Shown here piece by piece: positions 1 through 64,000 of a stretch of DNA of 64,000 nt. The notes beneath the pieces were generated by a model. It did no database searches. It saw nothing but the letters and a program-made list of their open reading frames with translations, and was not told where the DNA came from. Every line of letters starts with the position of its first letter. The stretch's first letter is position 1. Position numbers and translations under genes: made by a program. Origin of the DNA: Mobula hypostoma (taxonomy: Eukaryota); contig NC_086097.1 of the NCBI RefSeq assembly GCF_963921235.1, positions 152,894,001 through 152,958,000 of the forward strand. The letters run 5' to 3'.

Positions 1-155
1 GCACCCCTCAATGTCTTATGCCCCAAGGAATAAAATTCTGGCCTTTCTGACCTCTTCCTATAACTCCAGCCCTCAGCTGTGGTAGCTTCCTTGTAAATCT
101 TCTTTGTTCTCTTTCCAATTTAGCTCTTTCCATCTTTCCTATAATGGGAGAACCA
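1..155 (-). mobile_element. Degenerate CR1-type LINE 3' fragment
   Basis: Reverse complement resembles the C-terminal part of the CR1 ORF2 at 33156-35771; heavily diverged, ends approximate. Confidence 0.55.
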
Positions 156-280
156 AAGTTACGCATATCTGAAATAAATGAAATCACGAGTAATGATAGT
201 GGGGTAGGTCTATGTATCAGTAATATGAATATTGAGTTTGTTTACATGGAACAGCATACAGATGAAAAATAAGAGGGTCT

Positions 281-1690
281 TGTCACAATGGGGTGCTGGG
301 AACAGACCCAAATGTGAGACACGGACACTGAAGTACAAGGAACAGGACTTGACTAGAGTAGGGATGTGACAGGATACAGACAAGGAGCAGGGACAAGAAT
401 GCAGACTTGGGCTAGGGAAAGCGGGACCAGGACTAGGAACCATGAACTAGTAGATAAGGCTTGGACTCCGAGCCAGAGAGTGGACAAGGACCCAACCCAG
501 AACCTGGGTCTTGCCTTGGGCTCAGACCCCAGAACCAGCCAAGGACATGACATGGCTTCAGGACTGGATGATGCTGGGGTCTAGAGGCATGAGCTTGGAG
601 ACAGGCTGGGGTCTTTACTCTTGAGGCTTGAAGCTGGGGTCTTGGGTCCCGAGCTTGGCTGGAGGCTGGGGTCTTGGGTCCCGAGCTTGGCTGGAGGATC
701 GGGTCTTGGGTCCCGAGCTTGGCTGGAGGATCGGGTCTTGGGTCCCGAGCTTGGCTGGAGGATCGGGTCTTGGGTCCCGAGCTTGGCTGGAGGATCGGGT
801 CTTGGGTCCCGAGCTTGGCTGGAGGATCGGGTCTTGGGTCCCGAGCTTGGCTGGAGGATCGGGTCTTGGGTCCCGAGCTTGGCTGGAGGCTGGGGTCTTG
901 GGTCCTGAGCTTTGGCTGTGGGATCATTGAGGCTTGGTTCTTGGAATGTGGAGGCTGATAACTCAGAGGCTGGAGATCAGTGACAGACTGGGAACTGTAC
1001 ATTGACATAGAGCCGGGACTTATCCATCAAAAAGCCGAGACTCATCTTTAACATGACATTAACACGAGACTGGACAATACATAGACATAGAGCCGGGACT
1101 TATTCTTAATCAAGCTGGGACTCAACTTTATCTCCACACCAAGGTGGGATAGGTATACCTGTTGGGTAACGGCAGAATGGCCAGACTTACCCAACAGAGG
1201 CAAAGACAAGACAAGACAGGTCCCTCCACAGGGCAACAGCAAAACAGCCTGACTTACCCCACAGAGGTGAGGACAGGAAGAGAAAAATACCAAAGAACGA
1301 CAGACAGTTCCTCCTCTGCATCAGGGTTGCTCCAAGTTGCAGTTTGGCCAGCAATCTCAGCTGGCCCGGGAAACAGCCGAATCCATACTGCAGAGACAGC
1401 TCTGACTACCAACAGCAAGACTCCATTAAGTGATGGTTCTCTAACGCAGCCTAAAGGTGGTAAGTGACCGCTCTAGCCTTTCACCAGCAAGTTGCTCCCA
1501 GGGAATCTTGACAAGGCAAACCAGCCACTTACACTCAACCCCAAGGCCACTTATATTCCAAGCCTCAAGATGGGAATCAGGTGCCTGTGATTAACTCAAA
1601 CAAATGGGGGACAGCTGGAAGACCCGGAGTCCTGAGTCCACGGACTGGACCGTGAACCGGAATGTGAACATCACAGACCGGACCATGACA
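281..1690 (-). mobile_element. Solo LTR (Gypsy-like)
   Basis: Starts TGTCA (281) and ends TGACA (1690), flanked by a perfect 5-bp TSD GGTCT (276-280, 1691-1695). TATA-like TATAAG on the minus strand near 1550. No internal coding domains. Confidence 0.85.
630..918. repeat. 32-bp minisatellite, ~9 copies, inside the solo LTR
   Basis: Unit GGGTCTTGGGTCCCGAGCTTGGCTGGAGGATC; the CTTGGG anchor recurs at 641, 673, 705, 737, 769, 801, 833, 865 and 897. Confidence 0.95.
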
Positions 1691-2932
1691 GGTCTAAAAT
1701 ACATACCAGAGGAAAATGCGTGGAAGTGGATGATTCTCATCAACAGTCACTGAACTCCAAAAAACATACATAATTCTTGTGCACTCCAGTATATTTAAGC
1801 TGCAATCTGTAAGTCATGTATTTATCGCCTGATCTTACGGTACCTGAAATTTCAACACCATCCGGTTTAAAAAAAATATTAAGTTGGATTTTAGTATGAA
1901 CCTGTGGAATAATAACTTAAATGACCAGTAACAATTGGACACCAGGACCAACTTTAATTTCTACTGAAGTTAAAATGAAGGAAGTTTTATATAAAATTTA
2001 CTGGGTACCTTATACGTGGCTGTTGCTATAGTAAGCACGCAGTGGTAAAAATCTTTTTGAAAACTAACTCGTTCTTCCTACCATGATTTGCTTATTTTAT
2101 TGTAACAATTTTCTTATGTGTAGCATGTTATGAAATGATTACTGAAAATAATTGTTGTGTTTCTGAAAGCTAGCATAGTGTTCTTGAAAGTGATGACAGG
2201 CTTCTGAAAATGATCAGGCTCCTGAACATGCTTTCAAGGATATCAGCAGCACTGCAATAAAAATATTGATTTCTGATTTTTTTATCTTTCGAAAGGATAC
2301 ACTAGAGCCTTCCTTTTGGCTTTTTTCTTGTTCTTCAAGGAAAGGACTCAAAATGTGCACAATGGAAGCTGCAGGACATGTTTTTGAAAACTTTCATCTA
2401 TTCGAGTTAACCATCAGCCTATTACTGCAGATTGGATTATAGTGCTAACATCAGATGCAAATGATACTGTAGCCAAATGCTTAGATTTTTCCAATTTTTT
2501 TAAGCAGAGAATCAATACAGTAGTATTGTTCAGTTTCCAAAGCCAACTCCGTTCGGTTCTGCACATTAGAAGAGGTCTGAGATGAATCTTGCAGAGTGGA
2601 GGACAGCAAAAGTAATCTCAGTATTTCAAAAAGGAAGGAATGAGTAACTAGAGAACCTCTGACATTGATAATGGGGAAAATATTGATATCTATAATAGAG
2701 TATGTGATATCGAGAGTCTGAGAAAATATTAATATGATTGAGTAGAGTCTACATAGATCTAAAAGTTCAAAATTCAATGTAAATTTATAATCAAAATATC
2801 TATATGTCACCATATAGTACCACAAGATTAATTTGCTTGCAATAATTCATGGTAGAAGAAAGAAATACAATAGAATATGGAAAACTACACACAAAGACTG
2901 ACAAACAACCAATGTGCAAATGAACACAAACT

Positions 2933-5280
2933 ATCCACTGGGGTTTTGTCTAGCTTTAAACTTGCTCTCTAATTTACTGAATCAGATGAAAAAAGGATAT
3001 CAAATCAGAAACAACCAAACAAATTATACCTTGACGCCCCTTCTATACCATAGATGATTTGAAATTATACGCTTTTTCATCAGCAAAGCTAAAGCAATTA
3101 ATTCAAATAGTAGAACAGCTTTTGAAAGGAATAAGCATGAACTTTGGACTGGATAAGTGCAGAACATTAAACATAAAGAACGGTGGAATAGAGCTCACAG
3201 AATATAAAATGGAACAACAAGATATAATACAACCAATGGATGAATATGAAACATTTAAGTATTTGGGATATCAACAAGTAAAGAAAATAGATCATAGTGT
3301 GCTAAAGGGAAGGTTTTTGACAGAATTTACTTCAAGGCTTTGGAAAATCTGCTAGAGTTCCATAGTAAAAATCTAACAAAGGCAATAAACACTTACACTG
3401 TACACATATTAATGAATTCTTTTGGCATAATATTTTGGTTCTCTGAAACTGGTATGCAAAATTTCCAAGGAATAATAAAGACTGAAATGAAACATTTTAG
3501 GAAACAATATATGCACTTGAATGCACTTGGATTAACACTACTTAGGACAGAAAGAGGAAGAGGAATAGCAGACATTAAAAAGTTACACAAGATTCAGATA
3601 AAACATTTTATCTTCATCAATTTATATTTTTGTCAATGAAAACAATGAAAACAGGATTTAGCACTCCATTTGAACGTATGCAATTCTGATAAGAAGTACA
3701 CACCACTAAACATAAATGAAAGCATAACCCAGAAAAATGAAGAAGTTATCATTATAGAAGAAAAGGATAATCAATGAAAAAGCGTATCTCCATGGAAGGA
3801 ATCCCCATGATCTGAGCAGACTAGATATTGACATCAAAGTATCAAACGCCTGGCTCAGACTTGGAGATATCTTCCCAGAAACAGACAAAAGAGGTTTAGA
3901 TTTAGATTTAGATTATGAAGACACGTAGTCCTCTTTTATTGTCATTTAGTAATGCGTGCATTAAGAAATGATACATTATTTTCTCCGGTGTGATATCACA
4001 AAACACAGGACAGACCAAGACTGAAAAAACTGACAAAACCACATAATTATAACATATAGTTATAAACAATGCAACAATACCATAACTTGATGAAGAAGTC
4101 CATGAGCACAGTAGAGTTCAAAGTTTTTCAAATGTCCCACATCTCACGCAGATGGGAGAAGGAAGAAAAACTCTTCCTGCCATGCTGACCACAATCCGAC
4201 TCTGAGTCATCCGAAAACTTTGAGCTCTGATCAGCTCTATGACACTGAGTACTGAGCGCCATCTCTGTCTGAACGATTTGACCTCCTTCTCGGTCGCCAA
4301 AAGCTGGCAAGGCCGGGGATTTTGAGGCCTACCCTCCGAAAGATTCCCGTCCACACAGTAATGACAGCAACGAACGGGCGTTTCAGAAATTTCTCCAGAT
4401 GTTCCTCTGTGCTTTCACATCCATTCTCCATCAAATCAGAATTGTCCACGGCCCCTATTTAACAGATACGATATCATTTTTCACCGGACGGCTGTGCACA
4501 CGCAGGCACGCAGCAATCTTCTCCTCCCACCTTACAAGGTTCCTAGTGGCAATACAAGACCAGGTGGTTAACACAAAAAAATATCAAAAATATATAATAA
4601 AAGACCAATGTTTAAGATGATAAATGCAGTAAGTACCACGAGAAACCAGAAATAATCCAACACATTACAAGATCCTGTAGCAGTTGAACATGATCTGATT
4701 ATTTAAACAAGCACAATCAAGTGGCAAACATCATTCACCAAAATCTTGCTTTAAAATACAAACTCAGAAAAGATGACTATTTCTTACAGGTCTTATCCAG
4801 TTTTAGAGTAAAAGTCCTACATATTATATTACGGCATCTATTTTTACAGATAGGACAACCCATAACTGTCTGGATATAATATTGTAGGATAAACAAGCAA
4901 GAACAACTTATTTAATAGATAGCACCATTCCAAACAGAGACAACATACAGAAATCAACAAGTGAAAAACACCAGAATTATGCAGAATTTAAAGAGGAAAT
5001 TGAAATACTATGGAACATGAACATGGTATTTCTACATAATGTCTACAGTAATATCTATAGTAATATCTAAAAATAAATCACTACACAATAGCATTAAATA
5101 ATTAGTGTTACACAACAATATCTATGTAAATCTTCAGAAAACCACAATACTAAACAGCACTAGAATAGCCTGGAATGTCCTAGCAATTAACAAATTAGCA
5201 TGCTTGACTATGCCTGTACCTCAGGTTTTACCAGCTTGAACTGAGAAAAAAATAAAAATAATAATAATAATAATAGTAAT
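2933..5280 (+). mobile_element. R4/Dong-clade non-LTR retrotransposon, 5'-truncated and degenerate (RT plus restriction-like endonuclease)
   Basis: Frame-broken motifs: PLGFCLALN, DDLKLYA, MNFGLDKC, FKYLG, GGRGI-like ERGRGIADI, GDIFPET..FLVAIQDQVVNTK, a CCHC-like knuckle near 4622-4690, an RLE-like region (TYLIDSTIP...YAEFKEEIEILW), and a (TAA)n tail at ~5258-5280. Confidence 0.8.
3896..4531 (-). mobile_element. Short non-autonomous retroposon with (AATCT/AAATCT)n tail, nested in the R4 element
   Basis: Interrupts the R4 motif GDIFPET|FLVAIQDQ. Minus strand ends AATAAAAGAGGACTACGTGTCTTCATAATCTAAATCTAAATCT. Homologous to 31248-31883. Confidence 0.8.
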
Positions 5281-5569
5281 AGGTAAAACAGTAAATAAAC
5301 TATACTGAGAACATAGAGTGCTTGAAAGTGTGTCCATAGGCCGTCTTCAGTGATCAGATCAGTGTTGAAGTGAGTGGCATTATCCACGCTGGTTCAGGGT
5401 AATAATTGTTCCTGAGCCTGGTTTTGTGGGACATAATTCTCCTGTACATTTTTCTGATGGGAGCAGCAAGAAGAGAGCATGGGGATCCTTGATGATGGGG
5501 GCTGCTTTCTTGTGGCAGTGTTCCATGTAGATGTGCTAGAAAGGAAATAATGTCAATTATCCCATAGGG

Positions 5570-6840
5570 ATCTATTTGTAGAGTGCATGATGGGGGGAGC
5601 CAATTACTGTGATGTATTTGGATCTCCCAAACAGGAGGCTGGTGAACAAAGTTAGAGCATATAAACTGGAATAAATTTTTTCATAGATTGAGGGTTGGTT
5701 AATTGATAGAAAATAAAGAGTAGGAATAAGCAAGTGCTATTCAGGTTGGCAGGCTGTATCTAGTGGAGTGCTGCAGGCTTCAGTGATCGACCCCATCTAT
5801 TCATCTACAGTGGATTCCGGTTAATTGGGTTCATTGGGACCAGTACATTTTGGCCCAGTTAAGTGGCTGCTCCTATTCGCTGAAGATTTATGGGAACAGT
5901 TAAAAGGTATAAAATAGACAAACTCTGTAACAATTGATGTATTTAAATGAAATACAAAGCAAATTAGAACACTACCAATACTACTGCAGTAAGTAAAATT
6001 GTGTTTTAGTTCCTAATACTTAATGATGGCGGAATTCATCCGCATCACATTCATTTACTGTAATGAGCAAGATCTGCACAGACACCTAGTACCAAAACCA
6101 CTGTTGACAGCTGCTTCCTCCAAATTTTCATTTTTATTATAACATTCAAGATGATTGCCCATAACTTCAAACTCTTCTTAGTTTATAGTTTGACGAAATA
6201 GTGAAAACATTTTATTTTCAATCCTGACTGTTCCAGGCATCTTCAAGCATGAATACTTGAAACAGCAGAGAGCAAATCAGTTCTGAATTGCCTTACTGCT
6301 TATTTTTCACCAGATATCAGTGACAAAAATTGCTGCTTTTTGAACGCAAACTCAAGCAACTGATGTTATTGAAAAACTGTCCACTCTAAGCACAGGGTAG
6401 AGTCTAACGGCCACTCAAACACATGCAACTAACACTAATTAGAAACTGTTCGGCAACAATTTCCTGCCCCATTTAAGGGGTATTATGTCCCAAATAAATG
6501 AAGGGAATCCCAGCTATTTTCTTAATTTATGTTTGTTCTTTAAGAGTTGTCTAAAATAAACAACAGCCCAATTAACTGATTGCGCAGTTAACCGAAATCC
6601 ACTGTCTATAATCTTGTTGCGAGGACAAAGTGTGCTGATAACACAAAAATAAGCAGAAATGTGAGCCTGGATGAAGATGCAAATTAGCAACCACAGCAGA
6701 CACTTAGTAAAGCAAATAGTTTGTTGACTTATGCTGCAAGAGGATTTAAATACAAGAATATGTACTACAGTTATATAGGGACTTGGTAATACCAAACTTG
6801 AAGTATTAATGTATAACTTCTGTCTCTATGCTTGCTGTAG
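5570..6840 (+). mobile_element. Degenerate CR1 RT fragment interrupted by a MITE
   Basis: Remnants of VYLDF, KVRAH, SGVPQGSV and ADDTK motifs lie on both sides of the 5808-6604 insertion. Confidence 0.65.
5808..6604. mobile_element. Tc1/mariner (Tigger/pogo-like) non-autonomous DNA transposon, copy 1
   Basis: TA then CAGTGGATTCCGGTTAA at the left end; TTAACCGAAATCCACTG at the right end (TIRs). Confidence 0.8.
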
Positions 6841-7060
6841 GGCAAAAGAAATGAAATTCAGCAGATAAGTTCCCATCAATTCATTTGTTTTCTGACTGTT
6901 CATTGGACTGTAATATTCACAATACAGTAAATACTGAAGCTGTATGTAAAAAGCTTTGATTGCACATGATATTCCATACTGTTTGGTAGTTAACTGGTTT
7001 CAATAACAGGTACAAGGAAATATGGAAGTTTGTATTTTCCACCCTCAATAAAACTATGAA

Positions 7061-7886
7061 AAGTGGATTCCTGTTAACTAATCCATTCGTTAATCAGGGC
7101 AGCCTCTTATTTGGGACAACTCTTAAAGAACAAAAACTAATCCAGATAATGACCAGGATTTCCTTTGTTTATTTGGGATACTATACCGCTTAATTGGTAA
7201 AGGAAACTGTTGCAAAACAGTTTCTAACTGGCATCAGTTGTGTGCACTTGAGTGGCTATTAGACATTACAGTGTGCTTGGAGGGAATAGTTTTTAAATAG
7301 CATCAGTTACGTCTGTTTGTGTTCAAAAAGCAATGATAACTGGTGAGAAATAGCAGTAAAGCAATTCAGACCAATTTTGTTCACTGCTGTTTCAAGTATT
7401 CAGGCTTGGAAATGCTAGGGACAGCCGGGAGTGAAAATGAAATGGATTTCATTACTTCAACAAGTCAGGAACTATGAAGAATTTGAAGATATCAACAATC
7501 ATCTTGGATGTTACAATGAAAATAAAGATTTGGAGGATGCAATCATAGAAAGCATTTTATGAAGACATTATCTGCACTTGGTGTTTGCACTGATTTTGTT
7601 CATTTACAGTCAATCAAAAGTTACAGTAGCATACACTGGATGAATTCCTGCATCAGTAACTATTAAGAACTAATACACAACTTTATAGAACTGTAGTAGT
7701 ATTGGTAGTGTTCTAATTTTTCTGTATTTCATTTAAATACATAATTTGCTACTCAGTTAAATGGTAGTTTGTATTTTTTTGTACTTTTTGAACTATTTCC
7801 ATGAAACTTCCACTAATTTGGAGCAGCCGCTTAACTGGGTCAAGATGTATTGGTCCTGATGTGTGCTAATTAACTGGAATCCACTG
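7061..7886. mobile_element. Same Tigger-like MITE family, copy 2, opposite orientation
   Basis: AAGTGGATTCCTGTTAA ... TTAACTGGAATCCACTG; internal sequence is the diverged reverse complement of copy 1. Confidence 0.8.
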
Positions 7887-8789
7887 CAGTTCCTGAAAAC
7901 CCTTTTAAACTCATGGTGTTTGACCACATGAAATATGACACAAAATTAACTTTTTTAATGTTTTGAAAACAGGTAACAGAGGCAGCAGAAAGAAGAGGGG
8001 GAGAAAAACTGATCCAGAAAGGGATGGGACAATGCAAAACTTAACATTGCAAAAAAAGCAGAAATTGCATTAATAATTGTTTAGGTCAGTGAGGCTTTAT
8101 CTTAAAATGAAGACCTTTCTGCCCTGAGGACATTGCAGTAAGGAGGGGCAGTTAGGAAGATCATCGGAAGCTATGTTTCATTAGATCATTGTCAGATTTA
8201 TTGATATCTTAAAGTAGTTTGCAAGCACACTAAATTTTAGAGCATAGATTGTAGAACATTAAAACACATAGGCATTTTAACCTACTCTAAAATCAATCTG
8301 ACCTCCTCAAATTAGCATTAAATCTTGAAGGCAGCTTACAAGACTCATCTTTCTATTAAGGAGTCCTTCACATTTCATACAAGTAATTCCTATTCCTTCT
8401 CAGCTAGGAAGTAAAATGGAGACTTCACTTTGGTAGCTTTCTTTCCTTTTGCCAAGTAGAAATATTTGCACCTAATGACTGTATACTACAAGACCCGATC
8501 TGGAGCAGACAAAATAATCTTACTCATAGAAGATCAGCAGTGTAATGATCACCCTGACTTTTCCTTAGTGACTCTAGCACTTGTATGTCTATTGGTGAAT
8601 TAGTGCTCAGCTGCTCTGTTAAGGTGCAAACTTGTGTGAGAGGGGGGTCATTATTGTGTCCCTGGAAGAGTCTGACAGTGTAGCATGTTGTGCATCACAG
8701 AAATATAGGGTGGCCAATCATCCATAACTACCTGTACATGTGAGGAACGGTACTCTTTTCTATTGGTGAAATGTTCCCATTCATTAATG

Positions 8790-11635
8790 AATGGGACACG
8801 GAATGGCTTGTTGCCTCCCAGGTGCTAGGGTCAAGGATGTGTTTGATCACATCCAAAACATTTTGAGAGGGAGGGAGAGCAGTCAGATGTCTTGGAACTG
8901 ATTGGTATGAATGACATAGGAAGGAAAAGAAAAGAGGCCTTGAAAAGAGAATTTAGAGAGCTAGGTAGAAAGCTGAGAAGCAGGAGCTCCTGGGTAGTAA
9001 TTTCTGGATTGCTGCTTGTGCCACAAACTTTTGAGGGTAGGGACAGGATGATTTGGCAGATTAATGTGTGGCTCAGAAACTGGTGCAGGGGGCAGGGCTT
9101 CAGGTTCTTGGATCATTAGGATCTCTTCTGGGGGAGGTATGTCCTGTAGAAAAGTGACAGGTTGCACCTGAATCCGAAGGAAACCAATATTCTAGTGGGC
9201 AGGTTTGTTAGAACTGTTTGAGGGGGATGGGTTTAAACTAATTTGGCAGGGGTTTGGGAAATGGAGTGAAGACACTCAGGATAGGACGGATAATAAAAAA
9301 AACAAAGATAGCGTGCAGTCAGATTGTCAGGAAGGGCAGGCAGATGATAGGACATATTTGCAGCCAGCAGGGTGAGTATCGGTGAAATAGGGATGCAGAA
9401 TCAAAAAGGGTAGGTAATGCAGCACTCAAAGTGACATATCTCAGTGCATAAGAAATAAGGTAGATGTTCTTGTTGCACTATTACAGATTGTCACGTATAA
9501 TGTTGTGGCCATCACTGATTCGTGGCTAAAGGATGGTTGAGGTTGGGAGTTAAATGCCCAAGGTTATTCATTGTATCGGAGGGATAGGAAGGTAGGCAAA
9601 GAGGATGGCGTGGCTATGCTGGTGAAGAATGGCATCAAATCAGTACAAAGATGTGACCTAAGATCATAAGATCTTGAATCCTTGTGGGTTGAGTTAAGAA
9701 ACTGTAAGTGTAAAAGGACCCTGATGGCAGTTATATACAGGCCTCTCAACAGTAGCTGGAATGTGAACCATAGATTACAACAGGAAACAGAAAAGGCGTG
9801 TCAATAGGGCAATGTTATGAGGGAAATGGTGAAGTATGAAAGCAAGGCAGCAAACAATATCAAAGTGGATAGTAAAACCTTTCTCAAGTACGTAAAAATT
9901 AAAGAGAGATGAGGGTGGATATAGGACCATTAGAAAATGAGGACGGAGAAATAATGAGGGCCAAGGAGAAGGCAGATGAACTAAATTACCATATTGCATC
10001 AGTCTTTACTGTGGAAGACACTAGCAGGGCACCAGAGTTGCAGTGTGGTGGGGAAGAGAAATGAGAGCAGTTACTATTACAAGGGAGAAGGTGCTCAAAA
10101 AGCTGAAAGACCAAAGGGTACATAAGTCACCTGATCCAGGTGAACTGCACCCTAGGATTCTGAAAGAGGAAGTGGTAGGGATTGTGTAGGCATTAGTAAT
10201 GATCTTTCAAAAACTATTGGACTTTGGCATGGTGCTGGAAGACTGCAAAAAAGCAAATGTTACTCCACTCTTCAAGAAAGGAGGAAAGCAGCAAAAAAGA
10301 AATTATAGACCAGCTAGCCTGACATCAGTGGTTGGGAAGATGCTGGAGTTAATTGCTAAGGATCAGGTTATGGAGTACTTGATGACACAGGACAAGATAG
10401 GACAAAGGGAAGAATTTCCTTAAGGGATAATCTTCAGAATAACCTGTTGGAATTCTTTGAGGAAATTACACATAAGATAGATAAAGAGGATGCAGTGGAT
10501 GTGGTATATTTGGACTTCCAGAAAGCACTTGGCAAGGTGCCACACATGAAAGCCAATGATATTACAGGAAAGTTACTGGCATGCTTAGTGCATTGGCTGA
10601 TTGGTAAGAGGCAGCGAGTGGGAATAAAAGGATCCATTTCTGGTTGGCTGCTAGTCAGTAGTGCTGTTCTGCAGGGGTCAATGTTAGGACTACCTCTTTT
10701 TATGCTTTATACAAATGATTTAGATGATAGAGTAGATAGTCTTGTTGCCAAGTTTGCAGATGATAGGCAGGTAGGGTTGAGGAAACATGTAGAGTGCAGA
10801 AGGACTTAAGACAGATTAGGAGAATGGGCAAGAGAGTGGCAAATGGAACACAATGTTTGAAAATGGTCATGCACTTTGGTAGTAGAAATAAATGTGCAGA
10901 CTATTTTCTAAGCAGGGAGAAAGCCCAAAAATCTGAGTTGCAAAGAGGCTTGTACAGAACACCCTAAAGCTTAACTTGCAGGTAGAGTTAGTGGTGAGGA
11001 AGGCAATGTTAGCATTCATTTCAAGAGGTCTAGAATACAAGAGCAAGGATGTGATGCTGAGGCTTTATAAGGCACTGGTGAGGGCTCACCTTGAGTATTC
11101 TGAACAGTTTTTGGCTCCATGTCTATGAAAAGATGTGTTTGTATTGGAGAGGGTTCAGAGGAGGTTCACAACAATGATTCTGGGAATGAAAGGGCTATCA
11201 TACGAAGTACGATTGATAGCTCTGGCTCTGTACTCACTGGAATTTAGAAGGATGAGAGCAATCTCATTGAAACCTTTCTAATCTTGAAAGGCATAGACGA
11301 AGAAGATGTGGAAAGAATGTTTCCCATGATGTGGACATCTAGGAAAAAATGGCACAACCTCAGGATAGAGGGGCGTCAATTTAAAACAGCGAAGTGTTGA
11401 AATTCCTTTAGCCAGAAGGAGGTGAATTTGTGGAAATTATTACCACAGGCAGCTGTGGAGGCCAGGTAATTGGCAGAGATTGTTATGTTCTTGATTGGAC
11501 ACAGCATCAAAGGTTAGGGGAGAAGGCCAGGAAGTGGGGCTCAGGAGGGGAAAAAAGAATCGGCCATGATTGAATGGTGGAACAGAGTTGATGGGCCAAA
11601 TGGCCAAATTCTGCTCCCAATGTCTTATGGTCTTA
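8790..11635 (+). mobile_element. Degenerate CR1 LINE: ORF1 esterase remnant plus ORF2 with internal deletion
   Basis: CLPGARVKDV and IGMNDIGR (SGNH esterase-like); endonuclease remnants; NYRPASLTSVVGK, VVYLDFQKA and KFADD; 3' tail near 11620-11635; many stops and frameshifts. Confidence 0.85.
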
Positions 11636-11791
11636 TTAAAGGAAGCCCTTATGAACACATTAGCACAGTCAATGGATGCATGCATTTATGCAAAGTATTA
11701 ATGTTGGTAGATACCAGTGCCTGAGATGCTACCTGCTTCCTTCTGAAATCAGAATAGATATAAATCATCATTTTATCCTTGAAATGTGGCA

Positions 11792-13055
11792 TTATTCCAT
11801 GTGGTCTGATTGTGGAAATGATGCTGTATCTTTAAATGTTGTAATATGGATCATGTGAGAAAGGCCTGGGTATCTTGTCTGCTGCAGCAAAGACACAACA
11901 GAGGTCTGTTGCAGATACCTGGGAGTTCTGGAGGTGTGGACACTGAGTGTCAATACAATCTTGATCTCCATGAAGTGAGCAGTCCGGCCATGAAAATGTA
12001 ACTGAAAGTCTTGATGAAGGTTTTCACTAACTTCTCTGATCAGAGCCTCAGAAACCTTCAGCTTCTGAGCACACACTCAGCAGATCAGGTAGCATCGATG
12101 GAAAAGAGCAAGCAGTCAACGTTTCTGGCCAAGTCCCATCTGCTGAACTGGAAAGGAAGGGGAAAGTTGCCAGAATAAAAAGGTGGGTTGAGAGGAAGAA
12201 GAATAGCTTGAATGTAATAGGTGAAGCCAGGTGAGTAGTAAAGGTAGAGGGCTAGAGTTGAATGAATCTGATAGGAGGGGAAGGTGGACCATAGGAGAAA
12301 TGGAAGGAGAGGGGGACTCAAAGGGAGGTGACAGGTAGATGAGGAGAGGTAAGAGGCCAGAGTGGGGAATAGTAGAGGAAGGGAGAGCAAGAATTTTTTT
12401 TAAATCGGAAGGAGAATCGATATTCACGCCATCAAGTTGGAGGATACCCAGATGGAATATAAGGTGTTGCTCCTCCACCCTGAAGGTGGCCTAATCATGG
12501 CACACGATGAGGCCATGGACCAACATGTTGGAACGGGAATGGGAATCAGTATTAAAATAACTCAGGAACCAGGAATTTCCACTTTTGGTGGATAGAAAGG
12601 AGGTGCTCAACCTTCTGAATATATTGTTTATCAAGAAGTTTAGATATCATGTGGGTCTTGAGTGACTCGATGGAATAGACTGTCCACAGATGGACGTAAA
12701 TGCTTCCTACTCTAAAGTACCTGACCCATACTGATTGATCAATTATGGCAATAATAATGTCTTTTAGTAATGGAGTGCTCTCAATTTTGTCACCACTAAG
12801 TATATTATGAATGAGCACTTCAACAGCTAAATGCTGCAGGAAGCACTCACTGTTAATTATAGCATCTTTGTGGATTTTGGAAGGTATCTGTGAGTTCTGA
12901 AACAGTCCAGGCAGGTTTCCAAATGTCAATAGTATTCCTTTAAATATCAAGTTATGGAACAAGCTAGCAGAATGCAGTCCTTTTTTTTCTACGAGGACTG
13001 CACCACAATAATCAAGAGTTTTCATCTTTGAGGTCCAATTTATGAATGGAATCAT
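11792..13055 (-). pseudogene. Orphan coding-like sequence (~237 codons) split by a Penelope insertion
   Basis: ORFs 12552-13055 and 11792-12076 join in frame (...KQYIQK|LKVSEAL...) when 12069-12611 and one CTTCTGA TSD copy are removed. Product not recognised. Confidence 0.4.
12069..12611 (-). mobile_element. Penelope-like element 3' fragment
   Basis: Encodes EEQHLIFHLGILQLDGVNID (GIY-YIG ORF end); degenerate hammerhead motif near 12114-12150; 7-bp TSD CTTCTGA (12062-12068, 12612-12618). Confidence 0.85.
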
Positions 13056-13331
13056 GAAAGCAGTGCTGTGACATTATCACATGCATATCTGTTGATGGAA
13101 AGTGTTGTGGTCTCCAGGGGTTTGCAAGTGGAAGTGACTGCACCAGTACTGTGATGCATGCTGTACACTCCAGTAACACCACATTTTTATCAGAATCACA
13201 ATTAGGTTTTTGTAAGCATATGTCATGAAACGTGAGCAACAGGAGTTCTGCAGATGCTGGAAATTCAAGCAACACACATCAAAGTTGCTGGTGAACGCAG
13301 CAGGCCAGGCAGCATCTGTAGGAAGAGGTAC

Positions 13332-13367
13332 AGTCGACGTTTCAGGCCGAGACCCTTCGTCAGGACT
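13332..13367 (-). ncRNA. Minimal type I hammerhead ribozyme motif (Penelope-associated)
   Basis: Minus strand reads AGTC-CTGACGA-AGGGTCTCGGCCT-GAAAC-GTC-GACT: CUGANGA and GAAA cores, stem I AGTC/GACT, stem II, and a short palindromic ACGT stem III. Confidence 0.75.
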
Positions 13368-14399
13368 AACTGAAGGAAGAGTGAGTAAGGGATTTGAAAG
13401 CTGGAGGGGGAGGGGGAGATCCAAAATGATAGGAGAAGACAGGAGGGGGAGGGATAGAGCCGAGAGCTGGACAGGTGATAGGCAAAAAGGGATACGAGAG
13501 GATCATGGGACAGGAGGTCCGGGAAGAAAGACAAGGGGGGGGTGACCCAGAGGATGGGCAAGAGGTATATTCAGAGGGACAGAGGGAGAAAAAGGAGAGT
13601 GAGAGAAAGAATGTGTGCATAAAAATAAGTAACAGATGGGGTACAAGGGGGACGTGGGGCCTTAGCGGAAGTTAGAGAAGTCAATGTTCATGCCATCAGG
13701 TTGGAGGCTACCCAGACGGAATATAAGGTGTTGTTCCTCCAACCTGAGTGTGGCTTCATCTTTACAGTAGAGGAGGCCGTGGATAGACATGTCAGAATGA
13801 GAATGGGATGTGGAATTAAAATGTGTGGCCACTGGGAGATCCTGCTTTCTCTGGCGGACAGAGCGTAGATGTTCAGCAAAGCGGTCTCCTAGTCTGCATC
13901 AGGTCTCGCCAATATATAAAAGGCCATATCGGGAGCACCGGACGCAGTATATCACCCCAGTCGACTCACAGGTGAAGTGTTGCCTCACCTGAAAGGACTG
14001 TTTGGGGCCCTGAATGGTGGTGAGGGAGGAAGTGTAAGGGCATGTGTAGCACTTGTTCCACTTACGCGGATAAGTGCCAGGAGGGAGATCACTGGGGAGG
14101 GATGGGGGGGACGAATGGACAAGGGAGTTGAGTAGGGAGCGATTCCTGCGGAATGCAGAGAGGGGGGGGAGGGAAAGATGTGCTTAGTGGTGGGATCCCG
14201 TTGGAGGTGGCGGAAGTTACGGAGAATAATATGTTGGACCCGGAGGCTGGTGAGGTGGTAGGTGAGGACCAGGGGAACCCTATTCCTAGTGGGGTGGCGG
14301 GAGGATGGAGTGAGAGCAGATGTACGTGAAATGGGGGAGATGCGTTTAAGAGCAGAGTTGATAGTGGAGGAAGGGAAGCCCCTTTCTTTAAAAAAGAAA

Positions 14400-15587
14400 A
14401 CTAAAGGTGTAGCTATGGGCACCCGTATGGGTCCTAGCTATGCCTGCCTTTTTGTTGGGTTTGTGGAACAACCTATGTTCCGTGCCTATTCTGGTATCTG
14501 TCCCCCACTTTTCCTTCGCTACATCGACGACTGCATTGGCGCTGCTTCCTGCACGCATGCAGAACTCGTTGACTTTATTAACTTTGCCTCCAACTTTCAC
14601 CCTGCCCTCAAGTTTACCTGGTCCATTTCCAACACCTCCCTCCCCTTTCTAGATCTTTCTGTCTCTGTCTCTAGAGACAGCTTATCCACTGATGTCTACT
14701 ATAAGCCTACTGACTCTCACAGCTATCTGGACTATTCCTCTTCTCACCCTGTCTCTTGAAAAAACACCATCCCCTTCTCGCAATTCCTCCGTCTCCGCCA
14801 CATCTGCTCTCAGGATGAGGCTTTTCATTCTAGGACGAGGGAGATGTCTTCCTTTTTTAAAGAAAGGGGCTTCCCTTCCTCCACTATCAACTCTGCTCTT
14901 AAACGCATCTCCCCCATTTCACGTACATCTGCTCTCACTCCATCCTCCCACCACCCCACTAGGAATAGGGTTCCCCTGGTCCTCACCTACCACCCCACCA
15001 GCCTCCGGGTCCAACATATTATTCTCCGTAACTTCCGCCACCTCCAATGGGATCCCACCACTAAACACATCTTTCCCTCCCCCTCTCTCTCTGCATTCCG
15101 CAGGGATCGCTCCCTACGCAACTCCCTTGTCCATTCGTCCCCCCCATCCCTCCCCACTGATCTCCCTCCTGGCACTTATCCGTGTAAGCGGAACAAGTGC
15201 TACACATGCCCTTACACTTCCTCCCTCACCACCATTCAGGGCCCCGAACAGTCCTTCCAGGTGAGGCAACACTTCACCTGTGAGTCGACTGGGGTGATAT
15301 ACTGTGTCTGGTGCTCCCGATGTGGCCTTTTATATATTGGCGAGACCCGACGCAGACTGGGAGACCACTTTGCTGAATATCTACGCTCTGTCCGCCAGAG
15401 AAAGCAGGATCTCCCAGTGGCCACACATTTTAATTCCACGTCCCATTCCCATTCTGACATGTCTATCCACGGCCTCCTCTACTGTAAAGATGAAGCCACA
15501 CTCAGGTTGGAGGAACAACACCTTATATTCCGTCTGGGTAGCCTCCAACCTGATGGCATGAACATCGACTTCTCTAACCTCCGCTAA
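14400..15587 (+). pseudogene. Penelope RT C-terminal half plus GIY-YIG endonuclease (5'-truncated, one in-frame stop at 14757-14759)
   Basis: KGVAMGTRMGPSYA, RYIDD, FLDL, YYKPTD, the Neptune-type linker CKRNKCYTC, and GVIYCVWCSRCGLLYIGET. Confidence 0.9.
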
Positions 15588-15879
15588 GGCCCCACGTCCC
15601 CCTCGTACCCCATCTGTTACTTATTTTTATGCACACATTCTTTCTCTCACTCTCCTTTTTCTCCCTCTGTCCCTCTGAATATACCTCTTGCCCATCCTCT
15701 GGGTACCCCCCCCCGTCTTTCTTCCCGAACCTCCTGTCCCATGATCCTCTCGTATCCCCTTTTGCCAATCACCTGTCCAGCTCTTGGCTCTATCCCTCCC
15801 CCTCCTGTCTTCTCCTATCATTTTGGATCTCCCCCTCCCCCTCCAACTTTCAAATCCCTTACTCACTCTTCCTTCAGTT

Positions 15880-15915
15880 AGTCCTGACGAAGGGTCTCGG
15901 CCTGAAATGTCGACT
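15880..15915 (+). ncRNA. Minimal hammerhead ribozyme motif, second arm
   Basis: AGTC-CTGACGA-AGGGTCTCGGCCT-GAAATGTC-GACT; one C>T change in stem III. Confidence 0.65.
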
Positions 15916-16864
15916 GCACCTCTTCCTACAGATGCTGCCTGGCCTGCTGCGTTCACCAGCAACTTTGATGTGTGTTGTCATGAAACGTGTTAACTTTGTT
16001 ACAGCAGCATAATGTAATACATGATAAATATAGAAAAAACTGAATTACATTAAGTATATATATGTATATTAAATAATTAATTTAAGGTAAGTAGTGCAAA
16101 ACAGAAATTAAAAATAGTGAGGTTGTGTTCACGAGTTCAATACCCATTTAGAAATTGGATAGGAGAGTGGAAGAAGCTGTTCCTGAATTGCTGAGCATGT
16201 GCCTTCAGGCTTCTGTACCTCCTTCCTGATGGAAAGCACCAGAAATACAAGTGCTGATCAATCCAATTTCAGGTATAACTGTCTAGAATATAAAGGGCAG
16301 AAACATCTGTTATCAACCTACCCTTCATATCCACAGCTCATCTCAAAATTGTTTTTGAAAGAGTAGGTTCAGTTATATAGAAATAGTTATATAGAAAGTA
16401 CAAGGTGAAATCTATATCCTGCATGATTATAAAGGAGTTGGTGACTTGATGATCAGAGTTGCTTGAGGGAATGATTTTATTAGGACAGTGAGATGCTCTT
16501 CACTTTATTTAGTGTTGTCTTATGATCTTTAATATATGTCTGATTAGTAATCCATCCAAATCAAGATCAGTGCTCCTAATAAGTTGCATAAAATACAATG
16601 CTCTTTTCAACACTATATTAGCATATCAACCAAAGTTCCTGGTCATGTCCGTTAATTAACTCAAACTTTCTGCCATCATATGTAGTTACAAAATACATTT
16701 CCCCTTTACAGGTTGAAGGGCTCTGTTATAGTGCCCAATACTTCCTTCAATTTGAAAAACAATGAAGTGATTACATTATACAGGAGAAGGATGCTTGAAT
16801 AATTTGCTCTGTTATCAAAATGCTGAATTGTTCAGGATAACAATTATTACCTTGCTGGATTCAT

Positions 16865-19270
16865 CTCTGTGCCTACTTCTTTTGTAAGAACTCGCCACCT
16901 TGCACCAATTACACCATCTCCCGTCTTCAACCCTCCTCCTCTCCCTGGACATCTTACCCTGGTCTTCTGGCTGCTCTGGATGGTTTCATTGCCAACTGCT
17001 GAAGGGATATCAGCCGTCTCAACTTCACCAGTCCTCTCTCCAATTCTAAGCTCATACCTTCTGAATGTTTTGCTCTCACTCCCTCTGCGCTAATCCTAAA
17101 CTTACCATCAAACCTGCAGATAAGGGGGGCACTGTAGTTATCTGGTGGACTGACCTCTACCTTGCTGAGGCTCAGCAACAACTGTCAGACACTTCTTCTT
17201 ACATACCCCTCGAACATGATCCCACTAGGACGCAGCAAGCCATTGTCTCCCACATCATCACTGACCTTATTAGCTCTGGGGATCTGCATTCCACTGTCAC
17301 CAACCTCAGTTCTTGCACCCCACACCTCTTGTCTCTACCTCCCACCGAAGGTCCACAATCCTACCTGCCCAGGTAGACCCAATGATTCAGCTTGTTCCTG
17401 CCCCACTGAACCCATCAGTATACCTTGACTCTGTTTTACCCCTCACTGGTTCAGTCTCTTCCTACCTACATCCATGACACCTCACATGCTTTGGATCTTT
17501 TCAATGATTTCAAGTTCCCTGGCCCCATCATCTCATTTTCAATATGGATGTCCAGTCCCTGTACATCTCCATCCCCCAGCTGGAAGGCCTCAAAGATCTC
17601 CATTCCTTTCTGGACACCAGACCCAACCAGTTCCCCTCCTCCACCACCGCTCTTCTCCTTCTAGTGGAACTTGTCCTCACTCTCAATAATTTCTGCTTTG
17701 GCTCCTCCCACTCCCTTCAATCAAAGGTGTAGCCATGGGTACTCACATAGGTCTCAGCTATGCCTGCCTTTTTGTCGGCAGTGTAGAACAGTCTATGTTC
17801 CAAGTTTACACTGGTGTCACTGCACCACTTTTCCTATGCTACAGCGATTACTGCATTATTGCTGATTCTTGCACCTATGCCGAGATTGTCAACTTCATCA
17901 ACTTTGCCTCCAACTTCAACCCTGCCTTCAAATATACAAGGTCCATTTTTGAACACCTCCCTCCCCTTACTCAATCTCTCTGTTTCTGTCTCCAGAGACA
18001 GATTATCTGCTGATGTCTATTATAAACCCACTGATTTTCACAGCTACCTGGACTATACCTTTTCCCAACCTCTACTTGTAAAATTGTCATCTCCTTCTCT
18101 CAATTCCTCTGTCTCCACCACATCTGCTCTCAAGATGAGTCTTTACATTCCAGAAAGAAGGTGATGTATTTTTTCTTCAAAGAAAGTAACTTCCCTTCCT
18201 TCACCATCAACGCCACCTTCAGCTGCATCTCTTCCATTTCACACACATCTGCCCTCACCCCTCCTCCCGCCACCCCACCAGGGATAGGGTTCCACTTGTC
18301 CTCACCTACCACCCCACAAGCCTCCGTGTCCAGCACATAAGTTTCCGTAACTTCCACTGTTGCCAACAGGATCCCACTATCAAGCGCATCTCCCCCCCTC
18401 CACCCCCCACTTTCTGCTTTCCGCAGGGATCACTCCCTATGTGACTCCCTTGTCCATTCATCCCTCCCCACTGATCTTCCTCCTGGCACTTATCCTTGCA
18501 AGCAGAACAAGTGCTACACCTGCTCCTACACCTCCTCCCTCAATGCCATTCAGGGCCCCAAACAGTCCTTTCAGGTGAGGCAACACTTCACCCGTGAGTC
18601 TGTTGGGGTTATCTACTCTATCTGGTGCCCCAGGTGTGGCCTCCAGTACATTGGTGAGACCCGACGTTGTTTGGGAGACCGATTTGCCAAGAACTTATGC
18701 TCCATTGCCAGAAAAAAATGGAATCTTTCAATGGCCACGTATTTTAATTCCACTTCCCATTCACATTCCAACATGTCAAACCATTGGTCTCCTCTACTGT
18801 CACAGTGAGGACACACTCAGGTTGGAGGAGCAACAGCTTATATTCTATCTGTATAGCCTCCAACCTGATGGCATGAACATCAATTTCTCAAACTTCTGTA
18901 ACACCCCCACCCCCCTTCACCATTCCCCATCTCTTTTCCCTCTTTTACCTTATCTCCTTGCCTCCCCATTGCCTCCCTCTGATGCTCCTCTCCCTTTTCT
19001 TTCTTCCATAGCCTTCTGTCATCTCCTACTAGATTCCCCCTTCTCTCTTTCACCAATCAACTTCCCAACTTTTCACTTCAACCCATCCCTCCCTCCCAGT
19101 TTCATCTATCACCCTGAGTTTCTCTCTTGTCTCCTCTCCACCTTCTAACTCTGACTCCTCATCTTTTTCTTCCAGTCCTGCTGAAGGGTCTCGGCCTGAA
19201 TCATTGACTGTACTCGTTTTCACTGATGCTGCCTGGCCTGCTGAGTTCCTGAAGCATTTTGTGTGTGTTC
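16865..19270 (+). mobile_element. Older degenerate Penelope-like element (RT plus GIY-YIG), copy A
   Basis: IKPADKGG, MDVQSLY, MGTHIGLSYA, YYKPTD and GVIYSIWCPRCGLQYIGET across frameshifts; degenerate hammerhead near 19174-19210. Confidence 0.9.
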
Positions 19271-19476
19271 CTTCCTGGGTTTATTTTTCTTCTGTGTTTC
19301 CCAAAAATCATGCTATAGTTGGAACTTAAATATTCCATTCATCAGTTCTTACTGTGTTGATTGATGCATGAATTGACAAACCAAACAAGAAGGAAAATGT
19401 AGAAGGATAAGGTACTTAAAATTTCTAAGAGAAAAAAGGATAATGTATATTTATTCTTAATGATAATAGCTGTAAG
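17032..19476 (+). repeat. 2,445-bp direct duplication, first copy
   Basis: Matches 23124-25568 at a constant offset of 6092; ORFs lying wholly within the two copies translate identically. Confidence 0.95.
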
Positions 19477-19628
19477 ACTTCCGGTAGCGCTCATGGAGTG
19501 AAGTCGCGTTCTTGACTCGCTCCATTACCTCTGAGTTTTTTCTCTCTATGGTCAGCTATACTTTAATTAACTATTAAGGCATCAATTTTTACAATACTTT
19601 GAATTAAACTGAATTCTCTGACAATTGG

Positions 19629-20528
19629 ATGGAACTTAGATCTGCTATGTCTAAGAACGGGAAAGACGGCAAGGATGGTAAACCTCCGGTTAAACCGAAA
19701 GCTACGGATCTCCCTCCGACTGAATCACCGGTGACTTTGGAAGCTATATCGGAGTTAATTCAGAGGGAAATTTCAACCTCTGTTAGGGAGATGATTCGTA
19801 CAGAAATTATGGGCTTTGTTAAAGACCTGATTCATATGGAAATCTCAACTAAGTTCCAGAAAATTGCCGATTTAATTGATAAGATGCAAACATGTATTGC
19901 GGAACATCAGTCGGCTATATCTGGTCTTCAAAAATCCGCGCAACAAAGTGAGCTTAAGATGGGGAAAGTCGAAGAAACAATTAATGTAATGAAGAAGAAA
20001 CTTGACTTTTTGACTTTTAAAAACTCTGACTTGGAATCTAGAATGCGACGGCAGAATTTACGAATGATTGGCGTCAGGGAAGCCGTGGAAGCTAACAACC
20101 CTATGAAATATTTCTCCCAACTTTTAAAAGATGCATTCCCTACTGTATTTCCTGACCAACCACCGCTACTGGATCGTGTTCACAGAATCCCATCATACTC
20201 GTCTAGGTCAGATAGACCTAGGCATGTTATCTTACGTTTTCATTACTTTCAAGATAAGGAGAGACTGTTTCGATTCGCTCGATCTAAAGGTTTCATTGAT
20301 TTTTCGGATCTTAAGTTCCGATTCGTGGAAGATTTCAGTAAACCAATCTGGGACCAACGGGTCCGTTACAGATCCGTGATGTCGGAATTCTATAAGATGG
20401 ATTTAAGACCAGCGCTGCTGTACCCTGCACGTCTAAGGATTCGCATGTTAGATGGAGCTCTTCGTTTTTTTGATTCTCCATCGGATGCCCAGAGTTATCT
20501 GGATCAACTTTCATCTTCAACATCTTAA
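19629..20528 (+). CDS. L1 ORF1p (coiled coil plus RRM/CTD, Transposase_22-like), 299 aa, uninterrupted
   Basis: DLESRMRRQNLRMIGVRE, LDRVHR, PRHVILRFHYFQDKE, FVEDFS and LLYPARLRI motifs. Confidence 0.9.
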   Translation: MELRSAMSKNGKDGKDGKPPVKPKATDLPPTESPVTLEAISELIQREISTSVREMIRTEIMGFVKDLIHMEISTKFQKIADLIDKMQTCIAEHQSAISGLQKSAQQSELKMGKVEETINVMKKKLDFLTFKNSDLESRMRRQNLRMIGVREAVEANNPMKYFSQLLKDAFPTVFPDQPPLLDRVHRIPSYSSRSDRPRHVILRFHYFQDKERLFRFARSKGFIDFSDLKFRFVEDFSKPIWDQRVRYRSVMSEFYKMDLRPALLYPARLRIRMLDGALRFFDSPSDAQSYLDQLSSSTS

Positions 20529-21248
20529 TTGCCTTTTTTTAATTTTCTCCGTTGATCGGAGGCTGTGAATTGGTTGGTTTTAACTTTTCTGTGCCCTATT
20601 TGGGCAGAAAAGTTTACTTTCGATTTCTTAATATGGCTGCTAAACTTTCTTTTTAACTGCGTCATTTCTTTCTTTTCCCAGGGGATTCTGGGTGGTTACT
20701 TCCCTTTTGTCATCTTACGTATTTCCTGTGCGGCCTTAAATTTTGTAGTTTTTTTTAAATTTTATTCTGTTTTGCTTTTTATAATCATTTTATGTTAATA
20801 ATCCTATTTTTTTTTGTTGCTGTGTCTATTCATGAGTTTGAGGTTTATTGTGGTTTTTTTTTAATATATACTTTCCGGCTTTTGTTCTGTTCTGTGTGTA
20901 TTTTAATTGAGCTAACTTTTTTTTACTTATTTTTTACTGTTTTACAATTAGCTGATCCTTTTCATATTTATACCTTTTTTTTAGGGAGCGTATACCGGAA
21001 GTCATGGGGGTAGTTTTAGCGCTTGCTTCTTTCTGGCGGGTCTGCTTTAGATTTCGCCTTGGGGTCCTGGGGTGGGGGGCGGTGGGAGGGGCTTCACGTT
21101 TTAGTTTGTTTCTCTTTGGGCTATATACATTATTGAAGTATTGGTTACGTCCTTTTCCCCGGTATCTTTTGTATGTTCTGTTTCCTCTCCGGGTCTGTGG
21201 GTCGCGCCTATTGTCAATCCTCCTTGTTATGGGTTGACTTTAGGATTT

Positions 21249-23123
21249 ATGGAGTCTATTATTAATTTTGTCTCCTGGAATACTAATGGTCTTAATCATC
21301 CTATTAAAAGGAAAAAAGTTTTTAAAGTGTTCCGGAGACTTAATGCACAAATTTTATTTTTACAAGAGACCCATGTACGGAGGGGGGACAGACTACGTTT
21401 TTTCAAATTTTGGAAGGGACAACAATTTCATTCGAACTCCAATGCTAAGATTCGAGGCGTCTCTATCTTTATAGACTCCTCAGTTACTTTTATACAACAG
21501 GATATTATCTCTGATCCGAATGGTAGATTTTTATTGGTTAGTGGTTTATTATTTAATAAAAAAGTAGTTTTGGTTAATGTTTATGCTCCTAATATGGATT
21601 GTCCGGAATTTTATAAATCATTGTTTGATCAGTTTCCGAATTTGAACGAGTTTTCATTGATTTGGGGCGGAGATCTTAATACCTGTTTATCTCCAGCTTT
21701 GGACCGTTCGGCTCCTTTACGGACTTTACCTAATAAATCTGCAAATTTGATTAATTTTTTCCTTTCTGATTCTGGGTCGACGGACATTTGGCGTTTTCTG
21801 CATCCTCAGGAAAAAGATTTTTCCTTCTTTTCACATGTTCATCATTCCTATTCAAGAATTGATTATTTTTTCATTGATTCTCGTCTCATTTCTTCAGTGA
21901 TTAAATGTGATTATGATTCTATAACCATTTCGGATCATGCTCCACTTAAGCTTTCTATTAAAATTATGGCCAATATACCAAACAATAGACAATGGCGTTT
22001 TAATTCGCTGTTGCTTCAGGACTCGGACTTTGTTAATTTTATGAATGAACAGATTGAGCTTTTTTTTACAATTAACCATACAGAAGATATTTCGGTTAAC
22101 ACTCTTTGGGACACTTTTAAAGCCTATATTCGGGGTCAGATTATTTCGTATTCCGTTGCTTTGAGGAAGAAACAGAAGCAGGAGGAGATGGTAATTGTGG
22201 ACAAGATTAAAGAAATTGATAAGAAATATGTTATGGCTCCTTCTGAGGAGCTATACAAACAAAGAACTGAACTTCAAATGGAACACAGTTTACTACTCTC
22301 GTCCTCGATTGTAAACCAATTAAAGAAAACAAGAAGTGATTTTTATGTTCACAGTGATAAAATTGGCAAGCTGCTGGCTAATCAATTGAAATCTAATTAT
22401 GTTAAATCTCAAATCAATCAGATTTATAACCAAAATGATCGATTGATATTGGATCATGTGGGGATTAATCAAACCTTTTGTGATTTTTATTCTTCTTTAT
22501 ACCAATCAGAGTCTCCTCGAGATTCTAAATATATGAATGATTTTTTAGATAAGTTAGACTTCCCTCTGATTTCACAGGATATGTCTTCTTTATTAGATAC
22601 TTCCATTACAATGGATGAGATTAAGAATGTTATTTTTTCTATGAATCTGGGGAAAGCTCCTGGCCCTGATGGGTTTACCGTTGAATTTTATAAATGTTTT
22701 GCTTCTTTATTGATTCCTTGGCTCTATAAGGTTTTTGAGGCTTCTTTGAAACTTGGTAAACTTCCGGAATCTTTTAATAGAGCATCAATTTCTTTAATAC
22801 TAAAGAAGGATAAAGACCCTGCTCAATGTGCATCTTATAGACCAATATCTTTATTAAATGTTGATTCTAAAGTTTTTTCTAAGTTATTAGCAAATAGACT
22901 AGAAAAAGTACTTCCTTCTATTATTTCGGAAGACCAAACGGGTTTTATTAAAGGTCGTTACTCTTTTTATAATATTCGTACATTGTTAAATATTGTTTAT
23001 ACTCCCTCACAAAATGTTCCTGAGTGTGTTATTTCTTTAGATGCCGAGAAAGCTTTTGATAGAGTAGAATGGCCTTATTTATTTAAGGTGCTTGAAATGT
23101 TTAATTTTAGCTTGAAATTTATA
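21249..23123 (+). CDS. L1 ORF2p N-terminal portion (APE endonuclease plus start of RT), open but truncated
   Basis: ATG at 21249; SWNTNGLN, LQETH, NVYAPN, GGDLN, SRIDYFF, SDHAP, KAPGPDGF, YRPISLLN, DQTGFIKGR and LDAEKAFD. Confidence 0.9.
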
Positions 23124-25568
23124 TCCTCTCTCCAATTCTAAGCTCATACCTTCTGAATGTTTTGCTCTCACTCCCTCTGCGCTAATCCTAAACTTACCAT
23201 CAAACCTGCAGATAAGGGGGGCACTGTAGTTATCTGGTGGACTGACCTCTACCTTGCTGAGGCTCAGCAACAACTGTCAGACACTTCTTCTTACATACCC
23301 CTCGAACATGATCCCACTAGGACGCAGCAAGCCATTGTCTCCCACATCATCACTGACCTTATTAGCTCTGGGGATCTGCATTCCACTGTCACCAACCTCA
23401 GTTCTTGCACCCCACACCTCTTGTCTCTACCTCCCACCGAAGGTCCACAATCCTACCTGCCCAGGTAGACCCAATGATTCAGCTTGTTCCTGCCCCACTG
23501 AACCCATCAGTATACCTTGACTCTGTTTTACCCCTCACTGGTTCAGTCTCTTCCTACCTACATCCATGACACCTCACATGCTTTGGATCTTTTCAATGAT
23601 TTCAAGTTCCCTGGCCCCATCATCTCATTTTCAATATGGATGTCCAGTCCCTGTACATCTCCATCCCCCAGCTGGAAGGCCTCAAAGATCTCCATTCCTT
23701 TCTGGACACCAGACCCAACCAGTTCCCCTCCTCCACCACCGCTCTTCTCCTTCTAGTGGAACTTGTCCTCACTCTCAATAATTTCTGCTTTGGCTCCTCC
23801 CACTCCCTTCAATCAAAGGTGTAGCCATGGGTACTCACATAGGTCTCAGCTATGCCTGCCTTTTTGTCGGCAGTGTAGAACAGTCTATGTTCCAAGTTTA
23901 CACTGGTGTCACTGCACCACTTTTCCTATGCTACAGCGATTACTGCATTATTGCTGATTCTTGCACCTATGCCGAGATTGTCAACTTCATCAACTTTGCC
24001 TCCAACTTCAACCCTGCCTTCAAATATACAAGGTCCATTTTTGAACACCTCCCTCCCCTTACTCAATCTCTCTGTTTCTGTCTCCAGAGACAGATTATCT
24101 GCTGATGTCTATTATAAACCCACTGATTTTCACAGCTACCTGGACTATACCTTTTCCCAACCTCTACTTGTAAAATTGTCATCTCCTTCTCTCAATTCCT
24201 CTGTCTCCACCACATCTGCTCTCAAGATGAGTCTTTACATTCCAGAAAGAAGGTGATGTATTTTTTCTTCAAAGAAAGTAACTTCCCTTCCTTCACCATC
24301 AACGCCACCTTCAGCTGCATCTCTTCCATTTCACACACATCTGCCCTCACCCCTCCTCCCGCCACCCCACCAGGGATAGGGTTCCACTTGTCCTCACCTA
24401 CCACCCCACAAGCCTCCGTGTCCAGCACATAAGTTTCCGTAACTTCCACTGTTGCCAACAGGATCCCACTATCAAGCGCATCTCCCCCCCTCCACCCCCC
24501 ACTTTCTGCTTTCCGCAGGGATCACTCCCTATGTGACTCCCTTGTCCATTCATCCCTCCCCACTGATCTTCCTCCTGGCACTTATCCTTGCAAGCAGAAC
24601 AAGTGCTACACCTGCTCCTACACCTCCTCCCTCAATGCCATTCAGGGCCCCAAACAGTCCTTTCAGGTGAGGCAACACTTCACCCGTGAGTCTGTTGGGG
24701 TTATCTACTCTATCTGGTGCCCCAGGTGTGGCCTCCAGTACATTGGTGAGACCCGACGTTGTTTGGGAGACCGATTTGCCAAGAACTTATGCTCCATTGC
24801 CAGAAAAAAATGGAATCTTTCAATGGCCACGTATTTTAATTCCACTTCCCATTCACATTCCAACATGTCAAACCATTGGTCTCCTCTACTGTCACAGTGA
24901 GGACACACTCAGGTTGGAGGAGCAACAGCTTATATTCTATCTGTATAGCCTCCAACCTGATGGCATGAACATCAATTTCTCAAACTTCTGTAACACCCCC
25001 ACCCCCCTTCACCATTCCCCATCTCTTTTCCCTCTTTTACCTTATCTCCTTGCCTCCCCATTGCCTCCCTCTGATGCTCCTCTCCCTTTTCTTTCTTCCA
25101 TAGCCTTCTGTCATCTCCTACTAGATTCCCCCTTCTCTCTTTCACCAATCAACTTCCCAACTTTTCACTTCAACCCATCCCTCCCTCCCAGTTTCATCTA
25201 TCACCCTGAGTTTCTCTCTTGTCTCCTCTCCACCTTCTAACTCTGACTCCTCATCTTTTTCTTCCAGTCCTGCTGAAGGGTCTCGGCCTGAATCATTGAC
25301 TGTACTCGTTTTCACTGATGCTGCCTGGCCTGCTGAGTTCCTGAAGCATTTTGTGTGTGTTCCTTCCTGGGTTTATTTTTCTTCTGTGTTTCCCAAAAAT
25401 CATGCTATAGTTGGAACTTAAATATTCCATTCATCAGTTCTTACTGTGTTGATTGATGCATGAATTGACAAACCAAACAAGAAGGAAAATGTAGAAGGAT
25501 AAGGTACTTAAAATTTCTAAGAGAAAAAAGGATAATGTATATTTATTCTTAATGATAATAGCTGTAAG
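23124..25568 (+). repeat. 2,445-bp direct duplication, second copy (Penelope remnant plus flank)
   Basis: Copy of 17032-19476; followed by non-L1 sequence (CTGACAGG) rather than the L1 5' end. Confidence 0.95.
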
Positions 25569-25714
25569 CTGACAGGTTGAGAAAGATAAAAGTTGTTTGA
25601 TTATTATTATCATTTAAAAATCATCGTATTATTAATAAACTGCTGAAAATATATTGTTATCAAAACAAATTGGGACAGATCAAGAGCAACTTACAGGAAG
25701 AGTAATTTGACTAT

Positions 25715-27170
25715 CTCAAAGTCAAAGTGTAAGTAAAACTTATTATTGAAGAATGATATTCTACTTCTGGCAGGCATTTAGAGGAAAATAAAGAAATACA
25801 ATAGAATTTATGAAAATAAACAATACATACAGACTGATAAACAACCAACGTGCAAAAGAAGACAAAGTGTATGAATAAAAATAACACGAGTTGTAAAGAG
25901 TCCTTGAAAGTAAGTATTGAAAGTATATTGTAGGGTCAGTGTGGTGGTGAGGTGAGTGAAGTTATCCATGCTATTTCAGGAGCCTGATGGCTGTAGGGTA
26001 ATAACTGTTCCTGAACCTGGTAATGCTTCTATACCTCCTCCCCAGTGGTAGTAGTGAGAAGAGAGCATGGCCTAGATGGCCTGGATGAAGGGGGTCTTTT
26101 CTGCAGCAGCGCTCCTGGTTTTCCCTGTTATTGACTGGGCTGTATCCACCATTTCCAGTAGACCTTCCTGGGCATTGGTGCTTCCATCCCAGGCAATGAT
26201 GTAGTCAGTTCGGGTACTCTCCACTGTGCTTCAATAGAGGTTTGTCAAAGTTTTTGATATCATACTGACTCTACGCAAACTTCTAAGACATTAGAGGTGC
26301 TGCGGTGCTTTCTTTGTAATGGCACTTACGCCTTGGTCCAGAACAGATCCTTTGATATAGTAATGCCAAGGAATTTAAATCTAATGACCCTGTCCAGTTG
26401 CAGTTCCAATAACAAGGACTGGCTCATGGACATCCACTTTTTGCCTCCTGTAGTTGGTAATCAGCTCTTTGCTTTTGCTGATGATGAGTAAGAGGTTGTG
26501 TTGTGGCATTATTCAACCATATTTTCAATCTCTCTTCTATATGCTGATTAGTCACCATCTATGTTGGTTGTGATGAAACAACAACAGTGGTGTCATCAGC
26601 AAACAGGGAGTCAAAATGGCATTGAGCTCATCTGGGAGCAAAACCATGCTGTCATTTATGTTGCTTGGTTTTACTTTGTAGGAGGTGATGACATTCAAAC
26701 TCTACCACAGTTGTTGACCATTCCTCTGATTCAAATTTAGTCCAGAATTGCCACTTCACATGTGAGATGGCTCTCTGGAGGTAAGACTTGGACCTCTTTT
26801 ACTTTCCTTGGTTGCTAGAACTGAACACCCCCGATCTAGCTCTCAGCAGACTGTGGATCTCTTGGTTCAGCTAGGCTTCTGGTTGATGAAAACTCTGAAT
26901 GATTTTGTGGGTGCACACTCGTCTACTAGTGTCTTCATAAAGTCCATCACAGTTATGGTATATTCATTCTGGTCCTCTGACGAGTGCTTGAACTTGCCCC
27001 AGTCCACTAACCTGACATAGTCACATAGCCAATCCATTCCCTCTCATGAACACTTCTTTGTTGTCCTTACCTCTTGAACCTTGCTCTTCACTCTCTGCCT
27101 ATATGCTTGTATGAGGAGAATAGCCAGAGGATCAGATCTCCTGAGATCCTGCTGGAACAAGGTTGGTTAA
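25715..27170 (-). mobile_element. Degenerate Rex1/Babar-like LINE
   Basis: Minus-strand FADDTTVV (~26585-26605), FKFLGI and ITKKAPQHL-type remnants, plus a Rex1-like 3' UTR. Confidence 0.65.
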
Positions 27171-27284
27171 TTTAGTCATGTATGCATCATTCAGCCAAAA
27201 TTAGTTTATCAATTTTCTAGTAGCTGGTCTCGAACTGAAACTAGAAACTCATCAAGTGTTTTTGCTATTGATGCCTATAAGTAC

Positions 27285-28026
27285 TGTGACAGAGTCATGA
27301 ATTACCCCTATGAACTGTGCTTCTGAAAAGAGAGAGAAAGAGGTGCCCAACACAAACACCTTGTTAAAAAGAGAGAGAAAAAAGAGAGAATTTCCAGCAT
27401 CTGCAGAATTCCTGTTGTTTGAGTTATTTAACACCGTTTTTAAGAGAGAGATGGAGATAGCTTTGGATGATGTTATGGGTTTTCTGCAGCATGTTTACAT
27501 TTCTACAAGGATGCTGCCTGCTTGGAAATTCTTACAGACAGAAAAGGGAGGAGCTGTTTGAGTGACAGTTAGTATTTGGCATGGTGAGATAAATAGAAGA
27601 TCAGATGAAATGGACAGATACATGGTTTTGGACACTGAATGAGCTTTGTTGTGCCCACAGAAAAACTGGGTTTTGGAGGATTGATCAGGTGGATCGATCA
27701 GTGGATCTCGCAGTGTGAAAAGGGAGTGACCGGTGGGGAGTTGTTTGTGTGCGACCCTCACCTGGGTTGATAATTCCGCCACAGAAGAATGGTCCCTTTT
27801 GTTGTGGTCACAGTCGGTGACTTCTAAAGGATTTCAGAGGACAACGGGAAGATTGACGGCGTCAACTCACCTGAAGACTCAAATCTCTCCCTCTCTCTCT
27901 CTCTCTCCATCACTCTCAACTCAATACCACGAACTGAGCTGAACTTACTCATTATAGTAAGACTACCTATTTACCCCTAGACTTGAAGAAGTTTGATTTT
28001 CATACATTTCCACACTTTTACACACA

Positions 28027-28081
<55 letters not shown>

Positions 28082-28226
28082 TCATTGATAACCTGTATGA
28101 TTTATCTGCATTCATATTACTGTATTGCGTAGTTACTAATAAATACTATCAGTTAATAGCAATACTGGACTCCAAACGGTGTTCTCTTTCTGCTGGTTCT
28201 GTTAACCCGTCACGGGGTACGTGACA
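27285..28226 (+). mobile_element. Solo LTR (Gypsy-like) containing a (CA)n microsatellite
   Basis: TGT...GTGACA termini, near-TSD GTAC/GTAT, AATAAA near 28138, (CA)n at ~28020-28070. Confidence 0.7.
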
Positions 28227-29332
28227 GTATGTTGCTGAGAGTCTAATTAAATAAGAAGAGTAACTTTCTGTCTCCACACTGCCAGCCAAGGGCACAACTT
28301 AGGCAAGCAATTTTCAATCAGCTAAATAATAGAAAACTGCCCATAGTGTGTGCATTTAAAATGCTGATGTGCTGTCTCACCAGCTGAACTTCCCTCAAGC
28401 AGTGCAAAACACGATAATTAGTCTTGTTAATAGTTGCTGTAATGATGTTACAAGAGAACACAAGTGACCAACAACCAGGACAATGAAAGCATATTATTTT
28501 ACAGCACTCATTTCATCAGAGTTCTAAACAGAATGAGTAACAAAGGTTAGTACAATGGGCTCTCTACCCTCACATTTACTCATCTTATACTTTCTGTCAT
28601 ATATTACATCTAAAATTTCTGCACATTTTTCTTTAATAGTATCCTTCAAATCATGCTTACCCATACCTTGCTCATATGTCTATTCCATTTACTATTCTAC
28701 AATCCCCTCTGCTACTTGAGTGTGGCTTGAGAGTTATTACAATGACATTTTATCTTCTAACAAATGTAAACATAATTGTGTGAAGAAAGGCTATGGAGCA
28801 GCAGTTCCAAAAGCTATCAATACGGAAAATGCATCAGACAATTACTGAACTGAAAAGATCTTCAGACGCACTCTTTGAAGTTTGAAGCCATATAAAGGTA
28901 GAGTTTTCAATGGGAGACCATATATCTTCAAACAGCTTTGTATCTATCATCATTGTAACACAAAATATAAGATCAGGTATTGACAGAAAGGATGGGCGGC
29001 TTGCCACAAACTGCAGTTCTGCAATTGACTCCAGGAAACAGTGTAACTAAAACCCCATGGTTATTGCCAGATAAATTCGTAAAACTCTGCTGAGATAATT
29101 GGTAGCTGATGGGTTTAAGCTTTCTGACTCCTGAAATTGGTAATCTCTTTTAATTTTTTCTGTATCATTTTTGAAATATTAACCTGGATTTTGCAGTAAT
29201 ACTAACGGTTAGGCTAGCAGTACTTAATATTTTTAAGGAATAAGCTAGACAGTAGTTGTATATAGTAGCTAGAAATCTAGAAGCTGCTGTCAGTTTATTG
29301 AAGTAGGTAGGGCATTGGAGCTCTCACCAATA

Positions 29333-29966
29333 GCAGACATCCCACCCTGCAAAAACTCATTTCAGGGAGGTAGCACCATCAATTTGTGGGAGGCTTCCGG
29401 AAGAGGTGGGATGTCTGCAATAGAGTAGCTCCTTAGCAGCTGGCCAGCTAGTTTAAATAATGTTACCTATGCTAATGAACGAATGACACCTGTTAAACTC
29501 ACCTCAACATGTCTTAACCCACCATGGGTAATAGAAAAGTCACTGTTCCAAACAGTGCAGCGAGCAACACTGTCATTATTTTGACCCCTATTAGGCAGGG
29601 GTACACGTTAGTGTAGTCTGGGGTGACATACGTTTTTTTTTTGGAACACTCTGCCATGGCGCGCTCTTGCTCGCTCTCTCTCTCTCATGGTCGCTCGCGC
29701 GCTCTCAAGCGCTCTCGCTTGTTTTCTCTCCCACTCACTCTCTCTCCCTCTCTTGCTCACGCGCTCGCTTGCCTTCGCTCTCGCTTGCTTTCTCTCACGC
29801 GCGCGTGCTCTCTCTCGTGGTCGCTCTCGCGCTCTCTCTTGCTTTTCTCTTGCTCACTCTCAAAAAAATTGATTTCCGTGATATTGTATATAATTTGCGG
29901 GCATCAGGGAGCCACTATTAATATGCAGGAGACTCCCGGAAGTTCTGGGAGAGGCGGGATGTCTGC
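29333..29966. mobile_element. Unclassified MITE with 5-bp TSD
   Basis: TIRs GCAGACATCCCACC / GGCGGGATGTCTGC; TSD CAATA (29328-29332, 29967-29971); internal CT/CG-rich low-complexity tract ~29655-29860. Confidence 0.8.
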
Positions 29967-30869
29967 CAATAGTCTCCATAGTGATGCAAATGCAATAGTT
30001 TGGAACTGAAGTGCTTGTAGACCCAAGTGACTGTGATGCTGGAATTTGGGGGGTGGGGGAGAACTGCTGGAGAGTATCAGTGGTTTAGAGTACATGTGGA
30101 GGGAAATGGACTGTTAGTGTTTTGGATCATGACCCTTGCTTCCCCATGAAAGGTGATTATAAATATTAGGGTTCATGCATTCAACAGCAAATGATTTTTG
30201 AGTGGGTATTCTATGATTATTATTTACTTACTTTTCTACCCCTAAAAAAAAATCCAAGTTTCACTAACCACTCTCTCAAAAGAACAGCGGTACTGATATA
30301 AATACTGCATTTCTAGCCCTAACTGTATTTCAAATTTTATATTTCATACTTTATCATTTAATTAGAAAAGAGCCTTGCACGTTTTATACTTCCCAATTTT
30401 GTTTTTTGCCTTACAATAAAGTTTTTAAAAGTGATTTGTTGAATACTCTCACTAGAACTTGACCTCTCTGTCAACTGTTATGCCCTGCTGATGACATCAC
30501 ATTGGAACAAACATGATTTAGAGGGAGCTATCAGAAATGTTAATAGAACTATCCCTTGCTGTTAATAATGAATTGTTGTATTAATAATGCTTCAAATAGA
30601 AATCTTGCCATTAATTTCAATCTTAAGGTGCAGAAGAGTCTTAATCTGTTAGTCCTCATGTAAGCTAATAAAAGGCAATATGGTTAGAACTCCTTTAATG
30701 CCACACTCAAAATGTTTTATTACAGTCATAGAGTAATACAGCACAAAAAAAGCCCTTTCAGACGAACTGATCCATGCAGACAAAAATCCCAACTAGCTAC
30801 TCCTATTTGCCTGTATTTGACCTATAACCCTCTAATATTTTCCTATCCATATACCTCTCCAGGTGCCTT

Positions 30870-32345
30870 TAGAATCAGAATCAGGTTTAATCGTTTAATA
30901 TCACTGGCGTATGCTGTGAAATATGCTGCTTTGTGGCAGCACTACATTATAATACATATTCAAAAAACTATAAATTACAATCAGAAATATGATCATGGTG
31001 GGGATGAATCTGTTTCTAAAATGTCAAGTGTGTGTCATTCGCTGCTGTCCCTCCTCCTTGTCGGCAGCAATGAAAACGGTGCCTGACCTGGGTGATGGGG
31101 GTCGCTAATGATGGATGCTGCCTATTTGAGGCATCGCCCTTTGAAGATGTCCTTGAACCATGATATAAAGCAAAAATCATTGGTACCATCCCTTTTGCCA
31201 TCATATGGAAAAAGTAGATATTGAAAGTTTCAGCAAATTCTTAATTTGCGGCCGCTCCAAAATGATATCGTATTTGTGAGTAGGTACCATGCACAATCCT
31301 GATTTGATGGAGACAGAAGCACAGATGAACATCTGGAGAAACTTCTGAAATGCCTGCTTCGCTGCCGTTGCTACTGTGCGATCGAGAATCTCTGGAGGGG
31401 AAGGCCCCAGATCCTTAGCTTTGCCTATTGCCTGTTGCTGGGGCTGGGGTCGAAGCGCTTGGCAGTGATGGTGCTCGGTGCTCGGTGTCAGAGGGCTGGT
31501 CGGAGGCTCGAAGTTTTCGGACGGACTCAAGAGTCGGTTGTGGTCGGTGCTTCCAGGGTGCTGCATCGGCAAGTTTGCGGCGCTGGAGATTCATGGCGGG
31601 AAGAGAGTTTACCTTCCTTCTACCGTCTGCATGAGATGATGGGACTTTCGAGAGACTTTGAGAATTTTTTTTACGGTGCCCATGGTCTGTTCCTTATCAA
31701 ATTGCGCTATTGCTTTGCACTGTTGTAACTATATGTTATAATTATGTGCTTTTTGTCAGTTTTTTTAGTCTTGGCTTGTCTTGTGTTTCTGTGATATCAT
31801 TCTGGAGGAACATTGTATCATTTCTTAATGCATGCATTACTAATTGACAATAAAAGAGGACTGCGTGTCCTCATAATCTAATCTAATTTAATTAAAACAA
31901 AACATTTTTCCTTAAACTCCTAACAAAATATAGCAACCGTCATGCCTTCTTTGCAATTGTATCAGGATAGATTTTCAGAAATATTGACACCCAGGGACTT
32001 GAAACTCTTCACCTTTTCTACTGCTGATCCCTCGATGAGAACTAGCGTGTGTTCTCTTAACTTCCCCTTCCCACAGTCTACAATCAGTTCCTTGGTCTTA
32101 CTGATGCTGAGTGCAAGGTGGCTGTCGTGACATCATTCAACCAACTGATCTATCTCACTCCTATATGTCTCCTCATCACCATCTCAAATGCTGCCAACAA
32201 TATCTAGGTCCTCAGCAAATTTATAAATGATGTTTGAGCTGTGCCTATTCATGCAGTCATGGGTGTAGAGAGAGAGTAGAGCAGTGGACTAAGTACACAT
32301 CTTTGAGGTGCGCCAGTATAAATTGTCAGTTGGAAGGAGATGTTC
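30870..32345 (-). mobile_element. Rex1/Babar-like fragments (30870-31160 and 31940-32345)
   Basis: AGAATCAGAATCAGG tail; minus-strand FKSLGVNISE and FAEDLDIVG-type remnants. Confidence 0.55.
31248..31883 (+). mobile_element. Short non-autonomous retroposon with (AATCT)n tail, second copy
   Basis: Homologous to 3896-4531; ends AATAAAAGAGGACTGCGTGTCCTCATAATCTAATC; TSD TAATTT (31242-31247, 31884-31889). Confidence 0.8.
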
Positions 32346-33060
32346 TACCTGCCTCAACTGCTTCCTCTGTCAGCTCATCGTCTATGCTGAGTACCCTCTG
32401 GGTGAAAAGTTGCCTCTCAGATGTCTGGAAATGTTAGTAAAAAGAATATGCTTCTAAGTCCTGTAAATACTTTCAAATCTTTCTGATGGCTCGGTAGATA
32501 TGTCTTTATTTTGTAGAAATTACTTGAGGATAAATTAAAATTAGCTTTGTGGAAGCTGTCCTTCATAAAAATTGTTATGAATCCAATACTATGCAACTTG
32601 GTCATTTTTTCCAGGTTCTGCCAGCACTTTCTGCCTGTGGGTCCAGGGAATACAAACTTTTCTCATGATTTTAACAGGATTATTTACACCTCAAAAATAA
32701 TGTAGAATTCTCATTATGTATCCACTTTACATGAATGTTTTATTTGTCATTCATGTTCTAACTGTAATATCTGATTGAAATAATCAACTCAAAACCTTAT
32801 AAACTGTCAAATGGCCCATTAGTATTCATCTGGCTTCCTGGCATTCCTGCTGCTCTGTTAGTATTGATGCTATTATCATACAATAGGAAAATCCCAGTTT
32901 TTTATATACTATTAAGATGAAAGACAATAATTTCGAAAATTATTCTCCCATGTCCCTGCCACTGCTTATACATTTTCCATGCCACTGTGTGGGTTTCCTC
33001 TAACTGCTCTGGTTTTCTCTCACGGTACAAAGATGTAGTAGTTGGTAGGTTAATTAGTTA

Positions 33061-36000
33061 GAAACATAGAAACATAGAAAATAGGTGCAGGAGTAGGCTA
33101 TTCAGCCCTTCGAGCCTGCACCGCCATTTGTTATGATCATGGCTGATCATCCAACTCAGAACCCCGCCCCAGCCTTCCCTCCATACCCCCTGACCCCCGT
33201 AGCCACAAGGGCCATATCTAACTCCCTCTTAAACATAGCCAGTGAACTGGCCTCAACAGTTTGCTGTGGCAGAGAATTCCACAGATTCACCACTCTCTGT
33301 GTGAAGAAGTTTTTCCTAATCTCGGTCCTAAAAGGCTTCCCCTCTATCCTCAAACTGTGACCCCTCGTTCTGGACTTCCCCAACATCGGGAACAATCTTC
33401 CTGCATCTAGCCTGTCCAATCCCTTTAGGATCTTATACATTTCAATCAGATCCCCCCTCAATCTTCTAAATTCCAACGAGTACAAGCCCAATTCATCCAG
33501 TCTTTCTTCATATGAAAGTCCCGCCATCCCAGGAATCAATCTGGTGAACCTTCTTTGTACTCCCTCTATGGCAAAGATGTCTTTCCTCAGATTAGGGGAC
33601 CAAAACTGCACACAATACTCCAGGTGTGGTCTCACCAAGGCATTGTACAACTGCAGTAGTACGTCCCTGCTCCTGTACTCGAATCCTCTTGCTATAAATG
33701 CCAGCATACCATTCGCCTTTTTCACCGCCTGCTGTACCTGCATGCCCACTTTCAATGACTGGTGTATAATGACACCCAGGTCTCGTTGCACCTCCCCTTT
33801 TCCTAATCGGCCACCATTCAGATAATAATCTGTTTTCCTATTTTTGCCACCAAAGTGGATAACTTCACATTTATCCACATTAAATTGCATCTGCCATGAA
33901 TTTGCCCACTCACCCAACCTATCCAAGTCAGCCTGCATCCTCTTAGCATCCTCCTCACTGCTAACACTGCCACCCAGCTTCGTGTCATCCGCAAATTTGG
34001 AGATGCTGCATTTAATTCCCTCATCCAAGTCATTAATATATATTGTAAACAACTGGGGTCCCAGCATTGAGCCTTGCGGTACCCCACTAGTCACCGTCTG
34101 CCATTCTGAAAAGGTCCCGTTTATTCCCACTCTTTGCTTCCTGTCTGCTAACCAATTCTCCACCCACACCAATACCTTACCCCCAATACCGTGTGCTTTA
34201 AGTTTGCACACTAATCTCCTGTGTGGGACCTTGTCAAAAGCCTTTTGAAAATCCAGATATACCACATTCACTGGTTCTCCCCTATCCACTCTACTAGTTA
34301 CATCCTCAAAAAATTCTATGAGATTCGTCAGACATGATTTTCCTTTCACAAATCCATGCTGACTTTGTCCGATCATTTCACTGCTTTCCAAATGTGCTGT
34401 TATCACATCCTTGATAACTGACTCCAGCAGTTTCCCCACCACCGACGTTAGGCTAACCGGTCTATAATTCCCCGGTTTCTCTCTCCCTCCTTTTTTAAAA
34501 AGTGGGGTTACATTAGCCACCCTCCAATCCTCAGGAACTAGTCCAGAATCTAACGAGTTTTGAAAAATTATCACTAATGCATCCACTATTTCTTGGGCTA
34601 CTTCTTTAAGCACTCTAGGATGCAGACCATCTGGTCCTGGGGATTTATCTGCCTTCAATCCCTTCAATTTACCTAACACCACTTCCCTACTAACATGTAT
34701 TTCGCTCAGTTCCTCCATCCCACTGGACCCTCTGTCCCTTACTATTTCTGGAAGATTATTTATGTCCTCCTTAGTGAAGACAGAACCAAAGTAACTATTC
34801 AATTGGTCTGCCATGTCCTTGCTCCCCATAATCAATTCACCTGTTTCTGTCTGCAGGGGACCTACATTTGTCTTTACCAGTCTTTTCCTTTTTACATATC
34901 TATAAAAGCTTTTACAGTCTGTTTTTATGTTCCCTGCCAGTTTTCTCTCATAATCTTTTTTCCCCTTCCTAATTAAGCCCTTTGTCCTCCTCTGCTGAAC
35001 TCTGAATTTCTCCCAGTCCTCAGGTGAGCCACTTTCTCTGGCTAATTTGTATGCTTCTTCTTTGGAATTGATACTATCTCTAATTTCTCTTGTCAGCCAC
35101 GGGTGCACTACCTTCCTTGATTTATTCTTTTGCCAAACTGGGATGAACAATTGTTGTAGTTCATCCATGCAACCTTTAAATGCTTGCCATTGCATATCCA
35201 CCGTCAATCCTTTAAGTGTCATTTGCCAGTCTATCTTAGCTACTTCACGTCTCATACCTTCAAAGTTACCCCTCTTTACGTTCAGAACCTTTGTTTCTGA
35301 ATTAACTATGTCACTCTCCATCTTAGTGAAGAATTCCACCATATTATGGTCACTCTTACCCAAGGGGCCTTTCACGACAAGATCCCTAATTAACCCTTCC
35401 TCATTACTCAAAACCCAGTCTAGAATAGCCTGCTCTCTAGTTGGTTCCTCGACATGTTGGTTCAAAAAACCATCCCGCATACATTCCAAGAAATCCTCTT
35501 CCTCAGCACCTTTACCAATTTGGTTCACCCAGTCTACATGTAGATTGAAGTCACCCATTATAACTGCTGTTCCTTTATTGCACACGTTTCTAATTTCCTG
35601 TTTAATATCATCTCCGACCTCACTACTACTCTTAGGTGGCCTGTACACAACTCCCACCAGCGTCTTCTGCCCCTTGGTGTTACGCAGCTCTACCCATATC
35701 GATTCCACATCTTCCCGGCTTATGTCCTTCCTTTCTATTGCGTTAATCTCTTCTTTAACCAGCAACGCCACCCCACCTCCCCTTCCTTCATGTCTATCCC
35801 TCCTGAATATTGAATATCCCTGAACGTTGAGCTCCCATCCCTGGTCACCCTGGAGTCATGTCTCTGTGATCCCAACTATATCATAATCATTAATAACAAT
35901 CTGCACTTTCAATTCATCCACCTTATTACGAATGCTCCTTGCATTGACACATAAAGCCTTCAGGCGCTCTTTTACAACTCTCTTAGCCCTTATACAATTA

Positions 36001-36066
36001 TGTTGAAAAGTGGCCCTTTTTAATGCTTGCCATGGATTTGTTGGCCTGCCACTTTTACTTTTCTCC
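33061..36066 (-). mobile_element. Young CR1 (HER1-like) LINE, 5'-truncated
   Basis: (TTTCTATG)n tail at 33061-33080; 7-bp TSD TTAGTTA (33054-33060, 36067-36073). Confidence 0.95.
33156..35975 (-). pseudogene. CR1 ORF2 (APE endonuclease plus RT), essentially complete but with one nonsense codon
   Basis: 871-aa open frame with YRPP, GDFN, SDHN, PGPDG, LDFQKAFD, GVPQGS and FADD. Upstream CVNARSIRNK...GITET is in the same frame, separated only by TGA at 35856-35858 (ETW>ET*). Confidence 0.93.
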
Positions 36067-37359
36067 TTAGTTATTGTAAATTGTTCCATGATTAGGCTAG
36101 GATTAAATCAGAGGATTGCTGGGCAGCATGGCTTGAAGGGCTGGAGGGCCCTATTCTGCACAGTATTTCAATAAGTGAATAAATAAGTAAGTAACTTATA
36201 GAAGCTGCACTTAAATGTATCTGCATTGCCCTTTGTGATGAATATTCACTGTCCAGGTTTGAGGGCCTTTTTGCCAAGCTTAGCTTTATAACACAACAGC
36301 AAATGGCATTTCTAGAGATTAAAGAGTTTTTTTTGAGTAAGTTAAACTTCAAACAATATTCTTTGTTCGACTTTATGTCATAAACGGGAGCCAGTCTTCA
36401 GTTCTTAATTTAAATGCAAGCAATAATCAGCCAGAAGCTAAAAGGACAGCTTTCCAAGCAAACAGCACTGTTTACGGAACACAGGATACTGGCCCACTGC
36501 ATGGGGATGATTGCAGTGTAAAACAATGTGTTTATGTTTATTGGGTTTGTTTGAAACCAGCCAATACTGGATACATTATTTAGCTCAAGAAAGCTTGCAG
36601 ACTAGATTGATACTACTACTTAGCAGATCAAATAGCTGATCTATTGATGGTTTAAAGGTTTGTGCGCTTAGGGAGTCAGTAATCACAGTATTAATTGTGG
36701 GTATCTGAGAAATCTGTACCCAAAAGCCTTTAGACCATCTGTAGGAAAAGGTAATTGAAAAGATACGCATGTCAGCAAAGTCACCCAAGTGGCAAAAAAT
36801 GGTATAAGTGTGAGAGAGCTATCAGGCTTGTTAGGAATGGTCTAGGAACATCAAGATGAATGACAGAAAGATGGGGCAAACTAGAATCTATTCCTCTGCC
36901 TTCAATTTCTGCGATGGATGACTCAGTCATCTGAAACTCAGTATGTCTTTTTAGCATAGGAATTGTATCTGTCTTTTGGAAACCCTATGTGCTTTAGAAA
37001 TTATCTGTAATTTGGATATCTTTTATAATATAGAAAACCTCTGAGTTTTAAGTTGTTGGCCAGAAAAAATGACAGTCTACAGATCAGTGAATTTAAATGA
37101 ATCAAGGACAGTGGAAGCAGACAGATAAGTTGTCTTTGTTCTTGCCTCATGCTTGGGGATGGAGGCTGCCATTTTGTGAAGACACTCTGTTCTCCTCTTT
37201 GTGAGCTTGACAGGCTGGGCTTGATCAACGTTTTAAAGAAAGACACATTGATACTTCAGGTAATCTGTTGGACTGGAGATCATTTCCAAATAAAAAGTTA
37301 TTTATGAGATGTTCTTTGGTTAGATATAACATGCAGGTTTGTGAATGTTGGGGTTGGTG

Positions 37360-38071
37360 GATTGGAGTGATGATAGCAATAGCGACTCCTTAGATAACAT
37401 GTTTGGAAACAGCTCTATTTCCATCTTTAATATCTTTATTTTTCCCTTTCAGGGTTTTTTGAAGACCCTGACCTGGAGTTACACCCTGACTATGGTTCTT
37501 TGCAGGAATGGGCACGGCCTAAGAGTCCAGCTCAGATTTGGAAGCCTAGGATCTTGGGGCTCTATAGACAGGCAGATCGAGGGTCGGTGTCATGACAGCT
37601 GACCCATGTGTCGTTGGGGGAGTTGGAATATCTGCAGTTGTGTGCCTAGTTTTTTGGGTACACAGCTCGAAAAAAGAGTTGTTAGTTATGTCTCCCCGCT
37701 TTCTGGGAAAATGGAGACAACTTTTTCTCTCTTATTAGGGAAACTGAGAAAACCTGTAGTATGTCAATTACCAGGTGAAAGGTGAAATCTTTGGGGCAAG
37801 TGCAAGTCTGTGTCTTTGCTGCTGCTTTGCTTGAGTACTTGGTGGCAGGTGCTGATGCTTTTCTTTTGCCGTTGGGAGAAGGGGGGATTGTTGCTTGTTG
37901 CCACTTACGCGTGGGAGGGGGAAGTTGGGGGGGTACTTTAGGGTTCAAACATTTGACTGTCGTTCATTCTTTGAGACACTCCCCTGTTTTCATGGATGGT
38001 TGTGAAGAAAAAGCATTTCAGGATGTATATTGTATAAATTTCTCTGACATTAAATTGTACCTTTGAAACTT
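37360..38071 (+). mobile_element. Short non-autonomous retroposon inserted in the 5' LTR
   Basis: Absent from the 3' LTR; 6-bp TSD TTGGTG (37354-37359, 38072-38077); ends ATTAAATTGTACCTTTGAAACTTT. Confidence 0.8.
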
Positions 38072-38492
38072 TTGGTGCCTGCCTGGAGTGATTCGACCTC
38101 ATTGCAGATTGAGAACAAAGAGCCATAAATTATCAGCTGTCACTTGATGGGAAGAGGGCAATAAATGGATGCTGGCTTGGGAGCAGAGACAGTAACAATG
38201 TGTTAGAGGACAGATGCATGACCTGTGACCAATAACCCTGGAATGCAATATTTGAATTGATAAGGAATGGATATAAAAGTGGATGCTTCGTGTGTACAGT
38301 GGAAACTTTGAGGAATAGCCATCACAGGTACGAGTGTGAGCAACCCTGTATCAAACACGTGGCAAATGAATGGGGTTAACTAGGAACGTCTGGCCAGCAT
38401 TAACTCCTTTGCCCAGGTAACATCTTTGCTATTCTTTGGCTATTCAGGAGAGTCAGGGATACCTCGTGAGTGTGCACGCAAGTTACTTCGTG

Positions 38493-38726
38493 GATGTCAG
38501 GCTTAAGTTTTTTACGCAGAGAGTGGTGAGTGTGTGGAATGGGCTGCCGCAACCGTGGTGGAGGTGGATACAATAGGGTCTTTTAAGAGACTCCTGGATA
38601 GGTACATAAAGCTTAGAAAAATAGCGGGCTATGGGTAACCCTAGGTAATTTCTAAAGTACGCACATGTTTGGCACAGCATTGTGGGCCAAAGTGCCTGTA
38701 TTGTGCTGTAGGTTTTCTGTGTTTCT
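38493..38726 (+). mobile_element. CR1 3' fragment inserted in the 5' LTR
   Basis: Closely matches 53457-53680; absent from the 3' LTR. Confidence 0.85.
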
Positions 38727-38847
38727 GTGTATGAATTCACACACTCGTTAGTTTAAACAATAAAGGTATCCTGTACTTGTCGGGAAATACAGATCTCTCT
38801 GTGCCTCACTAATCAGCGTTATAAAAAGTTCTTTTTAACAACAGAAT

Positions 38848-38865
38848 TGGCGTCCCTGTTGTGAG
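38848..38865 (+). promoter_or_regulatory. Primer binding site, tRNA-Asn-like
   Basis: TGGCGTCCCTG starts 4 nt after the 5' LTR and is complementary to the 3' end of vertebrate tRNA-Asn(GTT) (...CAGGGACGCCA); the rest is diverged. Confidence 0.7.
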
Positions 38866-38912
38866 CTCAATCGGGGGACTGGGTAGCTACTTGTAGTTAG
38901 CACTGACCCAGG

Positions 38913-40346
38913 TTGAAGAATTCAGGGAGTTCTGTAAGTCTGAAGTACTTGGATTATTTTGATTGGAGGGGATTCCTCCAGAAGTACATATTGGGGAAAT
39001 GGCCACAATACGGGAAGTATGTTGGACACACCAGCGATGAAGGCGGCAACGCTTTTTTAAAAATTGCCAAAGGGAAATTGTCAGACAAGGAATTTAAGCG
39101 ACTACTGAAGCCAGTGCAGTCGTCTGCCTGATTAAGGAGTAAATAGGAAATCGGCAAAAAGCTGACGCCGAGCGAGATAAGTTAGAAGACGAAAACAGAA
39201 GACTCCAAAAGGAGTTAGAAATCCTCAAGGGAAATGTTACAGATTTACAGGGACAAAGAAGTATGGATTTGATGCCTATGAATCTATTTCAGCTGAAATG
39301 TGAGAAATTGGTTGAAGAACAAAGTAAACGGGAAGAAGAAGCTGATTTAGCCAAAAGCCCGGCGGAGGAATAAAAGAAACAGTGCAGTGATTTAAAAACA
39401 GCTTTGAATGTGATACAGAAATCAGTTTCTGAAAAGAGGAGTAATACTAGTGATCAGACAAAGTGTTTAAAGCAGATACAACAGCTGCAGGACCAACTTG
39501 CTGCACAGAGAGGAATAATATGTGCTTTTGAATCTGAAAGAGGGGAGGAGAGTGAATATGTAGATATCGATTGGAATGATTTAGCAGAAGATGCAACTAG
39601 ATATGGCTGTGATAATGACAAAGTGCTTTTTCCTGAGTATCCTCCACCCGCATACAATGCTAAGGAATCATCAGTGCCAACGGCACCACTGGCCCTCCTA
39701 GTTACTGTTTGAGAGGGAGGGAGGAACTGGGGCAGGAAATCAAAAGCAGAATATAACATACAGTACTCCATCTGGTGTACAGCAGCTGAGAGATATTGCC
39801 AATGATATCAAGATTCGTGCGTTCGGAGATGACCCTCGGGAATTGTTTCAAGCAACTAGTCATCAGAGAATAATACACTGCCTAGATGACGCCGAGAAAA
39901 GGAAATTGATTATAATGTGTTTATATCGAAACATACACTTGGCTTTGCCAGACAACAACAATGTGGGGAACAAATGAGCATGGGAAAAGGAGACATAACA
40001 GCCAAATAAACCAGCTAATGTGAAAGTGCTGCCTGTTGTGGGTAAGGCAACTGCCCGGAGAAATGAGAGTAGCGGACCCTCCCCAAATGTCACCCCACCA
40101 CATTGTCAAGTGACCAGGAAAACCAGAGGAGATGAAACAGTGTGGAGAACAGGGAGACTTGGAGGTGGAGTATTTAAATGCTATAACTGTGGTCAAGAGG
40201 GACACATCAAGAGAGAATGTCCAAACCTGAGAAGTGGGAGAGTAGAGCAAGGAGGTTTGAACTTGGAGGGGGCAGATAGAACAGGCCCACAAAACAATGT
40301 GGTGGACAAATTGCCATCTAGGGGATTGTACCCCGAGCTTCAATGA
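38913..40346 (+). pseudogene. gag: gag (frameshifted; capsid region apparently partly deleted)
   Basis: Coiled-coil stretch, PEYPPPAY late-domain-like motif, and CCHC knuckle CYNCGQEGHIKREC. Confidence 0.75.
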
Positions 40347-43300
40347 TGGTGTCAGGCCTCACCAACGTGGGTGTGTGACACAAGGTGGGACAAGACTGGA
40401 AGACCTCTAGTGAATGGTAGGGTTAAAGGCTGCCAGGTTACCTTCTTATGGGGCACTGGAGGATCGTGAATGACCATCAACTTGACTAATGTAACTAACG
40501 CAAATTGGGAAATACAAGGTAAAATTATCTTAAGTGCATTTACAGGACATTCACAAGTGGGTCATGTGAATGCACCCTTAGAAGTTAGAATAGGAGACAT
40601 GGCATTAGAGCATTCTATAGTGCTAGTTGAATTACTCCGGGAGCAGGAACATATACTAAGAATTGATTACATGGCCAGAGCGGGGCTTTGTTTTGACTCA
40701 GTTAACTGTATGATTTAGTGAATGTGAACTGGTATGAATGACATATGCCACAAACAGATCCCAGTAGGTGAATATCAGGATAGAATATGCACAATAGCTG
40801 AAATGTGAATAAAACCAGAGGAGATGAGCAACGATCACACATAGAGTACATCGTTGCGCAGAATTCAGGGGCATTTGCACGGTACAAGCATGACTGCAGA
40901 AAGATGGCCAGCATCATACAAGGTCCAGACCCAAACCACAGGAGCAATATGGGTTTCCAAAAAAGCTGAGGAAGATGTGCGTAAGGTAATACAAGGTTTG
41001 ATACAACATGGGGTACAGAGGACAGTAGCCTCCACTAATAACTCACCTATATGGCCAGTAAGGAAACCAGATGGTAGTTGGAGGTTGACAATAGACTATC
41101 GAGAGCTGAATAAAGTAAACCCGTTAACAGCCCCAACTGTAGCAACTAACCCAGAAACAATGGTCATACAGAATGAAAGAGCGCAATGGTTCACAGTTTT
41201 AGACATAAATAATGGATTTTGGTCTATCCTAGAGAAAGAGAGAGTCAATCAAGTTTGCATTTACGTTTCGGGGAGAGCAGTATATGCGGACTGCCCTAGC
41301 ACAGGGGTTCCATAAATTCCCATCTATGTTTCACCAGCATTTAGGGGAAGGGTTAAAATGGTTTTTAAAGCCTGAGTGCTTGGTCCAATATGTAGATGCA
41401 GACTGCAGACTCCTGCAGACTGAAACTAAGCAGGAACATTATCAGCTATTGACAGAACTGCTGCAATTACTACCTAAAGGTAAATCCTAAAAAAACACAA
41501 GTGATGAAACAAGGAGTTAGTTATTTGGGAATGACCTTGACACAGGGAAGAAGAGAAATTGAAAAACGAAGGGTAGAATCGGTTATGAAACTGCCTATTT
41601 CCCAAGATGTGAAAGGGCTGAAGTCCTTTCTGAGGTTGGTAGGATACAGTAGGGATCACATTGATGGATTTTACACAAAGGCAGTTCCTTTAATGGAGTT
41701 ACTGAAAAAGATTGTGGCGTGGGAATGGAAATCAGAACACACCCAGCCATCACAGACCTGAAGCAAGCATTGGTCACTGCACATGCTTTAAAAACCCCAA
41801 ATTCAAATGAGCCATTCTCATTGGAGGTGGCCACAACTGATACCATCCTCTCAACAATGCTGTCACAGGAGACACATGGAATGTTAAGACCAGTAGCATA
41901 TGCTTCACGCATGCTGCCACCAGTAGAACAGGTGTATACTGTGTGTGAAAAACACTTGTTAGCGGTTTTCTGGGTGTACAAAATTTTGCCTACATAATGG
42001 GATTTAATCCACTTACAATACTGACAGAATGTACCCCTATAAGATTATTGTTAGATGGAAGGATTAAAGATGGCTCAGTAAGCCAAAAAACAGAATTGCT
42101 AGATGAACATTGCTGTTGCAAGGGAGAAATATAACTGTAAAACAAATGAGTATGACCTCTATGTTAGCTGACAGCCTGGTGTACCAAAATGGTAAACTTG
42201 AGTGTCAGGTTATGATAGCAAATGATTCCAAGGGACCATTTGTATCTAAACAAAAAGGAGGGGATAGAAGCAGATGAGACAAAGTAATGCTTGAGAACAA
42301 AGACACAAAGGAGAAGGGAAAACCCTATTTTAAAATTTTTGTAGATGGCTCCTCATCAGTATAGAGGAGACTGGAATATAGAGGAAGAACATGGCCAAGA
42401 AAGATATAGTATAGCTTTAAAGTTACCTAAAGCCATGAGTGCACAGGTAGCGGAATTGGCAGCTGTAGCATACGTGATTAGCCACCCAAAATGTTTTCCA
42501 CCTGGATGGGTCATACACTCTGATAGTATGTTCATTTATAATAGCCTTACAGAACATTGGCCTCTGTGGGAAGCCAGAGGATTTGTTGACCGAAAGCCCC
42601 ACTCATCTGTTGTTCTGTTGAGATATGTATTTGAAGAAGCAAAGGGGAAAAAATATGGAGTTGTAAAGGTGAAAGCCCACTCTAAATCGACCCCTAAGGG
42701 GAATAGGAAGGCTGATGAATTAGCGAAGCAAGGTACTTTAAAAGGGCAGGAAAGGCAGCCACAGATTGGGGAGAAGGGAAGACAGAAGGAAAAAAAGGTT
42801 AAGGTCATAGATTTAACTGAGGAGCAGAAGAAAGATAAAGAATTAGAAAAAAAATAATAGAAGGAGTAGAGTCAAAAATGTATAAAGAGCACAAGGGTAT
42901 ATGTGTTAAAGATGGAGTAGTCCTATATGAAGGAAAGTTTGTGGTCCCAGAAGGAGGAAGAAATCAGATTATCTACTGATACCATGATTTATGGGGACAC
43001 CAAGAAGCTGAAAGCACCCTAGAAAAAATAAAGGAGGTGTGTTGGTGGCCTAGGGTGAAGGACGATGTGGAACATTATGTCAAGAATTGTTTGATTTGTG
43101 CACAATATAATCCTGACAGAAAGGTAAAGAAAGGAGCCCTTCAACATACCAGACTGGTGGAAGGGTCTTGGACTAATTTGCAGAGCGATTATGTTGGACT
43201 CTTGCCACCTACCCCAGGAGGGTATAGCTATATTCTTATAGTAGTAGATACTTTCACCAAGTGGGTGGAAGCTTTTCCAACTAAGACTAACACGGCCAAA

Positions 43301-43990
43301 GCCACTGCAAAAATCTTATTGGAAAGGACTTTTACTGGCTGGGGATTACCTCAGAGTATAGAGTCAGATCAAAGCACACATTTTACAGCTCAGATAATGC
43401 AAGATGTCATAACACTTTTAGGGATTAAGCAGAGATTTCATATACCCTATAGACCACAGTCTAGTGGAATTGTGGAAAGGATGAACCGAATATTAAAAAA
43501 TTTTGATGGCCAAAATGGTGCAACAACATGGAACAACTTGGCAAGTAGTTTTGCCTTATGTACTGATGATGATAAGGAATACAGTGGCATCATTAACGGG
43601 TTATAGTCCTCATAAGCTCATGACCGGAAGAAACATGAGAGGGTTAGAGGGGTTGTTTGGATTTGACTTGTCAGAACCTGAAATTGATGGGATTAAGTCA
43701 GAAAAGTGGGTACAACAGTTGGTAGAGACAGTGAAAGAGGTCAATTATGTGGCAGCCCATCAAACAGGAAAGAAGAAGCAGCAGATTAAAGCCTACTTTG
43801 ACTCAAAAGTCTGTCCCACAGAATTAAGCCCAGGGCAACGTGGTGATTAGAATACACCAACCCACCTCATTTTGAAATCCAAGGTTTGTAGGGCCCTATG
43901 AAATCATAGACAAAGCAAGTCCATCAGTATACAGGGTACTAATTTCTCCAGATAAAAATGGATGGTACCACGTCAACCAGTTGAAATTGG
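40347..43990 (+). pseudogene. pol: pol: protease, RT, tether RNase H, second RNase H, integrase with GPY/F tail
   Basis: FLWGTGG (DTG>GTG); NSPIWPVRKPDGSWRLTIDYRELNK; LAQGFH; LVQYVD; RPVAYASRML..CEKHLLAV; FVDGS..SAQVAELAAV..HSDS..KVKAH..GNRKADELAK; CLIC..DYVGLLP..VDTFTKWVEAFP..SDQSTHF..PQSSGIVERMN; FVGPYEI. Confidence 0.92.
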
Positions 43991-44404
43991 TGGGGGAGAA
44001 ACAGGGAAATTATCATCATCGGCACGAAACAGTTGATGTGCATGATAGTCCCAATTTTGGAGACCTGACAATCGATGTAGTTCTGATTTGGAAGATCTGA
44101 GTTTGGGACAGATTTTCCGAGAAGATGGCAACAGATCTGACCAAGGAAGAGATTATCCATTTTCTCAGTCTGAAAATTAGGTGAGTTTTGTGAAGAAAAT
44201 AAAGAGAAGAAGAAATACACTGGTTCCCCTATCCTGAAATGAAACTGGGTGAGAAAAGATGGAGGTTTGAGTCCAAAGACAATCGTGAGCCTAGATTGGA
44301 TGGGTTAGAAAAACAGATAGAAAATATGGATTTAAAGTAAATGAAGATTGGAACCGGAAATAAGAACAGATATTACCCTTGTGTGTTTACAGATTTAATT
44401 CAAC

Positions 44405-46050
44405 ATGAAGAGAATAATATGTTTTATTGTGGTGAAATTGACCATGACTGGGGCCATGATTGGTTGTACTTCAGCAACATTACTGCAGATGAACATGTCA
44501 AGAATGACTTTGCTATATGAAGACCACTCGGTGATCAAAAACAATTTTTCTCAATGGACACAGGTAACATGGGCACACATGTGGAAGAAACAGAAGACTC
44601 GAATTTGTATTATGCTGGGGTAGATGGCTTGATGTGTATGGATAAAACATTAAAATTCGAGAGGATACAAAGGTACAATTCCCATGTAATAAAATTTTAA
44701 AGGTGACATTGTTTAGTAACCCAGAGGGGATAATCATCAGTCAGTTTTTAGACCCAATTATTGAAGAGTCTTCAGGTGATGATGGCCACAGTAAGATTCC
44801 AGTTCTGTGGGATCACACTCATGTGAATATTGAGTGGGGTAGTGATGTACACAAGAGATATATCAATTGGTGTGGCCACATCAAACGTTTCTCAAAAGTT
44901 GTTTCTATTGTTATAAACTGTCCACAGGAGGATGTAGTACACAGGGAGAGTAGAATGGAAGGGACACCAAGGGACACGGGAAAGAGTTTCTGTCAGGACC
45001 TAAATCCTTTCAGGGTTTTCAAATCTAATAGGAAATTGATCACTCCACAACCCCAATTAACCAAAACTACACAAGAGCCTAAATGAAGTGAGACTCAACA
45101 TAATACAAATGAGATAGGATTAGTGTTAGAAGATACAGGGGAATTTGTCACTTTGGTACCAGCATGTGCAGGTAATTTTTAATTTAACTGAAACAATAGT
45201 GACTGAATGGTGCTCATCTACAACAAAACAATTATTGTCGTCGAGGGGGAAACTACTGATCTTGCCCAGAAGAAATGACGAGACAGAAACCTTTGGATTG
45301 TGGTTTCAATACTTATGAGAGTTGTTCGTTGTCTATTTTGCCTGCGAAGAATGATTCTTTTCTGCATATGCACTGGTGAGAAGAACATATTATATAGCAA
45401 CATCAGCCATGAGTTATACCAAGGGATGGAAAGAGTGTCCTTTGGAAAGTCACAATGTTGCAATTGGGGATGTGACTCTAAATTTGACTATTGGAGGAAA
45501 CTTTGCCTCAATCAGAGATGGAGGAGGTGGTGAAGGAGAATCTAGCAATCCAATGAAGTGGTACACATTGATATTTGTGGGACTGTGTTGTTACTGAGTT
45601 GCCACCGATTGCTCATTTGACTGCAGACCAGACACGAGTTGTGGAGGAGGTAAAGGAGATAATTCATCATTGGACTAAACATACAAAAGTTATTGAGACA
45701 CATGCTGATAAGGCAAATTAAATATTGAAGGATTCAGACTTTCGGGAAGTTTTGAAATTGGGCATCAAATGTTCAAATATACCCATGGGTAAGAATAATC
45801 TCACATGCTGCTATAATATTAATTTTACATACACTGATAACTATATTGTTTAATGTGTATCAACTTAGAAGGTGGAAAGCTGAAATTATGCAAAAGGTAG
45901 AGGGTGATAATTTTCCAGTACTGAAAAAATGATGGCTGGTATAAAAATTGTATAAATTTAGTAAGTAAATGTAATAATGTAAGTGTAGCCCACCTGCTGG
46001 GGATCCATAACAATCCAATGGATAGTCAACAGAATAGAGGAGGATATTGA
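44405..46050 (+). pseudogene. env: env-like glycoprotein gene remnant
   Basis: Hydrophobic N-terminus (MKRIICFIVV), IGLVLEDTGE, Cys-rich CPEE..DCGFNTYESC, a heptad-like stretch, then YPWVRIISHAAIILILHTLITILF followed by RRWK (TM and stop-transfer). Splice-acceptor-like TGTGTTTACAG near 44381-44391. Confidence 0.6.
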
Positions 46051-46074
46051 TCCTTAGAAAAATATCTTTGGATC

Positions 46075-46085
46075 AAGAGGAGGGA
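46075..46085 (+). promoter_or_regulatory. Polypurine tract
   Basis: AAGAGGAGGGA just upstream of the 3' LTR start. Confidence 0.8.
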
Positions 46086-46087
46086 TA

Positions 46088-46917
46088 TGTTGGCCAGAAA
46101 GAATGACAATCTACAAATCTGTGAATTTAAATGAATCAAGGACAGTGAAAGCAGACAGACTAATTGTCTTTGTTCTTGCCGTGCACTTGGGGATGGAGGC
46201 TGCCATTTTGTGAAGTCAGTCTATTCTCCATCTTGTGCGCCTGACATGCTGGGCTTGATCAACGTTTTAAAGAAAGACACAATGATACTTCAGGTAATCT
46301 GTTGGACTGGAGATCATTTCCAAATGAGAAGTTATTTGTGAAATGTTCTTTGGTTGGATATAATATGCAGGTTTGTGAATGTTGGGGTCAGTGCCTGCCT
46401 GGAGTGTTTTGAGCTCGTTGCTGATTGAGAACAAAGGGCCATAAATTATCGACTGTCACTTGATGGGAAGAGGGCAATAAATGGATGCTGACTTGGAGCA
46501 GAGCCAATAACAAGGTGTTAAAGGGCAAATACGTGACCTGTGGCCAATGACGCTGGAATGCGATATTTGAACTGATAAGGAATGGATATAAAAGTGGATG
46601 TTTCGTGTATGCTGGCAGTGGTAACTTCGAAGAATAACCATCACAGATACAAGCGTGAGCAACCCAGCATGAAACACATGACGAGTGAATCGGAATAATG
46701 AGGAAAGCCTGGCCAGAGTAAACTCCTTTGCCCAGGTAATACCTTTTCTATTCTTTGACCATTCAGGAGAGTCAGGGATACCTAATGAGTGTGCACACAA
46801 GGTATTGAGTGTATGAATTCATGTACTTGTTAGTTTAACTAATAAAAGGTGCTTGTCAGTAAATACAGATCTCTCTATGCCTTACTAATCATCAATAAAA
46901 AGTATTGTTTTACAACA
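46088..46917 (+). repeat. 3' LTR (830 bp)
   Basis: TGTTGGCCAGAAA...TACAACA; TATAAAA near 46587 and AATAAA near 46841. Confidence 0.92.
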
Positions 46918-47309
46918 GAGTATTTCATCTAAATTTAAATGTGTATCACTCAAAATAAATTAACTGCGTTTGCAGTTGTTTGTTCGCTAGAAGTATCTCC
47001 TCCTTGGTAAACTTGCCATGGAGGATAAACAGGGAAGTGATCTGGCCTTTGAAGAGTAGGTGGCTACAGTATAACCTCCTTTTAGTGAGAGTACCTATAA
47101 CTATCTGAATCAGAGAGGGCTTAAAATCTTCACTTGAGTTTAGAACTTCAAGGCAGCAAACCCAATATAATCACAACAGGAAATTAAGCTTATTGAGATT
47201 GCAATGATGTAACAATTAAATTTTAAACAGTACATTAAACAATAGTCTCAGAACTCCACTGACCTGAGTTTGATCCTGACCTGGGTATAGACTATGTGAA
47301 GTTTACAAA

Positions 47310-47630
47310 GACCAGATGACCATAAGACATAGGAGCAGAATTAGGCCATTTGGCTTATTGAGTCTGTTCCAGCATTCCATCATGACTGATTTATTATCCC
47401 TCTCAACTCCATTTTCCTACCTTCTCCCTACAGCCTTTGATGTCACTACTAATCATGAACTTATCAACTTATCGACCTCCACTTTAAATATACCCAACAG
47501 CTTCTACAGATTCACCACCCTCTGACTAAAGAAATTCTTCTTCATCTCTGTTCTATAGGGACACCCAGAGCTATGCCCTCTGGGCCTAGACTCCCCTACT
47601 GCAGGAAACATCCTCTCCACATCCACTTTC
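47310..47630 (-). mobile_element. CR1 3' fragment nested in a SINE remnant
   Basis: GACCATAAGACATAGGAGCAGAATTAGGCC tail region and a minus-strand FFSQRVVNL motif. Confidence 0.75.
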
Positions 47631-47659
47631 ACTCTAATTAGAATACAATTTTATTTTCA

Positions 47660-48398
47660 AAAGTTCAAAGGTTCATTCATTATCAAAGCATACAACTCTG
47701 AAATTCTTCTTCTCCAGATAGCCATGAAACCAAGAAAGAAAAAAAAAGGCAATATGGTCATCATCCCCCAAATCCCATCTCACCACACAAAAAAGTGAAC
47801 AAAAATTGAACAAGTACATTAACCCCTCCTCCCCAAACAAAAGTAATTAACAAATGTATATGGCACATCAAGCTCAAAATCCAACCCCCACCTGTACAAA
47901 AACAAAGCAGGAACAACAAGGAGAAAAAGACTGCAATCAAGTCCACATCCAAAACACAGAAAACCTGGGCAACATTCTCCGGGCACAGTGGCAGGCTCTG
48001 CCCTCCCTGGTAGCATAGCAGAGCGATCCTCATTGGTCAAAAGGCAGGTAGTGGGCACTCACCTTCTCCATTTGCTTGATGTTTTAATCTCTCTTGTTGC
48101 TTTAATCAGCAAACAATGAAAGCTTTAATTGGTGAAATGGAGTCAAACTTCAGCTCATCGCCTGCCTGCCATGAGGTTCGCGCATGCTGCCTCTGCCTCC
48201 TGGAATCCCCTGAGAGACTGCAGAGCGCTGAAGCGCCCAAACAATCTCTAAACAGTAAATCGCAGACTCCAACTGTTCCAGAATCATATCCAAGATGAAA
48301 AACAAACATAAGACACTTAAAAAAAAGTGGAAAATATGGTTTCATCATCCAGAAGATGTCGGCCAAAGGAGCATTGCACGTAGGCATCATCTTGACAG
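47660..48398 (-). mobile_element. Short non-autonomous retroposon
   Basis: Minus strand starts CCTGTCAAGATG and ends ...GAACCTTTGAACTT; no coding motifs; tail similar to 37360-38071. Confidence 0.6.
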
Positions 48399-48924
48399 GT
48401 TTTGTGACTATATGTGTTTTCCTTCAGGGGTCTAGATTCTTACCTCATCCCAAGGATGCCACACTAGGTTATTTAGCTATCATAAATTGCCCCTAGGGAC
48501 TTAAGTGGAAAGAAAGTTAATGGAGAGTCGATAAGCAAGTGAAAGAGTGAAAGTGAAGAGATTACAGGGAAATAAAAGGTGAAATGGGATTGAAGAAATT
48601 GGTGAGAGTTGGCATAGACTGAATGACCTCCCAAAAATTCCTGTGTCAGGGAAAATATGGTTATATAGAAAATAAACATAACTTGATACAAAGATGCAGT
48701 TTCATAAACCTCTTCTGAGCCTTCATTGCAAACTCAGAAGAGACAAAGTAAGTTTTCTTATGATGGTAATATAATTCCAGTTCTGGGACGAGTGTTGATA
48801 TTGGTTTATTATTGTCACATGTGCCAAGATACAGGGAAAAGCTCATCTTGCATGCTGTTTGCAAAGATCAAATCATTATGCAGTGCATTGGGCCAGAATA
48901 AGGTTAAACAATTAGGCTTGTATG

Positions 48925-49212
48925 CAACATTTTGGACCAGTGGAAATGGTACAGAAGGGTTGTATGGAAACTATTATTACCATTTTTCTTAACAACTAAT
49001 TTCATTACTTAGCCTAATAGGTTAGATTTACCACAGTACATAACTATCTATTTAAATGTTTATTTTGCTTTTATATCATCTCAATGTGTACTTAAGAATG
49101 TATAAATAATTGTAGTTTTATACATATAAAAAAAGGAAAAGGTTATATGTGTGAAAAAAGTACATGATAATTGTGAACTCCTTATCCAAATAAAAATAAA
49201 ATTAAAAAAAAA
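48925..49212 (+). mobile_element. Probable LINE (L1-like) 3' end with poly(A)
   Basis: T-rich 3' UTR, AATAAA and an A-rich tail, interrupting a Rex1-like remnant. Confidence 0.45.
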
Positions 49213-49974
49213 ATGTGAAACCTACCAAAAAAGTGCAGTGCAGTCAAATGATAAAGTGCAAGATCCTAGTGAGGTAGATCGTGAGACCAAGAGCCCAAAC
49301 TCTCTTAAACGCAGAGAATTTAGACTGAAGTGCACAATGACTGTCAAAGATGTAATGAGTGTTTCTGTACGGAGCAGCTTGTAGCAAGTCACCATGCTCA
49401 GGAACCATCTTCAAAAAAATATCAAATATGTCAAATGTGTCTGTTCCACTGCTCATTTCCCTGCAATGTATAATGGTAGAGGTATCTTTGCTGAGATGGT
49501 TCACCATGTTAGACCATTAGCAATTGCTCAATCAATAGGAGTGTGTTTTATCCACATCCTGTGCGTACTTAAAATGATAGAGCACATCAAATAACTCAAT
49601 GATACTTAAATTCCAATAAGAGATTATAAGTACACACACTCCAACATAGCTACAAAGTTAGCAGCTATCTGACAATGTGGAACATTGCCCAGGTATTTCT
49701 AGTATACTCAACTCTCAACAAATTAAATTCAGCTACCAACCATCAGTATACTTTAGCTATCAGATATAGACTTCATCAATAGTGTTATCAAATAAAATAT
49801 ACTCACCAAAAACCCGCTCACCAATCTTCATTCTGGGATTTTACCAGGTCCCTAGCTCTAACCATCCTTGGCTACTTCATGAAAAACATTCCTTGCTGAT
49901 TATAGCCTATGTTCAGTTCCACTCAAAACTCTTCAGAAAGTAAAGATGTCCATTCCTGCATGTAAGTCCTGCAT

Positions 49975-50436
49975 GATGGCAGGACTTCCATATGATGAAA
50001 GACTGGATGAACTAGGCTTATACTCATTGTAATTTAGAAGATTGAGGGGGGATCTGATTGAAACGTATAAAATCCTAAAGGGATTGGACAAGCTAAATGC
50101 AGGAAGATTGCTCCCGATGCTGGGGAAGTCCAGAACGAGGGGTCACAGTTTGAGGATAAAGGGGAAGCCTTTTAGGACCGAGATTAGGAAAAACTTCTTC
50201 ACACAGAGAGTGGTGAATCTGTGGAATTCTCTGCCACAGGAAACAGTTGAGACCAGTTCATTGGCTATATTTAAGAGGAAGTTAGATATGGCCCTTGTGG
50301 CTAAAGGGATCAGGGGGTATTGAAGGAAGGCTGGTACAGGGTTCTGAGTTGGATGATCAGCCACGATCATATTGAATGGTGGTGCAGGCTCGAAGGGCTG
50401 AATAGCCTACTACTGCACCTATTTTCTATGTTTCTA
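49975..50436 (+). mobile_element. Young CR1 3' fragment (same subfamily as 33061-36066)
   Basis: Near-identical to the reverse complement of 33070-33530; TTTCTATGTTTCTAT tail. Confidence 0.92.
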
Positions 50437-52275
50437 TCAAGACTTTGTCAACTTTCATGCACATATGCCAGGTAATAATTATCTTCAATGACAGAGTGTC
50501 TAATGACTTAGCCATGAAAGTGCAAAGGCATTAGTATCACTGAATCCCCCACTACGAACAAGCTAGGGATTATCATAAACCAGAAACACAACAGAACCAG
50601 GCAATTATGATTCTATTCTGTTAGAAGTCTCTATACATCCTCCCCATGGAATGTGTAGGTTTTCCCCAGGTATGTTAATTGGTCATTGTAAGTTGTCCTG
50701 TAATTAGGTTAGGGTTAATCGAGGTTGTGGGGTTGCTGGGACAACATGTCTCAAAGGGCCAGAAGGGACTACTCCATACTGTATCGCTAAATAAATAAAT
50801 ATTAATACAACAAATAAAAGTACAGGGTAGAAACTGAGTATTATATAGTAATTAATTCATTTAATAACACTCTGGCTCGTTTTCATCACCTACAAAGCAT
50901 AACGTTAAGTATGTGGACGGCACTTAACTGGATGAGCGCAGCTCGAACATCACTGAAAAGGACTTGAATTGTCCAAAGAAAACAACTAACTTGACTGCTA
51001 CTCCATTCATCAAGCATTCATTGCCTACACCAGAGTACATCTATTAAGTGACCTGCAGTTTATTAACTTGTCTTCTTTCGTAGCACCTTCCAGACATGGG
51101 AGCTCCAGACTAGTACATGGATAGGAAAGGCTCAGATTGTTAATAGGCCCAATGCTGACTCATAGTATGAGCTTGGACAGCAAGCTTGGACAAACTGGGT
51201 TGAAACATTTGTTTTCCATGCCATTTAACTTCATGACTCTTATCATCAAAGACGATGGCAACAGAATATGCCAGCTAGAGAAGCATCTCCAGATCATGTA
51301 CCACCTTGACCTAGTGGTCCTTCAACTGCCGCTGAGTCCAAATCCAAGAACTCCTCACCCGTTAACAGTGTAGAACTAAAAGGAGCTGCAGCAATCCAAG
51401 AAGTTATCTCACTGTCATTTTCTTAAGGGCAATTAGTGTAGACAACAAATTATACCCTTACTAGGAACGCCAATATCTTATTAATGAACAATAAAAACAG
51501 AGAGAAAGAAATTAAGCATGAGATCCAGTTGAGATGAATAGCAATAGAAGATGGTGTTGACAGAAAGGCTGCAATAAAGAGAGCACAAAGATATTTAGAG
51601 AAAGACAAGCAGAGACAGCTCCAAGAATAGAGAGACCATCTTTATTCGGGTTTGTAGGCAACACCTTGGACAAGATCGACTGAGCTATATATAAAAATGT
51701 ATTTGCTGCACACAAACTCAAATCCAATAAAAAAAACCTTTAGAGAGTATCACGAGCTGCTAGATTCTGTGTGTGAAACACTCAGGCAGGTAATTTTCAA
51801 AAGAAAAAAAATATTTCTCTGTTCTATTTCTCTTTGAGGTGTGACATGCTGCCCTTTAGCTGCTGATGGGATGAGGTTATTTTCCACTCCACTGAGAAAA
51901 ACAATCCCATTAAAAAGCACGGCTGTTGCATTTACAGCAGCCTGTACTGTTGAGGTAGGTTTATTGCCAGGTATTTCACTATCTGCCTGACTGAAACTAA
52001 GTGCTTGTGACAGAAGTCAGGCAGGGCTCACCATGCAGTGGAAAAGTAAGGTTAAGGTTATCAAGAGACACAAGGAGCAGCACCTCAATCACACTAACTT
52101 GATAGGTCACTTTCTATCACCCTTTCCACTTGGACCAACTTGGGTTCATCTGATCTCATGAAACAAATTGTTATTTTGTAATATAACATTAGAAGAACTG
52201 GGTTAATATTTGGGAGAAATGAAATATTCCCAGAACACCCCTAAGTGATATCTTGCATGTTTCTCTTTAAAGAGA

Positions 52276-53680
52276 AGATACTTCAGTGGTTGGTAAATTG
52301 ATGGAGATACTTCAGTGATTTGTAAGTTGATGGAGATAATTCAGTGATTGGTATATTGATGAAGAAGATCCTGAGAGGCAGGATTTATGAACATTTGGAG
52401 AGGCATAATATGATTAGGAATAATCAGCATGGCTTTGCCAAAAGCAGGTCGCACCTTACAAGCCTGATTGAATTTTTTGACAATGTGACTAAACACATTG
52501 ATGAAGGTAGAGCAGTAGATGTAGTATATATGGATTTCAGCAAGGCATTTGATAAGGTACCCCATGCAAGGCTTATTGAGAAAGTAAGGAGGCATGGGAT
52601 CCAAGGGGACGTAGCTTTGTGGATCCAGAACTGGCTTGCCCACAGAAGGCAAAAAGTGGTTGTAGAGTTGTAGACAGGTCATATTTTGCGTGGAGGTTGG
52701 TGACCAGTGGTGTGCCTCAGGGATCTGTTCTGGGACCCCCACTCTTCATGATTTTTATTAATGACCTGATTGAGGAAGTGGAGGGATGGGTTAGTAAATT
52801 TGCTGATGACACAAAGGTTGGAGATGTTGTGGATAGTGTGGAGGGCTGTCAGAGGTTACAGCAAGACATCAATAGGATGCAAAACCGGGCTGAGAAGTGG
52901 CTGATGGAGTTCAATCCAGATAAGTGTGAAGTGGTTCATTTTGATAGGTCAAATATGATGGCAGAATATAGTATTAATGGTAAGACTCTGGGCAGTGTAG
53001 AAGATTAGAGGAATCTTGGGTTCGAGTCCATAGGACACTCAAAGATGCTGCGCAGGTTGACTATGTGATTAAGCAGGCATATGGTGCATTGGCCTTAATC
53101 AATTGTGGGATTGAATTTAGGAGCTGGGAGGTAATGTTACAGCTATATAGGACCCTGGTCAGACCCCACTTTAAGTACTGTTCACAGTTCTGGTCACCTC
53201 ATTACAGGAAGGACGTGGAAACCATAGAAATGTGCAGAGGAGATTTACAAGGATGTTGCCTGGATTGGGGGGCATGCCTTATGAGAATAGGTTGAGTGAA
53301 CGTGGCCTTTTCTCCTTGGAGCGACGGAGGATGAGAGGTGACCTGATAGAGATGTATAAGATTTACACGATCAATGGTCAGAGGCTTTTTCCCAGGGCTG
53401 AAATGCCTAACATGAAAGGACACAGTTTTAAGGTGCTTGGAAGTAGGTACAGTGGAGATGTCAGGGGTAAGTTTTTTACGCAGAGAGTGGTGAGTACACG
53501 GAATGGGCTGCCGGTAGTGGTGGTGGATGCGGATACGATAGGGTCTTTTAAGAGACTCCTGAATAGGTAAAAGGAGGGCTCTGGGTAACCCTTGGTAATT
53601 TCTAAAGCAAGGACATGTTAGGCACAGCTTTGTGGGCCGAAAGGCCTATATTGAGCTGTAGGTTTTCTATGTTTCTATGT
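52276..53680 (+). mobile_element. 5'-truncated CR1 LINE (RT region), second subfamily
   Basis: QHGFAK, YMDFSKAFDKVPH, GVPQGSVLGP, KFADDTK; TTCTATGTTTCTATGT tail. Confidence 0.92.
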
Positions 53681-54439
53681 CCAGGGACTCCAGCCACCTC
53701 TGGTTGTTATTGAGTACTTTGTGGAGCACTTTTTGCAGCTGACTCTGAAATATTAATGAAGGAGATGGTATGTGCAGGAAACTTCTGCTAAGAACCTTGG
53801 AAACATCAAAGGCAGAAATGACACAGCAGCACTTGGAGGAAACAGGAAGGATCTTTAAAATGAGCAATAGTATGATGCCAGTGTTGCAGTGCATGCTTGA
53901 CCACCCAGGAATGGAATGGTTAAGGTCAGAGTGATAAGTCTCTACAAATTAGCATGTCAGTAATACCCCTTTCTCTTTACTTAGAGAAGAAATTGTTTCC
54001 TGCTGCTCAGTAAGATATTATGCTAATATTTAGACAGCAGTGACCCCCAAAATGGAAAATGTGGTCCTATACCACCTTCCACCACCTGCAAAAAATCCGG
54101 AGTGACAGTGATCTTCACCTCTGCAGGAGGCGTTGCTGATGCACAAACAAATGGCTGGAGTTTTATCTACTGAAAGTGACAGAGCTCTGCCACTATTTCC
54201 TTTTACATCCTCAAAATCTCAGAAACCCATCACCAGAAGAGTTGTAAATGTTGAAGAGTCCCACCACCACCCTTTAAAGTCTGTGTAATATAGTTAACTC
54301 TTGCCAGCAATATCAAGTTAACGAATCAAAAGTATGAGATGAATTAGCTCTGGATTGCTTCTTGGGTATTTGAAATAAAAGGAGAGAAACTCAAAATCTA
54401 CGTCCGGAATAAACCATCCTAACGAGAGCTGATTTTTAT

Positions 54440-54705
54440 TTTAGTTTATTTCATGATACAGTATGAAGCAGGCCCTCCCAGCCTTGCTCAGAAACCCCGA
54501 CATGCCCGGTTTAACCCTGACCTAATGGAGGGACTATTTACAATGACAAATTAACCTACCCGGTACGTCTTTAGACTATGGGAGGAAACTGGAGGACTTG
54601 GAGAAAACCCATGCGTTCCATGGGGAGGATATGCAGAGACTCCTTAGAGTGGATGCTGGGATTGAACTCTGACCTCCGACACCCCGAGATGTAATAGTGT
54701 TGTAC
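54440..54705 (-). mobile_element. SINE
   Basis: Reverse complement of the SINE family at 56210-56500. Confidence 0.65.
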
Positions 54706-55809
54706 CTTCGGCCTTCTTTATCAATTTGGTTTTGTCTTCATACATGGTCCACCTCTTCTTGGCAGGGCTGAATGGTCAAAGAAACCAGTACTGAAGCACC
54801 CATAATAACTAGAAATAGAAGGCTACCATGACCTTAGAAGTCACACTGCCATCCTTTCCCTGCCTCAATAGGACAAACCAACCCAGAACACTGTGCAAGT
54901 GCTTTCTAAACATCCACATTCCCCTGAGTACCCCCATACTGATTTTTTGTTTCTAAGTATCTGCCCAGGAGGATCATAATTTATTCTCCACCAATTAAAA
55001 TATTTCCCTTTACCATCTGCTCTGATCTCTCACCAAGACTATGGTAAAGATCAAGAAGTTGTGGGAATTGAGCAAATAACAATCATAATCTGTTGTTGTA
55101 TTAGAATTGGTTTTACAATAACTGGGTCTGTGATTCATTTTTATGCTTTCACAAGTGAATATTTAAAATTATCTCATCAATACTGCTGTAATTCAACAGA
55201 AGTAAATCAACTCCATAGACATGAAGAATGGACAATCAACTATCCTGCTTCTTTGCTCCAGAGGCACTGATTCTATTTGTGACATTAGGATAGAAAGAAT
55301 GAATTCACAATGTGAAGGTTTGCATGGCATGGCTAATGATAAAATTTAAGAGTAGCAATTCTAATGTATAACCACAAATCTCATAGGTAATACATAAAAA
55401 GTATAAAATTTCACTGTAGCCTGCTATAAAACGGAACCTAATATCATTGAGTGCAATCATGTGACACAACAACACTTAATTTTTAAAGAAAAAAGTTCAA
55501 TTGCTGTCCATTTGAAACTGAGTTTTTATTTGTACAATAAAGTTATTGATAAACTTTAGCTTTAAAAGCAAATGAAGGAGTTGGAAATGATTCAATCTCT
55601 TGACATTATCAGTACAAGAAGTGACCTTCTTGCATCTCAGCTCATCTCTGACTTCCATTCCCGTGCATTATAACTGAAAACCAGAGAGGAGCTGGATGTC
55701 AGGTGTCAGCTTATCCGATCTCCCACTCGAGAGTCCAGCTCTTGTGTTAAGCAACAATACGTCCTTCACGTGTGATACCTCAGCCTTTACACAAATATAG
55801 CAACCAGAC

Positions 55810-56045
55810 AGAGGGTGGTGAAGCTGTGGAATTCATTGCAACAGATGGCTGTGGAGGCCAAAGATTTGGGGATATTTAAAGTGGAAGGTGAAAGATTCTT
55901 GCTTATTAAGGATGTCGAAGGTTATGGGGAGAAGGCCGGAAGACAAGGTTAAGAGGGATAATAAATTGGCCATGATGGAGTGGTGGAGCAGACTCGATGG
56001 GCTGAATGCCCTAAGTGTGCTCCTATGTCTTACGATCTTATATTC
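55810..56045 (+). mobile_element. CR1 3' fragment
   Basis: RVVKLWNSL motif and CTCCTATGTCTTA tail. Confidence 0.75.
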
Positions 56046-56209
56046 CTGAGTTTTCATGCATTTGAATAGTGTAACAAAACTGGATTAATATGGTAAATCC
56101 AGGCAACTGATTTGTTTTTATACTTTATTTTTATATTTTTCACTAATTCCATTAACATATTATTCAGTAAATTCATTATATTTATTACTTAAATGATTGA
56201 ACTGTTCCT

Positions 56210-56500
56210 GGGTGCCACTGTAGTGTAGTGACTAGCGCAAAATTATAACAGGTCAGCACGTCGAAGTTCGGAGTCAGAACCCAGGGTCCTATGTGAGAAG
56301 TCTCTGTACGTCCTTCCCATGGAATACATGAGTTTTTCCAGATCAGCAGTTCAGTGACGCGCCGGGTGGGTTAATAAGTCATTATAAATTGTCCTTTGAT
56401 TGGGTTGGGGTTAAATTGGGGTTGACAGGGTAGCTGAGTGGTGTGACTCGAAGAGCCAGCAGCACCTTTTCTGTGCTCTCTCCCCTAAGTAAATAAATAT
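56210..56500 (+). mobile_element. tRNA-derived SINE
   Basis: tRNA-like head with A-box-like GTAGTGTAGTG and B-box-like GTTCGGAGTC; conserved body; AATAAAT tail. Confidence 0.6.
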
Positions 56501-56504
56501 AATA

Positions 56505-59500
56505 AGGAGCCCAAAACTGGTCTCACTACTCCAAGTGTGGTTTGGCCAATGCCTTGTAGAGCCTCAGCACTACATCCTTGCTTTTATATTCTATTCCTTT
56601 CAAAATGAATGCTAATATTGCATTTGCCTTCCTTACCACTGACTCAATCTGCAAGTTAAACTTTAGGGAATCCTTCATAACGTCTCCTAAATATCTTCGC
56701 ACCTCTGTTTTTTGAATTTTTTCCCCATTTATAAAATAGTTTTCGCATTTATTCCTTCAACCAAAGTGCATGACCATACACTTCCCAACATTATATTCCA
56801 TCTGCCACTTCTTTGCCCTTTTTCCTAATCTGCTGAAGCCTTTCTGCAGACTCCGTGCTTCCTCAACAATACGTGCCTCTCCACCTAGCTTCATATCATC
56901 TGTAAATTCAGCCACAAATCAGTCATCCCAGTCATCTACAGATAACATGAAAAGAAGCAATCCCAACATTGGTCCCTGCAGAACACCACTAGCTACCGGC
57001 AGCCAACCAGAAAATTCTTTGCCTCCTGCCAGCCAACCAATGTTCTATCCATTCTTGTAACTCACATGTAATACAATGGGATCTTATCTTGTAAAGTAAT
57101 CTCATGTGCAACACTCCACTAAAGGCCTTCTGAAACTCCAAATGACAACATCCAGTGCAGCACACACAAAAATGCCTCCTTATAGAATACTTCATTTTTC
57201 TGATGTATCTATTCTGCGCCTTCCATATTACTCCAAGAAGATCCTGCCATTGGTGTTCTGTCATCATCTCTGCTAGCTTTGGCCAAATCCTCTTTTATGC
57301 CTCTGTAATTCCCTTTTGTCCACTGTAATACTGATACATTTCTTTTTATCTTCTCCCTCTCAAACTACAGGGAGTTGGTTTCTCTAGGAAGAGGTACAGT
57401 CGACGTTTTGGGCTGGGACCTTTCGTCAGGACTAACTGAAAGAAGAGCTAGTAAGACATTTGAAAGATGAAGCCACACTCTGGTTGGAGGAAAAACACCT
57501 TATATTTCGTCTGGGTAGCCTCCAACCTGATGGCATGAACATTGACTTCTCAAATTTCCGCTAATGCCCCACCTCCCACTTGTACCCCATCCATTATTTA
57601 TTTATTTATATATATACACACATCCTTTTTCTCTCTCTCCTTTTTCTCCCTCTGTCCCTCTCACTATACCCCTTGCCCATCCTCTGGGCTTCCCCCCTCC
57701 CCCTTTTCTTTCCCCCTAGGCCTTCTGTCCCATGATCCTCTCATATCCCTTTTGCCAATCAACTGTCCAGCTCTTGGCTCCATCCCTCCCCCTCCTGTCT
57801 TCTCCTATCATTTCGGATCTCCCCCTCCCCCTCCCACTTTCAAATCTCTTACTGGCTCTTCTTTCAGTTAGTCCTGATGAAGGGTCTCGGCCCAAAACGT
57901 CAACTGTACCTCTTCCTAGAGACGCTGCCTGGCCTGCTGCGTTCACCAGCAACTTTTGTGTGTGTTGCTTGAAATTCCAGCATCTGCAGATTTCCTCATG
58001 TGTGGGAGTTGGTTTCTGGTGTTTTTTAAAATCTTCCCAATTCTCTAGCTTCACACAATTTTTTTTTACATATTGTATAGCCTCTCATTTGATTTTATGC
58101 CTTGACTTCCAATATTAACTGATACATCCTGCTTTAGCTTCTCCCACTCAAATTTCATGTTGAATTCTATAATAAAATGATCGCTGTCTCCTCAGAGTAC
58201 CTTTACATTAAGCTCCCTAATCAAATCTGGCTCACTACACAAAACCCAATCCAGAATTGCCTTTCCACTAGTGGGGCCAACCATAAGATGTTCTAAAAAG
58301 CCATCTTGTAGACATTGTAGAACTTCGTCTCTTGGGTTCCAGCACCAAACTGATTTTCCCGGTCTACCTGTATATTGAAATCCCCACTTATTATCATAAC
58401 ATTGCCCTTTTTACATGCCCTTTCTATCTCACGTTGTAATTTGTATTTTACATCCTGGCAACTTGAGAGGCTTGTATATAAGTCCCATCACGGCTGTTTT
58501 AAACCTACAGTTTTTTAACTCTGCTGACAAGGATTTCATATCTTCCGATCCTGTCATCTCACTCTAATGATTTGATTTCATTTTTTGCCAACACAGCCAC
58601 ACACTCTCGGCCTACCTACCTGTCCTTTTAATACAAAGTGCATCCCTGGGTTTTAGGCTCCCAACTATGATCTTCATTCAGCTATGACTCGGTGATATCT
58701 GCCAATCTCTAACTGCAATACAAGATTATCTCCCTTATTGAATATACTGCATGCAATCAAATATAATACCTTTACCCTTTTCAATTTTTCCCCATGTTAC
58801 ACTTCAATTCATCCCACTGACTGCAATTTTACCCTATCATCTCCCTGTCCTTCCTTAATCTCACTACACATTGCATCTACTTATACACCAACAGGCCCAT
58901 CCTCAGCCCAATCAAACTGCTTCCCTCTCCACTGCCAAGTTAGTTTAAACCCTCCCCAACAGCTATAGAAAACATACCCCCCAATGATATTGTTTTCCCT
59001 GGGACTCAGCTGTAACCCATCATTTCTTTTAACTGGTCATACCTTCCCCAGAAGAAATCCCAATGATCCTGTCCGCTGCACTGACTCCTCAGCTACACAT
59101 TCAGCTGCAAAGTCATCCTGTTCTTACCCTTACTGATGTGTGGCACAGGCAGAAATTCAGAGATTTCTACCCCGGAGGTCCTTCATTTTGCCTTTCTACC
59201 TAACTCACTATATTCTCTCTTTATGAGCTCTTCCTATTTGCTACCTTTCTCTTTGGTACCAATATGTACCAGGACTACTGGCTGCTTACTCTCCCCTTTG
59301 AGAATACTGTAGACCTAATTCAAGATATTGCTGAACTTGGCATCTGAGAAGCAACATATCATCCGTGTGTCTCTATCGTGGCCATAGAATCTCCTGCCTA
59401 CTCCTCTAACTATGAAATCCCCTATCGTTACTGCACTCCCCTTCCCTTCTGAACTACAGGCCCAGAGAACCAGTTGCTGCATGACCTAGAAGGCCATGGC

Positions 59501-59660
59501 CCTAGGGAGGGGGGAATGTCGACTCAGACCATGCGAGGCCTGCATCGGGCATTTTCATGCCTTACAAGGCGCAGATTGGAAGTCTGTGTGGGGCGCCACT
59601 CCTCGCACAGACTAGAGCAATGCCCCTAACTGTATCCAAAGTGATATGTGTATTATTGAA
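56505..59660 (-). mobile_element. Degenerate CR1 LINE with internal deletions
   Basis: Minus-strand remnants of RT, endonuclease and ORF1 esterase; interrupted by the Penelope insertion at 57384-58003. Confidence 0.8.
57384..58003. mobile_element. Short inverted Penelope-like insertion
   Basis: Minus piece ~57384-57465 plus plus-strand 3' end ~57463-58003; perfect 14-bp TSD GGGAGTTGGTTTCT (57370-57383, 58004-58017); hammerhead-like motifs near 57398-57434 (-) and 57870-57905 (+). Confidence 0.9.
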
Positions 59661-59682
59661 GGGAACAGCCAGAGGGGTACCT

Positions 59683-60270
59683 CCTCTACTGTTGAGATGA
59701 GGCCACACTCACGTTGGAAAGCAACATCTTATATCCCATCTGGATAGCTCCAACCTGATGGCATGAACATCAATTTCTCGAACTTCTGGTAATTCCCCCC
59801 TTCTCTATTCCCCATCCCCTTTTTCCTTTCTCACCATATCTCCTTGCCTGCCCATCAATTCCCTCTGGTGCTCCTCCCCCTTTTTCTTTCTTCCATGGCC
59901 GTCTGTCATTTCCTATTAGCTTCCCCCTTCTTCAGCCCTGTATCTCTTTCACCAATCAACTTCCCAACTCTTTACTTCAGCCTTCCCCTCTCCCGGTTTT
60001 ACCTATCACCTTGTGTTTCTGCCTCCCCTCCCTTCTATCTCTGACTCCTCATTACAAACAAGGGAAAATCTGCAGATGCTGGAAATCCAAGCAACAAACA
60101 CAAAATGCTGGAGGAACTCAGCGGGCCAGGTGGCATCTAGGAAAAGAGGACGGAATGAAATCCCTCTTCATCTTTTTTTCTCCAGTCCTGCTGAAGGCTC
60201 TCGGCGTGAAACATCAACTGTACTCCTTTCCACAGATGCTGCCTGGCAGTCTGTGTTCCTCCAGGGTGTG
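59683..60270 (+). mobile_element. Penelope 3' fragment with an inverted Penelope terminus inside (~60055-60148)
   Basis: QPDGMNINFSNF ORF end, pyrimidine-rich UTR, degenerate hammerhead near 60184-60220. Confidence 0.8.
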
Positions 60271-60664
60271 TTACTTCAATAAAATCCAATAAAACATTTG
60301 ACTAGTTAAAGAAAAACCTTTAGGCTAGTTATAGAAAATTCAAAATGATTTTCCTGCTGTAACTAGTAAATCTGCAAGTCTGCTAATTGTAGAAGTTGTG
60401 GTATAACACGACTGATTTGTTAACATTTCAGATGCCTAGTAGATTTATGAACACTATCTAGTAATTATATGTTGGTATGATTTGTTGACTCTTAAATCAA
60501 GATTCAATGAATGAACAGCATCTAGAATTATAGTGTCAAATGTAATTATTCAACAGCCTTTCTGCTATGGTACTGTCTGCACTGAACCTCATTCAACAGT
60601 TCACAAATAATAATATCTCTCTCTGTTAAGGCTATGTTGTGAAATGGAGAAGATATCCACCAAA

Positions 60665-60900
60665 CACAGTGGCAGCACTCTTGCCTCTTTGTAGGCCTCA
60701 TGCCAGAGACCTGAATATAGAATGAATAGGATCTAGACTGAATCCTGAGCACAGTACAGAGGGAGTGTCTACTGTTTTGTTAAATAGAACTCTGTCTACC
60801 TCCTGAGACATTACTTTGAAGAAGAAGTAGGTTTTTTTCTCCTGAGTCTTAGACAATATTTCTTTGTCACTCAATGCTTTATAAATAGATTACCTGATTG
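60665..60900 (+). mobile_element. Ancient DeuSINE (AmnSINE1/SacSINE1-like) remnant
   Basis: CAGTACAGAGGGAGTG...TTTGAAGAAGAAGTAGG...TCCTGAGTCTTAGACAATATTT resembles the Deu-domain as I recall it. Confidence 0.5.
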
Positions 60901-61409
60901 AAAAAAAATATAAAATTTAAACACTTCCATAATAGCAAAGTTTAAACCATGGAAGGGTTTAATAGGGAAGACTTTGGGAAAGTATTTCTAGTATTAGGAG
61001 GGAATGAAATTTGTCATAAGTATACGATAATTATGAATACATACAATAGGAAATTAATAAGATTCTTCCTTACCCAGAGAGAGGTAAGAATGTGAAATTC
61101 ACTACCTCAAGAAATCATTATCCCATGCATTCATGATTTAGATTTAAATTAAAAACCATGATAAACAAATCAATGACAATATGAAAATTAGTGTTATCAT
61201 TGACAAAGAAGAAAGCTTTAGCTCAAAGAAAGTTATAGACAGCCTGATCTGTTGAGTAGCAAAATGGCAAATGATGTACAATGTGACCAACAACCTGAAG
61301 TATTCAAAGACGTCTTCAACAACCCATTGCTGCAGTCTGAACTTCCCCCTGCTTCAAAAGGGCATCAATTATACAGGTGCCCACAAAGATAAGAATAGGA
61401 AGAATTGGA

Positions 61410-64000
61410 AGATGAAGACATGGCTGAGGAACTGGTAAAGGGAATAGGATTTCAGATTTCTGGATCATTGAGATCCTTTCTGGGGAAGTTATGATCTGTA
61501 CAAAAGGGACAGGTTATACCTGAACAGGAAGTAGACCAATACCTTTATTGGGGAACTTTTAACCTAATTTGGTAGGGGGATGGGAAGCAGTGATGAGACT
61601 AAGGATGGCACAATTGGTATACAAGCAGAGGCAGTGTGTAATGAGACTGTCAGGAAAGACAGACAGATGATAGGGCAAAATTGCAGACAGTGAGAAGAAT
61701 TGCAGTGTTACAGGGGGACAAAATCAAAAGGGTGATGTATACAAGATCGAAGCTGTTATACACATATTTGAATGTATGCAATATACAGAATAAGGTAGAT
61801 GATCGTACAGTGCAATTGGACACTGGCAGGTATGACATTGTGGACATCAATGAGTCGTGGCTGAGAAAAAATTATAATTGGGAGCTTAACATTCAAGGAT
61901 ACACATTGTATGAAAACTGCAGCAAGGTAGGTAGAGCGGTTGGCATGGCTCTGTTGGTAAAAGTGAAATCAAATCCAGGATCAAAAGATGTAGGATCGCT
62001 GTGGGTAGAGTTAAGAAACTTCGAGGCTTGAAGGAAGGACCCTGATGGGAGTTATAAACAGGTCTTTGTACAGTAGCCAGAACGAGGGCTACAAATTACA
62101 ATGACATATAGAAAATGCATTTCAAAAGGACAATGTTACAATAGTCATGGGAAATTTCAATATGCAGATAGATTTGGAAGATCAGGTTGGTGCTGATTTT
62201 GGATCCCAAAAGAGAAATGTTGTAGTATTCCTACGAGATGGCTTAGAACAGCTTGGCTTTGAGCCTACTAGGGCATCAGCTATTCTGGATTAGGTGTTGC
62301 ATAATGAACTGGATTTGATTAGGGAGCTTATATTAAAGGAATCTTTAGGAAGCAGTGATCATAATATGATAGAATTCACCCTGCAGTTTGGGAGGGAGAA
62401 GATAAAGTCAGATGTATCAGCGTAAGGGAGGGGCTGGCCAAAGTTAATTGAAAGGGAACATGAGCAGGGATGATGGCAATGGCAGGATAGGTTGTAATTG
62501 GAGATAGGTAAATGGAGGAAAAAATGAGTAAGTGTTTTGCATCAGTCTTCATTGTAAAAGAAAATAACAATATTCAAGAAGTTCGTGAGTGTCAAGAAGC
62601 AGAAGAGAGTGCAATTGCTATTACTACGGAGAAAGTAAATGGGAAGATGAAAGGTCTGGAGGTAGATATGTCAACTCTACCAGATGGACTACATCCTGGC
62701 TTTTCAAAGAGGTAGCTGAAGAGTTTGTGGAGGCATTAGTAATGATCTTCAAAGAATCAATAAATTCTGGCATGATTTTGGAGGACTGAAATATTGCAAA
62801 TGTCACTCTACTCTTCAAGAAGGGAGGGAAGCAGAGAAAGGAAATAATAGGCCAGTTATCCTGAGTAGAGAGGTTCGGAACATATTAGAGGCAATTGTTA
62901 AGGAAGAAGTTTCCGGATACTTGGAGGCACATGATGAAATAGGCCAAAGTCAGCATGATTTTCTGTAGGGAAAATATTGCCTGACAAATCTATTGGAATC
63001 CTTGAGGAAATAACGAACAGGATAGCCAAAGGAGAATTGGTTGATGTTATGTAATTGGATTTTCATAAGGCCTTTGACAAGGTTCTTCACACAAGACTGC
63101 TTCGTTAGATAAGAGCCCATAGAATTACAGCTAAGTTATTACTATGGATAGAGGAATAGTTGGTTGGCAGGAGGCAAAGAGTGGGAATGAAGGGAGCCTT
63201 TTCTGATTGGCTGAAGTTGATTAGTGATGTTTCACAGGTGTAAGTGTTGAGACAACTTCTTTTTACATTATATGCCAATGACTTAGATAATGGAATTGAT
63301 GAGTTTGTGACCAAGTTTGTGGATACGAAGATAGGTGGAAGGGCCGGTAGTAGAGAGGAAACAAGGATGCTGCAGAATGACTCAGACAGATTCGGAGAAT
63401 GGGCAAAGAAATGGCAGATGGAAACAGGGTTGGGAAGTGTATGGTCATGGGTAGACCATTTTCTAAACAGAGAGAACATTCAAAACTCCAAGGTGATTTT
63501 GGAGTCTTTGTGCAGTATTCCCTAAAGGTTAACTCACAGGTTGAGTTGGTAGTGTGGAAGGTAAATGCAATGTTAGCATTCATTCCGAGAGGAATAGAAT
63601 ATAAATAAAAAACAAGGATGTAATAATGAGGCTTTAGAAGGCATTTGTGAGGCATCACTTGTAGTATTGTGAACAGATTTCGGCCTCTTAACTAAAAAAG
63701 GATGTCCTGACATTGGAGAGATTTCAAAGAAGGTTCAAAAAATGCTTCTGGTAGTGAAAAAAATATCATTTGAGGAGTGTTTGATGCCTCTGGACCTGTA
63801 TTCACTGGAATTTAGAAGAATGATAGTGATCTCATTGAAACTCATTGAATGTTGAAAGAGCTATATAGACTGAATGTGGGGAGTATGTTTCCTATGGTGG
63901 AGGAGTGCAGGACACAGGGTTCAGCCATCCACTTAGAACAGAAATGAAGAGGAAATTCTGTAGCCAGAGGGTGGTGAATCCGAGAAACTTGCTGCCAAAG
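61410..64000 (+). mobile_element. Degenerate CR1 LINE running off the window end
   Basis: ORF1 end; YLNVCNIQNK..INESWL; LWVELRN; SDHN; LDFHKAFDK; RT C-terminal remnants. Confidence 0.85.

Follow-up and report, generated by a model that had tools for sequence, protein, structure and literature searches.

Does the retroviral insertion at positions 37054 to 46917 of a 64,000-nucleotide stretch of ray DNA (Mobula hypostoma; hereafter the window) belong to the lokiretroviruses (Loki), or to some other group of retroviruses? The initial annotation had presented it as a full-length chondrichthyan lokiretrovirus, possibly undescribed, and had offered another deep-branching retrovirus as its alternative. 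We find that the provirus is a real, ancient and broken retrovirus insertion, that the host is a cartilaginous fish as had been supposed, and that the family to which the insertion belongs is very probably an SnRV-related ERV (clade Huo, class III-like) of the lineage of Rh_ty_ERV2, represented here by an old, dead provirus.

The limits of the insertion could be set by comparison of its LTRs and flanks (all features below lie on the + strand, except the two repeat insertions, to which no strand was assigned). The 5' LTR (37054..38843) has ~830 nt of its own sequence, which two later insertions interrupt, the 3' LTR (46088..46917) measures 830 nt, and both have TG...CA ends and share three blocks of 90, 84 and 78% identity; they are flanked by a 4-bp target-site duplication with one mismatch (AAGT at 37050..37053 and GAGT at 46918..46921), and sister LTRs also carry 4-bp duplications. 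The K2P divergence of 0.146 between the LTRs corresponds to an age of 33 My at a rate of 2.2e-9 and 332 My at 2.2e-10, rates that are unverified for this host; 7e-10, an equally unverified rate that we assume as a further value, would give 104 My. Genome matches identify the first insertion (about 37355..38074) as an unrelated high-copy host repeat (7696 first-look genome candidates; 71-84% identity among those scored), and the second (38493..38730) is a host repeat fragment, 81% identical to window positions 53457-53680 and similar to insertions within sister copies, and is probably the 3' end of a CR1-type LINE. A tRNA-Asn primer-binding site (PBS) lies at 38848..38866, as judged from complementarity to the 3' end of the host tRNA-Asn (12/18, ungapped, in the window; 17/18, by eye, in sister copy L023), and tRNA gene calls at the matching host loci gave tRNA-Asn in 4/4. 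A polypurine tract of 11 purines is read at 46075..46085. An Rfam search of the window gave no match.

Between the LTRs, the gag gene (38910..40346, broken; Pfam, sister-copy alignment and homology to Rh_ty_ERV2 Gag) specifies a charged helical N-terminal part (coiled-coil-like, by eye), a capsid, a single CCHC knuckle at about 40176-40226 (zf-CCHC, E 6e-9, Pfam) and a TGA before pro. Gag and pol share one frame, separated by this stop, and the in-frame TGA is present in the window and in 4/5 readable sister copies (8 examined). A Pfam search gave no SMC match; some lokiretroviruses carry an smc-like gene. The protease (40347..40720) lies in the frame of the gag end and was located by tblastn with query P0002, which found no relatives in a viral contig collection. 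The RT core (40950..41540) is outlined by RVT_1 pieces (Pfam) in three frames, and is followed by the tether, a degenerate first RNase H (41746..42083; RT_RNaseH_2, PF17919, E 5e-18), by the RNase H (42330..42746; RNase_H, E 4e-13, Pfam) and by a frameshifted integrase (42980..44000; Integrase_H2C2 and rve, Pfam) with HHCC, core and a GPY-type C-terminal domain (GPY at about 43891-43899; SH3_Tf2-1, E 8e-6, and Integrase_p58_C, E 2e-5, both under the cut-off). Sister-copy alignment places an env remnant of the F-type class I fusogen family at 44380..45930 (start approximate), with a membrane anchor near 45790-45860.

Much of the initial annotation's inventory stands: both LTRs, the PBS, the polypurine tract, the Gag knuckle, the quoted RT motif, the two RNase H domains and the integrase with a GPY/F tail were all found. 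Its protease is a located region whose motif has decayed and which has no Pfam match, and its env-like TM gene is an env remnant that keeps its anchor, has lost its cleavage site and fusion peptide and likewise lacks a Pfam match. The term full-length had to be abandoned, since all genes are broken, gag has lost ~300 nt and env ~720 nt, and the 5' LTR is twice interrupted. Relative to three sister copies, 295-304 nt are missing from the capsid region near 39977 and 707-723 nt at 45236, the latter comprising the cleavage site, the fusion peptide and the first heptad repeat; pol is in at least eight pieces in differing frames, stops included, and the catalytic motifs of protease and RT have decayed.

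To place the family, we used an RT tree (62 rows) and an RT+tether tree (53 rows), both built without class II retroviruses, Odin or a named SnRV (row P0059 is presumably SnRV), with the published Xu and Loki reference sequences compared by eye. Loki rows were recognised by their match to the Dataset S1 text of Wang and Han 2021. In the RT tree, Loki stands apart (100/99) from a canonical side (98/88), and the family falls in a 17-row clade with frog, coelacanth and unnamed proteins (96/91); in the RT+tether tree, Loki and Gypsy together are split from the remainder (100/99; SH-aLRT 98 in a quick mixture-model tree), and the wider SnRV-like group has lower support (92/89). An AU test rejected the family+Loki grouping, the only one tested (p=0.0415 for RT; p=0.0003 for RT+tether). 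Foamy viruses change place between the two trees. Two proteins next to the family in the tree, P0057 and P0023, look similar by eye to the RTs published for ca_mi_ERV1 and xe_tr_ERV2, which the consulted part of PMC6001957 lists near Snakehead retrovirus in clade Huo. The RT phylogeny that the initial annotation had proposed as a check thus nests the family in the class III/SnRV-related group, an outcome it had named as a refutation, and its headline of a chondrichthyan lokiretrovirus falls with it, while its alternative of another deep-branching retrovirus holds. Nor is the lineage undescribed: it is already known from the whale shark as Rh_ty_ERV2, placed beside Snakehead retrovirus in 2018 (Xu et al., PMC6001957), and an earlier description was the other refutation that the initial annotation had named.

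As far as the available part of that source allows comparison, Rh_ty_ERV2 and the window provirus are collinear and alike in the Gag coiled region, the single CCHC, the gag-pro junction and the protease start (PMC6001957). The comparison covered the first 400 letters of DNA and protein; 42/66 residues agree in the N-terminal part of the capsid, counted by eye, and the likeness runs through the knuckle and the protease start. The hosts differ, being a whale shark and a ray. SnRV has a tRNA-Arg PBS, whereas that of the family is tRNA-Asn, and the accessory ORFs and long Env tail of SnRV were not seen in the family. SnRV and the elephant shark CmiERV lineage I (Han 2015, PMC4422223) share with the family one zinc knuckle, a coiled coil in Gag, a gag stop that is read through (presumably, in the family) and the RT clade; one knuckle and read-through are described for SnRV in the excerpts of PMC2717909, PMC1224870 and PMC13517186, where the stop is UAG as opposed to the TGA of the family.

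Three other affiliations were weighed against that with SnRV. There is only a slim chance that the family is a true chondrichthyan lokiretrovirus, or that Loki itself arose as a long branch from within the SnRV-like group and belongs together with it, even though the resemblance extends to an F-like Env with a polybasic cleavage site, dual RNase H, a probably CGIN1/NYNRIN-like integrase and an in-frame gag-pol. The dual RNase H is not diagnostic, because it is common to all retroviruses (PMC7947760). The Env is homologous (see below), and the integrase is probably similar as well: its best relatives carry the name 'NYNRIN-like', the Loki integrase is reported as nearest CGIN1/NYNRIN (PMC7947760), and four Loki rows are among this group's relatives in an IN tree from which CGIN1 is absent and in which key nodes are unresolved (90/85 with coelacanth rows, unstarred). 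In the available part of the Xu 2018 tree, moreover, some elements from lampreys and fishes that have since been assigned to Loki sit nearby, in the same part of clade Huo (PMC6001957), which makes the border between Loki and clade Huo model-sensitive. Against this, the RT lies outside the Loki clade and lacks the Loki motifs PLSRWPM and CPFGYSNSPAEF, the AU test rejects the grouping, the CCHC of the family Gag is found in 0/2 Loki Gags examined, the protease region is short and the PBS sequence is another; the 44 matches scored for a Loki Pol query in this genome had identities of 38% at most, a floor because the first look was stricter, and 0/6 chondrichthyan genomes were positive in Wang and Han (PMC7947760). 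Loki membership is largely refuted; the Loki-likeness is genuine for Env and, probably, for the integrase.

We consider it similarly improbable that the family belongs with the foamy-like ERVs known from cartilaginous fish, such as CmiFLERV or CFEFV. The best PDB relatives of its RT, RNase H and integrase are foamy-virus proteins, although these may be nearest by default since no SnRV-group protein could be identified in the PDB; some foamy-like viruses, newt FLERVs among them, use a tRNA-Asn PBS (PMC5512871, in the part consulted), and foamy Env is F-like in structure (PMC11468914, likewise in part). However, a separate clade away from the family unites feline foamy virus with a foamy-like protein of Callorhinchus (98/93, 100/100), neither a CCHC knuckle nor an in-frame stop between gag and pol is a foamy trait according to the sources partly available, foamy viruses and fish FLERVs have a spliced pol and accessory genes, and between env and the 3' LTR of the window there is no room for an accessory ORF. 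That the family is an env-bearing Ty3/Gypsy retrotransposon has next to no probability: its GPY tail matches Gypsy-type domains and Gypsy/baculovirus F clusters rank high in an atlas search with its Env, but GPY/F is also known in retroviruses (from a partial source), Metaviridae have a single RNase H and RTs in Gypsy clades where the family has a tether and a second RNase H, and the Gypsy outgroup is separate at 100/99-100 in all trees, which refutes this reading.

With the family assigned to the SnRV-related ERVs, the window provirus taken alone adds one more decayed copy to a shark/ray ERV lineage on record since 2018, and the envelope is the more important result. A polybasic site and a hydrophobic peptide are present in 3/3 sister copies read. 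Sequence comparison shows homology between the family Env and that of the lokiretroviruses (BLASTP E 9e-7; HMM E 7e-10; shuffle z 14-18), with about 200 further N-terminal residues in the former. Loki Envs are characterised by similarity to Mononegavirales F (PF00523) and a cleavage site of the RXKR type. PF00523 was detected in a Loki Env homologous to the family Env (E 1e-5); Pfam gave no direct PF00523 match to the family Env itself, and sequence searches of Pfam and PDB found no fusion-protein family. In the ESM Atlas, the first match was a Fusion glycoprotein F0 cluster (0.94) and ranks 2-4 were the Gypsy/baculovirus F clusters (0.93-0.94), while a search with full P0240 gave scores <0.9 and TM <0.5. 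The predicted folds are of low confidence (pLDDT 33 from a single sequence; 38 from 10 rows), and we treat the Foldseek F-protein matches of the 10-row fold as leads only (PDB ranks 1-9, metapneumovirus F and foamy Env, with a foamy Env chain at rank 8, E 0.009-0.13; BFVD top two, F0 proteins, E 7e-4 and 2e-3; TM about 0.1 in both).

In the part of PMC9040795 available, Loki Env is held to be unlike any canonical retroviral Env, and this lack of canonical likeness is the argument for independent env gain by Loki and canonical retroviruses. The homology reported here, as far as alignment can tell, contradicts that view, looks new and bears directly on the claim of independent gain. The anatomy described above (tRNA-Asn priming, polypurine tract, 4-bp duplication, single Gag knuckle, tether plus RNase H, GPY integrase) shows that the ancestor of this multi-copy family was a functional simple retrovirus. 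We reason that its Pol was produced via read-through of the in-frame gag stop, and that its spliced Env, a Loki Env homologue with an extra N-terminal surface domain, was cut at the polybasic site so that a fusion peptide became exposed, in the manner of paramyxo- and pneumovirus F. The window copy, fixed in the ray, decayed neutrally after integration, and many family copies persist as solo LTRs. We put about even weight on a broader proposal, in which either a paramyxo/pneumo-F-like fusogen was already present in the common ancestor of Loki, foamy and SnRV-like viruses, or the env (and integrase) of Loki was acquired from the SnRV-related lineage of sharks and rays, and in which rays domesticated one F-type env as a syncytin-like candidate. 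The pairing of a canonical RT with a Loki-like Env in this family, together with the F-like structure of foamy Env, favours a single ancestral F-type fusogen, later replaced by gamma/beta-type Envs. A literature search found neither Env-Loki homology in a canonical lineage nor domestication of a ray F-type env, and Repbase/Dfam or co-option surveys may list the family or the gene.

The candidate for domestication lies outside the window, at locus L045 (G000:C2:126.46 Mb), where an old decayed provirus of a sister subfamily contains a 741-codon env with no stops. Its product shares 92-93% identity with proteins of 745 aa from two stingrays, known as protein records only, and its pN/pS is 0.23, so that an open frame under purifying selection persists in a decayed provirus. 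This env looks like a new candidate domesticated F-type envelope, kept by the host. Rays are live-bearing animals. If the candidate is genuine, it would be a captured envelope in live-bearing hosts with a fold type outside the gamma-type cases of domesticated env genes reviewed in the sources partly available. L045 resembles the syncytins and percomORF in that one open env, conserved across species, stands in a decayed provirus.

The element at 37054-46917 of the window is a provirus, and most of the anatomy ascribed to it by the initial annotation is borne out: its two LTRs start with TG, end with CA and share three common blocks (90, 84 and 78% identical; K2P divergence 0.146, 831 sites), a PBS complementary to the host tRNA-Asn and a PPT are present, and Pfam recovers one CCHC knuckle in Gag, pieces of RT, a degenerate first RNase H (tether), an RNase H and an HHCC/core integrase, with a GPY-type tail. 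The flanks carry a 4-bp target site duplication (TSD) with one mismatch (AAGT vs. GAGT). The copy had been called full-length, which it is not: judged against 15 fetched integrase-bearing loci, its capsid is short by ~300 nt and its env by ~720 nt, its pol is split into at least 8 pieces, and its 5' LTR is interrupted by two host-repeat insertions.

A genome-wide LTR search, proposed in the same annotation, returned 2806 first-look candidates (3.48 Gb, 200 contigs), and the 40 that were scored, self excluded, were 85-89% identical; the family is therefore old and high-copy, with many solo LTRs. No internal sequence was found within 1.5 kb at any of the seven other LTR loci inspected, where the 4-bp TSDs were exact in three, had one mismatch in three and two in one. 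Several integrase matches of equal score lie ~24 kb apart at 199.4-200.8 Mb of host contig C9, which suggests a tandem segmental duplication bearing a fragment of the provirus family.

We placed the family by its RT. Among 217 reference proteins with an RT match, 150 covered at least 72%, and 14 redundant feline foamy virus rows were removed; trees were built with FastTree on 142 rows and then with IQ-TREE on 62 hand-picked rows, which lack class II viruses, Odin and a row named as snakehead retrovirus (SnRV), and in which lokiretroviruses (Loki) were identified by match to the text of Dataset S1 of PMC7947760. In the 62-row tree, Loki formed a separate clade (100/99), the family lay on the canonical-retrovirus side (98/88), inside a 17-row clade with frog, coelacanth and unnamed proteins (96/91), and feline foamy virus paired with a Callorhinchus protein apart from the family. 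The split between family and Loki recurred in an RT+tether tree (100/99; 53 rows, 391 columns), where support for the wider SnRV-like group fell to 92/89, and in a mixture-model quick tree (SH-aLRT 98).

The provirus had been proposed as possibly a chondrichthyan lokiretrovirus or another deep-branching retrovirus, and in Xu's tree (PMC6001957) some elements later classed as Loki do sit near the Rh_ty_ERV2/SnRV region. However, a constraint joining the family to Loki was rejected with RT (p=0.0415) and with RT+tether (p=0.0003). The RT phylogeny, one of two suggested as checks, thus largely excludes Loki membership; in the other, an integrase tree of 58 rows (from 73 covering the domain, near-duplicates removed), Loki integrases fall among the relatives of the SnRV-like group without starred support. 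The closest integrase relative of the family is a catshark protein (60%). We consider it very probable that the provirus belongs to a published shark/ray lineage related to SnRV. By eye, 42 of 66 residues are alike between the window Gag and the Gag of whale shark Rh_ty_ERV2, a likeness that extends through the knuckle and protease start; Rh_ty_ERV2 adjoins Snakehead retrovirus in clade Huo, by the tip order visible in the S2 figure of PMC6001957, and ca_mi_ERV1 and xe_tr_ERV2 in that paper's supplement resemble P0057 and P0023, reference proteins neighbouring the family in the RT tree. An SnRV-related lineage in elephant shark has been known since Han 2015 (PMC4422223).

The Env of the family tells of a different connection. 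Sequence searches of Pfam and PDB gave no match to it, and its top ESM Atlas match is an F0 cluster (0.94) with PF00523 on 47% of members; one Env from the three fetched Loki contigs also matches PF00523 (E=1e-5). This Loki Env aligned with the family Env by BLASTP (23% over 245 aa, E=9e-7), HHalign (94.6%, E=7e-8) and Smith-Waterman (z 13.7-17.7, exceeding all 300 shuffles for each of three queries), and a family Env profile run against six frames found both Loki Envs (E=7e-10 and 7e-8; next match, E=0.67). Wang and Han describe Loki Env as without overall similarity to retroviral Env and use this to argue separate origins (PMC7947760, PMC9040795). Judging by sequence, the family is Loki-like at its env end and a canonical retrovirus at its RT end, a mismatch with which shared ancestry and recombination would both be compatible; from the open-access literature searched, the Env link may be unpublished. 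The fetched Loki elements have long open gag and pol frames and a Gag without CCHC, and their metagenome-collection contigs (L050, L051, L052) are probably fish host DNA. The integrase tree, weakly supported and without NYNRIN itself, hints that the SnRV-like group may be the source of the CGIN1/NYNRIN-type integrase. Many integrases of this group are auto-named NYNRIN-like.

As its anatomy shows, the ancestral virus primed reverse transcription with tRNA-Asn, used a PPT and made a 4-bp TSD on integration. An in-frame TGA stands at the gag/pro boundary in the window and in four of five readable sister copies (eight examined), and Pol may have been made by read-through of the gag stop, as reported for SnRV (PMC2717909, PMC13517186, PMC1224870). 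Env would have been spliced and cleaved at a polybasic site, which precedes a hydrophobic peptide and heptad repeat in all three sister copies read. The window copy is unable to yield any such product.

A protein search with the family Env found three among 2517 candidates, two of them fragments from Heterodontus and the third a 745-aa protein of Hypanus (47%); Hypanus also has a second, partial copy (319 aa). Among 77 genome matches to the Hypanus protein, a single one was near-full-length without a stop. It is an intact env of a sister subfamily, outside the window (741 codons, 92%; C2:126459298-126461511, or 1492-3714 of fetched locus L045), and its product shares 92-93% identity with a 745-aa protein in each of two stingrays, Hypanus sabinus and Hemitrygon akajei. 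Given this closeness and the catshark match of the integrase, a ray is the most likely host. The surrounding provirus is decayed (integrase in several frames; LTR K2P 0.196 over 317 sites), and the closest paralogs are 70-88% identical in DNA. Changes specific to the intact env were 12 synonymous and 10 non-synonymous (pN/pS 0.23, on a branch that includes time as replicating virus), whereas two decayed paralogs carried 5 and 29 with two stops, and 13 and 28 with one stop (Fisher p=0.009 over 299 codons); neutral simulation without indels stayed stop-free in 0/2000 runs at d 0.10 and 24/2000 at d 0.05. We therefore regard this gene as a candidate domesticated F-type envelope, possibly unpublished, going by the open-access literature searched. 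A splice-acceptor-like site lies at its start.

Elsewhere in the window, a 2445-bp direct repeat (17032-19476 and 23124-25568; 100% identical) flanks an L1-type element (ORF1, 19608-20525; part of ORF2, 21105-23138) and reflects either a very recent duplication associated with insertion of the L1 or an artefact of assembly. An inverted pair of ~1.1 kb (13270-14399 and 14849-15977; 97% identity) lies inside a Penelope-like element that matches GIY-YIG weakly, and a non-LTR retrotransposon endonuclease-RT frame on the minus strand at 33159-35855 is stop-free over 899 codons and is therefore a young LINE copy.

Follow-up and report, generated by a model that had tools for sequence, protein, structure and literature searches.

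A degenerate Ty3/Gypsy-type tether and a retroviral-type RNase H in the pol gene of a long-dead endogenous retrovirus of Mobula hypostoma

Two RNase H-type domains lie in tandem within the window analyzed here, a 64,000-nucleotide stretch of Mobula hypostoma DNA. The initial annotation had placed them at 41800..42745, and both were recovered, a Gypsy-type domain at 41746-42200 and a second RNase H at 42338-42746. With a probability of roughly 0.85, they are the tether and the RNase H encoded by pol in a dead endogenous retrovirus (ERV), a member of the deep grade of SnRV/Ovex1-like ERVs (clade Huo, Xu et al. 2018).

The element is a long-dead ERV of 9.9 kb, extends from 37054 to 46917, and is bounded by LTRs. 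All of its features are on the forward strand. The 5’ LTR (37054..38843) and the 3’ LTR (46088..46917, about 830 bases) have TG...CA ends and were aligned blockwise. The 5’ LTR contains two nested inserts (approximately 37355-38074, and 38483-38725) without a counterpart in the 3’ LTR. Both inserts are very high-copy in the sequencing runs examined, and the second matches 53457-53680 at 82%. A primer-binding-site-like (PBS-like) sequence that starts TGGCGTCCC is located four bases after the 5’ LTR (38848..38865) and may resemble the 3’ end of tRNA-Asn. No tRNA gene was found within the 64-kb window. A polypurine tract (PPT) is present at 46075..46087. The flanks of the provirus, AAGT and GAGT, differ at one base and may represent a 4-base target duplication. 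The LTR pair with PBS and PPT, and the order of gag followed by PR-RT-tether-RNase H-IN, form a canonical ERV layout.

The gag gene (39000..40343) is broken and consists of an N-terminal coiled-coil-like part and one CCHC zinc knuckle (40179-40220; zf-CCHC in Pfam, E 5.9e-9). Matches to coiled-coil families are weak, and the comparison with the gag of the SnRV-like locus L112 is marginal (score 72 vs. 71 for the best of 100 shuffles). Except for a single TGA (40344..40346), gag and pro share one frame, giving a readthrough-type junction. This junction is laid out like that of the Ovex1 locus L001 (a stop, then xCQA.P), with TGA here and TAG in L001; the TGA may also be a mutation. Locus L001 (1-7322), which served as a reference, is an Ovex1-type gag-pol-env locus with open frames within a metagenome contig.

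The aspartic protease (40347..40800) is broken, has Gly at the catalytic Asp position, matches Pfam weakly (E 0.03-0.04), and is collinear with P0020 (1-267). The frameshifted reverse transcriptase (RT; 40953..41746) was located by RVT_1 matches and tblastn and comprises fingers, palm, and thumb, with the YxDD motif reading YVDA (41389-41400). The tether or connection domain, a degenerate Ty3/Gypsy-type RNase H (41746..42200), is split over three frame segments, and the retroviral-type RNase H (42330..42746) has a frameshift past its first Asp. The integrase (IN; 42851..43990) is also frameshifted and contains an H2C2 zinc domain, a DDE core, and a GPY motif near 43890. It is followed by a heavily broken env-position region of about 1.9 kb (44030..45950). 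This copy is inactive because of its stops, its frameshifts, and the altered active sites of RT and protease.

The LTRs are 14% diverged (K2P 0.143 over 817 sites). At the mammalian rate given in PMC7947760, which may not be that of the host, this distance converts to about 32 million years; the rate assumed in PMC4422223 is ten times lower. No listed contig from another organism bridged the LTR-flank junction by 31 bases, and no orthologous insertion was found among them. The whole provirus interior is covered by related copies in all four sequencing runs examined, at a depth far above that of single contigs, which indicates a multi-copy family and gives no copy number. The sequencing runs listed for the provirus included no RNA data.

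In an HMM scan, proposed in the initial annotation together with separate domain trees, both regions score on profiles of the expected kind. The first (41665-41994) matches PF17919 (RT_RNaseH_2) with 65.4 bits (E 5.3e-18) and PF17917 (RT_RNaseH) with 46.3 bits, and the second (42345-42854) matches PF00075 (RNase_H) with 50.3 bits (E 3.6e-13). In a chance control, each piece was scored on its own profile, with 59.8 bits for the tether and 56.2 bits for the RNase H. The best of 200 shuffles of each reached 5.6 and 7.1 bits, respectively, no shuffle exceeded 7.4 bits, and neither piece scored on the profile of the other. The motifs quoted earlier are all in place. Those of the first domain start at 41815 (FSLEVAT), 41887 (RPVAYAS), and 41944 (CEKHLLA), and those of the second at 42338 (FVDGSS), 42438 (SAQVAEL), 42516 (HSDS), 42669 (VKAH), and 42705 (RKADEL). 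The interval is composed of four frame segments (approximately 41746-41982, 41979-42086, 42086-42361, and 42381-42746) with in-frame stops.

The second domain had been described as keeping the D-E-D-D set. All of the acids are present, with catalytic residues D 42344, E 42453, D 42522, H 42678, and D 42714, but the frame that encodes the first Asp is not the one that encodes the remaining acids. The first domain, as had been proposed, combines a Gypsy layout with lost catalytic acids, and three of its four acidic positions are changed. Columns 1 to 3 read A (41830), H (41953), and E (42027); the corresponding letters are D, E, and D in all 14 Gypsy rows. Among 14 relatives, two of them poorly aligned rows, the Gypsy letter is kept in 0, 2, and 2 at these columns, respectively. 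The fourth Asp appears to be kept (MLADSL, D at 42170) in a by-eye alignment to the Gypsy ADxLSR motif; by eye it also seems present in P0001 and absent in P0003, P0020, and P0029. This fourth column was misaligned outside the Gypsy rows and was left uncounted in the automatic alignment. The change of three of four catalytic positions points to a functionally finished retroviral state.

The likeness of the tether to Gypsy RNase H was measured on PF17919 (cut-off 29.8 bits) and on a profile built from 14 Gypsy rows. On PF17919, four Gypsy rows score 103-126 bits, three lokiretrovirus rows 69-98, and 11 of 12 relatives 68-93, with an incomplete twelfth row at 41. The row that carries the name WEHV1 (P0082) scores 68.9, the MuLV-type L082 53.9, four gamma-like rows 38-54, SnRV 46.0, and the foamy L097 39.8. 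Gamma, epsilon, foamy, and SnRV tethers thus pass the cut-off, which makes a recognizable tether ordinary. Over a like-for-like stretch of the Gypsy profile, the window tether scores 63.5 bits. Medians on this stretch are 64 for lokiretroviruses (n=6), 57 for the relatives (n=13), 37 for gamma-type rows (n=7), 33 for other ERVs (n=18), 8 for foamy rows (n=5, with individual tethers at 4-12), and -3 for delta rows; SnRV scores 16. This profile is biased toward the grade, since P0003 was the query that retrieved most of its rows (13 of 14 in one search); Pfam scoring gives the same order.

The initial annotation took the recognizable tether as a sign of an intermediate state. The comparison upholds this in part, as the tether is more Gypsy-like than gamma, foamy, and SnRV tethers and matches those of lokiretroviruses. 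However, many retroviral tethers pass the cut-off, and the loss of catalysis is as complete here as elsewhere. Among the rows tested, only those of delta type depart from the rule that the tether is recognizable; the present one is well kept, with its catalysis completely lost. Its conservation is explained by a grade that drifted less from the retroviral ancestor rather than by activity still being lost. The scores suggest a gradient of tether decay from Gypsy, to lokiretroviruses and the SnRV/Ovex1-like grade, to epsilon and gamma, to SnRV and foamy, and then to delta. According to PMC7947760 and PMC9040795, lokiretroviruses and Odin elements have Ty3-like tethers (32% and 27% identity), and it is lokiretroviruses, not this element, that are already published as the Ty3-like-tether link. 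A literature search, which left subscription papers mostly uncovered, turned up no study of how well the tether is conserved from one SnRV-like ERV to another.

The best PDB match of the tether is the MuLV RT connection domain (E 1e-6). A structure prediction for the intact relative P0003 (mean pLDDT 80.1, pTM 0.41) has RNase H topology in both domains, and its tether keeps the full RNase H strand order to beta-5 with a short last helix (pLDDT ~56). The model aligns with MuLV RT (Z 31.9, rmsd 5.0, 435 aligned), foamy RT (Z 31.8, rmsd 4.0, 461 aligned), and Ty3 RT (Z 29.2, rmsd 4.5, 384 aligned).

Sharks, coelacanth, frogs, and turtle have the closest sequences, unnamed ERV pols that are collinear over the whole of pol. 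The provirus copy is dead, but several relatives among P0002, P0003, P0004, P0020, P0021, P0023, and P0029 are intact. The best named matches of the integrase are Scyliorhinus P0002 (63%) and Heptranchias (49%), and these matches by themselves suggest a cartilaginous fish as the probable host. The RNase H is 58-62% identical to P0001. In a separate comparison, identity to a coelacanth relative of the grade is 55%. The PR-RT-tether-RH-IN order is also found in P0003, P0020 (frogs, 24 members), P0021 (Xenopus), coelacanth proteins, and a turtle protein. P0002, P0004, P0020, P0021, and P0023 are retroviral pols that are publicly named ‘NYNRIN-like’ or ‘Gypsy integrase-like’; NYNRIN itself is described as Ty3/Gypsy-derived. 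With P0003 as the sole query, no relative was found in viral contigs, and the RNase H query found one protein among 360 candidates. The supplementary consensus sets of PMC6001957 and PMC4422223 may already contain close relatives.

Reference rows were labeled in several ways. P0045 was labeled SnRV by a by-eye match to the SnRV RT and RH rows in the supplement of PMC7947760, and P0028 and L001 were labeled Ovex1 by motifs quoted in PMC2717909. Six lokiretrovirus rows were labeled by motif against a published alignment or by tree position. The foamy, gamma, and delta pols are viral contigs labeled by motif, two of them also by Pfam.

Separate trees were constructed for each domain, each from one unbroken piece of the window; the RT piece is only 92 residues long. 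ERV-L, ERV4, fish foamy-like, Odin, beta, and lentiviral rows and the published Huo sets were not among the rows used. P0009 was omitted from the tether tree (the domain is cut in its gene model), 23 rows were omitted from the second RT tree, and the RH tree omitted the first-Asp segment of the window as well as foamy and cellular RNase H rows. Both RT and tether fall on the canonical retrovirus side. In the RT tree of 57 rows, this placement has support of 100/98. With foamy and delta rows added (44 rows), it has 97/98, and 98/98 under the mixture model. The tether tree gives 100/100.

Within the canonical side, the window RT lies in a deep grade with SnRV, Ovex1, and ERVs of sharks, coelacanth, frogs, and turtle, without support for the branching order. 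The Ovex1-side rows P0028 and P0111 are in the same grade in the RT and tether trees, and L001 falls in it as well. In the RH tree, the window groups with P0001, P0003, and P0004 (a Heptranchias protein) at 100/98. In the IN tree, it is sister to Scyliorhinus P0002 at 98/94, lokiretroviruses lie among the relatives without supported placement, and SnRV groups with class I rows. AU tests, run under LG+G4, did not reject a clade of the grade with SnRV (p-AU 0.22), which no tree recovers with support. The motifs SAQVAEL and G-V/I-VKVKAH are those of the SnRV row in a published RH alignment, where the lokiretrovirus rows examined are of the WKKV.GH type. The domain may be an RNase H of neither foamy nor lokiretrovirus type (group III of Wang and Han): the RH tree sets it apart from lokiretroviruses, but its best PDB match is foamy.

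Four other explanations were weighed. The least probable, to which almost no weight is given, has two forms: an insertion, nested or of unrelated origin, that brought in the second RNase H, or a Ty3/Gypsy element that acquired an extra RNase H in the manner of Tat, Chronos, or Archon. The two domains are in different frames in this copy, and public names of relatives read ‘Gypsy retrotransposon integrase-like’. However, the intact P0003 and P0020 carry both domains in one frame with the same order and spacing, and RH, tether, RT, and IN all indicate the same relatives. The collinearity of the provirus pol with these intact relatives shows that the second domain is no nested insertion, a point on which the initial annotation could have failed. 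The distance from YxDD to RNase H is approximately 318 codons in the window and 298-310 residues in eight of eight references, which argues that the second domain is native. RT and tether split from the 14 Gypsy rows at 100/99, and the extra RNase H that Tat, Chronos, and Archon elements carry is described as archaeal-type. Membership in Ty3/Gypsy (Metaviridae) was rejected separately; neither a single active D-E-D-D RNase H nor an RT within Metaviridae was found. It is also very unlikely that the element is lokiretrovirus or Odin-like and extends that group to cartilaginous fish. Dual RNase H domains and an equally Gypsy-like tether are shared, the lokiretrovirus integrases are adjacent in the tree without a supported split, and relatives are annotated NYNRIN-like. 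There is also a host gap in the published lokiretrovirus screen, in which none of six cartilaginous fish genomes was positive. Nevertheless, a grouping of the window with lokiretroviruses was rejected on RT (p-AU 0.009), and the lokiretrovirus rows separate as a clade (100/96-100) in each of the RT, RH, and IN trees. The RT motif here is QGF, compared to PFG-Y in the published rows, and the RH motifs differ. Lokiretrovirus identity was dropped on the RT motif, the RT tree, and the AU test.

A foamy-like ERV of cartilaginous fish is improbable, if less so than the two preceding explanations. Foamy proteins head the PDB match lists for RT, RNase H, and IN, but these lists contain no chain of SnRV type, which could by itself put foamy first. 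The grouping of the window with foamy is not rejected on the 92-residue RT piece (AU p 0.19), and the window RT did not group with foamy rows in the two 44-row trees, from which fish foamy-like ERVs were absent. Against this explanation are the Gag zinc knuckle (spumaviruses are described as being without the finger), the in-frame gag-pro junction (gag and pol are in different frames in the foamy L097), the low foamy tether scores given above, and the identity to the coelacanth relative. ERV3/ERV4 was rejected as well. The zinc knuckle and GPY motif are present and there is no 5-base duplication, contrary to a published table, which lists no zinc finger, no GPF/Y motif, and a 5-base target duplication. 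More plausible than any of these, and still tentative, is that the grade is the earliest branch of the canonical retroviruses, below foamy, with the most ancestral tether and a lokiretrovirus-like integrase, and so a true intermediate. This is compatible with the assignment to an SnRV/Ovex1-like grade and is a stronger claim. Foamy rows group with class I and delta rows, leaving the grade outside, at 92/92, and at 97/92 under the mixture model, but a foamy-first topology is only 4.8 log-likelihood units worse and is not rejected (p-AU 0.32), and long branches lead to foamy and delta. In score, the tether is on a level with those of lokiretroviruses, but the Gypsy profile rows fetched with P0003 favor the grade, and on Pfam WEHV1 reaches 68.9 bits and SnRV itself 46.0. 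The strand order in the P0003 model is likewise in favor, qualified by the low pLDDT of its last helix. A review calls the SnRV-containing clade possibly ancestral. The completeness of the catalytic loss in the tether counts against a true intermediate.

The element shares with SnRV and clade Huo the RT and RH motifs, the tether and RNase H, the deep canonical position, and occurrence in cartilaginous fish. It also has a Gag coiled coil, a single zinc knuckle, and an in-frame gag stop, which are described SnRV traits. It differs from SnRV in a far better conserved tether (63.5 vs. 16 bits), an integrase that does not group with that of SnRV, and an env-position region without a match to the L112 env. 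Clade Huo spans all major vertebrate groups (PMC6001957), and the SnRV-like CmiERV lineage I is reported from the elephant shark (PMC4422223). With Ovex1, SpeV, and CrocERV37-39 (PMC2717909 and PMC4299795), the element shares the grade, the stop-then-xCQA.P junction, and the tether and RNase H. Ovex1 is conserved at one locus, with its frames open and without a zinc finger, whereas the provirus is broken, multi-copy, and has a zinc knuckle. Lokiretroviruses and Odin elements are alike in dual RNase H and a Ty3-like tether, but form separate RT, RH, and IN clades with other motifs; PMC7947760 and PMC9040795 describe dual RNase H for all retroviruses, lokiretroviruses, and Odin elements, so that a tether plus second RNase H is common to all. 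The RTs of MuLV and foamy virus (PDB 4MH8, 7O0H) have the same polymerase-connection-RNase H architecture with tethers further from Gypsy RNase H in sequence.

For retroviral RTs, it is established that RNase H performs template removal, PPT primer generation, and primer removal. In the live virus, gag-pro-pol would probably have been made by readthrough of one stop codon. The tether would have kept the RNase H fold without the active site and acted as a spacer that held and positioned the RNA/DNA hybrid. The downstream D-E-D-D RNase H would then have done all of the cutting in these three steps. In PMC10508981, the tether is described as retaining its fold and its ability to bind substrate and as modulating the RNase H behind it, the domain that cuts.

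The locus itself matters little, as a dual RNase H is what defines the retroviral layout and a cartilaginous fish has already yielded SnRV-like ERVs. The grade is poorly classified, and databases label its members NYNRIN-like or Gypsy-like. A basal position of the grade would matter for where Retroviridae is rooted and for whether RNase H or integrase was replaced first. In that case, the intact frog members would be the best natural model for the change from an active Gypsy RNase H to a connection domain, and the env-position gene could be a distinct envelope type.

By hydropathy, the env-position region has three hydrophobic stretches (44414, 45288, and 45789); the one at 45789 is TM-like and followed by basic residues. 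The region (44030-45950) is covered by related copies in all four sequencing runs. No significant match was found in Pfam, Atlas, PDB, or a protein search (0 of 60 candidates), one Atlas query having no match and another a best value of 0.81 to an unnamed entry. Nothing usable was found among 80 metagenome loci and reference proteins. The heavily broken region scored no higher than shuffles against the Ovex1 and L112 env, and three of its frames had no Pfam match to paramyxovirus F (PF00523). These blank searches do not show novelty. About 370 bases (44030-44400), located after the integrase and ahead of the hydrophobic stretch at 44414, consist of broken but protein-like frames, a possible env leader or accessory gene.

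Other repeats are present in the window. Blocks of 100% identity, 6092 bases apart (17032-17331 with 23124-23423, and 19164-19250 with 25256-25342), lie within 17032-25342 and surround an L1-type element with an ORF1 (19608-20525) and an endonuclease-RT ORF (21105-23138). They are either a recent duplication or an assembly artefact. On the reverse strand, an open frame of 899 residues (33159-35855) with endonuclease and RT domains is the ORF2 of a non-LTR retrotransposon. Long inverted arms of 96-98% identity at 13270-15977 (13535-14176 with 15073-15714, and neighbors) are probably two facing copies of one repeat. A 32-base tandem repeat at 637-925 has nine copies with 96% matches.
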